Virus record (IMG/VR): IMGVR_UViG_3300002461_000046
Coordinates: 1-43,027 of that record
Strand: one strand, 5' to 3'
DNA: 43,027 nucleotides
Source: a virus
Shown: piece by piece, positions 1-43,027 of the stretch
How the letters are laid out: each line of letters opens with the position of its first letter
How positions within the stretch are numbered: position 1 is the stretch's first letter
Program-made: the position numbers and the translations under genes
Notes under the pieces: generated by a model
What the model was told of the DNA's origin: nothing
The model's database searches: none
What the model saw: only the letters and a program-made list of their open reading frames with translations

Positions 1-94
1 CACTTTCGCACTTGTCAGTGTGTTTTCTAATGTCAACTGCCTGTTAGATTTCTCAAACACAGTGAGTTATCCAGCAGCAGATGCTACTAAGTAC
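1..94. repeat. Terminal direct repeat, copy 1 (identical to 42934-43027)
   Basis: Read directly: nt 1-94 (cactttcgcacttgtcag...gctactaagtac) recur exactly at the 3' end of the window. Confidence 0.95.
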
Positions 95-262
95 GAGTCA
101 TCTTTCATGATTCCCGCTGATACTATTCTGACTCTTGCAATTCCTAGTCAGGGTGCAGCTAAGCTTGTAAATCTTTCAGCTCGAGTAACTGGCTTAGTGG
201 TTATGAATTGCTTGCAGAAGTGGGCTGGTATTGGTTTGCGTCGTCAACTGGAGAGAAGGTAA
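2..262 (+). CDS. 3' part of a junction-spanning ORF. Joined as 42794..43027 + 95..262 it encodes 133 aa. Unknown virion-module protein.
   Basis: The frame of tracked ORF 20..262 stays open back to nt 2 and matches the frame of the ATG at 42794. The peptide ...FSNVNCLLDFSNTVSYPAADATKY is found at both ends. Stop TAA at 260-262. Confidence 0.75.
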   Translation, partial: TFALVSVFSNVNCLLDFSNTVSYPAADATKYESSFMIPADTILTLAIPSQGAAKLVNLSARVTGLVVMNCLQKWAGIGLRRQLERR

Positions 263-266
263 CATT

Positions 267-3107
267 ATGACTTCCCAAAGCACTAAGTTTATTGACGTCA
301 CCCGTACGTTCATCCCTGTAGATCCTAACGCGTTCCCGGATTCTCTTCACGTTAAGGAGACTCCGGAAGAGCGCGTTCCTGTTATGGCTTACAGGGGCTA
401 TAACTTCCTGCCAACTGCCTACGGATATCGAAGCTTCTTCGGTCTCGGGCAAAGCCTAGGCATTGACGCTATTGCAGAACGAGTGGACCATGTCTTTATC
501 TTTCAGAACAACTCCTATGAGAACATTCTTATCGCACTCTGTGACAGCGGTATCTGGTACAAGGCTGCTGATGTAGCAGGTGCATGGGTGCAAGCTCTTG
601 TGCTTCCTGATTATCGGGAGTCTCAAGTCCATTACATGTGGACCTATTGCATTATCAATGATGCACTCTACTGCTATCGTCAGAATGGCCCTAGCTACCA
701 GAAGTTCGTATCCAGCGCTACAGCTCCTGGCTTCACGATGACTTCTGTGGTGCCGAACTTTCTTAATATGGCAGCTCAGCAGGGTATCTTTCGTGCAGGA
801 GCTCGCTTGGGTTTCTGGGATTCTGCTGACTCAACTGCTTGGTCTAATCTTGATGACTTCGCAGACTTCACTCCGTCTATTGAAACACTTGCCAACGCCA
901 CTACTTTCTCGTCTGTAGTAGGTCGTATCGTCACGATCAAGAGCCATGGTGAAGGCTTTATGATCTATGCAACTAAGAGTGCAGTCTACGTAGCTGAGCA
1001 GCCAGAGTCGTTGTTCCAATGGGACCCTACTCGTATTCTAGATGTGGCAGGAATTGCATACCCGCATGAGGTAGAGGCAGGTGTGCCTGATTCTGTTCAC
1101 TATGTCTACACTAACGTAGGCTTGTACCGTATCAAGAATGCTTCTCCTGAGGTCATTGTCCCTGAGGTTACTGACTACTTTAAGCTTTCTTCTGGCCCTA
1201 AGTATCTGAAGTTGCTTGAAGGTCGTTATCTTGCAGTGCAGACTCTTGACCCTAACTACATTAATGGCTTGCCGCAATTCTCAGACGAGGAGATTCCAGC
1301 TACTACGATCACCTTCCCAGGCGCTAACCTTAATCTGTTAGACGCTATTGAAGATGCTCAAACTGCTGGGGGTGGCGCATTCTGCCCTATCTTTAGTGGC
1401 CTAGGTAGTGGCGCCTTTTCCCAGCCAGTGGGCGAAGATCCTTCTGTTGTATGGCGCCCAATCTACACTGCTTATCTTAGCGGCACTGAGCTGATTAAAG
1501 ATACAGTTACATGGAAAACTACTCCTTGCAACGTTACTAACCTTGCCACTAGCTTGCCTTTTGGCATGACCCCTGATGCGCCTCCCTCAGAAGGAGAAGC
1601 TACGGGGGATGGCACTAAGAAGAAAGTAGTTACCGGGGCAGAAGCTTATGTAGATGGTAACTGGACTATTGAACGCTTTGTAGCAGCCCAGTCAGCTATT
1701 TGGAAAACCCAGGAATCTCAGCTTGCTTCAGTGCTTGGACAGATTCTCGGGCGTACTCATGTGTCTACTAAAACAGAAGAGTCTGGCTCAAACATTAATT
1801 TTGTGACTACTTCTAGCTGCGACATTGGGCGCTACGCACTTGCTTATAGTGGCTATCAGTTTGGGTTTAGTAAGTGTCAATTCTTCTTGCGTAGGTTTGT
1901 CACGGCAGTAGCTGACCTGAAAGTTAAGAAGACTGAGCGTTGCACTTCTGTGTTTGTGCCTGCTAATACTATCCCTAGGCCTATTCTTGGCTGGTTTATT
2001 GGAGTAGTGAACGTTTGCCCTGCTCATAATACTAATCCTGCTTGCACTGGGCCAGATTCTATTGTTGCAGCTAGCCCAGAAGCAGCTTATAATGCTTGCC
2101 CTACTCGTTGTACTACAGTAGGCCCAGGCACTTTTGCATTGTTTGCTAATGATGAATGGGGTCGCCCTTATCAGATGTTCTTCGGCGGTACCTATGGAGC
2201 TGATGCTTTTGTAAAACCAGGAGATTGCCCTCCAGGATACACTATCACAGGTACAAAACTCATGACCTGTAGCAAGGCTTCTTTCTATCAGAACAACTAC
2301 CAGAACACTGCTTACATTGATACCACTAACGTGCAGCTTCCTCCTATTCCAGACATTGGCTTCTGTAAGCTGACTGGTTGGAAGGACATTGTTTCAGGTA
2401 CTAAAATTGCAGCTGCTACTTGTGGTGCACCTACTGAGTTTGGTGAAAACGGAGAATCTGGACCACCGCCTGTATCAGATAAAGGATCAGTCTGCTCTCA
2501 GCCCTTCGAGCCTTTTATCATTCCGGGCACTCCTGCTGTGACTGTTAATTGGCCAGACCATAGTGTTACTATCCCAAGTGGTAGCTTCTTTTTGCAAGAT
2601 GGATCAGCAGCTCCGTTGTATCCTACATTCGAAGGTGCTTGGGTCTACGACATTCATCTTGAGAAATGGGGTGTTTATAAGGGAAGGCACAAGCAGTTAC
2701 TCGATTACTCGCCTATCAACAGCTACGGACCATCAAAGCAATCATACTCTAGGTTTGGTATTATGGGTGGCATCCTAGCAGAAGGCGGTAAGCTGTACCT
2801 ATTCGATTCTTTCCCAACAGACTCTAAGATCACGTACGGAAAGATAGGATACTACAGGCAAGGAACTACCACGGTACAGGAAGCTCATGTGAGTATGCGT
2901 ACACCATGTGATTGCTCTGTTACTGTAGAGACTTCTCTATATGGTAAGAACCTGACCGCAGGGCTTACAAAGACCATGTACTATGTCGCAGAGACTAGCA
3001 TGGCATTCTACGGCGGATATGCTGGCAGGTGGCACAATATTACGATCGAAGGTCGTTTTGATATTAGCTACCTAGAATTTCGTGGCATCGTTTCAGGAAA
3101 GAGGTAA
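267..3107 (+). CDS. Large tail structural protein, 946 aa (nozzle / tail-tube-B position), with a Cys-rich central insert
   Basis: Long ORF. ATG 267 is preceded by GGAGAGAAGG. It lies between the lysis genes and the internal-virion candidates. No enzyme motif recognised, so the function is positional. Confidence 0.55.
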   Translation: MTSQSTKFIDVTRTFIPVDPNAFPDSLHVKETPEERVPVMAYRGYNFLPTAYGYRSFFGLGQSLGIDAIAERVDHVFIFQNNSYENILIALCDSGIWYKAADVAGAWVQALVLPDYRESQVHYMWTYCIINDALYCYRQNGPSYQKFVSSATAPGFTMTSVVPNFLNMAAQQGIFRAGARLGFWDSADSTAWSNLDDFADFTPSIETLANATTFSSVVGRIVTIKSHGEGFMIYATKSAVYVAEQPESLFQWDPTRILDVAGIAYPHEVEAGVPDSVHYVYTNVGLYRIKNASPEVIVPEVTDYFKLSSGPKYLKLLEGRYLAVQTLDPNYINGLPQFSDEEIPATTITFPGANLNLLDAIEDAQTAGGGAFCPIFSGLGSGAFSQPVGEDPSVVWRPIYTAYLSGTELIKDTVTWKTTPCNVTNLATSLPFGMTPDAPPSEGEATGDGTKKKVVTGAEAYVDGNWTIERFVAAQSAIWKTQESQLASVLGQILGRTHVSTKTEESGSNINFVTTSSCDIGRYALAYSGYQFGFSKCQFFLRRFVTAVADLKVKKTERCTSVFVPANTIPRPILGWFIGVVNVCPAHNTNPACTGPDSIVAASPEAAYNACPTRCTTVGPGTFALFANDEWGRPYQMFFGGTYGADAFVKPGDCPPGYTITGTKLMTCSKASFYQNNYQNTAYIDTTNVQLPPIPDIGFCKLTGWKDIVSGTKIAAATCGAPTEFGENGESGPPPVSDKGSVCSQPFEPFIIPGTPAVTVNWPDHSVTIPSGSFFLQDGSAAPLYPTFEGAWVYDIHLEKWGVYKGRHKQLLDYSPINSYGPSKQSYSRFGIMGGILAEGGKLYLFDSFPTDSKITYGKIGYYRQGTTTVQEAHVSMRTPCDCSVTVETSLYGKNLTAGLTKTMYYVAETSMAFYGGYAGRWHNITIEGRFDISYLEFRGIVSGKR

Positions 3108-3111
3108 CATT

Positions 3112-3882
3112 ATGGCTACTCGTACTACTACTCAGGGCAATCAGCAATCCACTGACGCTCTGAGTATTCTTCTTCAGCAGCTTATGGCTGGAGGTACTCA
3201 GGGTATGCAGGCACGGGAAGCTGCTATTGGTGGAGAGATTAACGCCAACACCGCTCTTCGTGCTCGCTATAGTCCAGAAGCCGCTCTTGCAGATGCTCAG
3301 GGTCTTATTGCTCAGCAGCTTCGCCAAGCTATGGAAAAGAGCTTGCCTAGCATTACTCGGGCAGCTGAAGGAGCAGGAGCTTCCGGAAATGCGCTGAGAG
3401 CTCTGCTCACGCAGGATGCTCTTGCTAAAGCCGCAGAATCTTCTTCGGCACTGGGAGTTCAAGCAGTGCAAGGTTATGGTGGGGTTGCAGCTAACCTTAG
3501 CCAGATCCTTGCAAGTCTTGTACAGTCGCGCGATCCTGGGACTGAGGAACTTCTCAAAACCATTCAGCTGATGCAAGAAGCTAACCGAGAAGAGACTGTG
3601 GATGGTGGAGCTTCTGGAGGTGGCGGCGTAGGTCGTCCCACTGGTGGCGGAGGTCGTACGGATTCTGTGCTGGGTATGCCTTCTACGGACAATTTCTTCT
3701 ACCGTCCGGGCGGTGTCCTTAGCAACGCTAACCTGGCTCGTACTACTGCACCTACTGCATTCGGCCCTGCTCGTACAGATGAAGCTATTGCACAAACCAT
3801 TATCAAAGGCCTTGGTCCTAGCCAGAGCTTTAATGATGTGCAAGGCGTGAATAACCTGTACCGCAGCGGCTTTTCTTTCTAA
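3112..3882 (+). CDS. Internal virion / ejection protein candidate, 256 aa, Ala/Gly-rich
   Basis: ATG 3112 follows AGAGG and the TAA of the upstream gene. Low-complexity A/G/Q composition with a GGGGVGRPTGGGG tract. Position downstream of the large tail protein. Confidence 0.5.
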   Translation: MATRTTTQGNQQSTDALSILLQQLMAGGTQGMQAREAAIGGEINANTALRARYSPEAALADAQGLIAQQLRQAMEKSLPSITRAAEGAGASGNALRALLTQDALAKAAESSSALGVQAVQGYGGVAANLSQILASLVQSRDPGTEELLKTIQLMQEANREETVDGGASGGGGVGRPTGGGGRTDSVLGMPSTDNFFYRPGGVLSNANLARTTAPTAFGPARTDEAIAQTIIKGLGPSQSFNDVQGVNNLYRSGFSF

Positions 3883-3891
3883 GGAAAGATC

Positions 3892-4245
3892 ATGGAACAG
3901 ACCAAGAATCTTGGTACAGCGGACGGGATTGCAGAAGCTCTGCTTTCCTTGTCCGGTTCTGACTTAGCTCAGATTCCGCACTCTCTTCTTTATAACGCAC
4001 GTTATAGAGTTCCCAAAGAGCAGCAGAATCTGATCAGCCCGTACGAGCATAGGGCTTTTGCTAGAGAAGCAACTCTAGAGAATCCTATGATGGCTCTGCC
4101 TATTGCAGCATCTGTAATCCCCTATCAGATATACAAAGCTGTTGATGGCAGTAGCCGCTCTACTCCTTCTATTGACCAAGTTCTCCAAGGCTTCATGGGA
4201 GTAGGAGAAGGTCTAGTAGGTGCAGTTAAAAACACAATGCGTTAA
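3892..4245 (+). CDS. Hypothetical virion-module protein, 117 aa
   Basis: ORF with AAGGAAAG RBS, tightly packed in the late operon. Confidence 0.65.
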   Translation: MEQTKNLGTADGIAEALLSLSGSDLAQIPHSLLYNARYRVPKEQQNLISPYEHRAFAREATLENPMMALPIAASVIPYQIYKAVDGSSRSTPSIDQVLQGFMGVGEGLVGAVKNTMR

Positions 4246-4254
4246 GGAACTAAC

Positions 4255-6297
4255 ATGGCAGATATTACACAACTTCTTGCACAGGCACGTAATCCTCAGG
4301 AGGTTGCGTTGCTTCTGTCAGCAATGGGCCAGACTGGATCAATGGCTTCTCCTACAGCAGTGCAGACTGATCCTATGAATTTGAGTTCTGCGCGAGAGGC
4401 GGAGCTTCTTCTCTCCTCGCTGGGACAAACTAATCGTGGTCAGATGGCTCCTGTAGCTACTGATCCGCTTTTCCGCGCGTCTGGAGAATTCTTTCAGACT
4501 GATATTGGAAACATTAACTCAGAATCCGCTGCACGTGCTCTGCTGAATAGTATGGGCCAAACTGGCGCTATGGCTGAGAAAGTGCCTATGAGTCCTTCTA
4601 CCAGTGCAGGATTCGCAGGAACCTCTGGTGGTGAAGGTGGGGATTATAAGACTCCACTTAGTGCAGAAGATCGCATGTTCATTGATGCTTCTTATGCAGG
4701 TCTACAAGCTGATGTAGATCGTCTACTAGAGAACCCTGAAGCTCGTAAGAAGATTCTTGGCGACGATGGTATGCGGGACATTCCACGTACTGGCAAAGCT
4801 GATACTCGTGGCGGAGTTAATCGTGTCAATCAGTATACTTCTGAGCATGGAGTTACTGCTACGCGGGATCCAGAGACTGGCCAGGTCATGCTGACTAATA
4901 TCGGCGCTGACGGAAAGCCTACGCCTCAAAGCCAGAAGCAGGTCTATGGCTTCAATCCTATGAATGCTACCGGCTCAGCTGCCTTGGATAGCATCTACGA
5001 GCAGATTAAGAACGCTAAGAACTCTGATGAGGCTCGTGGCATTGCTGCGGCTGCTAGGACTTCGCTGGCTGAAGAAGGTGCGCGCATTGAATCTCAGGCT
5101 CTTACCTTTGCTGCTAACAAGGTAGGTATTCCTGCACTCCGTGAGCGCCTTAAAGCCTCGGAAACCATTGATATGTCTCAGCCCGGTTATATGCCAGGCA
5201 TTGGAGACTCTAAGAACACTGCTGCTATTCGTAATGAAGTAGCTCAAGCAGAGGCTCAGGCACGTCAGATCGCAGAGGACTGGAAGAAGTCTAACTTGTC
5301 AGCTGCTCGACTTGCTAGCACTGCTTCCAACATTGAAGCTGAGCTTAAGCGCATTGACTTGATAGAGCGTAAGAAGGAAGGTCTGGAAGCTACTACTCAG
5401 GCTCAGCAGGAACGTAAGCAGATCGAACGTGATGCTATTGCTCAGGAGCGCTACGATAGTTTCTCGGCTGAGCAGAAGATGATTATGTCTCGGCTGAATC
5501 CTGAGCTTGCAGCTAAGCCTGATAACCAAGGTGAGATGGTAGCTTACTTCCAACGCCAGATGACCAGTGATCCAGCATTCCGTGAGCTGATCCAGTCTGA
5601 TCCTGCTGACATCATTAAGCTGGCAGCTCGTGGCAATAAGCTGGCTCGTGCTCTCACTGTGCAAGAAGAGGCAGTAGCTACTGGCCGGCCACCTGATGTG
5701 ATTGACCAAGAAATCCGGTCTATGCAACAGCTTGCTAATGATCCAAATGCTATCAATGCATGGGCTATGGCTTCTACTGCTAGCATTATTGGTGACAAAG
5801 TAGCTGCTCGTAAGGCTGCCATCGGGCGCTACAATGCATTGGCTTCTGGTACTACTAAAGAAGAAAAAGCTCAGTACGAAAGCTTGCGTGGTGAGATTGC
5901 TCTTACTGCATTCAAGGCAAATAAGACTGCTAAGTTTGTGTCTGATGTTAGCACCTGGAATTCTACTGACCCTGAAGTGCAAGCAGCTACTGAGGTTGCT
6001 CTTACTACTTCAGGTAAGACGGATCTTGATTCTGTGCTGACAGCTTATGTAGGCGCTACTACTGGCCCTGAGGCACTGGCTAAGTATGCGGCCTTTAAAG
6101 AGTCTGTGCGTCAAGCAGCTCAGCAGCAGTCTAAGAGTGTGTTCGGTGGCGTGGACTCTGCTTCTATTCTCTCGCGCATTGACACTGCTGCTAAAGAAAA
6201 AGGCCAGCTTGCTGAGTGGTATAAACAACGCTGGGGCTGGACAGAAGATATCTCTCGCACAGTAGTGACTAACATTGCTGATCTGCTCGGTAACTAA
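4255..6297 (+). CDS. Internal virion protein candidate, 680 aa, with three N-terminal LLxSxGQT repeats and a long charged helical region
   Basis: ORF with AAGGAA RBS. Repeats are visible in the translation. Position upstream of the giant ORF. Confidence 0.5.
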   Translation: MADITQLLAQARNPQEVALLLSAMGQTGSMASPTAVQTDPMNLSSAREAELLLSSLGQTNRGQMAPVATDPLFRASGEFFQTDIGNINSESAARALLNSMGQTGAMAEKVPMSPSTSAGFAGTSGGEGGDYKTPLSAEDRMFIDASYAGLQADVDRLLENPEARKKILGDDGMRDIPRTGKADTRGGVNRVNQYTSEHGVTATRDPETGQVMLTNIGADGKPTPQSQKQVYGFNPMNATGSAALDSIYEQIKNAKNSDEARGIAAAARTSLAEEGARIESQALTFAANKVGIPALRERLKASETIDMSQPGYMPGIGDSKNTAAIRNEVAQAEAQARQIAEDWKKSNLSAARLASTASNIEAELKRIDLIERKKEGLEATTQAQQERKQIERDAIAQERYDSFSAEQKMIMSRLNPELAAKPDNQGEMVAYFQRQMTSDPAFRELIQSDPADIIKLAARGNKLARALTVQEEAVATGRPPDVIDQEIRSMQQLANDPNAINAWAMASTASIIGDKVAARKAAIGRYNALASGTTKEEKAQYESLRGEIALTAFKANKTAKFVSDVSTWNSTDPEVQAATEVALTTSGKTDLDSVLTAYVGATTGPEALAKYAAFKESVRQAAQQQSKSVFGGVDSASILSRIDTAAKEKGQLAEWYKQRWGWTEDISRTVVTNIADLLGN

Positions 6298-6309
6298 AGA
6301 AAGAGAACT

Positions 6310-9300
6310 ATGGACATCCTATTCCCTCGGGAAGAGAGCTTTGATACTGAGATCAACTCTGGTCTCATTAGCAATACTTCTGACTCGCAGACTAACATTC
6401 TACAATCACTGACTGGTGGTATTACTGCAACCGCAGTAGACATTGGTGCCTCTATTTGGAACAGTCTCCCAGGTACTGATGAAGTGCAGACAGAGGATCT
6501 TCTTGGCCGTATTAGTGGTGATGCACTCCGTATCTACCAAGAGAATCCTGATACGATCAAGACAGCTTCTCTTATTGGTGGCGCCATTCTTCCCGGTGGC
6601 TTGGCTGTCAAAGGTATGCAAGCTATGCGTAATGGCTCTAAGGCCGTTAACTGGTTTACTACTGCCGGTAAGAAGCGTGATGTGGCTGCCGCAGCTGAGC
6701 TGTTTGCTAATGGAGCTAAAGACTCTACTAAATACAAGCAGCTTATCTGGGGTATGCGCGGCAAGACCGTAGCTAATCAAACTGCTGATGCAGTAGCTGC
6801 TGAATTGGCCATCTTGGGTACCATGAATGCTCATAGCTACATGGAAGATTACATGGATGATGGCCTTTCTAACTTTGCCTTGAGCGTGGCTCTTGGCGGA
6901 GGTATTGGCTCGACCTTTGGTCTGATCTCTGATGCATATCAGCTCAGAAAAGCCACTAGCGCAGTGGAAGCTTCTACGTTTGAGACTATTCTCGGCGCAG
7001 TCAAGCCAGTTGGCCCTGCTATGCCAGAAGCTACGAAGGTACAGACTCTTGGCTTGAACGTCAAGAATCTTAACAACATTATCGAAGGTCGTAAGGCCGC
7101 TGGTAAGACTGAGTTCGATGATCTTACCTATGGCTATGCTCTCAAGACTCAGCGTGAGATGCAGAAAGAGCAGCTTGAGATCTTCGATGCCATGCTTGAT
7201 TCTGAATTGAAAGGCTTGGATCAGGCTGCTAAGCTGCGTCTAATGGATACAGTTAATAGTGGCGAAGGGTTCTGGGGAGTAGAGAAGATCAAGAGTATCA
7301 CTGCTCCTGAACTTATGTCTATGGGCAAGATGAATAACTTGCTGATGAACGAGCCTGTGCTTAAGGCCACTAATAGACTGGGCGACAAGGAATCAGTAGA
7401 GAGTGTGTTCTTTCCTGAGACTGGACAGTTCGGTACTAAGAAAGATGTGCAGCACTATGGTGGCATGTCTGCTCTTAATCTAACTGAAAAGGATCTTATT
7501 AAATCACTGCCTAAGAACAGCAGTGTGCCTAACTTCGAGTATTCATTTGAAGCTTTGGCCAAGTCTACTCCAGCAGTAGAAGCAGAATATGCTGCATGGA
7601 TTACCAAGTTCTCAAAGCTTGATGACGATGCCATGCAGGAGTATCTGGCTAAAAGCCTTGTTAGCGCCAGTGACATTCCTCAGGTCCAGGCTTTGGCTGC
7701 TAGGATTAACCAGTCTGATGTACTTCGCAATACTGCTAAGGTCAAGATCGCTGATCGTGCGCAGCAGGCAGAGGCTATTATTGACGAAGTTAATATTCAA
7801 CGCACACTCGGCGGCACTCCTGTCAAGTATCAGGAAGCTGCTGAGCGCCTGTTGAACAACTCTACTGTTAGCAGTAAATATGACATTATGCAGACTCGCG
7901 GTCAGGGTACTGCTCATGATATGCTTCGCTCTTGGAAAGCAGGCTCAGGTGTGCTTGCTATGCACAAGGCAGCTGTGGCTTACTTTGCGCGTGGATATGC
8001 TAAGAATGCACGTAACACTGATGACATGGCATTGGCTGAGAAGTTCGCAGAAGTCTATGAGAGTGCTGAGTCTATTCAGCTTCGCAAGGATCTTCTGTCT
8101 ACTTTGGCAGATGCTGATGGTAAGATCTATGCTTATCGTGGCGTCAATGCTCCTAAGATCTTCGGCCAGAATCCGGTCGAGTCTATGGCAGTGACCGTAG
8201 GTAAGGCAGGTCAGTTCACTGGAGCTAGTGGCAAGACTATGCTTTATAAGATTGACGTAGATGATGTGGTCGCAGCTATCAAAGATATTGGGCCATCAGG
8301 AGATAACATAGAACTTCTTGTCCGTGCATCGGCTCGTGAAGCTGAGGCTGTCCTGTCTACAGATGGTCGTATTGCGTTCCGCAAGCAGATGGAGAATTCG
8401 CTTAAGAAACCTGCTGTTGCTTATGAAGCCCGGCTGGGTGATCTCAATGATTATCTATCTGAGAACAAGTTCTCTCTTGTCACTTCGCTTATCGCTAAGG
8501 GCTATCCGCCTGCTGTGATCGCTAAGCGGGCTAATATGCCTGAAACATCTGTAAATCAGTTTATTGCTTCTGCACGTGACTTGGATGCTTTTGAAGCTCT
8601 GCCAGACATTAACACGTTCAAGAAGCTTGAGGATGTGGAAGCTGCTAATGCTGTGACCAATCGCCCTCTGCAACTGTCCGGGAATTTGAAGAAAGAAGTC
8701 TATACTAAGGGTGCAGCTAACCTGAATGCCCGTACTCTTACTAACATCGATGGAGCTTTCAAGTCCATGACTATGATGAACTCAGCTTCGGCTGCTGTTC
8801 GCAAGCTTGGACAATTCTTCTTTAGTGATATGAAAGAAGGACTTGATGTAGCACGAATGAACCTTGCTAAGATTACCAACGAATCGGCTGGTAATCGCTT
8901 CATCACGTCTGCTGATCAGGCAGCTCGTAATATGGGAGAACTGGGTCCTATCTTCTCGATGGTAGGTAAGCAGATTCAGAACATTGCTAACGAGGTGGAG
9001 ACTGCTACTCTGAAGCCTATCAGCGAATTCATGTCCACTGTGTCTAAGGATGTGGCTTCTCTGACAGAATACTCTGTGGCTCATAACCTGAATGCAGGTC
9101 TGAGCGGCTGGAGAATTTATAAGGACAAGCAGTTTTGGCAAAAGGTTGAGAAGCTGGGAGAAGATGGTAAGCCGGTAACTGTACTGGAACCGGTAACTTA
9201 TAATGGCAAACCATTCACTGTTGTCACGGAAGGGACGGATCAGCTTCTTACGCAAATGCAGAATGCGTCTAAAGAGTTGTATGAACTCTCATCTGTATCT

Positions 9301-11610
9301 AGGAGAATTACTGGCTCTGCTAATCTTAGCGACATTGGCCTCTGGATTCCTTCCTTTAATCCTGTAGATAAGTTCATTGCTTATGTACACAACAGGGCTT
9401 CGGATACTACCCAGATGCTGTGGGGCAAGACCAAGGCTGAACTTGATGATGCTATTAGAACCTTCACACCAGAGCTTCAGAAAGACCCTAACCTGCTGAT
9501 TGTCACTAAAGATAATCAGGCATGGTGGAGCAAGCTGAACGGACGCCTGGATACTGTAAACATGAAGCGTGCTGATGTCGGCATGACTAAGACAGGTACT
9601 GGCGCATCTGCTATTCCTAAGATTTCTACTGACATTCTTGCAGAGACTGCCGGTGGCTATCAACATTATATCAATGCTCAAGTTAGGAACCTGTCTGATC
9701 TGGCCTTATCTGATATTACTGATACGCTGGATAACTTCTCAGCTATCAACAAGTCTGCTACGGAAGGACAGACTCTGAGTTTTGTTCGTAGTATCACGCA
9801 GGCTCCTAAAGATGCAGCTGCGTCTATGAAGAACCTGTTGATTGGTAATCCTTCTCTCGGTGAATACGAGGGCTGGAGGAGCATTAACAAGAGCTTTGAA
9901 ATCGGCCTGTCTATGGGTGCCAATGCAGTAGGTAAAGCATTTGAACTTGCTGCTGCTCCTCGGTTTAAGAACCCCTTCAGTTCTAAGAAGCCTATGGCTG
10001 CTGAGGATATGAAGGGCTTCAACTACGATAAGTTCTCAGAAGAGCTTAACAAAGCTGGAGTGGTTAATCCATTCGAAGTCTACGACAGGGCAGTGGCTAT
10101 TGAGAAGTATGGCGTGTCTACTCTCTTGGATACTCCTGATACCAGCAAGCGTATCGTGACTGCATCGAACGCATTGGCTGCTACGATTGCTCTTAGGTTT
10201 GGTGAATTGGCTCACCCTATTGTCAACCTCATGAGTATGCCTATCTTAACTTCTCTCGCTAATAGCAAGGCTATGCCAGAGACCTTCATGGGAATTGCTA
10301 AAGGAACAGCTAAAGTACCTACTACGCAGATTATGTTTGAAGGTGTCCGGGCAATGAACTCTCCACGATATGCTTCCTTGAGCAGAAAGTGGGAAGAGCT
10401 TGGATACTACAAACCTCTGGTCTCAGAAGCATCCGAAGTTCTGCGAGCATCACGGGCATTTGAGAAAGGTGCAATTTCTACTATTGAGAACGCGCTAGAC
10501 TCTTCGTTTGTGGCTATGCTCAGTAAGCCTGCTGATTATTCTGAAGCTCTGAGCCGTAAGATGATGATGCACACTGGAGCCGTGCTGGCCAAGAGACTCT
10601 ATCCTGAATTGTCCGATAATGGCGTAACGATCTTTGCTCGTGATTTCATGGATAAGGCACTAGGAAACTACACAGCTTCTCAGCGGCCTGTGTTCTTTCA
10701 GGGGACTATGGGAGTGGCTATGGGCCTGTTTCAAACCTACATGCTGACGCTTGCACAAGGAGTCTACAGGGCTGCGGAGTTGAAGGATTTCGCCACGCTG
10801 GGAAAAGCTGCTATGGCCCAGACAAGCATCTTTGGAACCAGCTCTCTGCCGGGTTTCGATCCTATCAGCAAGGCTATTGCAGAGAATTTCTCTGATGATA
10901 ACGTAGACTTGACGACAGGAACATTTCGTGCTCTTGGAGATACTGGAGCTAGTTACACTCTTTATGGACTGCCAAGCAACTTGACTGGTGCTGCGTTCTA
11001 TACTAGGGGTGACATTGATCCACGCTTTCCGAACGTACTAGCAGGTGCTGATCAAGTAGTGGCTGTGAACATGGGCATTCAGATGGCGCAGGCTATTGGC
11101 TCAGTAGGTAAAGCAGTAGCTAGTGGGGACCAGGATACTGGCCAAGCTATTCTACAAGCCCTGAGTTTACAGTCTATGAGCAGGCCATTGGCCCGAGGTG
11201 CTGAGCTTTTGTCTGATTACAGCATGACTCGTGCAGGTAACACTGTACAGAATGCTGAAGAAGTCTGGAGCTTTACTGGAGTAGCAGCTAGAGTTATGGC
11301 ATTGCGTCCTATGGAAGAAGCTAAGCTCAGGGAAGCACAGCATCTGAACCAACACTACGGATCAGTGGACCGAGACAATAGGCAGGCGGTAGTTAACAAG
11401 CTGCGGACTGCTATCAGGAATGGTAGTGTAGATTCTGAAAGGATTGCAGAGTGGGCTGAGGAATACTTTAGAAATAATGGTACTCCTACAGGATGGCGGT
11501 CAGCATATAAGAATGCAATTGCCAAGACTGACATGAGTGGTAAGGAAGCTCTCATGGACAAGCTCAGGGATGATGACCCTCTGAACTTTATGATAAACAA
11601 TCTGGATTAA
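6310..11610 (+). CDS. Giant virion protein candidate, 1766 aa (internal core / ejection protein by position)
   Basis: Uninterrupted 5.3-kb ORF, the last gene of the plus-strand arm, followed by a terminator. No catalytic motif securely recognised. Confidence 0.55.
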   Translation: MDILFPREESFDTEINSGLISNTSDSQTNILQSLTGGITATAVDIGASIWNSLPGTDEVQTEDLLGRISGDALRIYQENPDTIKTASLIGGAILPGGLAVKGMQAMRNGSKAVNWFTTAGKKRDVAAAAELFANGAKDSTKYKQLIWGMRGKTVANQTADAVAAELAILGTMNAHSYMEDYMDDGLSNFALSVALGGGIGSTFGLISDAYQLRKATSAVEASTFETILGAVKPVGPAMPEATKVQTLGLNVKNLNNIIEGRKAAGKTEFDDLTYGYALKTQREMQKEQLEIFDAMLDSELKGLDQAAKLRLMDTVNSGEGFWGVEKIKSITAPELMSMGKMNNLLMNEPVLKATNRLGDKESVESVFFPETGQFGTKKDVQHYGGMSALNLTEKDLIKSLPKNSSVPNFEYSFEALAKSTPAVEAEYAAWITKFSKLDDDAMQEYLAKSLVSASDIPQVQALAARINQSDVLRNTAKVKIADRAQQAEAIIDEVNIQRTLGGTPVKYQEAAERLLNNSTVSSKYDIMQTRGQGTAHDMLRSWKAGSGVLAMHKAAVAYFARGYAKNARNTDDMALAEKFAEVYESAESIQLRKDLLSTLADADGKIYAYRGVNAPKIFGQNPVESMAVTVGKAGQFTGASGKTMLYKIDVDDVVAAIKDIGPSGDNIELLVRASAREAEAVLSTDGRIAFRKQMENSLKKPAVAYEARLGDLNDYLSENKFSLVTSLIAKGYPPAVIAKRANMPETSVNQFIASARDLDAFEALPDINTFKKLEDVEAANAVTNRPLQLSGNLKKEVYTKGAANLNARTLTNIDGAFKSMTMMNSASAAVRKLGQFFFSDMKEGLDVARMNLAKITNESAGNRFITSADQAARNMGELGPIFSMVGKQIQNIANEVETATLKPISEFMSTVSKDVASLTEYSVAHNLNAGLSGWRIYKDKQFWQKVEKLGEDGKPVTVLEPVTYNGKPFTVVTEGTDQLLTQMQNASKELYELSSVSRRITGSANLSDIGLWIPSFNPVDKFIAYVHNRASDTTQMLWGKTKAELDDAIRTFTPELQKDPNLLIVTKDNQAWWSKLNGRLDTVNMKRADVGMTKTGTGASAIPKISTDILAETAGGYQHYINAQVRNLSDLALSDITDTLDNFSAINKSATEGQTLSFVRSITQAPKDAAASMKNLLIGNPSLGEYEGWRSINKSFEIGLSMGANAVGKAFELAAAPRFKNPFSSKKPMAAEDMKGFNYDKFSEELNKAGVVNPFEVYDRAVAIEKYGVSTLLDTPDTSKRIVTASNALAATIALRFGELAHPIVNLMSMPILTSLANSKAMPETFMGIAKGTAKVPTTQIMFEGVRAMNSPRYASLSRKWEELGYYKPLVSEASEVLRASRAFEKGAISTIENALDSSFVAMLSKPADYSEALSRKMMMHTGAVLAKRLYPELSDNGVTIFARDFMDKALGNYTASQRPVFFQGTMGVAMGLFQTYMLTLAQGVYRAAELKDFATLGKAAMAQTSIFGTSSLPGFDPISKAIAENFSDDNVDLTTGTFRALGDTGASYTLYGLPSNLTGAAFYTRGDIDPRFPNVLAGADQVVAVNMGIQMAQAIGSVGKAVASGDQDTGQAILQALSLQSMSRPLARGAELLSDYSMTRAGNTVQNAEEVWSFTGVAARVMALRPMEEAKLREAQHLNQHYGSVDRDNRQAVVNKLRTAIRNGSVDSERIAEWAEEYFRNNGTPTGWRSAYKNAIAKTDMSGKEALMDKLRDDDPLNFMINNLD

Positions 11611-11624
11611 GAATCAGATTGACG

Positions 11625-11663
11625 TAAAAAAGCCCCTTGGATTTAGGTCCTTGGGGCTTTTTC
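11625..11663. terminator. Bidirectional rho-independent terminator where the two arms converge
   Basis: aaaaaAGCCCCttGGATttagGTCCttGGGGCTtttt. A-run upstream and T-run downstream. It lies between the + gene ending at 11610 and the - gene ending at 11666. Confidence 0.65.
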
Positions 11664-11665
11664 TT

Positions 11666-11929
11666 TTAGAGTGCGAACACTTCTGCGTAAGTCTTTTCCA
11701 TAATCTGTGGATCAAGACCATACATCTGTGGAGTAATAGTGCGTTTGACTTCTCCTAGTACCCACAACTCCATAACCTCAGCTACAGAATTATGCCGCCA
11801 GCCTGAAAACTTCTTCTTCTTAAGTTCTGAGGAAGTTGCAAAGTCGTTATGATCGCTGCGCTTATAGTGCTCAGTCAGTGCGTTACGATCAAACTTCTGA
11901 TAGGAACTACGCTCGTTTGAATTTGCCAT
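11666..11929 (-). CDS. Hypothetical protein, 87 aa
   Basis: ORF with AAAGG upstream of the ATG. Last gene of the minus arm. Confidence 0.7.
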   Translation of the reverse strand: MANSNERSSYQKFDRNALTEHYKRSDHNDFATSSELKKKKFSGWRHNSVAEVMELWVLGEVKRTITPQMYGLDPQIMEKTYAEVFAL

Positions 11930-12401
11930 AGCTGCCTTTCAAAATAGCTTTGAGATTCTTTCTAGACTTCTCATCAGGAGAGATACCATAAGCAGATAGG
12001 CCAAACTCCACATCAGCGAAGAATGCTTCAAATTTTCTATCTTCACAGACTATCCTATCTACTCTCTCACGAATAATGTGAAAGTCTTTCTGCATTTGTT
12101 CAGGCAAAGTAGCAAGCACTGCAATAGGAATTCTGTAATGCGCGTTCTCAGAATTCATTGGATGCTTAGGATCTTCTGGCTTAATCAAGTTACCTTCTTC
12201 TTTATGTCCACTCCAAGGAAACCAACCACTGTTTATGTTCCAATAGCCTCCTTGCTTTGTTTTGAAAGAAACAGCATTCCAAGGTACGCAGCCATTAGTA
12301 GCTACTTGCCAAGTACCCCCTTCCTCGGTGGCATAGTGGGTTACTTCATCTGTGGTATAACGAAGAGTCTTTAAGACTTCGTCTAAATTATAAACGCCCA
12401 T
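11907..12401 (-). CDS. Hypothetical protein, 164 aa. Start moved to MGVYNLDEV.
   Basis: The tracked ORF 11907..12515 overlaps the DHH gene. The internal ATG at 12401 is preceded by AAGGAAGAGAG and lies just downstream of the DHH stop. Confidence 0.65.
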   Translation of the reverse strand: MGVYNLDEVLKTLRYTTDEVTHYATEEGGTWQVATNGCVPWNAVSFKTKQGGYWNINSGWFPWSGHKEEGNLIKPEDPKHPMNSENAHYRIPIAVLATLPEQMQKDFHIIRERVDRIVCEDRKFEAFFADVEFGLSAYGISPDEKSRKNLKAILKGSYGKFKRA

Positions 12402-12447
12402 ACTCTCTTCCTTTCTTTGATACTTGGTTTGAAAAGCAAGCCTATGT

Positions 12448-13464
12448 TTAAGACTTCGCCAAAGGGTGGTCCCTGGGGACTCTGAATCCTGCTGCATGTT
12501 TATGTCCTCCTCCATTGTAGTATTTAGCTATCTCAGAAACATCCATGCCATTATCACAACTGCGCAAGCTAAAGATACGATGGGTTGCAGTATCCCAATA
12601 GCAAGCAGCAAATTCCGTCCCTTCTTTGTGAGCTGCTGCCATTGCGTGGCCAGCATCGGAAGTAAAAGTGTAAGGCAAACTAGCAGCAGGAACAGTAATA
12701 GTATCAGCGTACTTGTGACCAGCAGATTCGAATGGATCATCTCTAAGAATCGTGAAGTCCATGGGCCGTTGGCATACATTCAGAAGCTCCTTAATATCTT
12801 TGTGGTGCTTACGCTCAATGGCTGCACCAGCATTCCACATTCCAAGAAGCTCAGTAGCCGAAGCATTCATGAGCTTGTCCCAGTTCTCAAATGTATATTC
12901 ATAAGAGAATACGTTTGCTTGAATCTCACGAGTACCTGCTAGCTTAAACTTCCAGAGGTCACGATCTTGCACATGTTCCAGAAGTTTAGGCGGAACTTTG
13001 TAATAGGAACTATCTGAAGTAATGCAGTGCTCAAATGCTAAAGGATTGTCGCCAGCAAATTGAGTGTTATGCAAATAATCCCATGCAAGGATAGCACCAC
13101 TACGTTCTAGATCAGTGTACTTATAGAAGTTCTTATGGTTCAGTTCTGCAAGATCATCAATTGCAGTCTTATGGTGATCGATCAAAGTAATAGCCTGTGC
13201 TGTCTCCAGCATCTTCTCTACTACATCTCTTTTATAACTAAAATCAACAAGATAAACAATACGATCTGTAACATCTGGAGGCGGGTCATTATACACTCCC
13301 GGATGAAAGTCGAAGTCCATGCCCCAATCTGCCTGCACTTTCCAGAAGCACCATGCAGCTGAGAATCCATCAGCACAGTTAGCATGGTAGATTACGAGAG
13401 GATTCAAATTCTTAGGCTTCTCTAGCGGAAGCGCATTATCTAGGTTTACCATAAAGTCTGTCAT
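12448..13464 (-). CDS. DHH/DHHA1-family phosphoesterase (NrnA/RecJ-like), 338 aa
   Basis: Motifs in order: IYHANCADGFSAA (motif I), VYLVDFS (II), LIDHHKTA (DHH), GGGHKHAAGF (DHHA1 GGGH). AGGAG RBS. Confidence 0.85.
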   Translation of the reverse strand: MTDFMVNLDNALPLEKPKNLNPLVIYHANCADGFSAAWCFWKVQADWGMDFDFHPGVYNDPPPDVTDRIVYLVDFSYKRDVVEKMLETAQAITLIDHHKTAIDDLAELNHKNFYKYTDLERSGAILAWDYLHNTQFAGDNPLAFEHCITSDSSYYKVPPKLLEHVQDRDLWKFKLAGTREIQANVFSYEYTFENWDKLMNASATELLGMWNAGAAIERKHHKDIKELLNVCQRPMDFTILRDDPFESAGHKYADTITVPAASLPYTFTSDAGHAMAAAHKEGTEFAACYWDTATHRIFSLRSCDNGMDVSEIAKYYNGGGHKHAAGFRVPRDHPLAKS

Positions 13465-13488
13465 ATCAGCTCCTATTAGTTTCTAAAA

Positions 13489-13755
13489 TTAGTAATAAAC
13501 TACTTGCCAATCTTCTGCAAAAAGATCACCTTGACTGGGCGCCCAAGGCACGTAGCCTCCTTGAGCGTTTTTAATATATATATAAGGCTGGGTCATAAGC
13601 GAGTGCTCATCAGGTTCTTGCATAAGAACCCACTGACCTTTTCCATTCCAGCCAGCCCGCTGTAGCTTATGTCCTTCTTTAAGAAATACTAAAGCCTGCC
13701 CAAAATTAATACCCTGCACCTCTTCATCTACATGATCTATCGAACTATCATCCAT
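13489..13755 (-). CDS. DUF2829-family protein (the family that contains Thoeris anti-defence Tad2), 88 aa
   Basis: FGQALVFLKEGHKLQRAGWNGKG ... PYIYIKNAQGGYVPWAPSQGDLFAEDWQVV matches the remembered DUF2829 signature (GWNGKG, PW..SQ.DLLAEDW). TAATG junction with the upstream gene. Confidence 0.85.
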   Translation of the reverse strand: MDDSSIDHVDEEVQGINFGQALVFLKEGHKLQRAGWNGKGQWVLMQEPDEHSLMTQPYIYIKNAQGGYVPWAPSQGDLFAEDWQVVYY

Positions 13756-15014
13756 TATATCAGCTCCTGTTCAGTTAACCAACTATTATCAAGAAGATGC
13801 TCAGGCCATTCCTTCTTGGTCTTATGCATGGGCAAGTACCCACTCTTTCCGCCAACGCTAACAGCTTGTATCTTCTCAGAGTGTTTGAGGTTCTGAAGAA
13901 TGTCAACAAGCTCGGACATTTTACCAATGTCTCTACTAATCACACGAAACAATTCCCCCGGAGTCTGCGGCTTATGGCAGCCTGAGAGATAGCTGAGAAG
14001 CTTACCTGCTACAGAGGAATACTTAGAAGCACCAAACTCTCCCAATGCCCTAGGCATAACTCTCTCTGCTCGTGCTAGTAGGGAGTTAGCTCTCCTGATG
14101 TGAATAGGGAGAATCTTATCGGACATATCAAATACTGCAAGTAGCATAGATACTTTTAGCAAGTGAGTAAATCGTCGTTGCTGGTAGTGGATAAAACGTG
14201 GGTCATCTACTGGAATCTCGTTATCATAAATCTCCTTGCCAATAGCTTTGGCTTCTTTGGTTACAACAATCTCTCCACTGATAGCATCTCTTACTTCGAT
14301 CATCCTGTTAACTAGCGTGGCTTGCAATAGCGGGTCAGGTGCAGTAGGCCATGCAACTTTGTTAGAAGTAGGATCAGCATGAAGCAACACAACACGAGAG
14401 AGGAAGCCATTGCCTAGAGCTTCTGGTGGAAAGGCTAGTGCAAATCCATCAGGAGTGTTAGCCCCTAGCAAGTTAACAGTAGGCTTGTGGACCATCACAC
14501 TCTTGCCCTGAATCTTAGGATGTGTGTATTCTCCTAAGTTATCCCAGAGATTAGTCAGCAGCGTAATGAAGTCCATGTTACCTTGGCCAATAAAGTCTGT
14601 GAACTCTCCTGACATGATGTAAGATTCTGAGGGATCACCGAAAGCTAGGTCCTCTACATCCTCAAGAGCCGCGTTCGTAGGCAGATCAAACTGTTTCATG
14701 TCCATAAGGAAGCGCTCTTTAGAAGTCTTGTCCGCTGAGAATCTATTGAACCCTGTAGCTTTTAGAAGTCTCCTGCCAATGGCCATAGCAGCACCCTTAC
14801 GAGTACCAGGTGAGCCCATCAGCATGATGTATTGGTTAGGATATATTGGCCCAATACCAAAGTCTATCCATACCTTGCGCCCCATATAAGCACCAAGAAT
14901 ACTAAGACACACCCATCTATGATAGATAGCTGGCGCCTCAGAATTATCCAGATCGCAAAGACGCATGTAAGAACTAATAAAGTCATCTTGAATCCTGATA
15001 GGGTTGTGCGTCAT
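13755..15014 (-). CDS. P-loop ATPase, putative VirE/D5-like (SF3-type) replicative helicase, 419 aa
   Basis: Walker A-like LMGSPGTRKGA and hydrophobic-D VVLLHAD. ATGA overlap with the DNA polymerase stop. The position is typical of the helicase/primase partner in PolA modules. Confidence 0.5.
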   Translation of the reverse strand: MTHNPIRIQDDFISSYMRLCDLDNSEAPAIYHRWVCLSILGAYMGRKVWIDFGIGPIYPNQYIMLMGSPGTRKGAAMAIGRRLLKATGFNRFSADKTSKERFLMDMKQFDLPTNAALEDVEDLAFGDPSESYIMSGEFTDFIGQGNMDFITLLTNLWDNLGEYTHPKIQGKSVMVHKPTVNLLGANTPDGFALAFPPEALGNGFLSRVVLLHADPTSNKVAWPTAPDPLLQATLVNRMIEVRDAISGEIVVTKEAKAIGKEIYDNEIPVDDPRFIHYQQRRFTHLLKVSMLLAVFDMSDKILPIHIRRANSLLARAERVMPRALGEFGASKYSSVAGKLLSYLSGCHKPQTPGELFRVISRDIGKMSELVDILQNLKHSEKIQAVSVGGKSGYLPMHKTKKEWPEHLLDNSWLTEQELI

Positions 15015-17305
15015 TTCAGCCCTTTGTATTTCCTAGTTCCGTTAGGGTTAGACTCATCTGCCTCGCCCCAATTCTGTCCATACTTAATGTCAATAGGAAT
15101 GACTAGAGTACGTCCATGAATCTTGACGGGATTATACATACAGTCTGCGAGCCTTCTTGCGAACTCATCCCTCCTATTGATCCGCCATTGTCCAAAGATA
15201 CTGTCATGGATTTGAGCTTTGATTCGAAAGTCTCCATCACTTGGTAGAACAATGTCTCTGTAGGCTCTAACGAATCCTCTGTTGAGAATCTCGACGCTGA
15301 GCTGCTGCGGCTGGTGTGCAACTGCCCCTCTAAGCATACTGTGGTTACGGTCAATATCTCCAAAGAATCTCCTTGTATGTCCAAGTGGACTGACAAGGTA
15401 GCTTGTTGATTTGATCTCATTCTTAATCTCCTGATACCACATACGAACACGAGGGAAAGGACTATGATAAAGATCAAGAAGCTCTTTGGCAAAACCTTTG
15501 AGCGTTCGTTGATTCTTATTGTTAGCCTTGACAATATCTACAATCTCCAAGCCTAGCTTGGCAGCAGTCTGATACAGAATCCTTGCGCCGATGTTCTCAA
15601 TGAAAGTTCCTGCGCCCATCATGTAGTTGGTGCCGTGGACAATCTTCTTGAGCACCTTGTTCCTAAAGAAGTCATCAACCTCTTCATAAGGCATACGAAA
15701 GAACAAGGTTCCTAGCGTACGATAGAAGTCTTTCTCTGCATCTTCAAGCGCCGCGATGAGAGCTTCTTCCTGAGAGCAGTAGGCAGTGGTCCTTCCTTCA
15801 GACTGCTTGTTATCTGCTTCGAAGATTTCAAATCCTTCATCAGCAATGAGCATTGGTTTAGCATATCCCGGAATATTCTGGACTTGCGTTCCAACCCACA
15901 AACTAGAAGCTGAACATGCCATCCTGCTAGTGTCTGTTCCGAATGGATTAAGCGCCCAGAGAAGGCGGCCTCTCCATTGCAAGAAATCATAATAGGTCCC
16001 AATGGCCTTCTGACTACCACGATACTCCAAGATTTCTTCGCAAATACGTGCAAGCAAGGGGTGCTGCTCAGAGACAGCTTTAAGGTTCTTCTCATCCGTA
16101 CCTGACTTACTCTTTCCAATCTTTGGCTTCTTCGCACCGAATACATCGTAGACATACTTCTCTACCTGCTGCCAGCTACCTGGATTAAAGTTAGGGTCTG
16201 CAAACATTGTCTGCAAACGATTCATTGCTTCTTGCAAACGAATATCAGCTGCGGTTCTGAGTTCTACTCGCTTCTCTTGATCTATCTTGATTCCTTCGAA
16301 GTTAGAGTAGAGCGAGGGATAGACAAGAGGGAACTGCTTCTTGTAGTTGGTGAACGTATAAGCCTGCGACTTACGCAGTTGCTCGATCAGAATCCTTGCA
16401 GTGTACCAAGTATCCTTAGCGTTGTATGCCCAATACTTCTCTTGGTCTTTCTTCTTAGCGGCCTGCTCTGCATCATCCTTCCAGAATACGTAATCGTACA
16501 GGGTGTATGATGCTACGAAATCAAGGCTCTTAGGCAATTCAGAATACTCTGAGTGCGCCAAGTACATGGTGTCGAGAGTGTAATGATGCGGCTCGCAGTG
16601 GTAGCGGATCAAGTGCGTAGCATCATACATGCCATTGTGCATAGCCTTGGCAATAGACAGAGCATTGGCAGAGCGCATGAACTTGATGGCTGCAATATAG
16701 TCTCTGTCATCAGGCCAATGGTCACCATCATAATCAATGAGAGGCAGGACATAGGTCTTGAGCGTGCCGTCAGCATATACTCCAGTCCAGCCTGCGCAAG
16801 TGATAAGCGTAGGTCCACCCTCCAGCTCCGTAGGTCCGGGCAGAGTCTTAGTCTCAATGTCATGAGAGATAACAATAGCTTGTGAGAGTTCTTCTAGAAC
16901 AGAAGCCATTGCATAGCGGTCAAGAATCTTCTTGTAGGAAAAGGGCGTAGGTTTCCTATAGATGCTCTTGAGCTTAGTAAGGTCGCGCTCTAGCAGCCAG
17001 TCACCATGAGGTACTGTGTGCATATGAGCCAGCTTGTTGATAATGATAGTAGGCAATTCAAAGTTGAGCCTAGTACCACGCCATTTATCTACAGTAGGTG
17101 CTTCCCCCGGCACCAAGTAGCGAAGAGTCTGTTCGTTGTTGCAGACAATAGCAGAGCAGCCAGCCAGCTTAGCCTTGTGCATCAGTTCGCCAATAGTCAG
17201 GTTCATAGAACTAGACACTGCGTCAATGCCAAGACGACGGAACATATAGGCTATGCCACCAAGATAATCCTTCTCGGATTTTTCGTAGTTCAGGAGAACT
17301 CGCAT
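15011..17305 (-). CDS. Family A DNA polymerase with 3'-5' exonuclease domain, 764 aa
   Basis: Exo I-like SHDIETKT. Motif B-like KKIVHGTNYMMGAG. Motif C KAQIHDSI. Size and domain order fit PolA. AAGGAAG RBS. Confidence 0.9.
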   Translation of the reverse strand: MRVLLNYEKSEKDYLGGIAYMFRRLGIDAVSSSMNLTIGELMHKAKLAGCSAIVCNNEQTLRYLVPGEAPTVDKWRGTRLNFELPTIIINKLAHMHTVPHGDWLLERDLTKLKSIYRKPTPFSYKKILDRYAMASVLEELSQAIVISHDIETKTLPGPTELEGGPTLITCAGWTGVYADGTLKTYVLPLIDYDGDHWPDDRDYIAAIKFMRSANALSIAKAMHNGMYDATHLIRYHCEPHHYTLDTMYLAHSEYSELPKSLDFVASYTLYDYVFWKDDAEQAAKKKDQEKYWAYNAKDTWYTARILIEQLRKSQAYTFTNYKKQFPLVYPSLYSNFEGIKIDQEKRVELRTAADIRLQEAMNRLQTMFADPNFNPGSWQQVEKYVYDVFGAKKPKIGKSKSGTDEKNLKAVSEQHPLLARICEEILEYRGSQKAIGTYYDFLQWRGRLLWALNPFGTDTSRMACSASSLWVGTQVQNIPGYAKPMLIADEGFEIFEADNKQSEGRTTAYCSQEEALIAALEDAEKDFYRTLGTLFFRMPYEEVDDFFRNKVLKKIVHGTNYMMGAGTFIENIGARILYQTAAKLGLEIVDIVKANNKNQRTLKGFAKELLDLYHSPFPRVRMWYQEIKNEIKSTSYLVSPLGHTRRFFGDIDRNHSMLRGAVAHQPQQLSVEILNRGFVRAYRDIVLPSDGDFRIKAQIHDSIFGQWRINRRDEFARRLADCMYNPVKIHGRTLVIPIDIKYGQNWGEADESNPNGTRKYKGLK

Positions 17306-17334
17306 GACTTCCTTAATAGTTATGTTGAACAGCA

Positions 17335-17385
17335 GGCAGAATAAATGAGACTGCCTTCGACCAGCTTGTGACCAGTAGAAGGCAG
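17335..17385 (-). promoter_or_regulatory. Structured leader upstream of the DNA polymerase gene, with alternative hairpins
   Basis: 8-bp stem ctgccttc (17351-17358) / gaaggcag (17378-17385). The same central segment can instead pair with ggcag (17335-17339). Lies in a 100-nt gap in an otherwise gapless operon. Confidence 0.35.
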
Positions 17386-17405
17386 TAGCGTTACTCTGTT
17401 AGAGC

Positions 17406-17873
17406 TTAGCCTTTAGGATCAACGTGCAAGGGGCGGACATTGATGTTGTCATACTCTTTGCCGTCAGCAGCCTTCGTCTTACGGACAGTGATAGCACAAT
17501 CGAACTCGGTATTCGTGAGTCCATCAAACACTTCACGCATCTTCACGCCATCAAGATCAGGCACGTTCAGAATTTTCATAGCCTGCTTCTTGAAGTATTC
17601 GAGGCCTTCTTCTGTAGCTTGAAAGCGATCATTGAACAGTGAGCCATTAGGGAATGGAGCTTCCTCTGATTCCATGGTTTCCAGAATAGAATAGGTGATA
17701 GAAAGACCAATGACTTCTTTACCCTTTTTGTCCTTGCGTTTCTTGGTGCCAGCTTCGGTGACTTTCAAACGATAGGTTCCTTTAGAAGGAGTAACGTAAT
17801 CAGGCAGAGTAGCCACTGCACCCATGTCGGTGTCAAGCAATGCGTCGAGGTCGAGGATTTGAGCGTTAGACAT
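17406..17873 (-). CDS. DUF669-like protein (SSB-like partner of Sak4-type ATPases), 155 aa
   Basis: Acidic N-terminus (LDLDALLDTD) followed by LPDYV..GTYRLKVTEA. Adjacent to the Sak4-like ATPase, as in known AAA_24-DUF669 pairs. Confidence 0.5.
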   Translation of the reverse strand: MSNAQILDLDALLDTDMGAVATLPDYVTPSKGTYRLKVTEAGTKKRKDKKGKEVIGLSITYSILETMESEEAPFPNGSLFNDRFQATEEGLEYFKKQAMKILNVPDLDGVKMREVFDGLTNTEFDCAITVRKTKAADGKEYDNINVRPLHVDPKG

Positions 17874-17917
17874 AATGATTCCTAGATGAAAATGAAATGA
17901 AAGTTGAAAAGCTAATG

Positions 17918-18859
17918 TTATTTAGCAGGTGTTGCGGCCTTGGAAGCTGCAATTCTCTCGGCCAATGAGAGTGCAGATTTGCTCTCCACAGCATTCTGTT
18001 CTTGTGGAACTTGAGCTGCTTCAGCAGATGGAGCTTTGAGAACTCCACCGGATACTAAAATGTCAAACATAGAAGGTTCTTTTGAATTCTCCAATGCTAC
18101 GTTAATACGAGAGCCTGTAAGCAAGTCCCCTCTGTAGGTGGAAGAAGAACCAGCTACGTGCTTATTCATCTTCTTGTGGACATAGACTACGGTACCAAAG
18201 AACTTAGCAACCTTCTGGCAGAATTGCTTAGAGCCCATAAGAGGACCGATCTTGTCTTTGCCCTCGTCATCTTCGAATGCTACTTCGTGAGTAATAACCA
18301 CAAAATTCGTATTAGCGCACTGCTGAATAACAGAACACACATCACCAAGCCACTTATTGACCATGCCATATTCGTCGAAGGTAGGCTTAAACATATTCGG
18401 TTTACCCAGACAAGCGGCAGCCAAAGCAGAATCGCCAAGCTGAGAGCCTGAATCAATGACAACAAGATCATCATGAGTGCAACCTCCTAAGTGGAACTTG
18501 ATAAAACCACTGCCTGCCTTCTTACATTCTGCGCAATCTACTCGGCCATGCAGTTCGCAAAGATCAACAGGCACCTTAGAGGTAAAGGTCTTGAGGACAG
18601 TCTCAATGCCAATAGGATTATCACGAGTGTCGGAGACTTTAATCACAATGATCTTAGCCAGCTCCTCGTCAGACAGTCCCGCATTAAGCAGAGTCTCAAC
18701 ACCATTCTCTAGGTCGATCCAAAAGATACGCTTGAGTTGTGCAATCTTAGCAGCAGTGCCTACCAGCTTTGTCTTGCCAGCCTTAGGTGGGCCGTACAAG
18801 AGAATGGAATGGTTAGGCTGAACTCTAGCTGTAGCTTTCTTAAGTTGAAGAAGGTCCAT
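17918..18859 (-). CDS. Sak4-like / AAA_24 RecA-fold recombination ATPase, 313 aa
   Basis: Walker A LLYGPPKAGKTKL and Walker B LVVIDSGSQL. Size and neighbourhood (DUF669, PolA). Confidence 0.8.
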   Translation of the reverse strand: MDLLQLKKATARVQPNHSILLYGPPKAGKTKLVGTAAKIAQLKRIFWIDLENGVETLLNAGLSDEELAKIIVIKVSDTRDNPIGIETVLKTFTSKVPVDLCELHGRVDCAECKKAGSGFIKFHLGGCTHDDLVVIDSGSQLGDSALAAACLGKPNMFKPTFDEYGMVNKWLGDVCSVIQQCANTNFVVITHEVAFEDDEGKDKIGPLMGSKQFCQKVAKFFGTVVYVHKKMNKHVAGSSSTYRGDLLTGSRINVALENSKEPSMFDILVSGGVLKAPSAEAAQVPQEQNAVESKSALSLAERIAASKAATPAK

Positions 18860-19157
18860 CTTGTTGCATCCTTTTTAGAATAGCTTCGTTCTGAAAACGA
18901 AACAGTGTTTTAATGTCAGCTTCCATCTTTAGCAGGTCAAACTTGATGGGATCAAGCGCATTCAAAATGGTAGCTATCTGTAGAGATACTGCTCGGCCTT
19001 CGTGTCCCATCTGCCCTAGATTGATAACACTCATGCAACTTGCAATAGCTTTAGCATAAAGGTCACCCTCTCTGGCAACAAAACCTTCTAGCACCTCTAC
19101 CATAGTATTCTCGAAGTGAGAATCAGGATCAGGATTATCAGCATTAAGGAGTGTCAT
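18840..19157 (-). CDS. Hypothetical protein, 105 aa
   Basis: ORF overlapping both neighbours by 14-20 nt, which suggests translational coupling. Confidence 0.65.
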   Translation of the reverse strand: MTLLNADNPDPDSHFENTMVEVLEGFVAREGDLYAKAIASCMSVINLGQMGHEGRAVSLQIATILNALDPIKFDLLKMEADIKTLFRFQNEAILKRMQQDGPSST

Positions 19158-19653
19158 CTTTATTCTCAGGCAGCAGGCTAATCAGCAGCTCACGAATCTT
19201 AGGCTCTGGCTTCCAGTAGTTAGGACCCTTCATGAACTTACCCTGCTCATTGTAGATAGGCTTACCATCTGCACCGAGCTTGGACTCATTGCTTTTCATA
19301 ATGATTTCTAAGACCTCAGAATTGGGAATACCGAAGCGAGCCATCTCAGAAGCACAGTAGACTTGAATGTCCCCGAGAAGATCAGCTATCTCTACCAATG
19401 CATCCATAGTAGAACACTCTGCATCTAGCTTATCAATGATAGCCTTATGCTCGTCTAGCTCGTCTTTAAGGATACCTCCGAAGAAATCCTGCAGGCGCTT
19501 CATTACAAGCTCGATGCCTTCTCTAGATTGATAAGCAGGGAAGGTTTTAACTTGCCACTTAATCTCTTCTTGAAAGCTGGGAGTGGCTGCAATAGGCAAG
19601 TTATACATGGCGTTCATGCCAAGGATTGCCAACTCAAAATTAAACTTTCTCAT
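19144..19653 (-). CDS. MazG-like all-alpha NTP pyrophosphohydrolase, 169 aa
   Basis: Acidic metal-binding helices ELDEHKAIIDKLD ... DALVEIADLLGDIQVY, then MKSNESKLGADGKP...GKFMKGPNYWKPEP, typical of phage MazG/COG4696-type proteins. Confidence 0.65.
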   Translation of the reverse strand: MRKFNFELAILGMNAMYNLPIAATPSFQEEIKWQVKTFPAYQSREGIELVMKRLQDFFGGILKDELDEHKAIIDKLDAECSTMDALVEIADLLGDIQVYCASEMARFGIPNSEVLEIIMKSNESKLGADGKPIYNEQGKFMKGPNYWKPEPKIRELLISLLPENKDDTP

Positions 19654-19868
19654 AGCGAGTTCCTTTCGTGGTCATAATTCTGCATGACCTGTCCATTAGT
19701 TACAAGATCAATAATACGTTTAGCAGAAGCTGGTGCATCAGGCCAAAGATTACCTGCACGCTGGAAGATAGTCTGTAGAATGGCATAGTCCTCAGCAGTG
19801 TCAGCTACTACAGACTTGCCAACTGTACCGAGGCCATCTTCTACAGTGGTCATCAACTTGATAGCCAT
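19650..19868 (-). CDS. Hypothetical protein, 72 aa
   Basis: ORF with an ATGA overlap to the downstream gene. Confidence 0.65.
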   Translation of the reverse strand: MAIKLMTTVEDGLGTVGKSVVADTAEDYAILQTIFQRAGNLWPDAPASAKRIIDLVTNGQVMQNYDHERNSL

Positions 19869-19869
19869 T

Positions 19870-19998
19870 TTAATACCTTTCGAACCACTTACTTGGAGGA
19901 TTGGCTACGTAGTATGGATTAACATTGAAGCTAATACCATTAAGGCCAATCTGCAAATGCCTAGTTCCGAATCTCCAGTTAATCCATAAGTTGCTCAT
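19870..19998 (-). CDS. Small hypothetical protein, 42 aa (MSNLWINWRFGTRH...)
   Basis: ATG 19998 is preceded by AAGGAA immediately after the nuclease stop. It fills the gap exactly. Below the ORF-track cutoff unless extended into the nuclease gene. Confidence 0.45.
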   Translation of the reverse strand: MSNLWINWRFGTRHLQIGLNGISFNVNPYYVANPPSKWFERY

Positions 19999-20005
19999 AG
20001 TTTCC

Positions 20006-20902
20006 TTAAGAGTTGATACGAGAGATGTGGTCATCAATAAGTTCTTCAAGGTCAAATACAAAGTCGTACTCGATAATGTCATCCTCTCGTTTACGGGGAA
20101 TGTCCATAGAAGAAAGAGTGCAAGTACCGAAATGCTTGCAGGGTCTATTGTACTTAAGACAGGCACCGCCTCTGCGTGGATAGAAGCCCATCTCTTCTGC
20201 AAACTCTAGTCTCTTAATGTCCATGCCTAGCTGAATGAACCAGTTAAGACGGTCAAGCAGGGTCTTAGAGAAGATCAGTGGCTTAATCTCTACCTTGAAA
20301 TCCTTGCCAAGCTGACCTACAAAATAACCTACAGCATAGTTGCTTCGTTTCTCTCCAAGAATCCGGTCAAGCACGATACTATAAGAAAGGCCCTGCCCAC
20401 TGTTCTGATAAACAGGAGAAAGATCAAGCAGCTGCAATGCTGTACTCTTAGCGTCTACTACTACGGCAGTCTTATCATAGCGGTTCTGGAGGACAACGTC
20501 CATGTAACCAACGTAGTAATAGTGGGCATTGATATTAACACGGAAGCTAAGTTCTACAGCAGGTTTTCCATTGAAGTGTAGGACTTCGTAATCGCGTAAC
20601 ATCGTGTCCAAGTAGGGGAACGACTTGGATAGAAGAGCAATCAAGTGGGGAATAGACTTCTTCTCTGTCTCTATCTCAGGCCAGTATGCTAGCCAAGCCC
20701 TGTAAAGAGCCTGCTCTGGATTCTGATCGACTAGATAATCAGCTACGCCCACACCGAATGCGGTACCTAGTGAAAGATCAGCACTCTCATCACGCACAGA
20801 ATCTGTGACCAGAAGCTTCTCCAATTGGAAGAGCCTCTCGCAGCGGTCAAACATTTCCAGCGTAGAATGAGAGAGTCTAATCGGTACGAACTTTTCGTTC
20901 AT
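20006..20902 (-). CDS. PD-(D/E)XK exonuclease, Cas4/RecB-like, with four Cys consistent with an Fe-S cluster, 298 aa
   Basis: GYMDVV ... VVVDAKS (D..(D/E)xK). N-terminal C in FDRCERLF plus C-terminal CLKYNRPCKHFGTC, as in Cas4/AddB-type nucleases. Confidence 0.8.
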   Translation of the reverse strand: MNEKFVPIRLSHSTLEMFDRCERLFQLEKLLVTDSVRDESADLSLGTAFGVGVADYLVDQNPEQALYRAWLAYWPEIETEKKSIPHLIALLSKSFPYLDTMLRDYEVLHFNGKPAVELSFRVNINAHYYYVGYMDVVLQNRYDKTAVVVDAKSTALQLLDLSPVYQNSGQGLSYSIVLDRILGEKRSNYAVGYFVGQLGKDFKVEIKPLIFSKTLLDRLNWFIQLGMDIKRLEFAEEMGFYPRRGGACLKYNRPCKHFGTCTLSSMDIPRKREDDIIEYDFVFDLEELIDDHISRINS

Positions 20903-21059
20903 GTTTTGCTTTCTTCTTAGCTTCTATGGCAGCATTATGAGCATCACGCTCTTCTTTGGAAGAGATAACCATACGCTGCTTATAGGCATCTACCTCATCT
21001 TGGGTGACATTAACATAACCGAAGCTCTGGTATTTCTTGGAGACTTTGATGCGGCTCAT
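20877..21059 (-). CDS. Hypothetical basic protein, 60 aa
   Basis: ORF with GAGG RBS. Lys/Glu-rich. Confidence 0.6.
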   Translation of the reverse strand: MSRIKVSKKYQSFGYVNVTQDEVDAYKQRMVISSKEERDAHNAAIEAKKKAKHERKVRTD

Positions 21060-21060
21060 G

Positions 21061-21552
21061 TTAGCCTCGTGGATCTACCAATGCACCCGGCAAAGCTTTG
21101 CCAGCAGCGCGTTCATCTTGCAGCATAGAAAAGCAAGCAGCATATCCAGCCACGTCCATAATAGAATCGAAGTGGTCAGGAGACTTGGCCAGACGAGCCA
21201 GCTTGACTTGCATCATGAGCATTGCAACATCTTCTGGAGTGATACGAGCCTGAGCTTGAAGCTTCATAGCAAGGACACCTTGGAACAGCATAGCAATCTG
21301 CGTGAAGTTCTGGAGCTTGTCACCGTAGTCTGATTGACGAGCACCTTGGACAAGCTCTTGCGCACGATGCAGCATGGGAACTTTAGGAGCTTCTGCATAA
21401 CCTTGCTCTGGCTGCTTTGGCATAACACCGTAGATAGCAGCCAAGACAGGGGCAAAGTTCTCAGTAGGATTCAAGGTAATCCAGTTAGCAAACATTGCAA
21501 TAGTCTGCGCATTGCTGAGAGTCTGGGTACGAGGCTTAACAGTTTTGGCCAT
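21061..21552 (-). CDS. Conserved phage protein, DUF6378-like C-terminal domain, 163 aa. Function unknown.
   Basis: GARQSDYGD..NF..IA ... MMQVKLARL ... DSIMDVAGYA resembles the remembered DUF6378 pattern. Assignment is tentative. Confidence 0.45.
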   Translation of the reverse strand: MAKTVKPRTQTLSNAQTIAMFANWITLNPTENFAPVLAAIYGVMPKQPEQGYAEAPKVPMLHRAQELVQGARQSDYGDKLQNFTQIAMLFQGVLAMKLQAQARITPEDVAMLMMQVKLARLAKSPDHFDSIMDVAGYAACFSMLQDERAAGKALPGALVDPRG

Positions 21553-21556
21553 GATC

Positions 21557-21739
21557 TTAATCTTTCGTTGGAACGGACAGTTGAATGGAGTCGGGAACTT
21601 CTACATCGATAACGATAGCAATACCACCATTGAGGAAAACTTCTAGAGCTTTCTTGTCGGCTTCTGCTTTCGTATCAAATTCTTCATCCCACTGCGGGGA
21701 ATCAGCAGCTTCCCGATAATGACAGATATGTTTTATCAT
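21557..21739 (-). CDS. Hypothetical acidic protein, 60 aa
   Basis: ORF with AAGGAA RBS. Confidence 0.6.
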   Translation of the reverse strand: MIKHICHYREAADSPQWDEEFDTKAEADKKALEVFLNGGIAIVIDVEVPDSIQLSVPTKD

Positions 21740-21768
21740 GGTGATTCCTTCTTTCTAATTGCTTTTAT

Positions 21769-22404
21769 TTAGAGATCGTTGAAAGCTGCTTCGATTTCCT
21801 CTTTGGTAAGAGGAGCATCCTTGAGCTTAACAGCAGTCTTAGTCTTACCAGCTTTGGTTTTGGTAGTAGCTTCGACCTGTGCCACATGAGTCATGCGGCG
21901 TAGTGCAGTAACCATCTTGCCAACATCAGCATCTAGCATGAGGTCGGTAGCATTAGGATTCTTCTTAAGAGCCTGCTTAAGCTCAGACATTGCGTTCTTA
22001 AGATCATCATCGAACATCGCTTCGAGATTATGAATCTTAGTCTTAATGTCCACGTAAGCCTGAGCGTCTGCTTCATTCTCAGGGATCATAGCAGGATCAA
22101 TCTCTACTGGACCAAGCTGCTTAGAAGGTGCTTGTGGAACAGCCTGAGCCGCTACCACACCAGCCTTCTTAAGAGCCATCTTCTCAGCAAAGGTCAGAGG
22201 CTTATCGGATGCAGGTGGGTTAGCAGACTCTGGAGTTCCGGCCTCGTAGTCCAAGGCAGATACGGGCGTGGCCAGTACCGGGGATTCGACAACAGGGCTG
22301 TCAGGATTGTTGGGCGCATCTTCTACTTTCGTCTCAGGGTTAGCAGCTTTCGCAGCGGCTTCAGCGGCAGCCTTCTTAGCTGCGAGGATTTCTTTAAGTC
22401 CCAT
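21769..22404 (-). CDS. Hypothetical protein, 211 aa, Ala/Pro-rich N-terminal half
   Basis: ORF with AGGAG RBS. Low-complexity AAKKAAAEAAAKAA and P-rich linker. Confidence 0.75.
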   Translation of the reverse strand: MGLKEILAAKKAAAEAAAKAANPETKVEDAPNNPDSPVVESPVLATPVSALDYEAGTPESANPPASDKPLTFAEKMALKKAGVVAAQAVPQAPSKQLGPVEIDPAMIPENEADAQAYVDIKTKIHNLEAMFDDDLKNAMSELKQALKKNPNATDLMLDADVGKMVTALRRMTHVAQVEATTKTKAGKTKTAVKLKDAPLTKEEIEAAFNDL

Positions 22405-22421
22405 TCTTTTCTCCTAAGAGT

Positions 22422-22634
22422 TTAGTCAAACCGTTCGGCAGCCTTAGCTACCATCTTATCAAGACAATCACGTTGCTTCTCTGAGAGAGGATAAGCACGA
22501 TCAAGCCGGCCTTGGATGCTTTGAAGAAAGCCAGTCTCCCATGCACTGAGATAATCAGCAGCATTGAATAAGTCTTTGATCTTCTGTTTATCAGCAGCCA
22601 TTTGGTCAATAGCGGAGAGTTCAGAGTTTGCCAT
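22422..22634 (-). CDS. Hypothetical protein, 70 aa
   Basis: ORF with GAGGAG RBS. Confidence 0.7.
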   Translation of the reverse strand: MANSELSAIDQMAADKQKIKDLFNAADYLSAWETGFLQSIQGRLDRAYPLSEKQRDCLDKMVAKAAERFD

Positions 22635-22636
22635 AA

Positions 22637-22882
22637 TTACTCCTCTTCTTTGTATTCATAGTAAACAACAGCGTGCATCCCCTCAGCAGCTAGGATCTTA
22701 GACCCAGGTTCTTTATGACCATTCAAGACCCTAGAAAGATGTGTATGATCGTAGCCACACATATCAGCATACTCCCGCATAGAGACACCCAAGATTTCAA
22801 TCTTCTCTCTTATGTGAGTACGTACCATGTCAGCATCCATGCTGTACGGAATACCCTTGCGGCCTGGCTTTTTAGAACTCAT
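22637..22882 (-). CDS. Helix-turn-helix DNA-binding protein (Cro/XRE-like regulator), 81 aa
   Basis: VSMREYADMCGYDHTHLSRVLNG fits an HTH (helix, turn, recognition helix). Small size. Third gene downstream of the internal promoter. Confidence 0.65.
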   Translation of the reverse strand: MSSKKPGRKGIPYSMDADMVRTHIREKIEILGVSMREYADMCGYDHTHLSRVLNGHKEPGSKILAAEGMHAVVYYEYKEEE

Positions 22883-23219
22883 TATCAGGTACCTCCAGTT
22901 TATGAATCTTCACAGTCTTACGAGGCCCGTATGTAATGTGCAGCTTAATCATGCCAGGTCCGTGAGAATCATCACCTTCCTTAGTAGGATAGGCAGTGTA
23001 GCCAAGAACCTCATCACCAACTTCGAGGCCAGCATTCTTAAGCTTAGCTGCGTCCCTGCTTTTAAGAGCAGTCAGGTTGCGCTTAAGAGGCTTAGCTGCA
23101 TCTTCGTGGATGGTAAGGATAAGCTCTTTTTTCTCCATCAGAAGATCAAGAACCCGACGATAAGAATACTCGTTATCATCAGGATCATCATCCACAAAAT
23201 CAATAGGTAGATCAGACAT
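22872..23219 (-). CDS. Hypothetical protein, 115 aa, strongly acidic N-terminus (DFVDDDPDDNE). Start moved to MSDLPIDF.
   Basis: ATG 23219 forms an ATGTCTGA overlap with the upstream stop. The tracked 151-aa version overlaps the upstream gene extensively. Confidence 0.6.
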   Translation of the reverse strand: MSDLPIDFVDDDPDDNEYSYRRVLDLLMEKKELILTIHEDAAKPLKRNLTALKSRDAAKLKNAGLEVGDEVLGYTAYPTKEGDDSHGPGMIKLHITYGPRKTVKIHKLEVPDNEF

Positions 23220-23418
23220 GATTAGTTCCATTAGTTTTGTTAGACCAATCAGCAATGGCTCGCAGTTTCCATTCTGCCATGTGCTTGATGTATTGAGCAC
23301 GAAGAATAGCAGCATCAGACTGTGCAATATCTTCTACTGCCTTAGCGGCCTGCTCTTCTGCATCTTCTTCTAATGTGATAGGCTTGAATAATGCAAGCCA
23401 GTTGGATATGAATTTCAT
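23212..23418 (-). CDS. Hypothetical protein, 68 aa. First gene after the internal promoter.
   Basis: ORF with GGAG RBS about 14 nt downstream of the predicted transcription start. Confidence 0.7.
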   Translation of the reverse strand: MKFISNWLALFKPITLEEDAEEQAAKAVEDIAQSDAAILRAQYIKHMAEWKLRAIADWSNKTNGTNHV

Positions 23419-23438
23419 TGGTAGCTCCAGAATATGAA

Positions 23439-23479
23439 AGTATAGCAGTGATCGATTGACTTGTCAACCGGGTGATCGA
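23439..23479 (-). promoter_or_regulatory. Sigma70-type promoter (TTGACA-17-TATACT) with two direct TCGATCAC repeats and a TTGACaaGTCAA palindrome
   Basis: Minus-strand reading: cTCGATCACccggTTGACAagtcaaTCGATCACtgcTATACT. The -35 is at 23462-23467 and the -10 at 23439-23444. GTGATCGA (plus strand) at 23448-23455 and 23472-23479. Confidence 0.65.
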
Positions 23480-23814
23480 GATTTTTTTCTAGTAGCTAGT
23501 TGCCTGTAAATAGCATCCTGCTCTTCTATAGTGTAGTAGTTGCAGATTAGTTCCACCCTAGCCATAGCAGCATACAAGTGAGAGCTAATGCCAGCAGTCT
23601 CGAACCCCAGATTACGACGTTGTTCATAGCATAGTTCTACGATATAGAGAGTAAGAGGAAGAGAGGAAGCTTTTCTTGAGTGGTCTGTATGGTCTAGGTC
23701 GAATAGCTCCTTGCAAACAATACGAGAAGAATCCCAAGAGATAGTACCTAATGCAATCCAGATACCGGGAACCAAGCTCTTAACTTCAATAGGGTCAGTA
23801 TCAAGGTCACGCAT
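23464..23814 (-). CDS. Hypothetical protein, 116 aa
   Basis: ORF with an ATGCGTGA overlap to the upstream gene. Confidence 0.7.
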   Translation of the reverse strand: MRDLDTDPIEVKSLVPGIWIALGTISWDSSRIVCKELFDLDHTDHSRKASSLPLTLYIVELCYEQRRNLGFETAGISSHLYAAMARVELICNYYTIEEQDAIYRQLATRKKSRSPG

Positions 23815-24019
23815 TCTCTTTCTCCTTCTTCTTAGCCTTAGGTGGATACAAATCTTGGCTTTGCTTAATCATTCTCTCTAAATACATAGCAGCTTCGAAC
23901 ATTATCTGTGCCATATTAAGAGCCTTGATTTTATCTGCATCCCCGAGTTCTCTAGACACAGCAGCAAGTTCGTAGCGATTACGTCGTAGCATACCCGCAG
24001 TGTTCTTAGCATTTATCAT
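23807..24019 (-). CDS. Hypothetical protein, 70 aa
   Basis: ORF with a Lys-rich C-terminus. Confidence 0.65.
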   Translation of the reverse strand: MINAKNTAGMLRRNRYELAAVSRELGDADKIKALNMAQIMFEAAMYLERMIKQSQDLYPPKAKKKEKENA

Positions 24020-24022
24020 GCT

Positions 24023-24194
24023 TCACTGTACGATACGCTGGCGTCTAGATTGCGGAGAATGTAGTGGAGTCTTGCCTGCTCTAGCATTAAGCTCACGAGT
24101 AATAGCAACCTTCTTTATAGATCAGCCTAAGCTCATTGTCTGAATACTCTCGTCTATTTTGAAGATGCCTGTATTTACCTGAACGAAACATCAT
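24023..24194 (-). other. 182-nt gap with a strong RBS and short reading frames split over frames. Either tiny genes or a decayed/frameshifted small HTH-like gene.
   Basis: TAAGGAGAACATGATG opens a 33-codon frame (MMFRSGKYRHLQNRREYSDNELRLIYKEGCYYS*, 24093-24194). The +1 frame continues ...ITRELNARAGKTPLHSPQSRRQRIVQ* (to 24023) without its own start codon. Confidence 0.3.
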
Positions 24195-24201
24195 GTTCTC
24201 C

Positions 24202-24420
24202 TTAGTAAAAGATATCCAGCATTGAGGGAATCATCTTCATGTGCGCATCAGAAGTCATGTTAGGAACTCCTGCTTTCTTCCAATATTCAGCCTGTGCAAT
24301 AGTGAGAACATCCTCTACAGGTGGCTCATTAGGAAGCACAGTTGTGAGAACCCATGCACCCTTGAAAGGAGAGAACACGAGGCTCATGTTTACTTGTTCA
24401 GCAATTTTAAGTGAGGTCAT
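24202..24420 (-). CDS. Hypothetical protein, 72 aa. Start moved to MTSLKIAEQ.
   Basis: The ATG at 24420 forms an ATGA overlap with the upstream small ORF. Confidence 0.6.
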   Translation of the reverse strand: MTSLKIAEQVNMSLVFSPFKGAWVLTTVLPNEPPVEDVLTIAQAEYWKKAGVPNMTSDAHMKMIPSMLDIFY

Positions 24421-24587
24421 TTCTTTTCTCCACGTTTGCATTCTGCTTTACGTGCAGCAATAGCCAGTAGCATAGAGAGTTTCTTGTCCTCTTTAGAACC
24501 AGCTACATAGGTCTGTTGCTTCTGAGGAATAAGGCCAGCATTAACGATGAGGCTGTGGGTTTCGTGAGGCTTGAGTTTAGAAGTCAT
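24417..24587 (-). CDS. Small hypothetical basic protein, 56 aa (MTSKLKPHETHSLIVNAG...)
   Basis: Translated by hand. GGAG lies 11 nt upstream of ATG 24587. It fills the gap between neighbours with overlaps at both ends. Below the ORF-track cutoff. Confidence 0.5.
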   Translation of the reverse strand: MTSKLKPHETHSLIVNAGLIPQKQQTYVAGSKEDKKLSMLLAIAARKAECKRGEKK

Positions 24588-25128
24588 TACCGGGCTCCGA
24601 TTGTTGAGGAAAACCTTTGAGGAAGTTAACTATATTAAGACGCTCTTGAGCAGCATAATTCCGCATTGCATTGCCAATGTGAATGTCCATCATCCAGAGA
24701 TTCTCTGTGCCCCTACAAGTAATGTCAGGGTGATCGTAGATTTTCAGGAGAATAGAATAGAGAAAATCTGTAGCTGCTAGTTTATTGATAAGAGAATAGA
24801 CAGTTGCAATAGACTTGTCCATAGTGCATTGCTTTTCAAGGCCGGGGCTAGTTTCCATGGTAGGCATAGAAGATATGTTACCTGTATCTAAATTTTTCTT
24901 GAGAAGATCATTGCTCTTGCAAATAAGAATGCGAAGATGAGAAGCCATCCAAGAAGATGTAGGAGTCTCAGGCAGATCAGGATGTTCGTTACCAATAGCT
25001 GTAATAATTTCCCACTCGCTAGGACTCCAGTCATGCCTAAGGAAGCAAGGCCAATTAGGACGATTTAGAAGTTTAATAATGATGCGCTCATAGACTTCTA
25101 CTTGGCGCGGTGTGAGGTAGTCAGACAT
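24577..25128 (-). CDS. Hypothetical protein, 183 aa. Start moved to MSDYLTPRQVEVYE.
   Basis: ATG 25128 forms an ATGTCTGA overlap with the upstream stop. The N-terminal LTPRQVEVYE resembles the start of LuxR/sigma region 4-type HTHs, but this is weak. Confidence 0.7.
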   Translation of the reverse strand: MSDYLTPRQVEVYERIIIKLLNRPNWPCFLRHDWSPSEWEIITAIGNEHPDLPETPTSSWMASHLRILICKSNDLLKKNLDTGNISSMPTMETSPGLEKQCTMDKSIATVYSLINKLAATDFLYSILLKIYDHPDITCRGTENLWMMDIHIGNAMRNYAAQERLNIVNFLKGFPQQSEPGNDF

Positions 25129-25363
25129 TTTCTTCTTCCTGTTCTGATAGGATGATAAATTCCATGAGCATAAGCTGCCCCATTGGAGTGAGAGAATAGA
25201 GCATACCTTCTGCAATTCCGTATGCATCACGTTGATATGCTAATTTCTCCCAATCTTCTTTGTTCACATAATCAATAGGATCAGTGAACACTGTTGAGTT
25301 AGCTGCATTAGGCCAATGCTTTATGATAGACCTCATCGAGTGGCCACGAATTCTTGTGAGCAT
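25121..25363 (-). CDS. Hypothetical protein, 80 aa
   Basis: ORF that abuts the upstream stop (TAAATG). Confidence 0.7.
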   Translation of the reverse strand: MLTRIRGHSMRSIIKHWPNAANSTVFTDPIDYVNKEDWEKLAYQRDAYGIAEGMLYSLTPMGQLMLMEFIILSEQEEENV

Positions 25364-25588
25364 TTACATTCTCCCTTCGGACATAAGAACCCAGCTAAGA
25401 AACATATGCTTCTCTGCTTGGCTAAGTGTGTTGATAATCTCATTGCAGCCATCTTTGTAAAGGCGGACTGTCTGCCAATCTGCACCTGTAAGATTAGCCG
25501 CACTAGCAGCAGCAATAATTCTCCATTCCTCTCCTTTAGGTGAGGTATCCTGCTCTATGATTTCTAGGATGTCAGTGATAGTGGCCAT
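25364..25588 (-). CDS. Hypothetical protein, 74 aa
   Basis: ORF with GGGAG RBS. Confidence 0.7.
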   Translation of the reverse strand: MATITDILEIIEQDTSPKGEEWRIIAAASAANLTGADWQTVRLYKDGCNEIINTLSQAEKHMFLSWVLMSEGRM

Positions 25589-25599
25589 TTCAAATCTCC

Positions 25600-27552
25600 C
25601 TAAGCCGAAGGCTTAGTGCAGGTAACAGAGATAGTATCATTGATACCAGAGTTAAAGAAAGCCAGCTTATCTTTGAGCGTGTTGCCTTTGATGCGCTGGT
25701 TGGCAATAGCCTGATCTACGATGTAGTCTTTAGAGATAACAACTACCTTAGTCCTGGCCCTTGTTTCTGCTGTATAAAACAGTTCTCGGAACAGCATGAT
25801 TGCATGATCTTTGTGAAGCAGAATAAAGACCTTGCGCCATTCAGAGCCCTGCGCCTTGTGAACAGTAAGGCAATAGCCTAGAGTAAAAGAAGCCTCAGAG
25901 AAATCTCCTGCTGCTGTAACTTCTTCTTCCATGCCATCACCGTAGTCGATAACTACAGAGTGAGAAGCTTGCTGTTTGCGTTCTCCTTTTTCATCTTCTA
26001 GAGCTTCGAGACTGAAGTTAGAATAATCAAGCTCACCAGCCATATCATCAAAGTCAAGGTCAGAATCCACACCGAGAATACGAGTCCCGAAGCGGCTAAG
26101 ATCTTTGCCCGGAAGCTGCGGTTCTTTGCCATGATATTGTAGGTTCCTGTTGATGCTTTTAATGATGCCATCCCTTTTGTTGAACATGACCTTATCACCT
26201 TCTGCAAGGTAGAGCTTGTTAAAGCCTGCAATAATCTCATGGACAACTGCACCCCGCTTCTCTCCAACAAACTGTGCAATCCACTTGTTCATTGCATTAG
26301 TTCCAAGGTGCAGATCAGACTTCTCTCCGCGTCCACCCTGTTTGTTGAAGGGGCTAAGAACCATGTCATTCTCAATATCGTACTCTGGAAGCCCATCATC
26401 GCCAGTGGTTTCTGATAAGACTTTGAGCATGTTAGTAACCACAGAGCACATCTTAGACTGGCCAAGCTGCGTAGGATTCTTGCCACGGACAATGTGGAAG
26501 TCTTTATCTTCTACCAGCTTGCGGCCATTAAGAATGTGGTGAGCATTCTCAAGAACAATCCCTTGGTTCCTGTAAACCTCAGTCAGTTCTACGATAGGAA
26601 GCTGAGTCAAGGCATAGTTCAGAATAGAAGGACCAAAGACAGGCGGCAGCTGGTTAATATCGCCAACAAAGATAATCTGCACATCATACGGCAGAGCTTC
26701 ATAGAGCTTGTCCCACAGATCAAGGCCGAGCATAGAAGCTTCTTCGATAACCAAGTGGGTAATGGTCAGAGGATTCTCAGCATTGCGAGTAGGAGCAAAG
26801 CGGAACTTCTCTTTCATTTCCACAGAATCCCAATAGGTCTCTGGCCGATACTCTAGGAGAGCATGGATGGTCATGATGTTGTACTGAAGCTTCTCTGCAA
26901 GAATTGGGTCCTTATGAATTGCTTTCCTCATGTTAGATGCAGCCCTGCGAGTGTAGGCTACGAAGGCAATAGAAGGAGCCTCTTTCATAGAAGAGAAACC
27001 AGTGGTGATATCCGTATGCTTATAGCTAGACATTTCCAAGCGGCCATCTTCTAGAAGTGCGCCAGCTACTGCACGCTGCGCTGTAGTCTTACCTGTGCCA
27101 GCAGGACCAATAAGACAGAAGCTCTTACCTTGGAATGCGAAGTCCTTAGCTACAAGCTGCTTCTCATTAAGAACAATGTTCAGAGAGAAGGATTCTTGGA
27201 TGCCCTTAGACAGCTCTGTGCGCTCAAACTCTTCTTCTGAGACAGGCTCAGGAGCCATTTCTTCTGCGGCTGCTTGCTCTGCTAGTTTCTTCAGCTTAAG
27301 CTTTTCGAGGAAGCTTTTAGGGCCAGCACTTGCAGCTTCTACATGCCGAGCAGTCTTTTCTGCTGCACGATCTTCTAGCTCCTGTTCAATAGAAGATTCA
27401 AAGACTGCAAGCTGCTGAGCTTCATTCAGGCCAGTCAGTTCTTCCTTGTGAAAAGAATTATCTTGACGCTTAGAAGCCAGTAGTTTAGCGACAATAGAAT
27501 TGCGCTGTTCGTTATGCTCAACGATGCGAGCGGAGAGTTTAGAGAGTGACAT
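25600..27552 (-). CDS. SF1B DNA helicase (RecD/Dda/Pif1-like), 650 aa, with about 140-aa charged N-terminal extension. Start moved to MSLSKLSAR.
   Basis: Walker A CLIGPAGTGKTT. IIFVGDINQLPPV. C-terminal TVHKAQGSEW. ATG 27552 overlaps the upstream kinase gene by 14 nt. Confidence 0.85.
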   Translation of the reverse strand: MSLSKLSARIVEHNEQRNSIVAKLLASKRQDNSFHKEELTGLNEAQQLAVFESSIEQELEDRAAEKTARHVEAASAGPKSFLEKLKLKKLAEQAAAEEMAPEPVSEEEFERTELSKGIQESFSLNIVLNEKQLVAKDFAFQGKSFCLIGPAGTGKTTAQRAVAGALLEDGRLEMSSYKHTDITTGFSSMKEAPSIAFVAYTRRAASNMRKAIHKDPILAEKLQYNIMTIHALLEYRPETYWDSVEMKEKFRFAPTRNAENPLTITHLVIEEASMLGLDLWDKLYEALPYDVQIIFVGDINQLPPVFGPSILNYALTQLPIVELTEVYRNQGIVLENAHHILNGRKLVEDKDFHIVRGKNPTQLGQSKMCSVVTNMLKVLSETTGDDGLPEYDIENDMVLSPFNKQGGRGEKSDLHLGTNAMNKWIAQFVGEKRGAVVHEIIAGFNKLYLAEGDKVMFNKRDGIIKSINRNLQYHGKEPQLPGKDLSRFGTRILGVDSDLDFDDMAGELDYSNFSLEALEDEKGERKQQASHSVVIDYGDGMEEEVTAAGDFSEASFTLGYCLTVHKAQGSEWRKVFILLHKDHAIMLFRELFYTAETRARTKVVVISKDYIVDQAIANQRIKGNTLKDKLAFFNSGINDTISVTCTKPSA

Positions 27553-27961
27553 TATAGTGTTCCCAAGATGCGGCCATACGTTTGACTGTTTCCTCTGGCA
27601 CATTGTGAATGCTACCAAAGAGATTTTTGCATTCTATGACTTGCACTGGAATATGCAAATCACGTGCCATGTTAAAATAAACTTCCATTTCCCAGAGCTT
27701 TACAAAGGTATTGGAGACGATAACAATATCACCTGCCTTCATAGCTTTCTCAGCTTTCATCTGGCACCAACGATGTGCAGCTTGAATCTTCTTGGCATCG
27801 TAAAGATAGCCTAGAGTTGATTCAAAGAATTGATCTGCTTCAGCTATCGTAACTGAGCGCCGGTTACTATCATTCAACATGTAGCTATCGGCCAAGCTTT
27901 CAGCTAATGTGCTTTTACCAGAGCCCGGCAGTCCGCGAATGAGAATAAGAGATTGTTTCAT
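27539..27961 (-). CDS. P-loop kinase-like NTPase (AAA_33 / polynucleotide-kinase-like), 140 aa
   Basis: LILIRGLPGSGKSTLA Walker A, IVIVSNT Walker B-like strand, HNVPEETVKRM..WE tail. AAGGA RBS. Confidence 0.7.
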   Translation of the reverse strand: MKQSLILIRGLPGSGKSTLAESLADSYMLNDSNRRSVTIAEADQFFESTLGYLYDAKKIQAAHRWCQMKAEKAMKAGDIVIVSNTFVKLWEMEVYFNMARDLHIPVQVIECKNLFGSIHNVPEETVKRMAASWEHYNVTL

Positions 27962-27970
27962 GTTAAATCC

Positions 27971-28198
27971 TTAGCTGCAAGTGAAGCTGGTGCGAGACCA
28001 AACAAGAAACCTGAGAGCATCCATTTGCTCATCAGTAGCAGAGCCTATGTCAAACCAGACATTCTTACCATCACCATCTGATACCCAGAACTTATCTGCT
28101 ACAAAGAAGGAGACAGTTTCTGAATCAGGGCAATAGCTTCTGACTACTTTAGTAGCTGGTGGCAGATCATTGAGAGAGAAGTGACATTGCATACCCAT
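27971..28198 (-). CDS. Hypothetical protein, 75 aa. Start moved to MGMQCHF.
   Basis: ATG 28198 is preceded by GGAG 8 nt upstream and lies just after the upstream stop. Confidence 0.6.
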   Translation of the reverse strand: MGMQCHFSLNDLPPATKVVRSYCPDSETVSFFVADKFWVSDGDGKNVWFDIGSATDEQMDALRFLVWSRTSFTCS

Positions 28199-28202
28199 GA
28201 TA

Positions 28203-28400
28203 TTACTCCGAATAAAAACGAACAAAGTAAATATCACCGTAAGATGCGCCAAGAGCTTTGATGGCTTCTTCTGCTACGATCTTTGTGGGATAGAAAATGT
28301 TGTTATTGCCGCGGACCTTCCACAGCACGACTTCTACTGTGTCAGTAAAGCCAGTAGCATCTACTTTGCAGGGGATTTGAACTTCGTTAGGTGTGAACAT
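28203..28400 (-). CDS. Hypothetical protein, 65 aa
   Basis: ORF with AAGGAA RBS. Confidence 0.65.
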   Translation of the reverse strand: MFTPNEVQIPCKVDATGFTDTVEVVLWKVRGNNNIFYPTKIVAEEAIKALGASYGDIYFVRFYSE

Positions 28401-28409
28401 TATTTTTCC

Positions 28410-28652
28410 TTAATATTTGCTAGTATCGCAGTCATTTTCCCACTGGTCTATCAAGCATTCACGAATATCATTAGCTACTTTAGGGCTGCTAACAACTTCG
28501 CTAATAACTTGCTTGGTTGCACTATTAAACACACACCAATAATTTCCTTGCTTATCGAGCAGGGTTCCATATTCCTTGCCATACAATTTGATAAGTTGTG
28601 CGAAGGACAAGCTATTGACGATTATGTGATCGTAGTTATCAATTTGATTCAT
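28410..28652 (-). CDS. Hypothetical protein, 80 aa
   Basis: ORF with AAGGAG RBS. Confidence 0.7.
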   Translation of the reverse strand: MNQIDNYDHIIVNSLSFAQLIKLYGKEYGTLLDKQGNYWCVFNSATKQVISEVVSSPKVANDIRECLIDQWENDCDTSKY

Positions 28653-28656
28653 GATA

Positions 28657-28989
28657 TTAGCTCCTTACTTTCCGAATAACAACAAACTTAGAACCATCGT
28701 GCCAGAATTGAAATGAGCAGATAACTTCTGTTGGCTCTGAGATATTAACAAAGTCGTCAGCATCTCTCATATCCAGCCTAACTTCGAAGAATCCGTTGCC
28801 TTGCTGATACATTTGCAAGGTCAGCTTATTCGGTACTATGACAACACGCTTAATGTACGAAGCTGCAATATGTGGGAGCAACACCCCATTATCAACTGTT
28901 CTGAAAGAGACTCGTTTCTTAGCTGCTTCTGGAGATTGAGGAAGACTAGCAGCCATTGGTTTGATATTAGATTTAGAGAGGAGCATCAT
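28657..28989 (-). CDS. Hypothetical protein, 110 aa. Start moved to MMLLSKSN.
   Basis: ATG 28989 is preceded by GGAGAACG. It overlaps the upstream gene by 17 nt. Confidence 0.65.
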   Translation of the reverse strand: MMLLSKSNIKPMAASLPQSPEAAKKRVSFRTVDNGVLLPHIAASYIKRVVIVPNKLTLQMYQQGNGFFEVRLDMRDADDFVNISEPTEVICSFQFWHDGSKFVVIRKVRS

Positions 28990-30280
28990 CGTTCTCCACT
29001 TTAGAAGGTTGCACATTAGAAGAAGAAGTAGCCTGCTGAGCTTTGAGCAATGCGATACGCTCTTTGAAAGAAAGAACAGAGGCAGCGGGCTTAGACTCTA
29101 CCACTACTGGAGTAGGAGCATCGGCAAACTCATTATCTTCTGCTGCTTCTTTAGAGTCTACGTAGACTCCTACTGGAAGGTCAGCGAAAGAACCTGCTGG
29201 CTTTGCAAACTCTGATTCTTCACTGTCCAGCAGCTTAGAACGGAAGTAAGAAATCTTCTCAGCAAGAATGATAGCTTCTGCTACCTTGAGCTGCTTCAGC
29301 TTCTCGCAGATAAGATCAACCATAGCGCCATCAGCAAGCATCAGATTCTGATCTGCAACGATTGTAAGCAAAAAGCCTTTGAGCTTAGGGCTAATAACAG
29401 AAGCAGAGGCCATGGAGATAATGATATCTTTAGACTCTTTCTTCCACTGCCTAAAGTCTTTCTGCAAGGCAATAGCAGCACGCTTGGTGGCCGCAGTAGT
29501 AGTTGCCTTGTAAGCATACTGTTTGATTTCTTTAGCAGTACGCGTTACAGATTCCTCGTAAGACTCTTCATCAGGCTTATAGACTGCTTCGAGGGATACT
29601 TTGAGCCACTCAGACATTCTATGCTGGATGCCACCTTGCACGACTTCGTCGTTAAGAATGAGTGAGAGCTTAGGAATCCAGTTGCAGTTATTGGAGTTGA
29701 TGAATTCTTCTACAAACAGAATAGCATCAATGAGAATGTCTTTAGCTACTGTCCGCAGAATAGCATTCTTTTGTGCGCCACTATCAGAAGGTTGATAACG
29801 GAACAGAGAATAATCGTCGGCCAGTGTGATAAGAACAGCAGCAGTAGTTTGAATGTCCAGCTTGCGAAGATAATCTTTGCCTTCCTGAGCCAGTCCACGT
29901 GCATTGCGAAGATCAGCGAGAGGGGAGGAATAGGAGAATACTTTGCCGGGAATAGCAGGGAACGTAATAGCCACTACTGCGCCAGTAAAGTCACAGACTG
30001 CTGCTACATGTTCGTTGCTATTAGCAAGGTTGATGCGCTTAGAGAACTTCTGGCGCTTAGAATTGTACTGAATTAGAGAAGCTGAGCGCTTGCTAATACG
30101 ATCATTGATTTCTGCGAGGACCTTAGAAGCCACTGGTACAATTCCTTCATCTGCTATAATGCTAATCTCTTCTGACGTCATAGCAAGCTGAGGGACTTCG
30201 AATTGGTGGCCGGTGTTATCGCTTCGCGTGCTCTTATCGAAGAAAGCTGTGAAGGCATTATGTTTGAAAGTATCTGACAT
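28973..30280 (-). CDS. First gene of the leftward early arm. ORFan protein, 435 aa.
   Basis: Long ORF with GGAG RBS, directly downstream of the divergent control region. No motif recognised. Confidence 0.85.
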   Translation of the reverse strand: MSDTFKHNAFTAFFDKSTRSDNTGHQFEVPQLAMTSEEISIIADEGIVPVASKVLAEINDRISKRSASLIQYNSKRQKFSKRINLANSNEHVAAVCDFTGAVVAITFPAIPGKVFSYSSPLADLRNARGLAQEGKDYLRKLDIQTTAAVLITLADDYSLFRYQPSDSGAQKNAILRTVAKDILIDAILFVEEFINSNNCNWIPKLSLILNDEVVQGGIQHRMSEWLKVSLEAVYKPDEESYEESVTRTAKEIKQYAYKATTTAATKRAAIALQKDFRQWKKESKDIIISMASASVISPKLKGFLLTIVADQNLMLADGAMVDLICEKLKQLKVAEAIILAEKISYFRSKLLDSEESEFAKPAGSFADLPVGVYVDSKEAAEDNEFADAPTPVVVESKPAASVLSFKERIALLKAQQATSSSNVQPSKVENDDAPL

Positions 30281-30340
30281 TCTATAAGCTCCAAGGTTAG
30301 AATGATATGCTAGGCAATAGGGATTCCTATACGCTTGGAC

Positions 30341-30401
30341 ATATTAACACAGTTTATTGCCCGCAGGGCATTGTATTATTCAATCGAGGTCACGGGGTCA
30401 A
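30341..30401 (-). promoter_or_regulatory. Candidate leftward early promoter(s)
   Basis: Minus strand: TTGACC (30396-30401) -15 nt- AATAAT (30375-30380), and an extended -10 TGtTAATAT (30341-30349). Neither candidate is consensus quality. Confidence 0.3.
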
Positions 30402-30503
30402 TAGATTTTGGCAATCACCGAAAACGCCCGGTCATGGCGATCACACATATCTACATATCCAGCCCCCCGCAGTAGAATTCAGATGGACATTCTGACCAAC
30501 TAA
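30380..30503. repeat. Left arm of a long imperfect inverted repeat in the divergent control region
   Basis: Blocks tcaatcgaggtcac, ttttggcaat, GATCACACATATCTAC (30439-30454), C6 (30463-30468) and accaactaa (30495-30503) recur as reverse complements in the right arm. Confidence 0.75.
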
Positions 30504-30575
30504 CCTATTCAGTGGCTTCTGTAAGTAGTGTGTTAAGCTCTGAGCTTGTGAAGAGTAGAAGGATAAGCGAATGGT

Positions 30576-30663
30576 CTTTTATGTGTGTAGTTAAAATTTT
30601 TCTCTTTGTTTTCTACTTAAATAATTTTTATACCCTGAATATATTCCTCTTCTTAACTCCATA
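30576..30663. other. AT-rich core (about 74 percent A+T, T-rich on the plus strand) at the symmetry axis (about 30600)
   Basis: Counted by eye: about 23 G/C in 88 nt. No ORF. Flanked symmetrically by the repeat arms. Confidence 0.6.
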
Positions 30664-30696
30664 GAATGGCCAACAGCTTAGAAGCTAGATCTGTAT

Positions 30697-30803
30697 TTAG
30701 TTGGTGAAGATGGACCACTCAGGCAAACTGTGGGGGGTCTATTAGGTAGATATGTGTGATCCTCATTGCCAAAAAATCGAAAGAATCCAGTGATCGAGGT
30801 TGA
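30697..30803. repeat. Right arm of the long imperfect inverted repeat
   Basis: ttagttggt (30697-30705), G6 (30732-30737), GTAGATATGTGTGATC (30746-30761, perfect reverse complement of 30439-30454), attgccaaaa, gtgatcgaggttga (30790-30803). Confidence 0.75.
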
Positions 30804-30875
30804 GCTTTCCAGAATCTACCGTTCATCATCTTCTAGACCGTTCGTCGGCTTCTAAAGATATTTGCTAGAAACCCG

Positions 30876-30903
30876 TTGACAGTCGTTCTAGGTGTGGTAT
30901 ATT
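30876..30903 (+). promoter_or_regulatory. Sigma70-type promoter with extended -10 (TTGACA-16-TGgTATATT) for the gene at 31005
   Basis: TTGACA at 30876-30881, TG at 30895-30896, TATATT at 30898-30903. Confidence 0.7.
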
Positions 30904-31004
30904 TCAGTTCTGGCTTCGTTGAACAGCGCCCCAGAAACCCGCTCACAAGAGCAAAGCCTTGGCTAGTGGCTTACTAGCTTGTTTATAGAGAGCTTAGAAA
31001 CATC

Positions 31005-31586
31005 ATGGAAAACATCATTATTGCAGTGTCGAAAAAAGTCGGTGGCAAATACGAGAAGCAAGGCGAAGTGCCTATTGTGGTTCCTGTCCTGACGGATATT
31101 GCCGCTGTCGTTGCAGGTGCTAAAGTGACCGGTGTAGAAGACGGCCTGCCCACCTATGAGAGCGATATTGCCAATTGGGTTCAGTCGGCTATGCTGGCCT
31201 ACGTGAAAGCCAATGCTCGTAACAAGCTGAAACCCGGTACCGCTGAAGTTAAGGATGGTTTGAAGATTCCTACTAATTGGGAGGAATTGTGCGCTGAGGG
31301 TGAGCGTGGCGGTAATGGCGCTGCATTGCAGTTGGCTCGTGAAGTTAAAGAAGCTTTCGCAGCATGGGCTAATACCCTTGGCAAGAGCGCAGCGACCGTT
31401 AAGGTTATGGTTTCTTACTTCAGCAACAAGACGGCATTGGAGCTTGCAACCCCGGACCATAAGGGTAAACTGAAAGCTTATGTTGAGCAGTTCGCTACTA
31501 GCTTGGATGAAGAGACGCTAGAGCGTTACCAGCGCCCTATTGAGAGCATCTTGGAAGTGTGCGATTCTGCTACCGCTGACTTCTAA
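31005..31586 (+). CDS. Monocistronic early ORFan, 193 aa, mildly acidic, with codon usage unlike the rest of the genome
   Basis: ORF bracketed by a near-consensus promoter and a terminator. Codons are CTG/TTG, ACC/ACG, AGC/TCG, GGC-rich, whereas neighbours prefer CTT, ACT, TCT, GCT. Confidence 0.85.
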   Translation: MENIIIAVSKKVGGKYEKQGEVPIVVPVLTDIAAVVAGAKVTGVEDGLPTYESDIANWVQSAMLAYVKANARNKLKPGTAEVKDGLKIPTNWEELCAEGERGGNGAALQLAREVKEAFAAWANTLGKSAATVKVMVSYFSNKTALELATPDHKGKLKAYVEQFATSLDEETLERYQRPIESILEVCDSATADF

Positions 31587-31614
31587 GCCACTGCTTAGAT
31601 TCTCCTAAAGAATG

Positions 31615-31641
31615 CCCGGCCTAAACAGTCGGGTATTTTTT
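31615..31641 (+). terminator. Rho-independent terminator
   Basis: cccggc-ctaaaca-gtcggg (6-bp stem with one G-U pair) followed by taTTTTTT. Confidence 0.7.
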
Positions 31642-31667
31642 CGTCTATATTTTCCGACAGACGGTAG

Positions 31668-31695
31668 TTGACATTCTAAACCATGAGCGTATAAT
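31668..31695 (+). promoter_or_regulatory. Consensus sigma70-type promoter (TTGACA-16-TATAAT)
   Basis: TTGACA at 31668-31673 and TATAAT at 31690-31695, about 27 nt after the preceding terminator. Confidence 0.75.
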
Positions 31696-31752
31696 ATACA
31701 TCAGAGCACAGAATAAGCTGGCTCTAGTTTCCAACAGACAAAGGTGTATATT

Positions 31753-31902
31753 ATGAAATCCGCAATCAAGCTGGCTCAATTGGTCCTCTCTGATGTAGAG
31801 GCTTTTGGATTCTATGATGCTGCAATCATTGCTAAGAAGAGGCGTAAACTGAGCTTCCAACAAACCTACATGATGATGTTCGGCAAATACCCAACCCGCT
31901 AA
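31753..31902 (+). CDS. Small hypothetical basic protein, 49 aa (MKSAIKLAQLVLSDVEAF...)
   Basis: Translated by hand. AAGGTG lies 7 nt upstream of ATG 31753. Below the ORF-track cutoff. C-ending codon bias. Confidence 0.5.
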   Translation: MKSAIKLAQLVLSDVEAFGFYDAAIIAKKRRKLSFQQTYMMMFGKYPTR

Positions 31903-31917
31903 TTGGGAGAATCTAAT

Positions 31918-32142
31918 ATGAAACATGCACATCAATTATATTCTGAATTGCTCGAATTGCCAGTGGCTGAGATATGGTCTAATGGTCGCGGTAAATATTG
32001 GCTGGTAATCCAATCAATTAGAACTGGCGAATGGCTGCATTACAATATGATTGCAAAAGAAACGGCCCTTCGATTGAAAGCTAATAGACTCCGGTATAAT
32101 GTTGATCGAGGAATGACAGTAGATAATCCGCACGATGATTAG
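31918..32142 (+). CDS. Hypothetical protein, 74 aa. Start moved to MKHAHQLY.
   Basis: ATG 31918 is preceded by GGGAGA. The track start at 31903 is a TTG. Uses rare-type codons (AGA, CGA, CGG, ATA). Confidence 0.65.
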   Translation: MKHAHQLYSELLELPVAEIWSNGRGKYWLVIQSIRTGEWLHYNMIAKETALRLKANRLRYNVDRGMTVDNPHDD

Positions 32143-32157
32143 ATGCTCGAAAGAATT

Positions 32158-32186
32158 AGCCTACCCCGCCCGGTAGGCTTTTTTTT
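32158..32186 (+). terminator. Strong rho-independent terminator
   Basis: aGCCTACC-ccgccc-GGTAGGCt followed by a T8 run (32179-32186). Confidence 0.8.
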
Positions 32187-32232
32187 GGTCCTGCCGGCGG
32201 CGCGCGTATCAAAAGGAGCTCTCGCATTTTTC

Positions 32233-32285
32233 TAAACTTTTCTGCAAACATACATTATAATCTCTTCCTTAACGATCACAATATC
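32233..32285 (+). promoter_or_regulatory. Candidate late-operon promoter (consensus TATAAT, poor -35) plus a GATCACAATATC motif copy in the leader
   Basis: TATAAT at 32256-32261. The 17-nt-upstream hexamer is TAAACT. GATCACAATATC at 32274-32285 resembles the 16-mer of the control-region repeat. Confidence 0.35.
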
Positions 32286-32400
32286 AACCAGTTCTCCCCT
32301 TCTTGAGTAGCGACTTAGCAAGAACCTAAAGGGCCAAGGTCTGTGATAGAATGTCCCAAAGCACCTCCTGTGCCTCTTAAGTTTCTCTAAGGAGAAGATC

Positions 32401-33012
32401 ATGAAAGAACGAATCAAAGCTTATCTGGCTGATGGACTCAAAGCCGCAGATGTAGCTACTATTCTTGGCTGCTCCCCAGGCTATATCTCCCAGCTGATGA
32501 AAAATGAGAACTTCAAAGCTGAGGTGGAGCAAGCTCTTATCACCAATCAGAAGCCAGCTGATGAGGTCTTGGAGTCTCGCTACCAGTCTCTTGAGCATAA
32601 TATCGTCAAGCGGATGAACGAGGAGCTAGCTGGAGCTGAGATTGGTGACCTCACAAAAGCCCTTGACTCGGTTACTCGGGCTAATGATGCACGTTATAAG
32701 CGCAAGCATCCAGCAGCACAGCAGCCAGGCACTAACCTTACGCAAATTGCTCATATCTATCTGCCACAGCATGTCCTTCCTGCACCTGTAATGACTCTCA
32801 ATGAGCGTTCTGAGGTAGTAGCTATTGATAATAAACCTCTGGCTCCTATGTCTGCTGGTGGAGTTAAGGATCTGTTTGCCAGAATGACTGTCCAGAAGCT
32901 TACCGAGAACAATGTTAACGAATTCGAGGCACCTTCTAATGTCACAAGAACCAATTCTGTGGAAACCGCAGCCAATGAAAGTACCAGCCAAGTCTCCGCT
33001 TACGGAAAGTAA
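32401..33012 (+). CDS. terS: Terminase small subunit candidate (N-terminal HTH), 203 aa
   Basis: ADVATILGCSPGYISQLM HTH. Immediately upstream of terL. AAGGAG RBS. Confidence 0.6.
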   Translation: MKERIKAYLADGLKAADVATILGCSPGYISQLMKNENFKAEVEQALITNQKPADEVLESRYQSLEHNIVKRMNEELAGAEIGDLTKALDSVTRANDARYKRKHPAAQQPGTNLTQIAHIYLPQHVLPAPVMTLNERSEVVAIDNKPLAPMSAGGVKDLFARMTVQKLTENNVNEFEAPSNVTRTNSVETAANESTSQVSAYGK

Positions 33013-33081
33013 GCAAGTTGCGCTCTTGAAAGCCAGCTCTAAATTGGCTGCTCTCTTCAAGGCACCACCTAAGGACTCTAA

Positions 33082-34596
33082 ATGAGCGAGCTTGTAGCGG
33101 TAGAAGGCTCTACGGAAGCAGTACAAGCAGAAGTAAGTGCTCTTGCTGTAGATCTTACAGAGGCATATGAGCGTGGTAAGGTAGATATTAACTTCTTTGC
33201 AGCCATGATGCTGCCTACTGTTGTTATTTCTGCTCTACCTCCCTTCTATGTAGCCATCTTTAAGATGCTTACTAACAGGACTCCGGCCCAAATGCAGCGT
33301 ATTCTGCGTTTTGCGCTGGGGCTTCCGCGCGGTCATGCTAAGACTACCTTCATTAAGATTCTAATTGCTTGGCTTATTGCCTACGATAAGATCACATTTG
33401 CTGTTGTTATCTGTGCTAATGGCCCTCTCGCAGAAGAGCTTGTGTCAGACGTTTCTGAGATGCTAGGATCTGATAATGCTGAAGCAATTTATGGCCGTTG
33501 GACAGATCAGCTGTCTACTGATAACAAAGAACTTAAGAAAGCGCTCTATCACAACCGTAATATTATCATTGCAGCCAAAGGAGCTGACTCGGCTATTCGT
33601 GGTATCAACGTCAAACACAATAGACCGGACCTTATTTTCTGTGATGATGCTCAGACTAAGGAGTGTGATGACTCCCCTACTGAGTCTCTTAAGTTTCGTA
33701 AACGCTTAGTAGCCACCTTTAAGATTATTGCTCCTCGTGGTGATCGTCTTATCATCTATGTTGGTAACATGTACTCTGAGAACTGCATGTTGTTCCAGCT
33801 TAAGAATAACAGCAAGTGGATCTCCTTTATCACTGGTGCTATTCTAGAGAATGGTGAGCCCCTCTGGCCTGAACTGCACTCTTTAGAGGAACTCTTAGAC
33901 TCCTATATGCATGATCTGGAGCTAGGAGAAGCGGACGTCTGGTTTGCTGAGGTGATGAATGATCCTATTAGCAGGACATTATCTCTCATCGACGGATCTA
34001 TTCCAGACTGTCCTTATGAATTTGAAGAGGAAGTTCCTGATGGCGTATTCATTACAGTAGACCCTGCTGGATTTAGGCTAGCTTCCGACGATAACGTCAT
34101 TGCTGTTCACTATGTATATGATGGCAAAGGGACAATTCGTGAGATTAACGCTGGAGTCAAAGATCCAGAAGAACTTATTCTTGAGACTCTGCGTCTGGCT
34201 CTTAAGCACGGTGCTAGTCTTATTGGTATCGAAGACGCAGCATATCAGCAAACACTTCTCTTCTGGGTCAACAAGTACCTAAAGCTCTGGGGTCTAAGTG
34301 GCATTCACGTAGTTCCTCTGAAGCACAAGAACAGAAGCAAAGAGCAGCGTATTCGTCTATTTGTCGCAGAGATCAATGCCTCCAACTACTACATTCACAC
34401 TGAGGCCAGGGCAACGTGGCTTTGGCAGGCTATGAAGTATAAAATAGGCAAGGACAAAAATAAGGATGACATACTAGATGCAACAGCATACGGCTTAGAT
34501 GTACGCGCTGAGCACTGGCATCTGGTCACTAACCTTAGAAAAGCTGGCCTTTTCCTTGTATCACCCGGCGTTGTCGAAGATAACACCCCCTTTTAG
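33082..34596 (+). CDS. terL: Terminase large subunit, 504 aa
   Basis: Walker A-like GLPRGHAKTT, Walker B LIFCDD, C-terminal nuclease-type FITVDPAG and IGIEDAAYQ. Followed by the portal gene. Confidence 0.9.
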   Translation: MSELVAVEGSTEAVQAEVSALAVDLTEAYERGKVDINFFAAMMLPTVVISALPPFYVAIFKMLTNRTPAQMQRILRFALGLPRGHAKTTFIKILIAWLIAYDKITFAVVICANGPLAEELVSDVSEMLGSDNAEAIYGRWTDQLSTDNKELKKALYHNRNIIIAAKGADSAIRGINVKHNRPDLIFCDDAQTKECDDSPTESLKFRKRLVATFKIIAPRGDRLIIYVGNMYSENCMLFQLKNNSKWISFITGAILENGEPLWPELHSLEELLDSYMHDLELGEADVWFAEVMNDPISRTLSLIDGSIPDCPYEFEEEVPDGVFITVDPAGFRLASDDNVIAVHYVYDGKGTIREINAGVKDPEELILETLRLALKHGASLIGIEDAAYQQTLLFWVNKYLKLWGLSGIHVVPLKHKNRSKEQRIRLFVAEINASNYYIHTEARATWLWQAMKYKIGKDKNKDDILDATAYGLDVRAEHWHLVTNLRKAGLFLVSPGVVEDNTPF

Positions 34597-34603
34597 GATC
34601 ATT

Positions 34604-36574
34604 ATGGCAACCGTAAACACCTCTGTTATCAAGCTAAAGAAGGAATCTCAGCAGTCTTTGCTGAGCTTTGTGCGTCGTATTACGGAGTATCATGTCCAAA
34701 ATACCATTGATCTCCACAATAAGATGGACATTATCGACCGTGCATACGCTCGTTATACGGGTGATGCTGATACTATCATTACTGACGGTGGAGTTGACGT
34801 ACGTGCAGCTGATGTATCTTGTGATGTATTCAACAGCGGAGATAAGATCACTCCTCCTGTTGTTGTTTCTCAGGTAGATTCTTATGTGGCGTACCTTGCT
34901 GATGTCTTTTGCTCTGGTGTTCCTCTGTTTCCTGTTGTCTCATCTCCTAGTACTCGTGTTTGGGCCGAGCAACTTGAGACACTACTAGATGACCATGCTA
35001 GTCTTGGTGGTTACGCTCGTCAGCTTCTCATGTTCTTGCGCGATGGGGTCAAATATAATTACTCTGGACTGGAAGTAGACTGGGATTCTATTACCCAGTT
35101 CTCTACTCTGAGTGATTATATGAGTGGCACTGGTCAGAAGGTCTCTAATACAGACAAGTTCTTCAACCGTCTGAAGCGTATTAACCCTCGCAACATTATC
35201 CGGGACCCATCTGTTCTGCCGGGTGATGTAGCTGAGCATGGCGACTTTGTAGGTTATGTCGAGCGCCTCTCTATGACGCAGATGAAAAAGTACCTTATCA
35301 AGATGCAGAAGCAAGATAGGGCCTTCAACATCACAGAAGCTATGAACTCTGGTCATGTTATGGGTATGCATGATGGTACTCATGTCTATACAGAGAATCC
35401 ACAGATCAGCGAATATGTGACCAAGGATGGTTACACTAATCGTCGTGGCATAGACTGGGACGCCTACGCATCTGGTAGCAATAACCTTAAGAAGAAGAAC
35501 CCGTCATTCGGTAATCAGTACGAGAAAGTTGTCTTGTATGCTCGGATTATCCCTTCTGACCATGGCATTGTTAGCCCTCAGCCTAATACTCCACAAATCT
35601 GGCGTATCGTCGTGGTTAATAACCAGTTCGTTGTGGCAGCTCATAGGATCATTAGTGCTTATGATTATCTTCCGATTCTTATTGGGCAGCCAATGGAAGA
35701 TGGCTTCGGTGATCAAACTCAGTCTGTAGCAGAAGGAGAGATTCCATTCCAAGAAGGCGCTTCTAAGCTCTTTAACATTAGGTTTGCTGCTGCACGTAGG
35801 GCTGTCTCTGATCGAGCACTCTATAACAGCAACGTTATTAAAGCAAAGGATGTCAACTCTAAAGCTGCTGCTCCTAAGATTCCTGTCAACATCTCCCCAC
35901 TGACTCCGGGAATGACTCTAAGCTCTGTATATCAGCAGATTCCTTTTGATATGCGAGGCACTGAGACTACTATCAATGACGCTCAGGTTATGATTGGCTT
36001 CTCTAAGGAGCTGCATGGTCTTAATAATGCCAAGATGGGCCAGTTCCAGAAGGGTAATAAGAGCGTAACGGAGTGGAATGATACTATGGGTGGAGCTGAT
36101 AATCGGCTTCGTCTGCCGGCCCTTGTCCTAGAGTATCAAGTCTTTGCGCCTCTTAAGTCTATAATGACTCTTAACATCTTTCAGAACGGAGAGAATGTTG
36201 AACTTATTTCTCAGAAGACTGGCGAGGTTGTTAAGATCGACATCAATGAGCTTCGCAAGCATGTCCTTAGCTTTAAGCTGGCTGATGGCTACTCGCCTAA
36301 GTCTAAGATTGCTTCTACTGACATGATTGCGCAGGGTATGCAAATGATCGGTCAGTCTCAGATCCTGCAACAAAGCTTCGGTGCCTCTCTGCCTGGAATG
36401 TTCATTCACCTTATGTCTCTCGGCGGCGTCAAAGGTCTTGAGGAGTATGATCCTTCTAAGGCTGCTGCTACTCAAGCGCCTCCTGGCCTGCAAGATGCTT
36501 CTCTCCAAGCGCTACAAGCTGGTATGCAACCTCAACCTACTGCTCCTATGCAGCCTAACCCAGAGCTACCATGA
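34604..36574 (+). CDS. Portal protein, 656 aa. Start moved to MATVNTSV.
   Basis: ATG 34604 follows AGGA just after the terL stop. Size and position (terL-portal-scaffold-capsid). Confidence 0.8.
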   Translation: MATVNTSVIKLKKESQQSLLSFVRRITEYHVQNTIDLHNKMDIIDRAYARYTGDADTIITDGGVDVRAADVSCDVFNSGDKITPPVVVSQVDSYVAYLADVFCSGVPLFPVVSSPSTRVWAEQLETLLDDHASLGGYARQLLMFLRDGVKYNYSGLEVDWDSITQFSTLSDYMSGTGQKVSNTDKFFNRLKRINPRNIIRDPSVLPGDVAEHGDFVGYVERLSMTQMKKYLIKMQKQDRAFNITEAMNSGHVMGMHDGTHVYTENPQISEYVTKDGYTNRRGIDWDAYASGSNNLKKKNPSFGNQYEKVVLYARIIPSDHGIVSPQPNTPQIWRIVVVNNQFVVAAHRIISAYDYLPILIGQPMEDGFGDQTQSVAEGEIPFQEGASKLFNIRFAAARRAVSDRALYNSNVIKAKDVNSKAAAPKIPVNISPLTPGMTLSSVYQQIPFDMRGTETTINDAQVMIGFSKELHGLNNAKMGQFQKGNKSVTEWNDTMGGADNRLRLPALVLEYQVFAPLKSIMTLNIFQNGENVELISQKTGEVVKIDINELRKHVLSFKLADGYSPKSKIASTDMIAQGMQMIGQSQILQQSFGASLPGMFIHLMSLGGVKGLEEYDPSKAAATQAPPGLQDASLQALQAGMQPQPTAPMQPNPELP

Positions 36575-36828
36575 AAATCTTTCCTGATCAAGTCTTAAGC
36601 GAGACTGAAGAAACTATTATTGCTGAGAAGCTTTCTGATCCAGCAGTCAAGAAGTGGCTTCACATCCTCGCTTACAATGTAGGCAAGTCTATCCTTCTAT
36701 CTTCCCCCGGTGAGGGGCAGACAGATGAACAGTATCTCCGCGGTCTAGCTAACGCGAAGGGGCAGTTGAGTGTCATTGACACAATTCTGAGCTTTGAACA
36801 AGCTAAACAAAACGACGCAAGTCAATAA
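36571..36828 (+). CDS. Hypothetical head-module protein, 85 aa
   Basis: ATGA overlap with the portal stop. Confidence 0.7.
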   Translation: MKIFPDQVLSETEETIIAEKLSDPAVKKWLHILAYNVGKSILLSSPGEGQTDEQYLRGLANAKGQLSVIDTILSFEQAKQNDASQ

Positions 36829-36854
36829 TTTTTTAATCTCTAGGAGCTTTTATC

Positions 36855-37619
36855 ATGTCCGGTTTCTTCGAATCTGTTGGTCTTACTAAGCCTGCCGCAG
36901 CACCTGTCCAACAACCTGCTCAACAGCAGAATAGTCAGCAACCTGGTGGCCAGCAAGGAGCTAATACTTCTGCTCAGCTTCCTGCTGGAGCTAATCAACC
37001 TAATGGCAATCCTACTCCGAACAGCAATGTCAATGGATCCAACCAAGCAGTTGATCCGATGGCAGCTTATGCTACAATGTTCACTAACAATCCAGATAAG
37101 CAAGGAGAAGTAGCTCCTTCATTTACTATTGACGGTAAAGTACTTGATACTGTTACTGGCCAATTGGATTTTACGAAGAACGTTCCTCAGGACCTTATGC
37201 AGAAGGCTATGGGCGGTGACATGAAGTCCTTTATGGATATCATGAATCACGTTGGACGTGAAGCTTATCGCAACTCGCTTACTCATAGCAGCGCAATGAC
37301 AGATAAGTTTGTCGGTATGCGCGAAGAATTCAACGGTAAACGTCTCCCAGGTATGGTTCGTGAAGAGCTTACTATGGGGGAGATTACCGGTGGTGCCGGG
37401 GCTAAGAGTCCCATTGTTCGTCAACAACTCGTGGAGATTGCTAAGAAGTATCAAGCAGCTAATCCCGACGCGTCACCCCAACAGGTGGCAGCAGCGGCTA
37501 AGCAATATGTTGCTGATCTTTATGGAGCACTCAACCCGGAAACTTCTCCTGCTGCACAAGCTAAGAATAACCAAGCTCAGACTACTGACTGGGATTCTTA
37601 TTTTGATGCAAATATGTAA
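36855..37619 (+). CDS. Scaffolding protein candidate, 254 aa
   Basis: Lies between portal and capsid genes. Q/N/P/A-rich low-complexity N-terminus and helical remainder. AGGAG RBS. Confidence 0.6.
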   Translation: MSGFFESVGLTKPAAAPVQQPAQQQNSQQPGGQQGANTSAQLPAGANQPNGNPTPNSNVNGSNQAVDPMAAYATMFTNNPDKQGEVAPSFTIDGKVLDTVTGQLDFTKNVPQDLMQKAMGGDMKSFMDIMNHVGREAYRNSLTHSSAMTDKFVGMREEFNGKRLPGMVREELTMGEITGGAGAKSPIVRQQLVEIAKKYQAANPDASPQQVAAAAKQYVADLYGALNPETSPAAQAKNNQAQTTDWDSYFDANM

Positions 37620-37645
37620 ATCCTCTTTTTATAGGAATCTGTATC

Positions 37646-38851
37646 ATGTCCGTGTTCCAATCTGGCGTTTTTAACGCATCTACTGGCAACCCCGCAGAAC
37701 TTAATGCTCGCTCGTTTGCAGGCACTATTCTGCGTCGTTTCCCTAATGGCTCTGCTCCTATCTTCGGTCTGACTTCTATGTCAGGTCGTAGCCGGGCTAA
37801 GAGTGCTACTCATGGCTACTTCAGCAAGACGATGCTCTTCGTTACGCTGGTGTCGGCTGCTGCCCTCGTTGGCGCTACTACCCTCGTGGTGGGTTCTACT
37901 GTCGGCGTTACTGCTGGCATGGTGTTGCATAATCCACGCACACAAGAGAACGTTCGCGTTACGGCTGTTGTGAACGCTACTGATCTTACGATCACCCGTG
38001 CATTCGGTCGTGTTGCAGCAGCTGCTATTAACTTGAGTGACGCTTGGATTCAGGTCGGTACTGCATTCGAAGAAGGTTCTAATCGTCCTACGGCTCGCCG
38101 TATGTCGACTGTGTACGTTGCTAACTACACGCAGATCTTCCGTAATGCTTGGGCTTTGACTGACACTGCTCGTGCTTCTGTTGCTGAGATGGGTTATAGC
38201 AACATTGCCGAGAGCCGTCAGGATTGCATGAGCTTCCATTCTGTGGATATTGAGTCGGCTCTGATCTGGGGCCAGGCTAAGATGGACACGACTGGAGCTA
38301 CTCCGATTCACTCGACCCAAGGTATCTTGGATGCTATTGAGCAGTACGCACCTGCTAACAGCAATACCGCAGCAGCTACGACTTCGTATTCTCAGCTGGT
38401 TACGCTGGTGGAGCCTGCCTTCACTTCCTCTGCTAACGTCGGCAATCCTAAGGGACGTGTGCTGGTGGGTGATAACACGGCAATCAAAGTTATTACTGAC
38501 ATCGGTCGCAAGTCTGGTCAAGTGCAGATTATGCAGAACGAAACCCAGTTCGGTATGAAGTACACCAGCTTCTCTATGTACCAAGGTACTCTGGATCTGG
38601 TGATTCACCCGCTGCTGAATGGCCTGGATCGTGAAGGTATGGCTCTTATTCTGGACATGCCAGCCATTAAGTTGGCTTACATGGACGGGCGAGATACCAA
38701 GCCAGAAGATTACAACACTGGCGGCAAGATCGTGGAGAGCGGTGTGGATGCTGTGGGCGGTTCGCTGACTACTGAATTGGCTGTCGAGCTTATCAACCCC
38801 TACGCTTGCGCAGTGATTTATGGCTTGACCGCAGGTGTCGCTGGCGCCTAA
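37646..38851 (+). CDS. Major capsid protein, 401 aa
   Basis: Position after the scaffold, size, and a strong hairpin directly downstream. AGGAA RBS. Confidence 0.8.
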   Translation: MSVFQSGVFNASTGNPAELNARSFAGTILRRFPNGSAPIFGLTSMSGRSRAKSATHGYFSKTMLFVTLVSAAALVGATTLVVGSTVGVTAGMVLHNPRTQENVRVTAVVNATDLTITRAFGRVAAAAINLSDAWIQVGTAFEEGSNRPTARRMSTVYVANYTQIFRNAWALTDTARASVAEMGYSNIAESRQDCMSFHSVDIESALIWGQAKMDTTGATPIHSTQGILDAIEQYAPANSNTAAATTSYSQLVTLVEPAFTSSANVGNPKGRVLVGDNTAIKVITDIGRKSGQVQIMQNETQFGMKYTSFSMYQGTLDLVIHPLLNGLDREGMALILDMPAIKLAYMDGRDTKPEDYNTGGKIVESGVDAVGGSLTTELAVELINPYACAVIYGLTAGVAGA

Positions 38852-38881
38852 TAGTTTCATGGTGAGTTAGCCGTTTTGGCA

Positions 38882-38938
38882 CCCTGCTACTCTATCCAGT
38901 TGGCTCCTCTGGGAACAATTAGAGTAGTAGGGCTTTTG
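38882..38938 (+). terminator. Long stem-loop after the capsid gene (partial terminator or mRNA stabiliser)
   Basis: 13-bp stem ccctgctactcta (38882-38894) / tagagtagtaggg (38920-38932) with one G-U pair, then cTTTTg. Confidence 0.55.
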
Positions 38939-38955
38939 CAATATAGGAGAATATC

Positions 38956-39309
38956 ATGGGAATTTCTGAGCTTCTAGCTAAAAAAGCTGCCGCCGATGCA
39001 GCAACAGCATCCGTACAGCCTAAGATTCTAGCTGGTGTCGAAGGTTCTGTAGCAGCGCAACCACCTGCTCCTAAGGAACCAGAGACTGCAAGCAGTGCGG
39101 GCGAAGATCTTGCTAAGCAATACAAAGGTTATCCTGAGGGATCATACCTTATGCTGCGACAAAAGCATCTGATCCTGGCCTCTGGCGCTAAGGTCAAAGC
39201 TGACAAGCTCGGAGTCATTACTCCGGCCAACGAAGAAGAGAAGAAGATTCTCGAGTATCTACTGAAACAAGACCGAGGCCTCGTAGCCTTGATCCCAACT
39301 GAGGAATAA
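38956..39309 (+). CDS. Hypothetical head/neck-module protein, 117 aa
   Basis: ORF with AGGAG RBS. Confidence 0.7.
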   Translation: MGISELLAKKAAADAATASVQPKILAGVEGSVAAQPPAPKEPETASSAGEDLAKQYKGYPEGSYLMLRQKHLILASGAKVKADKLGVITPANEEEKKILEYLLKQDRGLVALIPTEE

Positions 39310-39312
39310 GTC

Positions 39313-39885
39313 ATGAACTTCACGGCTATTGTCACTGAGATTCTGAGCATGACCAAACGCCCAGACAAGATTAATGACATTCGCCGTGAGGTGAATGCCG
39401 CTATCCTCTATTACTCTTCTGAGAGTGACTACCGTAGAGACTTGGTGGAGACGTCTATTGTAATCACACCAGCTGGCTACGAACGTATTCTTAAGCTCTC
39501 AGAACTTACACGCTTTCGTAAAGTCTCCTACATCAAATACGCAGGCACTCGTGTTTATGTAGAAGAACTAGACAGTCTCAAGCTTACCAAAGATTGTGAT
39601 CTGGTCAATAAATGGTATCTCTCTGGGGATGCTATTAACATTAAGCTAAGAAGCTCAGCCGCTGCATTGGACTTCGGCTATTATCGTTACCCAGAATATA
39701 AGACTGATCTGCTTCCAAACTACTGGATGCTAGATGGCAACTGGAATGCTATTCTAGAACGTGCAGCTTCTGCTGTTTTTAACGATATTGGCGACACTGG
39801 ATCATCTCAGGTCTCAGCTCGCAAAGCTTTGGAGGCTGCCAATATCTTCAGAAATGATAACACACGTGGAAGCCAGCATGACTGA
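39313..39885 (+). CDS. Virion structural protein, 190 aa (adaptor or tail-tube-A-sized candidate)
   Basis: ORF with GAGGAA RBS. The assignment is by position and size only. Confidence 0.5.
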   Translation: MNFTAIVTEILSMTKRPDKINDIRREVNAAILYYSSESDYRRDLVETSIVITPAGYERILKLSELTRFRKVSYIKYAGTRVYVEELDSLKLTKDCDLVNKWYLSGDAINIKLRSSAAALDFGYYRYPEYKTDLLPNYWMLDGNWNAILERAASAVFNDIGDTGSSQVSARKALEAANIFRNDNTRGSQHD

Positions 39886-40135
39886 CTCAGAAATCGATAG
39901 TAACTTTGCTCAGCTTCGTGAAGATATTAAATCCATTGATGAAAAGCTGCAAGTAAGAGAAGCCACAGAGCGCGAGCTGCTAGAGATGTACACTAACATC
40001 AAGGGCTTCATGCGAGTTATGAGCTGGGTAGAATATTGCTCAGTGTGGATAGCTAAGATGAGTGTGGCTGCTGGCATTCTCTGGTTCCTTTTCCGCGAAT
40101 CTGTTAAAGAAGCTATCAAGAAAACTGGAGAATAG
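39878..40135 (+). CDS. Small tail-anchored membrane protein, 85 aa. Start moved to MTDSEIDS.
   Basis: ATGACTGA overlap with the upstream stop. Coiled-coil-like N-terminus and one C-terminal hydrophobic helix MSVAAGILWFLF. Confidence 0.6.
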   Translation: MTDSEIDSNFAQLREDIKSIDEKLQVREATERELLEMYTNIKGFMRVMSWVEYCSVWIAKMSVAAGILWFLFRESVKEAIKKTGE

Positions 40136-40136
40136 A

Positions 40137-40334
40137 ATGAGCTACTCTAGCCCAGATTATGCTAAGAAGAAAGGCGGAGGAGGTAGTGGTGGTCTGTCTG
40201 TGTCAGACATTATTGCTGCTATCTCCGTACCTTATTATGAGCCTATGATGGCAGAATTTGGGCTAGTGCTTTCTAGCGCAGGTGATCTCATGATGGGCCG
40301 GCAAGATAACATTGCATTGCAATCAAACTCGTAA
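40137..40334 (+). CDS. Small hypothetical protein, 65 aa (Gly-rich KKKGGGGSGG). Start moved to MSYSSPDY.
   Basis: ATG 40137 lies one nt after the upstream TAG. Confidence 0.55.
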   Translation: MSYSSPDYAKKKGGGGSGGLSVSDIIAAISVPYYEPMMAEFGLVLSSAGDLMMGRQDNIALQSNS

Positions 40335-40342
40335 GGAACATC

Positions 40343-41014
40343 ATGTTTCATAAAAATGCCCTAGTAGGCGACATTCACATTGTAAATAACTGGACAGTGG
40401 CTGATCCTACTGCCCTTGCTGCTCTGACTCCAGTTGCAGGTGATGTTGGCAAGATTGCATTACAAGTTGCGCCATTTGCTCTGTTTGTTCTCCAAAAAGA
40501 AGTCGGACCTACGTGGGTATCTCTGACTGCACTGACGACTTCTCTAGCCGCCGGATCTGTTACTATTTCAGATTCAGGCGGCTATTTTACTGGAGCAGAC
40601 GTTGAGGCAGCACTGCAAAAGCTTGGCGCAGATATTGCTATCCTAAACACCAGAAGCACTCAGTGCATTCCTATTGCTTGCAGTGACGAAGCTACTGCCC
40701 TCACAACTGGGACTGCTAAAGTAACATTTAGGATGCCTTACGGATTTACGCTAACTGCTGTCCGTGCCTCTGTTACAACAGCTCCAACAGGCTCTGTGCT
40801 AACGGTGGACATAAATGAAAACGGCTTTAGTATTCTTTCTACTAAGCTTACTATTGACGCAACAGAAAAGACTAGTACTACTGCTGCCGCCGCTGCTGTT
40901 ATTAGTGACGCTGCACTGGGTGATGATTCTGAGATTACTATTGACATAGACACTGTAGGCAGTACTATTGCAGGAGCTGGCCTTAAAGTCTATCTTATTG
41001 GAGTTAGAACATGA
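40343..41014 (+). CDS. Tail fibre / receptor-binding module protein candidate, 223 aa
   Basis: AAGGAA RBS. Thr/Ala-rich beta-type sequence. ATGA-coupled to the LamG-domain gene. Confidence 0.5.
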   Translation: MFHKNALVGDIHIVNNWTVADPTALAALTPVAGDVGKIALQVAPFALFVLQKEVGPTWVSLTALTTSLAAGSVTISDSGGYFTGADVEAALQKLGADIAILNTRSTQCIPIACSDEATALTTGTAKVTFRMPYGFTLTAVRASVTTAPTGSVLTVDINENGFSILSTKLTIDATEKTSTTAAAAAVISDAALGDDSEITIDIDTVGSTIAGAGLKVYLIGVRT

Positions 41015-41751
41015 TCTCTAGAAATACTAGTATTGAAGCTGCTTTGAAAAGTAAGCAGCGCGGCATGCTGCTAAATCCCTTTAGATTCGGAGCTGCCTCT
41101 GGAGGTTTTCCTACTACTGGTTTAGTAGCTTATTACAGACTACAAGGTGACGCTAACGATGCTACTCCTGCAGGTCGTAATGCTATTTCTACAACCGGAA
41201 TAAGCTATGCCGCTGCTAAAAATGGGAATGGTGGAGTATTTACTGCAGCTACCCCTGTAAGTATTACACTACCTAACACAGCTAAACTTCCTGATGATTA
41301 TACCATAGCTGCTTGGGTAAAAGCAAGTGTGCTTAATCCACCTTCAGGTGCTCATGTTCTTTATGCAGACTGGTCAGGAGGCGGAAGAAACATTCTAGTA
41401 GTTCAAGTAGCCGGTGGAAATATTGAGTACACTAATGGAAATGGAGGATCTCTTAGTGACCCCTTACTTTTAGTGCCTGGGGTTCTTAACACTAGCACTT
41501 ATACTTTCGTGGCTATCCGCAGAATTGGCAGTACTATTTCTCTCTGGAAAGATGGGGCTTTAGCAGCTACTTATGTAGGAGCTTATTCAGGTTCTACGAC
41601 AGGAAATAACTGGAGAATTGGAGCTGATAATTCTAACTCAGCTTCTTTTGGATTTGATGGTATCATAGATGAGCTGGGTCTATGGGATATAGGACTTAGC
41701 CCTACTCAGCTTACTAATTTGTACAACGCAGGCGCGGGCTTGTTTTATTGA
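41011..41751 (+). CDS. LamG / concanavalin-A-like jelly-roll domain protein (fibre or receptor-binding), 246 aa
   Basis: GLVAYYRLQGDANDATPAGRN ... TIAAWVKAS ... FDGIIDELGLWDIGLSPTQLTNLYNAG is the classic Laminin_G_3 signature. Confidence 0.75.
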   Translation: MISRNTSIEAALKSKQRGMLLNPFRFGAASGGFPTTGLVAYYRLQGDANDATPAGRNAISTTGISYAAAKNGNGGVFTAATPVSITLPNTAKLPDDYTIAAWVKASVLNPPSGAHVLYADWSGGGRNILVVQVAGGNIEYTNGNGGSLSDPLLLVPGVLNTSTYTFVAIRRIGSTISLWKDGALAATYVGAYSGSTTGNNWRIGADNSNSASFGFDGIIDELGLWDIGLSPTQLTNLYNAGAGLFY

Positions 41752-41760
41752 AAAGATCCT

Positions 41761-42243
41761 ATGTCTACATTTAAAATCGTGATTGATCGAGTTCTTGGCC
41801 ATGAAGGTGGCTACGTTAATGATTTCAATGATCCCGGTGGCGAGACTAATTGGGGCATTTCAAAGCGTAGCTATCCTAACGTGGATATCAAGAACCTTAC
41901 TAGAGATCAGGCAGTGGCTATCTACTTCCGTGACTTCTGGACTCCTATTAAAGGTGAGAGGTTGCATGATGGCACGGCGTACCAGCTTATGGATTCTGCA
42001 GTTAATTCTGGTATTGCTCAATCTATTCGTTTTCTTCAGCGTGCTCTTGATGTAGCAGATGATGGCCACTTTGGTCCTAACTCTCTTAAGGCTTCTGAAG
42101 CTATGAGCGAGTCCGACCAGATTATGCGCTTTAACGCTGAGCGTATCGAGTTCATGACTAAGCTCAAGAACTGGAAGTATCATGGAGCTGGCTGGATGCG
42201 TAGGATTGCAGGTAACTTGCGCTACGGCGCTATTGATTCTTAA
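41761..42243 (+). CDS. Endolysin, GH108 N-acetylmuramidase with C-terminal PG_binding_3-type domain, 160 aa
   Basis: VLGHEGGYVNDFNDPGGETNWGIS (GH108 EGGY motif) and DGHFGPNSLKA. Confidence 0.85.
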   Translation: MSTFKIVIDRVLGHEGGYVNDFNDPGGETNWGISKRSYPNVDIKNLTRDQAVAIYFRDFWTPIKGERLHDGTAYQLMDSAVNSGIAQSIRFLQRALDVADDGHFGPNSLKASEAMSESDQIMRFNAERIEFMTKLKNWKYHGAGWMRRIAGNLRYGAIDS

Positions 42244-42263
42244 GAACCTTTAGAAAGAAAAAT

Positions 42264-42794
42264 ATGCCTATTCTTCCAGCTGTCTTAGCTCTTGCACAGT
42301 TTGCTCCTTCTATTCTGCGCTTCCTAGGCGTGGGTGAGAATGGGGCTCCTAAGGCTGTGCTTGATAAAATTGAGGAAGTAGCAACTTCTGTATCAGGGGC
42401 AACTACTCTTGATGAAGCTGTTACTATCTTTGCATCCAGTCAAGAGAAAGCTTACGAGTTCAAGATTCGTATGCTCGCAAATGATACTGAGATGGAGAAG
42501 CTCTATCTTGCTGATGTGCAGTCTGCTCGTGTGCGTGATACTGCGTTCATTACGAATGGCAAGTATAACCACCGAGCTAACATTATGTTCATTCTGGCAT
42601 TTGCCATTGTGGCGTGGCTCTTCTACATTGTGTGGTCAGATCCTAATATCAACGAGTTTGCCAAAGGCGTAGTGACTCTTATCCTTGGTCGATTTCTTGG
42701 CTACTTGGATGCAATCTACAACTTTGAGTTTGGCTCTACGCGTAGCAGCAAAGAGAAGGATGCTACCATTAACCATCTCTCGGAGAATAAATAA
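42264..42794 (+). CDS. Holin candidate, 3-TM type (GTA_holin_3TM-like), 176 aa
   Basis: Three hydrophobic segments (PILPAVLALAQFAPSILRFLGV, IMFILAFAIVAWLFYIVW, GVVTLILGRFLGYL). ADVQSARVRD motif. Adjacent to the endolysin. Confidence 0.65.
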   Translation: MPILPAVLALAQFAPSILRFLGVGENGAPKAVLDKIEEVATSVSGATTLDEAVTIFASSQEKAYEFKIRMLANDTEMEKLYLADVQSARVRDTAFITNGKYNHRANIMFILAFAIVAWLFYIVWSDPNINEFAKGVVTLILGRFLGYLDAIYNFEFGSTRSSKEKDATINHLSENK

Positions 42795-43027
42795 TGGCTA
42801 CATCTGCCGCAGACCAGCTATATCCTCTAAGCACAGACAATGGCGTAGCTATTCCACTTGATATTGTTAGACCTCTGGGATCTATCAAGTGGACGGTAGC
42901 TTCTGGGGGTGATCTAGCTATTACTATCCCAGGCACTTTCGCACTTGTCAGTGTGTTTTCTAATGTCAACTGCCTGTTAGATTTCTCAAACACAGTGAGT
43001 TATCCAGCAGCAGATGCTACTAAGTAC
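42794..43027 (+). CDS. 5' part of the junction-spanning ORF (continues at nt 95 in the circular molecule)
   Basis: ATG 42794 in a TAATG overlap with the holin stop. The frame stays open to the window end, and the last 31 codons equal those at nt 2-94. Confidence 0.75.
   Translation, partial: MATSAADQLYPLSTDNGVAIPLDIVRPLGSIKWTVASGGDLAITIPGTFALVSVFSNVNCLLDFSNTVSYPAADATKY
42934..43027. repeat. Terminal direct repeat, copy 2 (identical to 1-94)
   Basis: Read directly. Confidence 0.95.

What the first reader, a model, noticed from the sequence alone, without database searches (positions are those of the whole stretch)
11666..13755. Possible sponge-plus-hydrolase counter-defence islet at the end of the early/middle arm
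The last four genes of the minus arm are DUF2829, DHH phosphoesterase and two ORFans (164 and 87 aa). They follow the replication genes and precede the convergent terminator, a location typical for accessory cargo. A signal-binding protein next to a phosphodiesterase would be a two-layer strategy against nucleotide-second-messenger immunity: sequester and degrade. The functional link is inferred from adjacency only.
Basis: inference. Interest (0 to 1): 0.65.

Follow-up and report, generated by a model that had tools for sequence, protein, structure and literature searches.

The report
Tad2-like sponge inserted beside backbone DHH
A small anti-immunity "sponge" gene (Tad2-like) was recently inserted next to a conserved phage phosphoesterase gene at the end of the replication operon; this operon end collects anti-Thoeris cargo in related phages, but the sponge and the enzyme are not a conserved working pair.

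Summary
The four genes are real. They are Tad2-like/DUF2829 (13489-13755), a DHH/DHHA1 phosphoesterase (12448-13464), a near-ORFan (11907-12401, possibly starting at 12497) and an 87-aa gene (11666-11929). A strong bidirectional terminator follows.

They are not one unit. In 10 syntenic relatives the primase gene is followed by DHH, directly in 9, and orf87 is also conserved. None of them has Tad2.

The window's Tad2-like gene is a 294-nt insertion exactly at the primase/DHH junction, flanked by a 15-nt duplication. It keeps the ADPR-signal pocket residues of solved Tad2 proteins. It lacks the insertion that forms the cyclic-dinucleotide pocket.

Co-occurrence is rare. No other DHH clade-A locus (0/86) has Tad2. 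Only 3/240 Tad2 loci (2 lineages) have DHH nearby, and no cultured phage shows the adjacency.

However, anti-Thoeris-type genes recur close to DHH genes. These are Tad2-like in two other lineages, Tad3 in L009, and RyR-domain proteins in relatives L008/L034.

So the operon end is an accessory hot spot with anti-Thoeris cargo. The coupled "sequester and degrade" idea is unsupported. The function of DHH remains open.

The parts
13489..13755 (-). Tad2-like (DUF2829) gene, 88 aa. It is a minimal 'short-form' member and recently inserted cargo. Its start ATG overlaps the primase stop codon (TAATG).
   Evidence: PF11195 E 1.9e-26. PDB Tad2, ModTad2, HgmTad2 and SPO1 Tad2 at E 3e-13 to 4e-11. Invariant W36, N37, W71 and D77 and nearly invariant S74. 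Absent from all 10 syntenic relatives.
13757..13771 (.). Upstream copy of the 15-nt junction duplication (minus strand AACAGGAGCTGATAT). It carries the ribosome-binding site now used by the Tad2-like gene.
   Evidence: the repeat finder. Alignment with L003 and L005, where the primase stop overlaps the DHH start with no insert.
13463..13477 (.). Downstream copy of the 15-nt junction duplication (minus strand AATAGGAGCTGATAT). It provides the ribosome-binding site and start context of DHH. Start-to-start spacing of the two copies is 294 nt, which equals the insert.
12448..13464 (-). DHH/DHHA1 phosphoesterase, 338 aa. It is a backbone gene of the replication operon. Motifs: H27, C30-A-D32, D74, D96-H97-H98, D167/D169, G318-G-G-H321.
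   Evidence: phrog_4771 E 1e-92. 6581 homologues. Invariant motifs in 39 sequences. AF2 pLDDT 90. Foldseek to NrnA, TM1595, GdpP, DhhP and PggH. Follows primase in 10/10 relatives, directly in 9.
11907..12401 (-). Variable accessory gene of unknown function. It is 164 aa from the ATG at 12401, 196 aa from 12497, or 202 aa from 12515.
   Evidence: Homologue only in L005 among the syntenic loci fetched here. Its homologue P0156 is recorded on a contig of the same length (12,975 bp) as DHH homologue P0008, so a further relative may carry it. 3 proteins in 5.8 billion. 5 in 1.84 billion representatives. No Pfam, PHROG or NCBIfam hit. AF2 pLDDT 56.
11666..11929 (-). orf87, a conserved backbone gene of unknown function. 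It is not an ORFan.
   Evidence: Homologues in all 10 syntenic relatives at E 4e-50 to 5e-8. Homologue in PaP2 gp28 at E 3e-5. No family hit.
11627..11662 (.). Bidirectional intrinsic terminator hairpin between the convergent arms.
   Evidence: Sequence. Folding gives -21.3 and -20 kcal/mol, with 0/200 shuffles as stable.
13755..15014 (-). DUF3987 primase (context). In relatives its stop codon is the ancestral neighbour of the DHH start.
   Evidence: PF13148 and phrog_14296 E 1e-86. Synteny.

Best explanation
The region is the distal end of a conserved replication operon, polA-primase-DHH-orf87-terminator. Two accessory genes have been inserted into it, one on each side of DHH.

(1) A 294-nt cassette encoding a minimal Tad2-like protein landed exactly at the primase/DHH junction. 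It duplicated 15 nt that include the ribosome-binding site, so both genes remain translated from the operon transcript. By homology, the protein should form a homo-oligomer (a tetramer in solved Tad2 proteins). It should sequester TIR-made ADPR-type immune signals (3'cADPR/2'cADPR or His-ADPR) in pockets lined by W36/N37, W71, S74 and D77. This would blunt Thoeris-type defence. It lacks the long beta2-beta5 insertion that forms the cyclic-dinucleotide pocket in HgmTad2.

(2) A near-ORFan (164-196 aa) sits between DHH and orf87.

The DHH protein is a two-metal DHH/DHHA1 phosphoesterase with an NrnA/NrnB-like fold, inherited vertically with the replication genes. Its most likely job is hydrolysis of short oligonucleotides or dinucleotides (nanoRNA, primer remnants, pNpN) for nucleotide recycling and replication. 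It is not a partner of the sponge.

The operon end is an insertion hot spot that, in this lineage, repeatedly captures anti-Thoeris-type cargo.

Shown: gene identities by homology, the insertion architecture, the synteny, and the rarity of co-occurrence. Inferred: ligand, oligomer state, DHH substrate, hot-spot mechanism.
For: Architecture:
- Primase is followed by DHH in 10/10 syntenic relatives: directly (overlapping or within 43 nt) in 9, and with an unrelated 102-aa gene between in L006. None has Tad2.
- L003, whose DHH is 83% identical, has the primase stop overlapping the DHH start. The window has a 294-nt insert flanked by a 15-nt repeat at that point.
- The closest Tad2 homologues (56-59% identity) lie in unrelated contexts, such as between portal and capsid or among small early genes.
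- Neighbours of 80 Tad2 loci fall into 615 clusters, so there is no fixed partner.

Sponge:
- PF11195 and PDB matches.
- Pocket residues map onto HgmTad2 W21/N22 and S90/D93 and onto SPO1 W25/W73.
- The beta2-beta5 insertion is about 10 aa, against 24 in SPO1 Tad2 and 41 in HgmTad2.

DHH as backbone or metabolic gene:
- Present in 11/11 lineage members.
- In the more distant PaP2, the slot after primase holds a MazG-like pyrophosphatase.
- Elsewhere DHH sits beside ThyX, RNR, ligase, methylases, Sak4 and NinB.
- Fold relatives are NrnA, TM1595, Rv2837c and GdpP.
- The nearest viral folds include giant eukaryotic viruses.

Hot spot:
- L006 has an unrelated 102-aa gene at the same junction.
- Variable genes lie between DHH and orf87.
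- RyR-domain proteins occur in L008 and L034.
Against: - Anti-Thoeris-type genes cluster close to DHH genes in several unrelated lineages.
  - Tad2-like is immediately upstream of a distant DHH in 9 loci of the L112 clade. It is again an insertion there, since L179 has ThyX directly followed by DHH.
  - Tad2-like lies 0.9 kb from DHH in a Novosphingobium prophage (L319).
  - Tad3 lies 9 nt downstream of DHH in L009.
  - RyR or Tad3 homologues lie within 6 kb in L069, L087 and L188.
  - Given presence within the locus, 4 of 7 independent cases (window excluded) lie within 1 kb of DHH. My rough binomial p is about 0.02.
- The DHH clade is highly conserved (45-60% identity) across otherwise unrelated phages. 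That pattern fits a mobile auxiliary gene as well as it fits a housekeeping one.
- No experiment exists for any member of this clade.
- Iyer et al. (PMC7824862) had already predicted that phage DHH phosphodiesterases counter cyclic-nucleotide signalling.
- No short-form Tad2 is known to me to have been tested. Loss of the alpha2 region could change its oligomerisation.
Confidence: 0.55

Rival explanations
1. Tad2-like and DHH form a coupled two-layer module against the same nucleotide-messenger immunity. The sponge sequesters the signal and the phosphoesterase degrades free or released signal.
For: The two genes are adjacent and co-transcribed in the window. The same Tad2-then-DHH order is seen with a distantly related DHH in the L112/L227 lineage. 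The two genes are near each other in L319. There is a precedent for an enzyme inserted into, and synergising with, an evasion operon: RyDEP in NARP1 (PMC13232231).
Against: 0/10 syntenic relatives and 0/76 other clade-A DHH loci have Tad2. Only 3/240 Tad2 loci (2 lineages) have DHH nearby. No adjacency was found in 50,697 cultured phage records. In both lineages DHH pre-existed and Tad2 was inserted. The sponge lacks the CDN pocket, so its predicted ligands are ADPR-derived. These have glycosidic and pyrophosphate bonds, which are not known DHH/DHHA1 substrates (PMC13232231).
Confidence: 0.1
2. DHH is itself a counter-defence enzyme, independent of Tad2. It would be a phosphodiesterase that destroys cyclic or linear oligonucleotide signals (CBASS, type III CRISPR, c-di-AMP) or another NAD/ADPR-related metabolite. 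It would mark an anti-defence island around which further inhibitors accumulate.
For: Tad2-like, Tad3 and RyR-domain genes recur close to DHH in at least 5 unrelated lineages. The density of RyR/Tad3 homologues is about 10 times higher in DHH-anchored loci (6 per 1.15 Mb) than in Tad2-anchored loci (1 per 1.9 Mb), with a rough p of 0.01-0.03. Fold relatives Rv2837c, GdpP and DhhP hydrolyse cyclic dinucleotides. There is a prior prediction in PMC7824862, which also cites a DHH-DHHA1 nuclease that degrades cA4. The clade is highly conserved yet found in very different phage backbones.
Against: DHH is fixed in all members of the lineage at a replication-operon position. It is replaced by a MazG-like enzyme in PaP2. 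Its usual neighbours are DNA-metabolism genes. Close structural relatives exist in giant viruses of eukaryotes. Only 1 of 144 immediate neighbours in clade-A loci is a known anti-defence family. The enrichment tests are post hoc, use small numbers, and are confounded by host range and by the queries having been taken from DHH loci.
Confidence: 0.28
3. The DUF2829 protein is not an ADPR-signal sponge here. The short form might have a different role, for example AcrIIA7-like Cas9 inhibition or another ligand.
For: AcrIIA7 and HgmTad2 are DUF2829 proteins. The window protein lacks most of the beta2-beta5 insertion, which in SPO1 Tad2 contributes helix alpha2 to the dimer interface. T92 of HgmTad2 is Gly here.
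Against: The pocket residues W36/N37, W71, S74 and D77 are conserved across the short-form subfamily. Yirmiya et al. argue that the family is anti-Thoeris rather than anti-CRISPR. Relatives carry other anti-Thoeris-type genes in the same region.
Confidence: 0.1

Closest known systems
Tad2 sponges (SPO1 gp34.65, ModTad2, HgmTad2/AcrIIA7, SptTad2; Pfam PF11195)
   Same: Same domain, with E 1.9e-26 to Pfam and about 1e-13 to solved structures. Similar size of about 90 aa. Conserved GWNG and W...SQxD pocket residues that bind gcADPR. A mobile accessory gene found in many phage types.
   Different: The insertion between beta2 and beta5 is only about 10 residues, against 24 in SPO1 Tad2 and 41 in HgmTad2. 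The cyclic-dinucleotide pocket of HgmTad2 (R31, S47, F70, N85) is therefore absent, and the alpha2 dimer contact of SPO1 Tad2 is doubtful. HgmTad2 T92 is Gly76 here. Ligand binding is untested.
Stand-alone DHH/DHHA1 phosphoesterases: NrnA/Rv2837c (CnpB), TM1595, GdpP catalytic domain, DhhP, PggH, NrnB (COG2404)
   Same: Two-domain DHH plus DHHA1 fold (Foldseek probability 1.0). DHH triad, motif II and IV aspartates, and the GGGH motif are present. JGI names some homologues 'oligoribonuclease NrnB/cAMP/cGMP phosphodiesterase'.
   Different: Only 11-16% identity. Below the Pfam gathering scores and far below the NCBIfam NrnA cut-off (18 against 350 bits). Motif I is C-A-D with an invariant Cys instead of DxD. 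This is a virus-specific clade (phages, jumbo phages, giant viruses) with no biochemical data.
Anti-signalling gene-acquisition hot spot next to the primase in N4-like phages (bioRxiv 10.64898/2026.06.04.730250)
   Same: A variable region adjacent to a primase gene that accumulates Tad2, Tad3, Acb4, Sequestin and RyR-type inhibitors. Here Tad2-like (window) and RyR-domain genes (L008, L034) sit downstream of the primase.
   Different: A different phage group, related to Polaromonas phage Tiera and to PaP2/119X-type podophages, not N4-like. The hot spot here is the operon end around DHH and orf87 and holds only 1-3 small genes.
RyDEP inserted in the NARP1 operon (PMC13232231)
   Same: A Thoeris-evasion gene inserted into a pre-existing enzyme operon. 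It was discovered by comparison with a close relative that lacks the insert.
   Different: There the insert is the enzyme and it feeds the host operon's pathway, a synergy that has been demonstrated. Here the insert is a sponge, and no metabolic link to DHH is known.
Known signal-degrading anti-defence enzymes (Acb1 2H-PDE, Apyc1 MBL, AcrIII-1 ring nuclease, Acb5)
   Same: If rival 2 were true, DHH would work like these, by hydrolysing a nucleotide immune signal.
   Different: An unrelated fold. None of them appears among the structural matches. DHH is lineage-fixed rather than patchy.

Membership tests
Tad2 / DUF2829 (PF11195) sponge family | Significant match to the family profile above its curated threshold | tested here: met
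   92.9 bits against a cut-off of 25, E 1.9e-26, covering profile positions 2-73 of 73.
Tad2 / DUF2829 (PF11195) sponge family | Sequence similarity to experimentally solved Tad2 proteins | tested here: met
   8v3e Tad2 E 3.2e-13, 9eib ModTad2 2.5e-13, 8kbi HgmTad2 1e-11, 8sme SPO1 Tad2 4e-11.
Tad2 / DUF2829 (PF11195) sponge family | gcADPR-pocket residues (HgmTad2 W21/N22, S90/T92/D93; SPO1 W25/W73) | tested here: met
   W36/N37, W71, S74 and D77 are aligned and are invariant or nearly invariant in 33 homologues. T92 corresponds to G76.
Tad2 / DUF2829 (PF11195) sponge family | Homotetramer with inter-protomer pockets; nanomolar binding of ADPR-derived signal; inhibition of Thoeris | not testable with these tools
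   Needs protein biochemistry and phage assays. The short beta2-beta5 region makes the oligomer state uncertain.
CDN-binding Tad2 subtype (HgmTad2/SptTad2) | Long beta2-beta5 insertion (about 41 aa) with R31, S47, F70 and N85 forming the cGG/cGAMP pocket | tested here: not met
   The insertion is about 10 aa. R31 aligns with Q46, N85 aligns with a gap, and the S47 region is absent.
DHH/DHHA1 phosphoesterase superfamily | Catalytic motifs I-IV (DxD, D, DHH, D) and the DHHA1 GGGH motif | tested here: met
   D74, D96-H97-H98, D167/D169 and G318-G-G-H321 are invariant in 39 sequences. Motif I is the variant C30-A-D32.
DHH/DHHA1 phosphoesterase superfamily | Pfam DHH (PF01368) and DHHA1 (PF02272) above their gathering scores | tested here: not met
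   16.7 against 28.1 bits and 23.5 against 25.9 bits. The clade is divergent, and membership rests on PHROG, motifs and fold.
DHH/DHHA1 phosphoesterase superfamily | Two-domain DHH plus DHHA1 fold | tested here: met
   AF2 pLDDT 90.1. Foldseek E 7e-10 to 1e-7, probability 1.0, to NrnA, TM1595, GdpP, DhhP and PggH.
NrnA equivalog (NCBIfam NF053633) | Score above the equivalog cut-off | tested here: not met
   18.4 bits against 350. It is not an NrnA orthologue.
Conserved sponge-plus-hydrolase gene pair | Co-occurrence of DUF2829 and this DHH clade in related phages | tested here: not met
   0/10 syntenic relatives and 0/76 other clade-A loci within +-6 kb.
Conserved sponge-plus-hydrolase gene pair | Co-localisation above chance across unrelated phages | tested here: inconclusive
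   3/240 Tad2-anchored loci, representing 2 lineages. 9/26 clade-B DHH loci, representing 1 lineage. No adjacency in 50,697 cultured records. Rough expectations of 0.04-0.85 events give p between about 0.001 and 0.2, depending on assumptions.
Phage signal-degrading anti-defence enzymes | Demonstrated hydrolysis of an immune signal, or homology to Acb1, Apyc1, AcrIII-1 or Acb5 | tested here: not met
   No such structure is among the listed top 50 PDB fold matches. Enzymatic activity is not testable here.

The most novel reading that the evidence does not exclude
The virus-specific DHH/DHHA1 clade (invariant Cys in motif I; present in phages and giant viruses) is a hydrolase of nucleotide or NAD-derived immune signals or their products. 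It would act as the anchor of anti-Thoeris islands, so that Tad2-like, Tad3 and RyR-domain genes are repeatedly recruited beside it because they act in the same conflict.
Probability: 0.2. Interest if true: 0.75.

Novelty: new member of a known kind. Interest (0 to 1): 0.4.

Why it matters
The result separates backbone from cargo in an uncultured podophage. It gives a dated, base-pair-resolved example of how a sponge gene is slotted into an essential operon through a junction duplication that copies the ribosome-binding site.

It identifies a 'minimal' Tad2 subfamily that should bind only ADPR-type signals. It shows that the end of the polA-primase-DHH-orf87 operon is a hot spot for anti-Thoeris-type cargo in this lineage.

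The recurrent proximity of Tad2, Tad3 and RyR genes to a widespread viral DHH phosphoesterase of unknown function is a cheap, testable lead. If the enzyme acts on immune signals, it would add a new enzyme class to phage counter-defence. If it does not, it is a useful marker for anti-defence hot spots.

Tried and rejected
- Megablast of 11000-18000 against phages found no match, so all comparisons are at protein level.
- A single-protein locus search gave only 9 loci. I replaced it with an alignment-based search.
- The paper search for 'DHH' plus anti-defence returned only a false hit, 'DHHS' in an acknowledgement. PMC12730640 is not held.
- The chimeric Tad2+DHH tblastn reported 5 records with at least 80% coverage. 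The two that appear in the listing (H125, H129) are single DHH alignments that run into the Tad2 part, not true pairs, and no listed row shows a genuine pair; the other three were not listed.
- The orf164 AF2 model has pLDDT 56, too poor for a fold search. Its profile hit P0158 is a compositionally repetitive 842-aa protein and is not meaningful.
- No junction duplication could be found for the older L112-clade insertion.
- NCBIfam gave no usable name for any of the four genes.
- The 1766-aa convergent protein has no PDB sequence match. Records annotate it as a structural or ejection protein, and nothing links it to N4 vRNAP.
- I considered RecJ-like ssDNA exonuclease for DHH. I rejected it as the primary model because the best fold matches are the stand-alone NrnA/GdpP type, and a separate exonuclease (20006-20902) and a Sak4 gene exist in the window.
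Full report
**1. Observation**

The minus-strand arm ends with four ORFs:
- 13489-13755 (88 aa)
- 12448-13464 (338 aa)
- 11907-12515 (202 aa from the first ATG, 164 aa from the ATG at 12401)
- 11666-11929 (87 aa)

They lie downstream of a family-A DNA polymerase (15011-17305) and a DUF3987 primase (13755-15014).

On the other side, a 1766-aa structural protein gene (6310-11610, + strand) converges on them. Between the two arms is a hairpin at 11627-11662 with an A-run on one side and a U-run on the other. It folds at -21.3 and -20 kcal/mol on the two strands, and 0/200 shuffles are as stable. The description in the finding is therefore correct.

**2. Identities**

*The 88-aa protein.* It matches Pfam PF11195 (Tad2-like, formerly DUF2829) at E 1.9e-26. 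It matches solved Tad2 proteins at E 2.5e-13 to 4e-11: ModTad2 9eib, Tad2 8v3e, HgmTad2/AcrIIA7 8kbi, and SPO1 gp34.65 8sme.

I mapped the published ligand contacts onto it.
- HgmTad2 W21/N22 correspond to W36/N37.
- SPO1 W73 / HgmTad2 W87 corresponds to W71.
- HgmTad2 S90/T92/D93 correspond to S74/G76/D77.
- W36, N37, W71 and D77 are invariant, and S74 nearly so, in 33 homologues.

By contrast, the segment between beta2 and beta5 is only about 10 residues (EPDEHSLMTQ). It is about 24 residues in SPO1 Tad2 and about 41 in HgmTad2, where it builds the cGG/cGAMP pocket. The pocket residues R31, S47, F70 and N85 have no counterparts here.

So this is a minimal Tad2 that should keep only the ADPR-signal pocket. 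This short form is common: 55 of 80 viral loci carry the PD..S.M motif.

*The 338-aa protein.* It belongs to phrog_4771 'DHH phosphoesterase' (E 1e-92). It scores below the Pfam thresholds and far below NCBIfam NrnA.

It has 6581 homologues, many on 40-47 kb contigs. An alignment of 39 sequences shows invariant H27, C30, D32, D74, D96-H97-H98, D167/D169 and GGGH318-321. Motif I is C-A-D rather than DxD.

The AF2 model (pLDDT 90) matches these stand-alone DHH/DHHA1 enzymes at 11-16% identity:
- mycobacterial NrnA/Rv2837c
- T. maritima TM1595
- GdpP catalytic domain
- DhhP
- PggH
- Pde2

Among viral models, the nearest are DHH proteins of jumbo phages and of giant eukaryotic viruses such as Marseillevirus, Klosneuvirus and Pithovirus, at TM about 0.7.

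*The 164-aa protein.* It has no family hit. It has only 3 relatives in 5.8 billion proteins and 5 in 1.84 billion representatives. The model is unreliable. The residues upstream of the 164-aa start are conserved in homologues, so a 196-aa product is possible.

*The 87-aa protein.* It has no family hit, but it is conserved (see section 3).

**3. Synteny: backbone and cargo**

The closest cultured relative is Polaromonas phage Tiera. More distant relatives are EBPR podovirus 3 and the PaP2/119X podophages.

I compared Tiera and nine metagenomic relatives (L003-L008, L016, L017, L034).
- The order in all of them is polA-primase-DHH-...-orf87-like, followed by the convergent structural gene.
- Primase is followed directly by DHH (overlapping or within 43 nt) in 9 of the 10. 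In L006 an unrelated 102-aa gene lies between them.
- None of the 10 encodes a Tad2-like protein.
- The closest relative, L003, has a DHH that is 83% identical. It reads ...GAGCTGATATGA..., with the primase stop overlapping the DHH start.
- At that point the window carries a 294-nt insert. The insert is flanked by a 15-nt direct repeat (14/15 identical; 13757-13771 and 13463-13477). The repeat includes AGGAG and the start context.

The Tad2-like gene is thus a recent, precise insertion into an ancestral primase/DHH junction.

The nearest Tad2 homologues (56-64% identity) lie elsewhere, between portal and capsid genes or among small early genes.

orf87 has homologues in all ten relatives and in PaP2 gp28. 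In PaP2 the gene after primase is a MazG-like pyrophosphatase instead of DHH.

orf164 occurs only in the window and L005 among the loci I fetched. Its homologue P0156 is recorded on a contig of the same length (12,975 bp) as DHH homologue P0008, so a further relative may carry it.

**4.

*DHH-anchored loci.*
- 86 other clade-A loci (+-6 kb) contain no Tad2-like ORF.
- Their neighbourhoods are very diverse: integrase, methylases, ligase, RNR, Sak4, ParB, NinB and nucleases.

*Tad2-anchored loci.*
- I examined 240 loci: 80 viral, 80 metagenomic and 80 from genomes.
- Only three contain a DHH.
- L112 and L227 are one lineage with the order ThyX-Tad2-DHH.
- L319 is a Novosphingobium prophage. DHH is at 2184-3062, Tad2-like at 4001-4240, and an integrase-like gene at 4528-6030.

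*Cultured phages.* A tblastn with a chimeric Tad2+DHH query against 50,697 records found no genuine joint match among the listed records.

The pair is therefore not conserved.

**5. What complicates a flat rejection**

- In the L112 clade, 9 of 26 loci carry Tad2-like immediately upstream of a DHH that is barely alignable with the window's. L179 has ThyX directly followed by DHH. So this is a second, independent insertion just upstream of a DHH gene.
- A Pfam census of 144 immediate neighbours of clade-A DHH genes found one Tad3 (PF25185, E 3e-31). It is L009:6951-7442, 9 nt after DHH.
- In the window's own lineage both junctions flanking DHH, and the stretch after orf87, hold variable small genes. 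L006 has an unrelated 102-aa gene at the primase/DHH junction.
- L008 and L034 encode RyR-domain proteins (PF02026, E 3e-11 and 6e-11) after orf87. This is the family of the RyDEP cADPR glycosidase/sponges (PMC13232231).
- Further RyR or Tad3 homologues lie 2.7-5.4 kb from DHH in L188, L087 and L069.
- Rough, post hoc estimates:
  - Given presence in the locus, 4 of 7 independent cases (window excluded) lie within 1 kb of DHH, against 17% expected. This gives p about 0.02.
  - RyR/Tad3 density is about 10 times higher in DHH-anchored loci than in Tad2-anchored loci, with p about 0.01-0.03.
- These numbers are small, and they are confounded by host range and by the queries having come from DHH loci.

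**6. Interpretation**

The best-supported picture has three parts.
- The backbone is a polA-primase-DHH-orf87 operon.
- Its distal end is an insertion hot spot. In this lineage it captures anti-Thoeris-type cargo: Tad2-like in the window and RyR-domain genes in L008 and L034. A comparable anti-signalling hot spot next to the primase has been described for N4-like phages (bioRxiv 10.64898/2026.06.04.730250).
- The Tad2-like protein most likely sequesters TIR-derived ADPR signals.

The DHH enzyme is most simply a nanoRNase-like oligonucleotide or dinucleotide hydrolase that belongs to the replication and nucleotide-metabolism module. A role in degrading cyclic-nucleotide signals has been predicted for phage DHH proteins (PMC7824862) and cannot be excluded.

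A mechanistic 'sequester and degrade the same messenger' link is unlikely for two reasons. The sponge lacks the CDN pocket. ADPR-derived signals are not known DHH/DHHA1 substrates.

My confidence differs between the two parts. For the architecture (backbone plus inserted cargo) it is about 0.9. For the housekeeping reading of DHH it is about 0.55.

**7. Novelty and score**

- The sponge is a new, short-form member of a known family.
- The DHH is a member of a known but uncharacterised viral clade.
- The insertion scar and the hot spot are useful but not surprising.
- The recurrent proximity of anti-Thoeris genes to DHH is the one lead worth an experiment.
- Interest: 0.4.

Noticed in passing
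L009:6013-7442: In a 77.7-kb viral contig, a clade-A DHH gene (46% identical to the window's) is followed after 9 nt by a Tad3 homologue (PF25185, E 3.4e-31). Tad3 is a ThsB-binding Thoeris inhibitor. An ATP-dependent DNA ligase lies upstream.
   Followed up: partly
L112:655-2766 (also L168-L175, L177, L227): The order ThyX - Tad2-like - DHH occurs in a GC-rich phage lineage of about 70 kb, with a DHH only distantly related to the window's. Relative L179 has ThyX directly followed by DHH. Tad2-like was therefore inserted just upstream of DHH a second time.
   Followed up: yes
L319:2184-6030: Novosphingobium sp. FSW06-99 prophage end: DHH (33% identical), then about 0.9 kb, then Tad2-like (PF11195, E 1.6e-27), then an integrase-like gene.
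   Followed up: partly
L008:7557-7949; L034:7200-7553: Syntenic relatives of the window encode RyR-domain proteins (PF02026) after the orf87 homologue, before the convergent terminator. This is the family recently reported to degrade or sequester cADPR Thoeris signals. More RyR-like ORFs occur in L069:1-474, L188:1988-2335 and L106:13912-14247, and a Tad3-like ORF in L087:11029-11250.
   Followed up: partly
L006:5162-5470: An unrelated 102-aa gene with no family hit occupies exactly the same primase/DHH junction where the window has Tad2-like. This suggests a recurrent insertion site.
   Followed up: partly
window 13374-13376 (codon of C30 of the DHH protein): Motif I of this DHH clade is C-A-D-G with an invariant cysteine where DHH enzymes, and the clade-B phage DHH, have DxD. 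This may indicate a changed metal site or specificity.
   Followed up: no
window 12402-12515: The 38 codons upstream of the 164-aa start overlap the DHH 3' end and are conserved at protein level in homologues P0156, P0157 and P0159. The public collection calls a 196-aa product. The true start is unresolved.
   Followed up: partly
window 12448-13464 (model m9e3700654270): The closest predicted viral structures include DHH phosphohydrolases of giant eukaryotic viruses (Marseillevirus, Klosneuvirus, Pithovirus, Lausannevirus; TM about 0.7, 20-27% identity). The clade therefore spans phages and nucleocytoplasmic large DNA viruses.
   Followed up: no
L358 (PaP2 25259-26149): In Pseudomonas phage PaP2 the slot after primase holds a 296-aa MazG-like pyrophosphatase instead of DHH. 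The window has its MazG-like gene elsewhere (19144-19653).
   Followed up: partly
window 17918-18859, 20006-20902, 25600-27618, 21061-21552: Other arm genes: a Sak4-like annealing protein, an exonuclease, and a Dda-like helicase. There is also a 163-aa protein hitting PHROGs oddly labelled 'phosphofructokinase' (phrog_474/1167, E about 1e-23). Two ORFs have no PHROG hit: 435 aa (28973-30280) and 217 aa (24577-25230).
   Followed up: no

Follow-up and report, generated by a model that had tools for sequence, protein, structure and literature searches.

Canonical enzymes of the DHH superfamily are Mn2+-dependent, and their motif I reads Asp-x-Asp and supplies metal ligands. Among the cellular DHH/DHHA1 enzymes, NrnA is bifunctional, acting both as an oligoribonuclease and as a pAp phosphatase, and carries in its DHHA1 domain an RxRxR motif that binds the substrate and its 5'-phosphate; replacement between the DEDDh enzyme Orn and the DHH enzymes NrnA/NrnB has been described in cells (PMC9779919). 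The DHH enzyme NrN of B. fragilis specifically degrades SAM-AMP, and a DEDD nuclease takes its place in some loci (PMC10600005). Thoeris signals are targeted by both the Tad2-like and the RyR-domain families (PMC13232231). For phage DHH phosphodiesterases, a role in countering SMODS and type III CRISPR signals was proposed by Iyer et al., 2021 (PMC7824862); a literature search for a characterised phage DHH enzyme found none, only this prediction.

The window analysed here (the whole 43,027-nt stretch of virus record IMGVR_UViG_3300002461_000046) carries a DHH/DHHA1 phosphoesterase gene of the viral HxxCxDG clade (PHROG 4771) at 12448..13464 on the minus strand, to which all gene and motif coordinates below refer. 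This assignment combines the 338-aa ORF, the PHROG match, an AF2 model and Foldseek searches of PDB and BFVD. The ORF is a real gene with a strong ribosome-binding site, a Shine-Dalgarno AGGAG read from the sequence at 13470..13474 with the ATG at 13464 lying 5 nt downstream; a promoter/terminator scan around it gave matches no more frequent than in shuffled sequence. The protein matches PHROG 4771 (“DHH phosphoesterase”) with E=1.2e-92 and stays below the Pfam gathering thresholds for both DHH (16.7 vs. 28.1 bits) and DHHA1 (23.5 vs. 25.9 bits). PADLOC and NCBIfam yielded no useful match for it or for the nearby genes g202 and g87.

The gene belongs to a large phage-borne family that is already annotated in many phage genomes. 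Its homologues form 6581 clusters at 90% identity and 10177 representatives at 50% identity (E<=1e-3), and comparison with 99 GenBank phage records gave 23-56% identity. Almost all carriers of the HxxCxDG clade are phages or prophages, from small podophages through temperate phages to jumbo phages, and a Foldseek search of BFVD places proteins of Marseillevirus, Klosneuvirus and Pithovirus among the closest structural relatives from viruses (TM 0.6-0.73). The protein keeps 45-60% identity in unrelated phages and prophages whose genomes match nowhere else, and in near relatives it diverges faster than PolA (in locus L087, PolA is 91% and DHH 65% identical). Ten longer family members contained no informative extra domain, one marginal DUF2158 being the only match. 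Several GenBank annotators label homologues “single-stranded-DNA-specific exonuclease”, and some Bacillus phage relatives are annotated as “exopolyphosphatase”.

The AF2 model (pLDDT 91.8, pTM 0.80) folds into two domains, DHH and DHHA1, in the superfamily arrangement of an N-terminal DHH domain, a linker and a C-terminal DHHA1 domain. Foldseek against PDB retrieved more than 50 DHH/DHHA1 structures, with stand-alone DHH/DHHA1 phosphodiesterases and archaeal RecJ matching at probability 1.00. The N-terminal 22 residues are short, variable and modelled with low confidence, and the linker helix (residues 203-231) is long, basic and conserved (R218, K219, H220, K222). Residue conservation was scored in a family alignment of 328 sequences (326 at motif I). 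The sequence-only reading had considered all DHH motifs intact, which stands for motif II (D74, 13243..13245, 328/328), motif III (D96-H97-H98, 13171..13179, 328/328, aligning with the DHH of the PDB chains) and the motif IV region (D167-R168-D169, 12958..12966), whose invariant Asp is D169 (327/328; the PaBG homologue has lost D167 and kept D169). It does not stand for motif I, which by translation and alignment reads H27-A-N-C30-A-D32-G33 (13366..13386), with Cys in place of the first Asp of the canonical DxD. This is a family trait (C30 in 325/326, with H27 and D32 each in 325), and the Cys is also invariant in phages EL, PaBG, AgentSmith and PhiEaH1. The GGGH motif of DHHA1 (G318-H321, 12502..12513), likewise reported as intact, is conserved at about 100% in the 328-sequence alignment and aligns with the GGGH of DhhP, Rv2837c and SH1221. 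Further upstream in DHHA1, the basic stretch R296-I-F-S-L-R301 (12562..12579; R301 in 326/328, R296 in 307/328) has an R-x4-R spacing, not the RxRxR of NrnA, and aligns with HRWSVSMR of Rv2837c. Judging from the position of Cys30 relative to D32 and from secondary structure, the invariant Cys is, with H27 and D74, a probable constituent of metal site 1, which would suggest that the bound metal is softer (Zn, Fe or Co) than the Mn2+ used by canonical enzymes.

Motifs and model together indicate that the protein is probably an active stand-alone DHH/DHHA1 enzyme, as the sequence-only reading had anticipated, and the nearest solved structures, those of small-nucleotide enzymes, support this view. 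The top Foldseek structures are Msm NrnA (4LS9), TmPDE (5O25), Rv2837c/CnpB (5CET), PggH (7D62), Pde2 (8IU7) and Borrelia DhhP (9R7O), the latter being the best sequence match. Small-nucleotide enzymes (NrnA, TmPDE, Rv2837c, PggH, GdpP) rank ahead of bacterial RecJ, in line with the earlier placement of this 338-aa protein, which indeed lacks the extra RecJ domains, closer to the former than to the latter. The label “NrnA-like” had to be dropped: the NCBIfam equivalog NF053633 scores 18.4 bits vs. a 350-bit cutoff over only 27 residues around GGGH, and RxRxR is absent from DHHA1, the corresponding stretch having R-x4-R. Identity with RecJ (NCBIfam RecJ_archaeal 10.5 vs. 360 bits; 338 aa and two domains only) and with GdpP/MAD-type enzymes (no transmembrane, PAS/GGDEF or membrane-anchor domain in the Pfam scan) was rejected as well.

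In the window, the gene is the last enzyme of a leftward replication operon that also encodes a PD-(D/E)XK exonuclease, a MazG-like protein, a Sak4-like ATPase, DUF669, PolA and the DUF3987 primase/helicase; it lies near the 3' end of this arm, consistent with the distal position on the early/middle arm noted earlier. The family A DNA polymerase (15011..17305; PHROG 17; PF00476 E=1.8e-31 over residues 349-748 only) has no detected 5'-3' exonuclease domain, and Pfam/PHROGs scans of the window ORFs outside the structural arm revealed neither an RNase H nor a FEN nor a PolA 5'-3' exonuclease domain. Two genes delimit a variable slot: the DUF3987 “primase”/helicase-like gene at its near edge (13755..15014; PF13148 E=2.6e-9, PHROG 14296 E=1e-86), and at its far edge g87 (11666..11929), the small and conserved last gene of the leftward arm, with homologues in 25 of the 36 loci analysed. 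In close relatives DHH directly follows PolA and primase, and in L084 the primase stop overlaps the DHH start.

Directly upstream of DHH in the window lies an 88-aa gene (13489..13755) that, by its sequence, encodes a genuine Tad2-like/DUF2829 protein, as the sequence-only reading had recognised: PF11195 scores 92.9 bits vs. a 25-bit cutoff (E=1.9e-26), and solved Tad2 structures match at E down to about 1e-13 (ModTad2, Tad2, SptTad2, SPO1 Gp34.65 and AcrIIA7, E 2.5e-13 to 3.7e-10). This gene is a window-specific insertion, absent from the closest relative L084/L086. By blastn, a 340-nt segment (13406..13745) comprising the Tad2-like gene and the 5' end of DHH has no counterpart in L084, which has 55 nt instead, and a 534-nt segment on the other flank (11930..12463) with the orphan g202 has no counterpart there either, 17 nt taking its place. 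No Tad2-like gene was detectable in the flanks of 85 other DHH loci (L001-L085). Translation of g202 (11907..12401) probably begins at the ATG at 12401 (164 aa), the mechanical ORF reaching 12515; a 5.8-billion-protein database holds only 3 homologues, one of which starts with MNVYNLD, and a copy in L087 is 44% identical. Searches including Pfam, PHROGs, NCBIfam and PADLOC gave no family match for g202, and its structure model, with a pLDDT of 56.7, is of insufficient quality for fold comparison.

A survey of 43 loci sharing the primase, 36 of them analysed for slot content, established DHH as optional, accessory cargo in the variable slot after the primase gene; a status as core replication gene was rejected, many of the 43 loci being without it. 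In the PolA tree of phages sharing the replication module, DHH occurs in clade A (9/12 loci with enough flank for scoring) and is absent from its sister, clade B, all members of which, where enough sequence is available, have in the DHH slot an Rv2179c-like DEDDh 3'-5' exoribonuclease (PF16473, E=5.4e-40). No member of the replication-module group has both enzymes; strict mutual exclusion as a general rule was rejected, both co-occurring in L062. Three clade-A loci (L090, L091, L125) have neither enzyme within the stretch seen, and the DHH function is thus dispensable or supplied elsewhere. Other slot contents comprise Tad2-like genes in 6 loci (the window, L093, L105 and L109-111, with direct DHH-Tad2 adjacency in the window only), an RyR-domain gene in 1 locus (L104), dCTP-deaminase-like genes (12 loci) and DUF6378, HNH or HTH genes. 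Since the slot also holds plain nucleotide-metabolism, HNH or HTH genes, residence in it is weak evidence for an anti-defence role. The post-primase slot of this freshwater phage group, in which Tad2-like genes, an RyR-domain gene, two kinds of nuclease and several orphans are found, is a useful hunting ground.

In other phage lineages, DHH is repeatedly found next to replication and repair genes. The gene order is PolA-DHH-primase in L117 and L121, and DHH-PolA-primase in L015 and L024. RNase H genes of two PHROG families (the “RNase H” labels being PHROG and GenBank annotations) adjoin DHH in unrelated phages: EL gp124 (PHROG 531) lies 26 nt upstream of it, and in L075 an RNase H gene (PHROG 2259) shares a stop/start overlap with it. 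At larger distances, RNase H is about 110 nt downstream in L027, 1 kb downstream in CcrRogue and about 2 kb upstream in L026, in the latter beside an ATP-dependent ligase. Phage EL has a row of NAD-ligase, RNase H, DHH and RNA ligase; PaBG has SbcC, DHH and SbcD in this order, and in AgentSmith SbcC is near DHH. Further recurrent neighbours are T7 gp4-like primase-helicase, Sak4-like ATPase, SNF2 helicases, dNMP kinase and an HD 5'-nucleotidase-like gene. In temperate phages, the genes around DHH are not those of replication but encode methylases, ASCH, DUF2303, integrase and repressor. A linkage of RyR-domain genes with DHH outside the window's clade was rejected as loose only, the matches lying 1-5 kb away and one of them being a 30-aa match.

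From the fold, the conservation of catalytic residues, the place in the operon, the phyletic pattern and the recurring neighbours, all of which are seen directly, we infer a substrate, polarity, metal and physiological role, and we tentatively favor, with somewhat less than even confidence, an exonuclease for short oligonucleotides and primer remnants that serves replication and nucleotide recycling. The protein would be a metal-dependent DHH/DHHA1 phosphodiesterase or exonuclease whose nucleic-acid substrates are short and have ends: it would degrade to mononucleotides the oligoribonucleotides and primer remnants that RNase H or primase leave behind, and perhaps short ssDNA, contributing to lagging-strand tidying and nucleotide recycling. 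It would thus represent a phage-borne counterpart of the cellular nanoRNases (NrnA/NrnB/Orn) rather than a defence-signal nuclease. Several lines of evidence suggest this reading. The best PDB matches of the model are enzymes that hydrolyse pApA, pGpG, nanoRNA and pAp, followed by archaeal RecJ/Cdc45; H27, C30, D32, D74, DHH96-98, D169, R301 and GGGH are invariant, distant jumbo phages included. The operon position after PolA/primase and the RNase H, ligase and SbcCD neighbours in unrelated phages point the same way, as does the lack of a rival RNase H, FEN or PolA 5'-3' exonuclease among the scanned window ORFs. By analogy, the DHH/DEDDh alternation mirrors the cellular replacement of Orn vs. 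NrnA/NrnB (PMC9779919), and the structural relatives in giant viruses, which do not meet bacterial CBASS, Thoeris or CRISPR, are suggestive too. Other observations suggest the opposite: DHH is not a core gene, three clade-A loci having neither it nor the DEDDh enzyme in the stretch seen, the slot is a cargo hot spot that includes the anti-Thoeris families Tad2-like and RyR-domain (PMC13232231), DHH and DEDDh enzymes co-occur in L062, and the temperate-phage copies sit among non-replication genes. The alternation itself follows phylogeny and therefore reflects only a few evolutionary events, and it does not discriminate between readings, because SAM-AMP-degrading enzymes alternate likewise (PMC10600005).

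Possible but rather unlikely, in our estimate, is an anti-defence phosphodiesterase that blunts CBASS, type III CRISPR, Thoeris or a related system by hydrolysing the nucleotide that serves as immune signal, or the linearised product of that signal; its candidate substrates would be cyclic di-/oligonucleotides, pApA-type intermediates, SAM-AMP-like conjugates or ADPR-derived molecules, and it might work alongside the adjacent Tad2-like sponge. GdpP, Pde2, Rv2837c and PggH, all DHH/DHHA1 enzymes cutting such molecules, are among the top structural matches, although there is no PADLOC match and no similarity to the Acb1, Apyc1 or AcrIII-1 folds. The degradation of SAM-AMP by NrN (DHH) and elsewhere by a DEDD enzyme (PMC10600005) parallels the alternation of DHH with the Rv2179c-like enzyme; a DEDDh enzyme, however, requires a free 3' end and cannot open cyclic signals. 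The patchy, accessory distribution of DHH, its place in a slot that closes the early/middle arm and that it shares with Tad2-like and RyR-domain genes (PMC13232231), and recent insertions on both flanks in the window (the Tad2-like gene and orphan g202) would fit a counter-defence gene, and so would its wide movement among unrelated phages and prophages at 45-60% identity, its faster divergence than PolA in L087 and its early-region location with anti-restriction-type methylases in temperate phages. On the other hand, it is RNase H, ligases, PolA/primase and SbcCD that recur beside DHH in other phages, and structural relatives occur in giant viruses of eukaryotes. The main contextual argument, adjacency to Tad2, is weakened by its being a window-specific insertion that is unique among 85 DHH loci; the anti-signal reading is partly rescued by the status of DHH as accessory cargo in a slot shared with Tad2-like and RyR-domain genes. 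The sequence-only reading had regarded a DHH anti-signal nuclease as undescribed: the idea itself had been proposed, for jumbo-phage DHH enzymes, by Iyer et al., 2021 (PMC7824862), while the literature search found no experimental report or test of it. An extended version, which we consider unlikely, takes the HxxCxDG DHH and the Rv2179c-like DEDDh enzymes as an interchangeable counter-defence pair that destroys an end-bearing immune signal or linearised intermediate; the signals could be SAM-AMP-type conjugates, linear oligoadenylates/pApA-type products, or ADPR-derived products of Tad2/RyR action.

A RecJ-like ssDNA exonuclease, raised as an alternative by the sequence-only reading, is viable, if distinctly improbable. 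Resection of 5' ssDNA ends or flaps by such an enzyme would serve recombination, repair or replication restart of the phage, in concert with three other products of its operon: the Sak4-like annealase, the DUF669 SSB-like protein and the PD-(D/E)XK exonuclease. Archaeal RecJ, RecJ2 and RecJ-Cdc45/GAN are matched structurally at E 1e-7 to 1e-6, but small-substrate enzymes match best, the protein falls short of the NCBIfam cutoff for archaeal RecJ (10.5 vs. 360 bits), and the OB-fold and extra domains that confer RecJ processivity are lacking. The conserved basic linker helix 203-231 could bind a nucleic-acid backbone, and the location within a recombination/replication operon in the window, the placement flanked by SbcC and SbcD in PaBG and the nearby SbcC of AgentSmith would suit a role in resection, as would the GenBank label “single-stranded-DNA-specific exonuclease” on homologues; yet the operon already has a PD-(D/E)XK recombination exonuclease, and the enzyme that occupies the slot instead of DHH in the sister clade carries an exoribonuclease annotation. 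Very unlikely is a nucleotide or RNA-end phosphatase that removes 3'-phosphates or 2',3'-cyclic phosphates (as a pAp phosphatase or in healing RNA ends for an RNA ligase) or splits pyrophosphate/polyphosphate in the manner of DHH subfamily-2. NrnA is also a pAp phosphatase (PMC9779919), the structural matches include an archaeal PAP phosphatase, and some Bacillus phage relatives carry the “exopolyphosphatase” annotation. The RNA ligase gene that follows DHH in phage EL is adjacent in this one lineage only, the weak HMM matches to family II pyrophosphatases around motifs II-III are non-significant (E 0.075-0.85), and the conserved GGGH and R301 of DHHA1 are typical of nucleotide/oligonucleotide binders. 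We give almost no credence to a non-catalytic replisome cofactor, a Cdc45-like partner of the DUF3987 helicase/primase: translational coupling to the primase/helicase gene in relatives and the RecJ-Cdc45/GAN proteins among structural matches fit it, but the catalytic ligands, unlike those of eukaryotic Cdc45, are all invariant across thousands of sequences, and DHH is both absent from many phages with the same helicase and present in temperate phages without such a helicase.

Each reading would have different implications for a clade that is large (~6,600 clusters at 90%, ~10,000 representatives at 50%) and has an invariant Cys in its predicted metal site. A phage nanoRNase or primer-clearing nuclease would mean that DNA replication and nucleotide recycling in phages include an additional, widespread step, and would explain the DHH-or-DEDDh choice in sister phages. 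A destroyer of immune signals would constitute a new class of anti-defence enzyme. If the counter-defence pair were real, the end of the replication arm would be an anti-signalling island mixing sponges (Tad2, RyR) with nucleases, and DHH would be the first phage anti-defence enzyme of its family, providing a function for thousands of phage genes.

Overall, a comparison with known systems places the window protein as follows. Acb1, Apyc1, AcrIII-1, Tad1/Tad2 and RyDEP are, like DHH, accessory genes on the early/middle arm, and its cargo slot is common to Tad2-like and RyR-domain genes; its fold, in contrast, is unrelated to theirs, and in most other phages its context is replication/repair. 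With GdpP (c-di-AMP), Sulfolobus MAD (cA4) and B. fragilis NrN (SAM-AMP), it has the superfamily chemistry in common, whereas these three are host-encoded regulators and the membrane or sensor domains of GdpP/MAD are absent from it; B. fragilis Nrn (3W5W) ranks 47th in Foldseek (TM 0.39), indicating no special structural closeness, and it is the NrN/DEDD replacement (PMC10600005) that parallels the DHH/DEDDh replacement in sister phages. RecJ and archaeal RecJ/Cdc45 (GAN) share with it the DHH/DHHA1 catalytic core and the association with replication/repair genes, but it is much smaller than RecJ and has no OB-fold, CID or extra domains. NrnA/NrnB and other stand-alone DHH-DHHA1 phosphodiesterases resemble it in having two domains, about 320-340 aa, motifs II-IV and GGGH; identity to NrnA/NrnB-type enzymes is only 11-17% (TM 0.31-0.49), with sequence similarity confined to GGGH and the DHH motif, and these are cellular housekeeping enzymes whereas the window family is phage-borne. 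Closest are the PHROG 4771 phage DHH phosphoesterases, e.g., Polaromonas phage Tiera gp027, Pseudomonas phage EL gp125, Caulobacter phiCbK/CcrRogue gp062 and those of Vibrio anguillarum H20-like prophages. The window gene is set apart from them by insertions that flank it on either side in the window alone (the Tad2-like gene and g202) and by two variable beta-hairpin insertions (residues about 134-160 and 236-258), and by nothing essential: they have in common the entire signature of HxxCxDG, VDFS, DHH, SGA, DRDLW, SLRS and GGGH.

The protein encoded by the gene at 12448–13464 (minus strand; 338 aa) matches PHROG 4771 "DHH phosphoesterase" (E = 1.2e-92), and its Pfam scores for DHH (16.7 vs. 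28.1 bits) and DHHA1 (23.5 vs. 25.9 bits) are both under the gathering cutoffs. Its AlphaFold2 model, computed with 68 homologues as input, is confident (pLDDT 91.8, pTM 0.80) and was placed by Foldseek in the DHH/DHHA1 fold with a probability of 1.00. The top matches are stand-alone enzymes (Msm NrnA, TmPDE, an H. pylori DHH protein, Rv2837c, PggH, the GdpP catalytic domain, DhhP, and Pde2), with archaeal RecJ/Cdc45 ranking after them, at 11–17% identity and TM of 0.3–0.5, values lowered in part by the inter-domain hinge. Profile searches against PDB sequences aligned only two stretches, around GGGH and at the DHH triad. The "NrnA-like" label of the sequence-only reading was not retained: the NCBIfam NrnA equivalog scores 18.4 bits vs. 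a cutoff of 350 bits (archaeal RecJ, 10.5 vs. 360), the NrnA-specific RxRxR motif (PMC9779919) is replaced by R-x4-R, and membrane, PAS, and OB domains are absent. Therefore, this protein is a member of the DHH/DHHA1 superfamily that lies outside NrnA, RecJ, and GdpP.

Alignments of 328 family sequences and, separately, of eight sequences including distant jumbo-phage members revealed an essentially invariant set of residues: H27, C30, D32, G33, D74, D96-H97-H98, S122-G123-A124, D169, R301, and G318-G-G-H321. The claim that all DHH motifs are intact holds for motifs II–IV and GGGH and is inexact for motif I (H-x-x-C-x-D-G, residues 27–33; 13366–13386, minus strand), where a Cys takes the place of the first canonical DxD Asp in 325 of 326 family sequences. 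This cysteine is kept across the viral clade, including phages EL, PaBG, AgentSmith, and PhiEaH1. C30 precedes D32 by two residues and caps the N terminus of helix 31–47; judging by this location, it should occupy the metal-1 ligand position. The substitution suggests a catalytic metal unlike that of canonical Mn-dependent DHH enzymes. We know of no description of an invariant motif I cysteine of this kind.

The family is large, with 6581 clusters at 90% identity. At 50% identity, 10177 representatives pass E ≤ 1e-3, and 1260 of these reach E ≤ 1e-30. Relatives occur in 99 GenBank phage records, among them Polaromonas phage Tiera (56% identity), Vibrio anguillarum temperate phages, phiCbK-like Caulobacter phages, and the jumbo phages EL, PaBG, RP12, PhiEaH1, and Noxifer; the window gene is a further member of an already annotated, uncharacterised phage family. 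Among 185,579 species-representative genomes, the search yielded only 276 relatives, mostly in Proteobacteria, and prophage early-region markers occur in half of the longer loci. The nearest predicted viral structures (BFVD) include DHH proteins of Marseillevirus, Klosneuvirus, Pithovirus, Hokovirus, and Lausannevirus (18–27% identity, TM 0.6–0.73), which are nearer to the window model than any solved cellular enzyme; the clade may span both phages and giant viruses of eukaryotes.

The window is apparently a complete, circularly permuted genome (~43 kb) of a freshwater phage related to Tiera. This DHH protein is also recorded in NCBI WGS LNFM01, and several relatives of the window are binned in bacterial or archaeal MAGs (Babeliales, Nitrososphaera, Sterolibacterium), probably as mis-binned phage contigs. 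The DHH gene, with a Shine-Dalgarno AGGAG (13470–13474, minus strand) 5 nt ahead of its ATG, belongs to a co-directional run on the leftward arm encoding a Dda-like helicase, DUF6378 (21061–21552, minus), PD-(D/E)XK exonuclease, MazG-like nucleotide pyrophosphohydrolase (PHROG 671; 19144–19653, minus), Sak4-like AAA_24 ATPase, DUF669, family-A DNA polymerase (PolA), DUF3987 "primase," Tad2-like protein, DHH, and the small genes g202 and g87. The MazG-like gene, DUF6378, and the gene for a 140-aa AAA_33 P-loop kinase-like protein (27539–27961, minus) are further nucleotide-handling genes of this arm. The arm converges on the gene for a 1766-aa structural protein.

The upstream neighbor (13489–13755, minus; 88 aa), assigned to the Tad2 family by the sequence-only reading, is a true Tad2/DUF2829 member as judged by matches to solved Tad2, ModTad2, and AcrIIA7 structures (E ~1e-13), and is likely a recently acquired anti-Thoeris sponge. 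In the closest relative (L084/L085/L086; PolA and primase 96% identical, DHH 83%), PolA, primase, DHH, and g87 stand in a row, and the primase stop overlaps the DHH start. The 340 nt of window 13406–13745, holding the Tad2-like gene, correspond there to 55 nt, with 87% nucleotide identity on either side, and window 11930–12463, holding g202, corresponds to 17 nt; both DHH flanks have therefore received recent insertions. No Tad2-like gene was detectable at the 85 other DHH loci examined. The orphan g202 (11907–12401, minus; mechanical ORF to 12515) probably starts at the ATG at 12401, in which case its apparent 68-nt overlap with DHH disappears. Its homologues number only three among 5.8 billion proteins, and the related contig L087 has a further copy at 44% identity. 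Family, PDB, and defence-library searches gave no match for g202, and its AlphaFold2 model is poor (pLDDT 56.7).

Our first view of DHH as a core replication gene was dropped after a survey of 43 viral contigs sharing the window's primase. Between the primase gene and either g87 or the big structural gene lies a variable slot (related loci L086–L128), occupied by DHH in the window, Tiera, L086, L087, L088, L104, L004, L007, L008, and L018, and by an Rv2179c-like DEDDh 3'-5' exoribonuclease (PF16473, E = 5.4e-40) in 21 loci. Other occupants are dCTP-deaminase-like (12 loci), Tad2-like (six loci), and RyR-domain (L104, 8848–9240) genes, HTH, HNH, and DUF6378 proteins, and small orphans, several of them conserved (~70 aa, 10 loci). 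In a neighbor-joining PolA tree, DHH is present in most of the window's clade and the DEDDh enzyme in every sister-clade member with enough sequence; no contig of the primase-sharing group has both, and L090, L091, and L125 have neither in the stretch covered. In near relatives, moreover, DHH has changed faster than the polymerase (L087: PolA 91%, primase 84%, DHH 65%). Given this variable content, patchy occurrence, and faster divergence, DHH is accessory cargo in a hot spot. It was recently shown that phage RyR-domain proteins break down or sequester the cADPR signals of Thoeris (PMC13232231), so the slot carries two anti-Thoeris families. It looks like a promising place to seek new counter-defence or host-takeover genes. 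In four sister-clade loci (L105, L109, L110, L111; e.g., L110 8068–8589), a 173-aa Tad2-like protein with an ~85-aa N-terminal extension of no assigned function directly follows the Rv2179c-like gene, so that sponge and small exonuclease adjoin there too.

Across 83 DHH loci of unrelated viral contigs, DHH alone resembles the window. Recurrent neighbors form a temperate early-region group (integrase, 14 loci; C5-methylase, 11; ASCH, 9; DUF2303, 8; cI-type repressor, 7; PrtN, 7) and a DNA-metabolism group (PolA, primases, T7 gp4-like primase-helicase, ATP-dependent ligase, Sak4-like ATPase, SNF2 helicases, dNMP kinase, and an HD nucleotidase-like gene), with orders PolA-DHH-primase in L117 and L121 and DHH-PolA in L015 and L024. 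RNase H-annotated genes of two PHROG families adjoin DHH in at least five lineages: 26 nt upstream in EL (gp124), with overlapping stop and start in L075, about 110 nt downstream in L027, 1 kb downstream in CcrRogue, and about 2 kb upstream, beside a ligase, in L026. The EL protein (L129, 137708–138946), with an N-terminal extension of ~120 aa, lies in the run NAD-ligase, hypothetical gene, RNase H, DHH, RNA ligase; in PaBG (L130, 136552–137403), the run is SbcC, DHH, SbcD.

We tentatively favor a role in phage DNA metabolism, in which the enzyme would handle short, free-ended nucleic acids. This is argued by the recurrent association, in widely differing phages, with RNase H, ligase, polymerase/primase, and SbcCD genes, by relatives in giant viruses, by the lack of detectable RNase H, FEN, or 5'-3' exonuclease domains among the window ORFs scanned, and by the exchange of DHH for a DEDDh exoribonuclease in sister phages, which recalls the cellular use of Orn vs. 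NrnA/NrnB. Degradation of a nucleotide immune signal, as raised by the sequence-only reading and proposed in 2021 for jumbo-phage DHH enzymes (PMC7824862; we found no experimental test in the literature), is a less probable alternative, favored by the optional nature and wide mobility of the gene, by the slot it shares with Tad2-like and RyR-domain genes, and by the established degradation of messengers by DHH enzymes. SAM-AMP, the signal of CorA type III CRISPR, can be broken down by a DHH enzyme (NrN) or by a DEDD enzyme (PMC10600005), and the DHH/DEDDh alternation by itself is thus compatible with housekeeping as well as counter-defence. RecJ-like resection of ssDNA appears rather improbable, end healing or a phosphatase role more so, and a non-catalytic Cdc45-like role hardly credible.

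Features worth taking to experiment are the invariant metal-site cysteine, the DHH/DEDDh alternation, and a slot mixing sponges, nucleases, and orphans.

Follow-up and report, generated by a model that had tools for sequence, protein, structure and literature searches.

Iteron origins such as lambda ori, P1 oriR and RK2 oriV carry tandem initiator sites beside an AT-rich region, in RK2 together with a G+C-rich stretch. Classical iterons are 17-22 bp long, lie on one side in direct orientation and are usually accompanied by DnaA boxes. The SV40 core origin, HSV oriS and the papillomavirus ori have palindromic sites for the initiator helicase around or beside an AT-rich tract. These origins of eukaryotic DNA viruses take up just 45-100 bp, and their sites are recognized directly by the helicase. 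The primary origin of T7 consists of promoters followed by an AT-rich region. Among packaging (pac) sites, that of P1 is a 162-bp element inside pacA in which TGATCA/G hexamers, four and three, surround a central cleavage region, and the SPP1 pacL-pacC-pacR site abuts the small-terminase gene. Cellular MCMs are loaded at AT-rich regions that lie between inverted repeats with G-strings (PMC4010727).

Here we analyze a long non-coding gap between two divergent genes of a phage genome, IMG/VR record IMGVR_UViG_3300002461_000046 (the window, i.e., the whole stretch of 43,027 nt that was analyzed). The gap is a composite, with promoters of both gene arms at its outer edges and a separate central module of ~420 bp (30380-30803), which we propose acts at the DNA level. 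Judging from its layout, a bidirectional replication origin between the two promoters is a plausible function for this module, and it is the one we tentatively favor.

The module resembles archaeal-type ORB origins in its AT-rich centre of low stability, the inverted repeats on both sides of it and the G-rich run on the centre-facing side. In both systems the repeats vary by replicon, an MCM-like winged-helix helicase is encoded and replication genes are adjacent. However, the phage element has no recognisable neighbouring Orc1/Cdc6 gene, and its repeats are ~9 bp long, tandem, lineage-specific and without ORB sequence similarity. In addition, the polarity of its G/C runs is not fixed, the host is bacterial, and the direct TCTGT words have no counterpart. 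With iteron origins it shares tandem short repeats of about helical period, a meltable AT-rich neighbour, G/C-rich stretches and replicon-specific repeats, but the phage has two arrays facing each other across ~270-400 bp, and no DnaA boxes were found in the gap. Eukaryotic viral origins show the same two-fold symmetry about an AT-rich element, and by analogy, this symmetry would follow if a hexameric AAA+ helicase were loaded in both directions. Unlike those origins, the phage module is ~420 bp long, and a conserved helicase is unlikely to read lineage-specific repeats. Like T7, the phage is a podophage whose polymerase belongs to family A, and its AT-rich element, like that of the T7 origin, has strong promoters nearby; unlike T7, it encodes no RNA polymerase and its promoters point away from the core, and T7 has no mirrored repeat arrays.

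Borders and promoters of the gap

The left border of the gap is the start (30280) of a leftward 435-aa ORF (28973-30280, minus strand), and the right border is the start (31005) of a rightward 193-aa ORF (31005-31586, plus strand). A gap of 720-890 bp is found at the equivalent location in all relatives compared. The sequence-only reading had described a non-coding region without a credible ORF, and this was confirmed, as the gap contains only mechanical ORFs of 36-62 aa, none of which keeps its position or frame in relatives. It was also described as the largest gap by far, which is correct as far as the ORF map permits; the runner-up stretches without long ORFs measure ~260-320 bp (31587-31902 and 32143-32400). 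No tRNA or tmRNA was found. The gap contains four GATC sites, which is no enrichment, and a cluster of Dam sites was thereby ruled out. The features of the gap are listed in Table 1.

Table 1. Features of the gap and the proposed helicase gene, with positions in the window.
Feature	Position	Strand	Basis or remark
DUF3987 protein, 419 aa, annotated elsewhere as 'primase'	13755-15014	-	Pfam and PHROG matches
Whole gap between divergent genes	30281-31004		ORF map; conserved placement
Candidate weak leftward promoter	30375-30401	-	Position-weight-matrix scan, 9.7 bits
Left outer arm	30388-30454	+	Repeat words, mirrored by right outer arm
Words of left outer arm	GGTCAC 30388-30393; GGCAATCAC 30410-30418; GGCGATCAC 30436-30444	+	GGCGATCAC overlaps the 16-mer GATCACACATATCTAC
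C6 run, ~136 bp left of axis	30463-30468		Sequence
Left inner arm of inverted repeat	30469-30573		Contains TCTGT 30518-30522 (+)
AT-rich core, proposed DNA unwinding element	30574-30666	+	Conservation and stability minimum
Right inner arm	30667-30731		Contains TCTGT 30690-30694 (+)
G6 run, ~133 bp right of axis	30732-30737		Sequence
Right outer arm	30746-30803	-	16-mer GTAGATATGTGTGATC, ATTGCCAAAA; mirror of left outer arm
GTGATC words of right outer arm	30756-30761; 30790-30795	-	Sequence
Tandem 19-bp repeat ACCGTTC.TC..CTTCTA, 1.9 copies	30818-30854	+	Candidate regulator site
Rightward sigma-70-type promoter: TTGACA, 16 nt, TATATT	30876-30903	+	11/12 consensus matches
Leader of 193-aa gene, with ribosome-binding site	30904-31004	+	Sequence

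The rightward promoter, with a TG one base upstream of its -10 hexamer, scores 16 bits in a position-weight-matrix scan, and 15 of the 17 scanned lineages have a counterpart of 12.6-16.1 bits at the equivalent position; none that strong was found in lineages L084 and L087. The tandem 19-bp repeat lies 22-58 bp upstream of the rightward -35 and is kept in close relatives, and where it stands, other lineages have CTATG-N14-CATAG, as read by eye. The leader of the 193-aa gene contains a hairpin, GCTAG...CTAGC, at 30961-30979. Hairpins at both gene starts fold no better than shuffles, and no consensus structure for this leader was found across 12 lineages.

The putative leftward promoter consists of TTGACC (30396-30401, minus strand), a spacer of 15 nt and AATAAT (30375-30380), or alternatively has a 17-nt spacer and TAATAC (30373-30378). 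It lies inside a conserved block, ATTGTATTATT.AATC.AGGTC..GTC.ATAGATTTT (30370-30409), which is invariant among close relatives, and a good match is absent or displaced in many lineages. The proposal that both transcription arms start in the gap is thus supported in part, by a strong and conserved candidate promoter of the rightward arm; that of the leftward arm is weak and variable. As a description, 'divergent control region' fits, since the promoters lie at the outer edges of the gap.

Symmetry, core and conservation of the central module

Alignment of the left half of the gap with the reverse complement of the right half gave a score of 59 (z = 13.8), compared to a maximum of 28 among 100 dinucleotide shuffles and a score of 20 in direct orientation. 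The gap is thus an imperfect palindrome with its axis at ~30600, as first proposed. The arms of the inverted repeat (30434-30555 and 30647-30766) share ~68% identity, differ by indels and leave a spacer of ~90 bp between them. The significance of the repeat drops to a moderate level (z ~3-4) when gaps and mismatches are penalized more strictly, and since strict-penalty self-complement alignment missed most relatives, the test split at the axis was used in its place. The perfect 16-mer pair, GATCACACATATCTAC (30439-30454) and GTAGATATGTGTGATC (30746-30761), and the C6/G6 pair are both exact, and no further copy of the 16-mer with up to three mismatches was found in the whole window. Farther out, TTTTGGCAAT (30406-30415) pairs with ATTGCCAAAA (30765-30774), and a further outer pair, read by eye, is TCAATCGAGGTCAC with GTGATCGAGGTTGA. 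The outer blocks of the reverse-complement pair reported at 30380-30503 and 30697-30803 match, and the symmetry, which spans ~30380-30803, runs further inward toward the centre than was described.

Runs of at least five G or C were detected in both arm windows in 11 of the 17 lineages (shuffle mean 0.17, maximum 2), where the windows for positional tests were picked after the data had been seen and the lineages are related. These runs sit just inside the repeats, ~135 bp either side of the axis, and their strand polarity differs between lineages, which fits a feature of duplex DNA better than one of RNA. Also conserved among the lineages is the word TCTGT, which occurs ~80 bp either side of the axis in the same orientation. 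Both TCTGT and CTTAGAA are strictly confined to the plus strand, and a symmetric origin model leaves them unaccounted for.

The centre at 30576-30663, reported to be about 74% A+T and T-rich on one strand, is 76% A+T with T at 45 of 88 positions on the plus strand, and includes most of a nearly invariant stretch (GTCTTTTATGTGTGTAGTTAAAATTTTT...CTTAAATAATTTTTATA, 30574-30635) that is T-rich on the same strand. The core is the most AT-rich and most T-rich stretch of the genome, and 30577-30666 is the least stable 90-bp duplex of the 42.9-kb genome at -99.1 kcal/mol, compared to -105.0 kcal/mol for the next window and a genome mean of -121.9 kcal/mol (sd 4.9). It is also the stability minimum with windows of 40, 60 and 120 bp. 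In Polaromonas phage Tiera, the homologous core is the stability minimum at 120 bp and among the top three at 60 and 90 bp. No second occurrence of the core sequence was found in the window. That both the core and the 16-mer are found only once is expected of a single cis-acting site and not of a dispersed promoter. A phage-polymerase or late-promoter motif was also considered and rejected, because the rest of the genome shows no enrichment of the 16-mer, the core, CTTAGAA or ATCTGTA.

A blastn search with 29000-33000 returned no DNA similarity to known phages, and relatives were therefore traced through their proteins and the core DNA pattern, giving a comparison set of 17 related lineages. 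In 9 of the 17, an inverted repeat was found around the same axis at z >= 7 despite widely differing arm sequences; the arms of L032 and L058 have almost nothing in common with those of the window. A significant inverted repeat is lacking in several lineages (L074/L008, L081, L084/L086 and L090). Where regular repeats are present, they have a period of 9-10 bp and run in opposite directions on the two sides, in an iteron-like manner. Examples are TxxCTGGGT in L093 (-164, -155, -146 and -137 on the plus strand; +173, +191 and +199 on the minus strand), GGnTATTAT in L032 (-176, -167 and -158, plus; +173 and +182, minus) and CCAGATCA in L082 (-152, -134 and -124, plus; +192 and +209, minus). The left-hand copies in these three lineages occupy the site that corresponds to the left outer arm of the window. 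The order of repeats, G/C run and centre is present in the window, L093, L082 and PaMx41, and on the left side only in L032, the right arm of which has no run of five or more. Regarding the conservation of the arms in relatives, which had been suggested as a check, the layout is thus kept while the arm sequences are lineage-specific.

Pseudomonas phages PaMx41 and PaP2 have the same order of repeats, G/C runs, AT-rich centre, G/C runs and mirrored repeats, with four copies of CAAGGT facing three of ACCTTG. Their element lies upstream of the replication operon and its flanking genes are not divergent; in PaMx41 it stands between two same-strand genes, downstream of a terminator. This arrangement suggests that the module is more than a by-product of divergent promoters.

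A candidate bidirectional replication origin

If the module is an origin, we infer that a phage-encoded sequence-specific protein would bind the lineage-specific mirror repeats, 125-210 bp either side of the axis. The G/C runs ~135 bp to each side would delimit the openable region, within which the T-rich core would melt. The MCM-like DUF3987 helicase would then be loaded in both directions, and the two forks would travel co-directionally with the two transcription arms. An origin made of an unwinding element and symmetric sites had been proposed from the window itself; the comparison of lineages favors this layout, and the layout in turn suggests the function.

The AlphaFold2 model of the DUF3987 protein (pLDDT 87.5) combines an AAA+ fold of MCM type with a winged helix at the C terminus, and all of the top 50 Foldseek matches in the PDB are MCM subunits, in agreement with the literature on MCM-like DUF3987 proteins (PMC4889955). 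It is the only AAA+ winged-helix protein found. The module adjoins the replication-gene arm. Cumulative GC skew has its minimum at ~29-30 kb, at the module, and its maximum at ~11-12 kb. Gene orientation switches at both points and is fully confounded with position, so that a replication signal in the GC skew cannot be told apart from a transcription signal. No DnaA box (TTWTNCACA, up to one mismatch) was found in the gap, with 65 matches genome-wide, and the gap has no IHF consensus. The arms of L003 and L004 carry 8-of-9 DnaA-box matches, and distant relatives, read by eye, have none.

Several results count against the origin reading. The DUF3987 gene is 15 kb from the gap, and its sequence is too conserved to explain lineage-specific repeats. 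The 435-aa protein encoded beside the module has no recognisable initiator fold; it gave no Pfam, PHROG, NCBIfam, PDB-sequence or PDB-fold match, and its sole match is an unnamed viral protein. The window's own repeats are irregular, other genome windows of PaMx41 are less stable than its element, and the same layout would suit a packaging site or an operator array, too.

A more specific version of the origin reading is that the phage element follows an archaeal/eukaryotic plan. Inverted lineage-specific repeats and G/C strings would guide head-to-head loading of an MCM-like (DUF3987, SF6) helicase onto an AT-rich unwinding element, in a bacterial host and without DnaA, with an unrecognised initiator and conservation at the family level (Fredfastierviridae and freshwater relatives). 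We consider this version doubtful. Under it, the fold-orphan 435-aa protein is a candidate for the initiator.

Alternative functions and significance

A pac site is an unlikely explanation, in which the small terminase would bind the mirrored arrays and bend or loop the DNA, and the large terminase would then start headful packaging by cutting within or close to the AT-rich core. The small-terminase gene (32401-33012) follows 1.4 kb downstream of the element, which heads the structural arm, and two clusters of short repeats surround a centre, as in P1 and SPP1. Repeat words hold three of the gap's four GATC sites, and GATC is also part of the P1 hexamers. Unlike in P1 and SPP1, the small-terminase gene neither contains nor directly adjoins the gap (such adjacency is a common pattern but no absolute rule). 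Five contigs of relatives end within the gap, four of them 19-43 kb long, compared to a rough expectation of ~1. However, these ends are scattered, and they are located at G/C homopolymer runs or within the extremely AT-rich core, places that are prone to failures of coverage and assembly. Most full-length contigs of relatives are broken elsewhere, and so is the window, the ends of which overlap by 94 nt within a gene. Fixed genome termini in the gap were rejected as unlikely on these grounds.

The records of PaMx41 and PaP2 both start in the AT-rich centre of the equivalent element, with a junction sequence that differs between these otherwise 94%-identical phages, but the record starts may be mere convention. 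Terminally redundant ends, which would suit a pac site, have been reported for phage Shea of the same genus as PaMx41 (PMC13348215). The small-terminase gene of PaMx41 is ~2.2 kb from the element, with an operon of four genes and another gap containing repeats in between, and this speaks against packaging. A pac site also has no need of the least stable duplex in the genome.

A transcriptional switch appears similarly improbable. A regulator bound to both arrays would loop the bendable AT-rich spacer and co-regulate the leftward (replication) and rightward (structural) promoters, and the symmetry would then reflect two operator arrays. Promoters do lie on both sides of the module. The left repeat words share positions with the -35 hexamer of the candidate leftward promoter, a separate conserved tandem/dyad site stands just upstream of the rightward promoter, and the genome encodes an HTH_3 protein (22637-22882). 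Being weak, the leftward promoter probably requires an activator. However, the promoters are ~470 bp apart, and divergent promoters with operators usually need far less. Tandem repeats with a 9-10-bp period are typical of iteron, centromere and terminase sites and not of dyad operators. The placement of the PaMx41 element between same-strand genes also argues against a switch, as does the finding that both the repeats and the core are confined to this site in the genome.

A source of structured or antisense RNA, as offered by the sequence-only reading, found little support and is very unlikely. In a plus-strand transcript, the arms would form a long helix closed by a U-rich loop. RNAalifold with six relatives does pair the arms, with both-sided changes in 25 of 84 predicted pairs (helices outside the arms included), and the strand gives more stable folds than shuffled sequences do (z = -4.05, folded as DNA). 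The strict plus-strand placement of TCTGT, CTTAGAA and the T-rich core would also suit an RNA, as would a promoter-like CTGACA-18-TAGAAT on the plus strand (30274-30303) and the weak -10-like hexamers that recur in the core. However, the covariation term is just -0.41 kcal/mol, and covariation of the arms is equally expected from two co-evolving binding sites. Rfam gave no gathering-score match in the whole window and none at E <= 1 in 30200-31100. Both well-placed promoters face away from the palindrome, and the CTGACA hexamer, which shares bases with the leftward gene's start codon, is not kept in the more distant relatives. The polarity of the G/C runs flips among lineages, which also speaks against an RNA. 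Mismatches compatible with G-U pairs on the plus strand, noticed by eye, had prompted the idea of a long-range RNA helix, but the count over all lineages ruled it out. The 458 mismatches between the arms, which are only ~68% identical in the window, comprise 296 transversions and 162 transitions, near the random ratio of 2:1, and wobble pairs are thus not favored. The modest plus-strand excess among these transitions (104 vs 58) may come from a G+T-rich plus strand, of which the T-richness of the core was measured.

A cruciform acting through DNA structure alone is the least credible explanation. The fold-energy check proposed earlier does give one long single-strand hairpin (-49.3 kcal/mol vs -31.5 +/- 4.4 for shuffles), but extrusion from duplex DNA requires near-perfect arms and a short spacer and is therefore unlikely with ~68% identical, indel-bearing arms ~90 bp apart, and several lineages have no significant inverted repeat.

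Replication origins are known mainly from a few model phages, and the element is a precise, conserved and testable candidate for one. It also offers a candidate site at which to study the recruitment to DNA of the MCM-like DUF3987 helicases, which are widespread in phages. As the core is defined, the repeats vary by lineage and the candidate binders are few, binding specificity could be read by swapping arms. Episomal persistence has been reported within the PaMx41/PaP2/Shea genus, which belongs to the wider group, and if the origin is confirmed, the element would be the obvious place to seek control of the episomal state. Should it prove to be a pac site, it would represent a rarely described type of packaging signal, large and two-sided and so far reported from a handful of phages. 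In both cases, annotation would improve for a phage family in which ~70% of the genes have no assigned function.

The divergent gap and its symmetry

The window begins and ends with the same 94 bases (1-94 and 42934-43027), so the assembly is complete and circular (~42,933 bp, 46% G+C), with its cut point inside the structural arm. No deposited phage gave a nucleotide match to positions 29000-33000 in blastn. By protein, the nearest isolate is Polaromonas phage Tiera, whose portal is 48% identical, and other near isolates are EBPR podovirus 3 and the Pseudomonas PaMx41/119X/PaP2 group (37%), placed in the family Fredfastierviridae, genus Jamesmcgillvirus.

The sequence-only reading described the region between the two gene arms as a non-coding gap built as a long imperfect palindrome around an AT-rich core, and this observation was confirmed as a whole. 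The only ORFs in the gap are of 36-62 aa, and neither their position nor their frame is kept in relatives. Alignment of the left half with the reverse-complemented right half gave an inverted-repeat score of 59 (z = 13.8). The maximum among 100 dinucleotide shuffles was 28, and the halves in direct orientation, as a control, scored 20. The perfect 16-mer pair is exact, with the C6 and G6 tracts next to it. The outer blocks also pair, which extends the symmetry to ~30380-30803, and the centre is AT-rich and T-rich as proposed (76% A+T, 51% T on the + strand).

Features of the gap, its surroundings and the comparison phages (window positions unless a phage is named)
Feature	Position	Strand	Details
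Minus-strand arm	30280 down to 11666	-	Replication/recombination genes: SF1 Dda/RecD2-like helicase, AAA_33 protein, HTH_3 protein, PD-(D/E)XK nuclease, AAA_24 ATPase, DUF669 protein, family A DNA polymerase, DUF3987 'primase', DHH protein
Plus-strand arm	31005 through assembly junction to 11610	+	Small and large terminase, portal, SU10-type capsid protein, large virion proteins
Non-coding gap	30281-31004		Divergent 435-aa and 193-aa genes start at its two edges
Repeat arms	30434-30555 / 30647-30766		~68% identical, axis ~30600
16-mer pair	30439-30454 / 30746-30761		Single pair in genome
C6 / G6	30463-30468 / 30732-30737		Each immediately inside its 16-mer copy
Outer perfect 10-mer pair	30406-30415 / 30765-30774
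T-rich core	30574-30635		GTCTTTTATGTGTGTAgTTaAAaTTTTT ... CTTAAATAATTTTTATA
Candidate leftward promoter	30375-30401	-	TTGACC-15-AATAAT; weak, 9.7 bits; within conserved block
Tandem 19-bp repeat	30818-30854		Just upstream of rightward promoter
Rightward sigma-70-type promoter	30876-30903	+	TTGACA, 16 nt, TATATT, upstream TG; 16 bits
CATTCTA / TAGAATG repeat	30278-30304		Brackets RBS, takes in 435-aa gene start codon
435-aa protein	28973-30280	-
81-aa HTH_3 protein	22637-22882	-
DUF3987 protein, 419 aa	13755-15014	-
Tiera tandem duplication	~5929-6075 (Tiera)		~72 bp, perfect
Record-end junction	43472-43490 + 1-24 (PaMx41); PaP2 equivalent
Second repeat-bearing gap	1887-2234 (PaMx41)		Directly upstream of small-terminase gene

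Shared layout and flanking promoters in relatives

Relatives came from protein-guided scans, from a scan with the core DNA pattern and from 12 looked-up homologues of the 193-aa protein. They comprise 17 non-redundant lineages, and in each a gap of 720-890 bp lies in the equivalent position. Their shared layout was read from alignments and position-based counts, with distances in bp from the axis. The T-rich core is nearly invariant, Tiera and the most distant contigs still retaining TTTATGTG ... AAATTTTT, and its T-rich strand is the + strand in every lineage. TCTGT(A) lies at ~-70 to -95 and ~+70 to +115, both on the + strand, i.e., as direct and not inverted copies. TCTGT was found on both sides in 11 of the 17 lineages, against a mean of 0.07 and a maximum of 1 in shuffles; no lineage has the reverse orientation on both sides. 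Runs of at least five G or C occur at ~-100 to -165 and ~+110 to +165, occupying both arm windows in 11/17 lineages (shuffle mean 0.17, maximum 2). The runs are C left and G right in the window and six other lineages, and G left and C right in relatives L082 and L095. In Tiera and L073 the left and right runs share their letter, and in L081 and L058 only a single arm window contains a run. Outside the runs are short repeats of lineage-specific sequence, in opposite directions left and right. These are regular, with a 9-10-bp period, in L093 (TxxCTGGGT), L032 (GGnTATTAT) and L082 (CCAGATCA), and less regular in the window (GGCAATCAC and GGCGATCAC left, two GTGATC right).

Nine of the 17 lineages have a significant inverted repeat (z at least 7) at the same axis, and in several the arm sequences are unrelated to those of the window. 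Several lineages had no significant inverted repeat in the split-at-axis shuffle test. The tandem duplication of Tiera lies in the right arm and carries a G6 run per unit. Compared with relatives L003/L004, the 193-aa protein is 99% identical, the gap ~80% and the 435-aa protein only 72%, and this drop in identity points to a possible recombination breakpoint at the right gap edge, near the 193-aa gene start codon.

Among sigma-70-type promoters of the gap, only the rightward one is both strong and conserved across lineages. Of the 17 lineages scanned, 15 have a counterpart of 12.6-16.1 bits at the corresponding position, and L084 and L087 have no match of this strength. The suggestion that both transcription arms start from the gap is supported in part, by the rightward promoter; the leftward candidate is weak and many lineages have no good match at its position. 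Where the window has the tandem 19-bp repeat, other lineages have a CTATG-N14-CATAG dyad; this place is probably a regulator site, and the HTH_3 protein is a candidate binder. The promoters point outward, ~470 bp apart with the palindrome between them, so the palindrome need not be transcribed. The inverted repeat CATTCTA / TAGAATG is kept in close relatives, and as an RNA hairpin (-4.1 kcal/mol) it does not exceed shuffles in stability.

Possible functions of the element

An origin, a promoter and operator switch, or structured or antisense RNA had been proposed, and this interpretation was supported in part. The best explanation, which we put forward tentatively, is a replication-origin module with a promoter on either side. 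Duplex stability in the genome is lowest in the core, at window sizes of 40, 60, 90 and 120 bp. For 90-bp windows the core has -99.1 kcal/mol, the genome mean being -121.9 (sd 4.9) and the next least stable window having -105.0. The homologous core of Tiera is the stability minimum at 120 bp and ranks within the three least stable windows at 60 and 90 bp. However, the PaMx41 element is not the minimum of its genome, which counts against an origin. The GC-skew minimum lies at the element, although skew is confounded with gene orientation. Other common marks of origins at the element are its flanking replicon-specific repeat arrays, the G/C stretches, the nearby replication genes and the skew minimum. 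PaMx41 and PaP2 have the same part order (CAAGGT x4, G/C runs, AT-rich centre, G/C runs, ACCTTG x3) upstream of the replication operon and downstream of the terminator of a same-strand gene. As there are no divergent genes at this element, the module exists independently of divergent promoters. The origin reading is weakened by the lack of DnaA and IHF sites in the gap, by the + strand-only words, which it does not account for, and by the lineages whose inverted repeat is not significant. The word GATCTGTATTTAG (30688-30700) matches 10/13 positions of the middle 13-mer of E. coli oriC, GATCTCTTATTAG; the shared part is short and serves as a lead only.

A pac site is a less probable reading than an origin, but one to be taken seriously. 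Contigs of five relatives (L080, L083, L088, L091 and L097) end inside it, 249-455 bp upstream of the 193-aa gene, and four of these are 19-43 kb long. However, the ends fall at G/C homopolymer runs or the AT core and not at one position, L083 beginning with a run of 24 C, and most full-length contigs are broken elsewhere. The in-gap ends may be artefacts of assembly or coverage, or they may hint at DNA ends. A pac site is also favored by the PaMx41 and PaP2 records, which begin at the centre of their element, and by phage Shea, for which terminally redundant ends are reported (PMC13348215). Over the junction region PaMx41 and PaP2 are ~94% identical, but the ~20 bases flanking the record ends on either side are wholly different, perhaps because of real DNA ends or of errors where the assemblies end. 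The second repeat-bearing gap of PaMx41 has four CTAAYCYTGG-type units with a 10-bp period, then G5/G6/G5 runs and an AT-rich stretch. This gap may represent another site of the element's type, or else the real pac site. An operator or looping role is about as probable as a pac site, and may coexist with other functions.

RNAalifold paired the arms with compensatory changes, and the single strand folds better than shuffles (z = -4.05), but this does not exceed what is expected of any inverted repeat with co-evolving arms. The 458 arm mismatches across lineages comprise 296 transversions and 162 transitions, a near-random ratio, so wobble pairs are not favored; this, the flips in G/C-run polarity and an Rfam search of 30200-31100 with zero matches even at E <= 1 argue against an RNA helix. 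Dispersed promoter motifs were rejected, as there is no enrichment of the 16-mer, the core, CTTAGAA or ATCTGTA in the rest of the genome. We conclude that the module works as duplex DNA, presumably with protein bound.

Replication proteins and the putative origin

For the replication-origin module, the 435-aa protein is a natural initiator candidate. It is confined to this phage group; long helices follow its conserved central domain, in which C96, R128, Y137, D166 and AQKNA 169-173 are invariant. Searches against Pfam, PHROG, NCBIfam, PDB sequences and PDB folds gave no match, which weakens the origin reading. The DUF3987 protein is named DNA primase in PHROGs and in GenBank relatives, and no primase domain was seen in it. 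Its confident model (pLDDT 87.5) shows an MCM-like AAA+ fold and, at the C-terminus, a winged helix, and its best 50 PDB fold matches are all MCM subunits. This agrees with published work that places DUF3987 proteins among the SF6/MCM-like phage replicative helicases (PMC4889955). Cellular MCM loading sites, which are AT-rich regions between inverted ORB repeats with G-strings (PMC4010727), are the closest known layout to the phage module, and the interest of the module would increase if the link to an MCM-like helicase holds.
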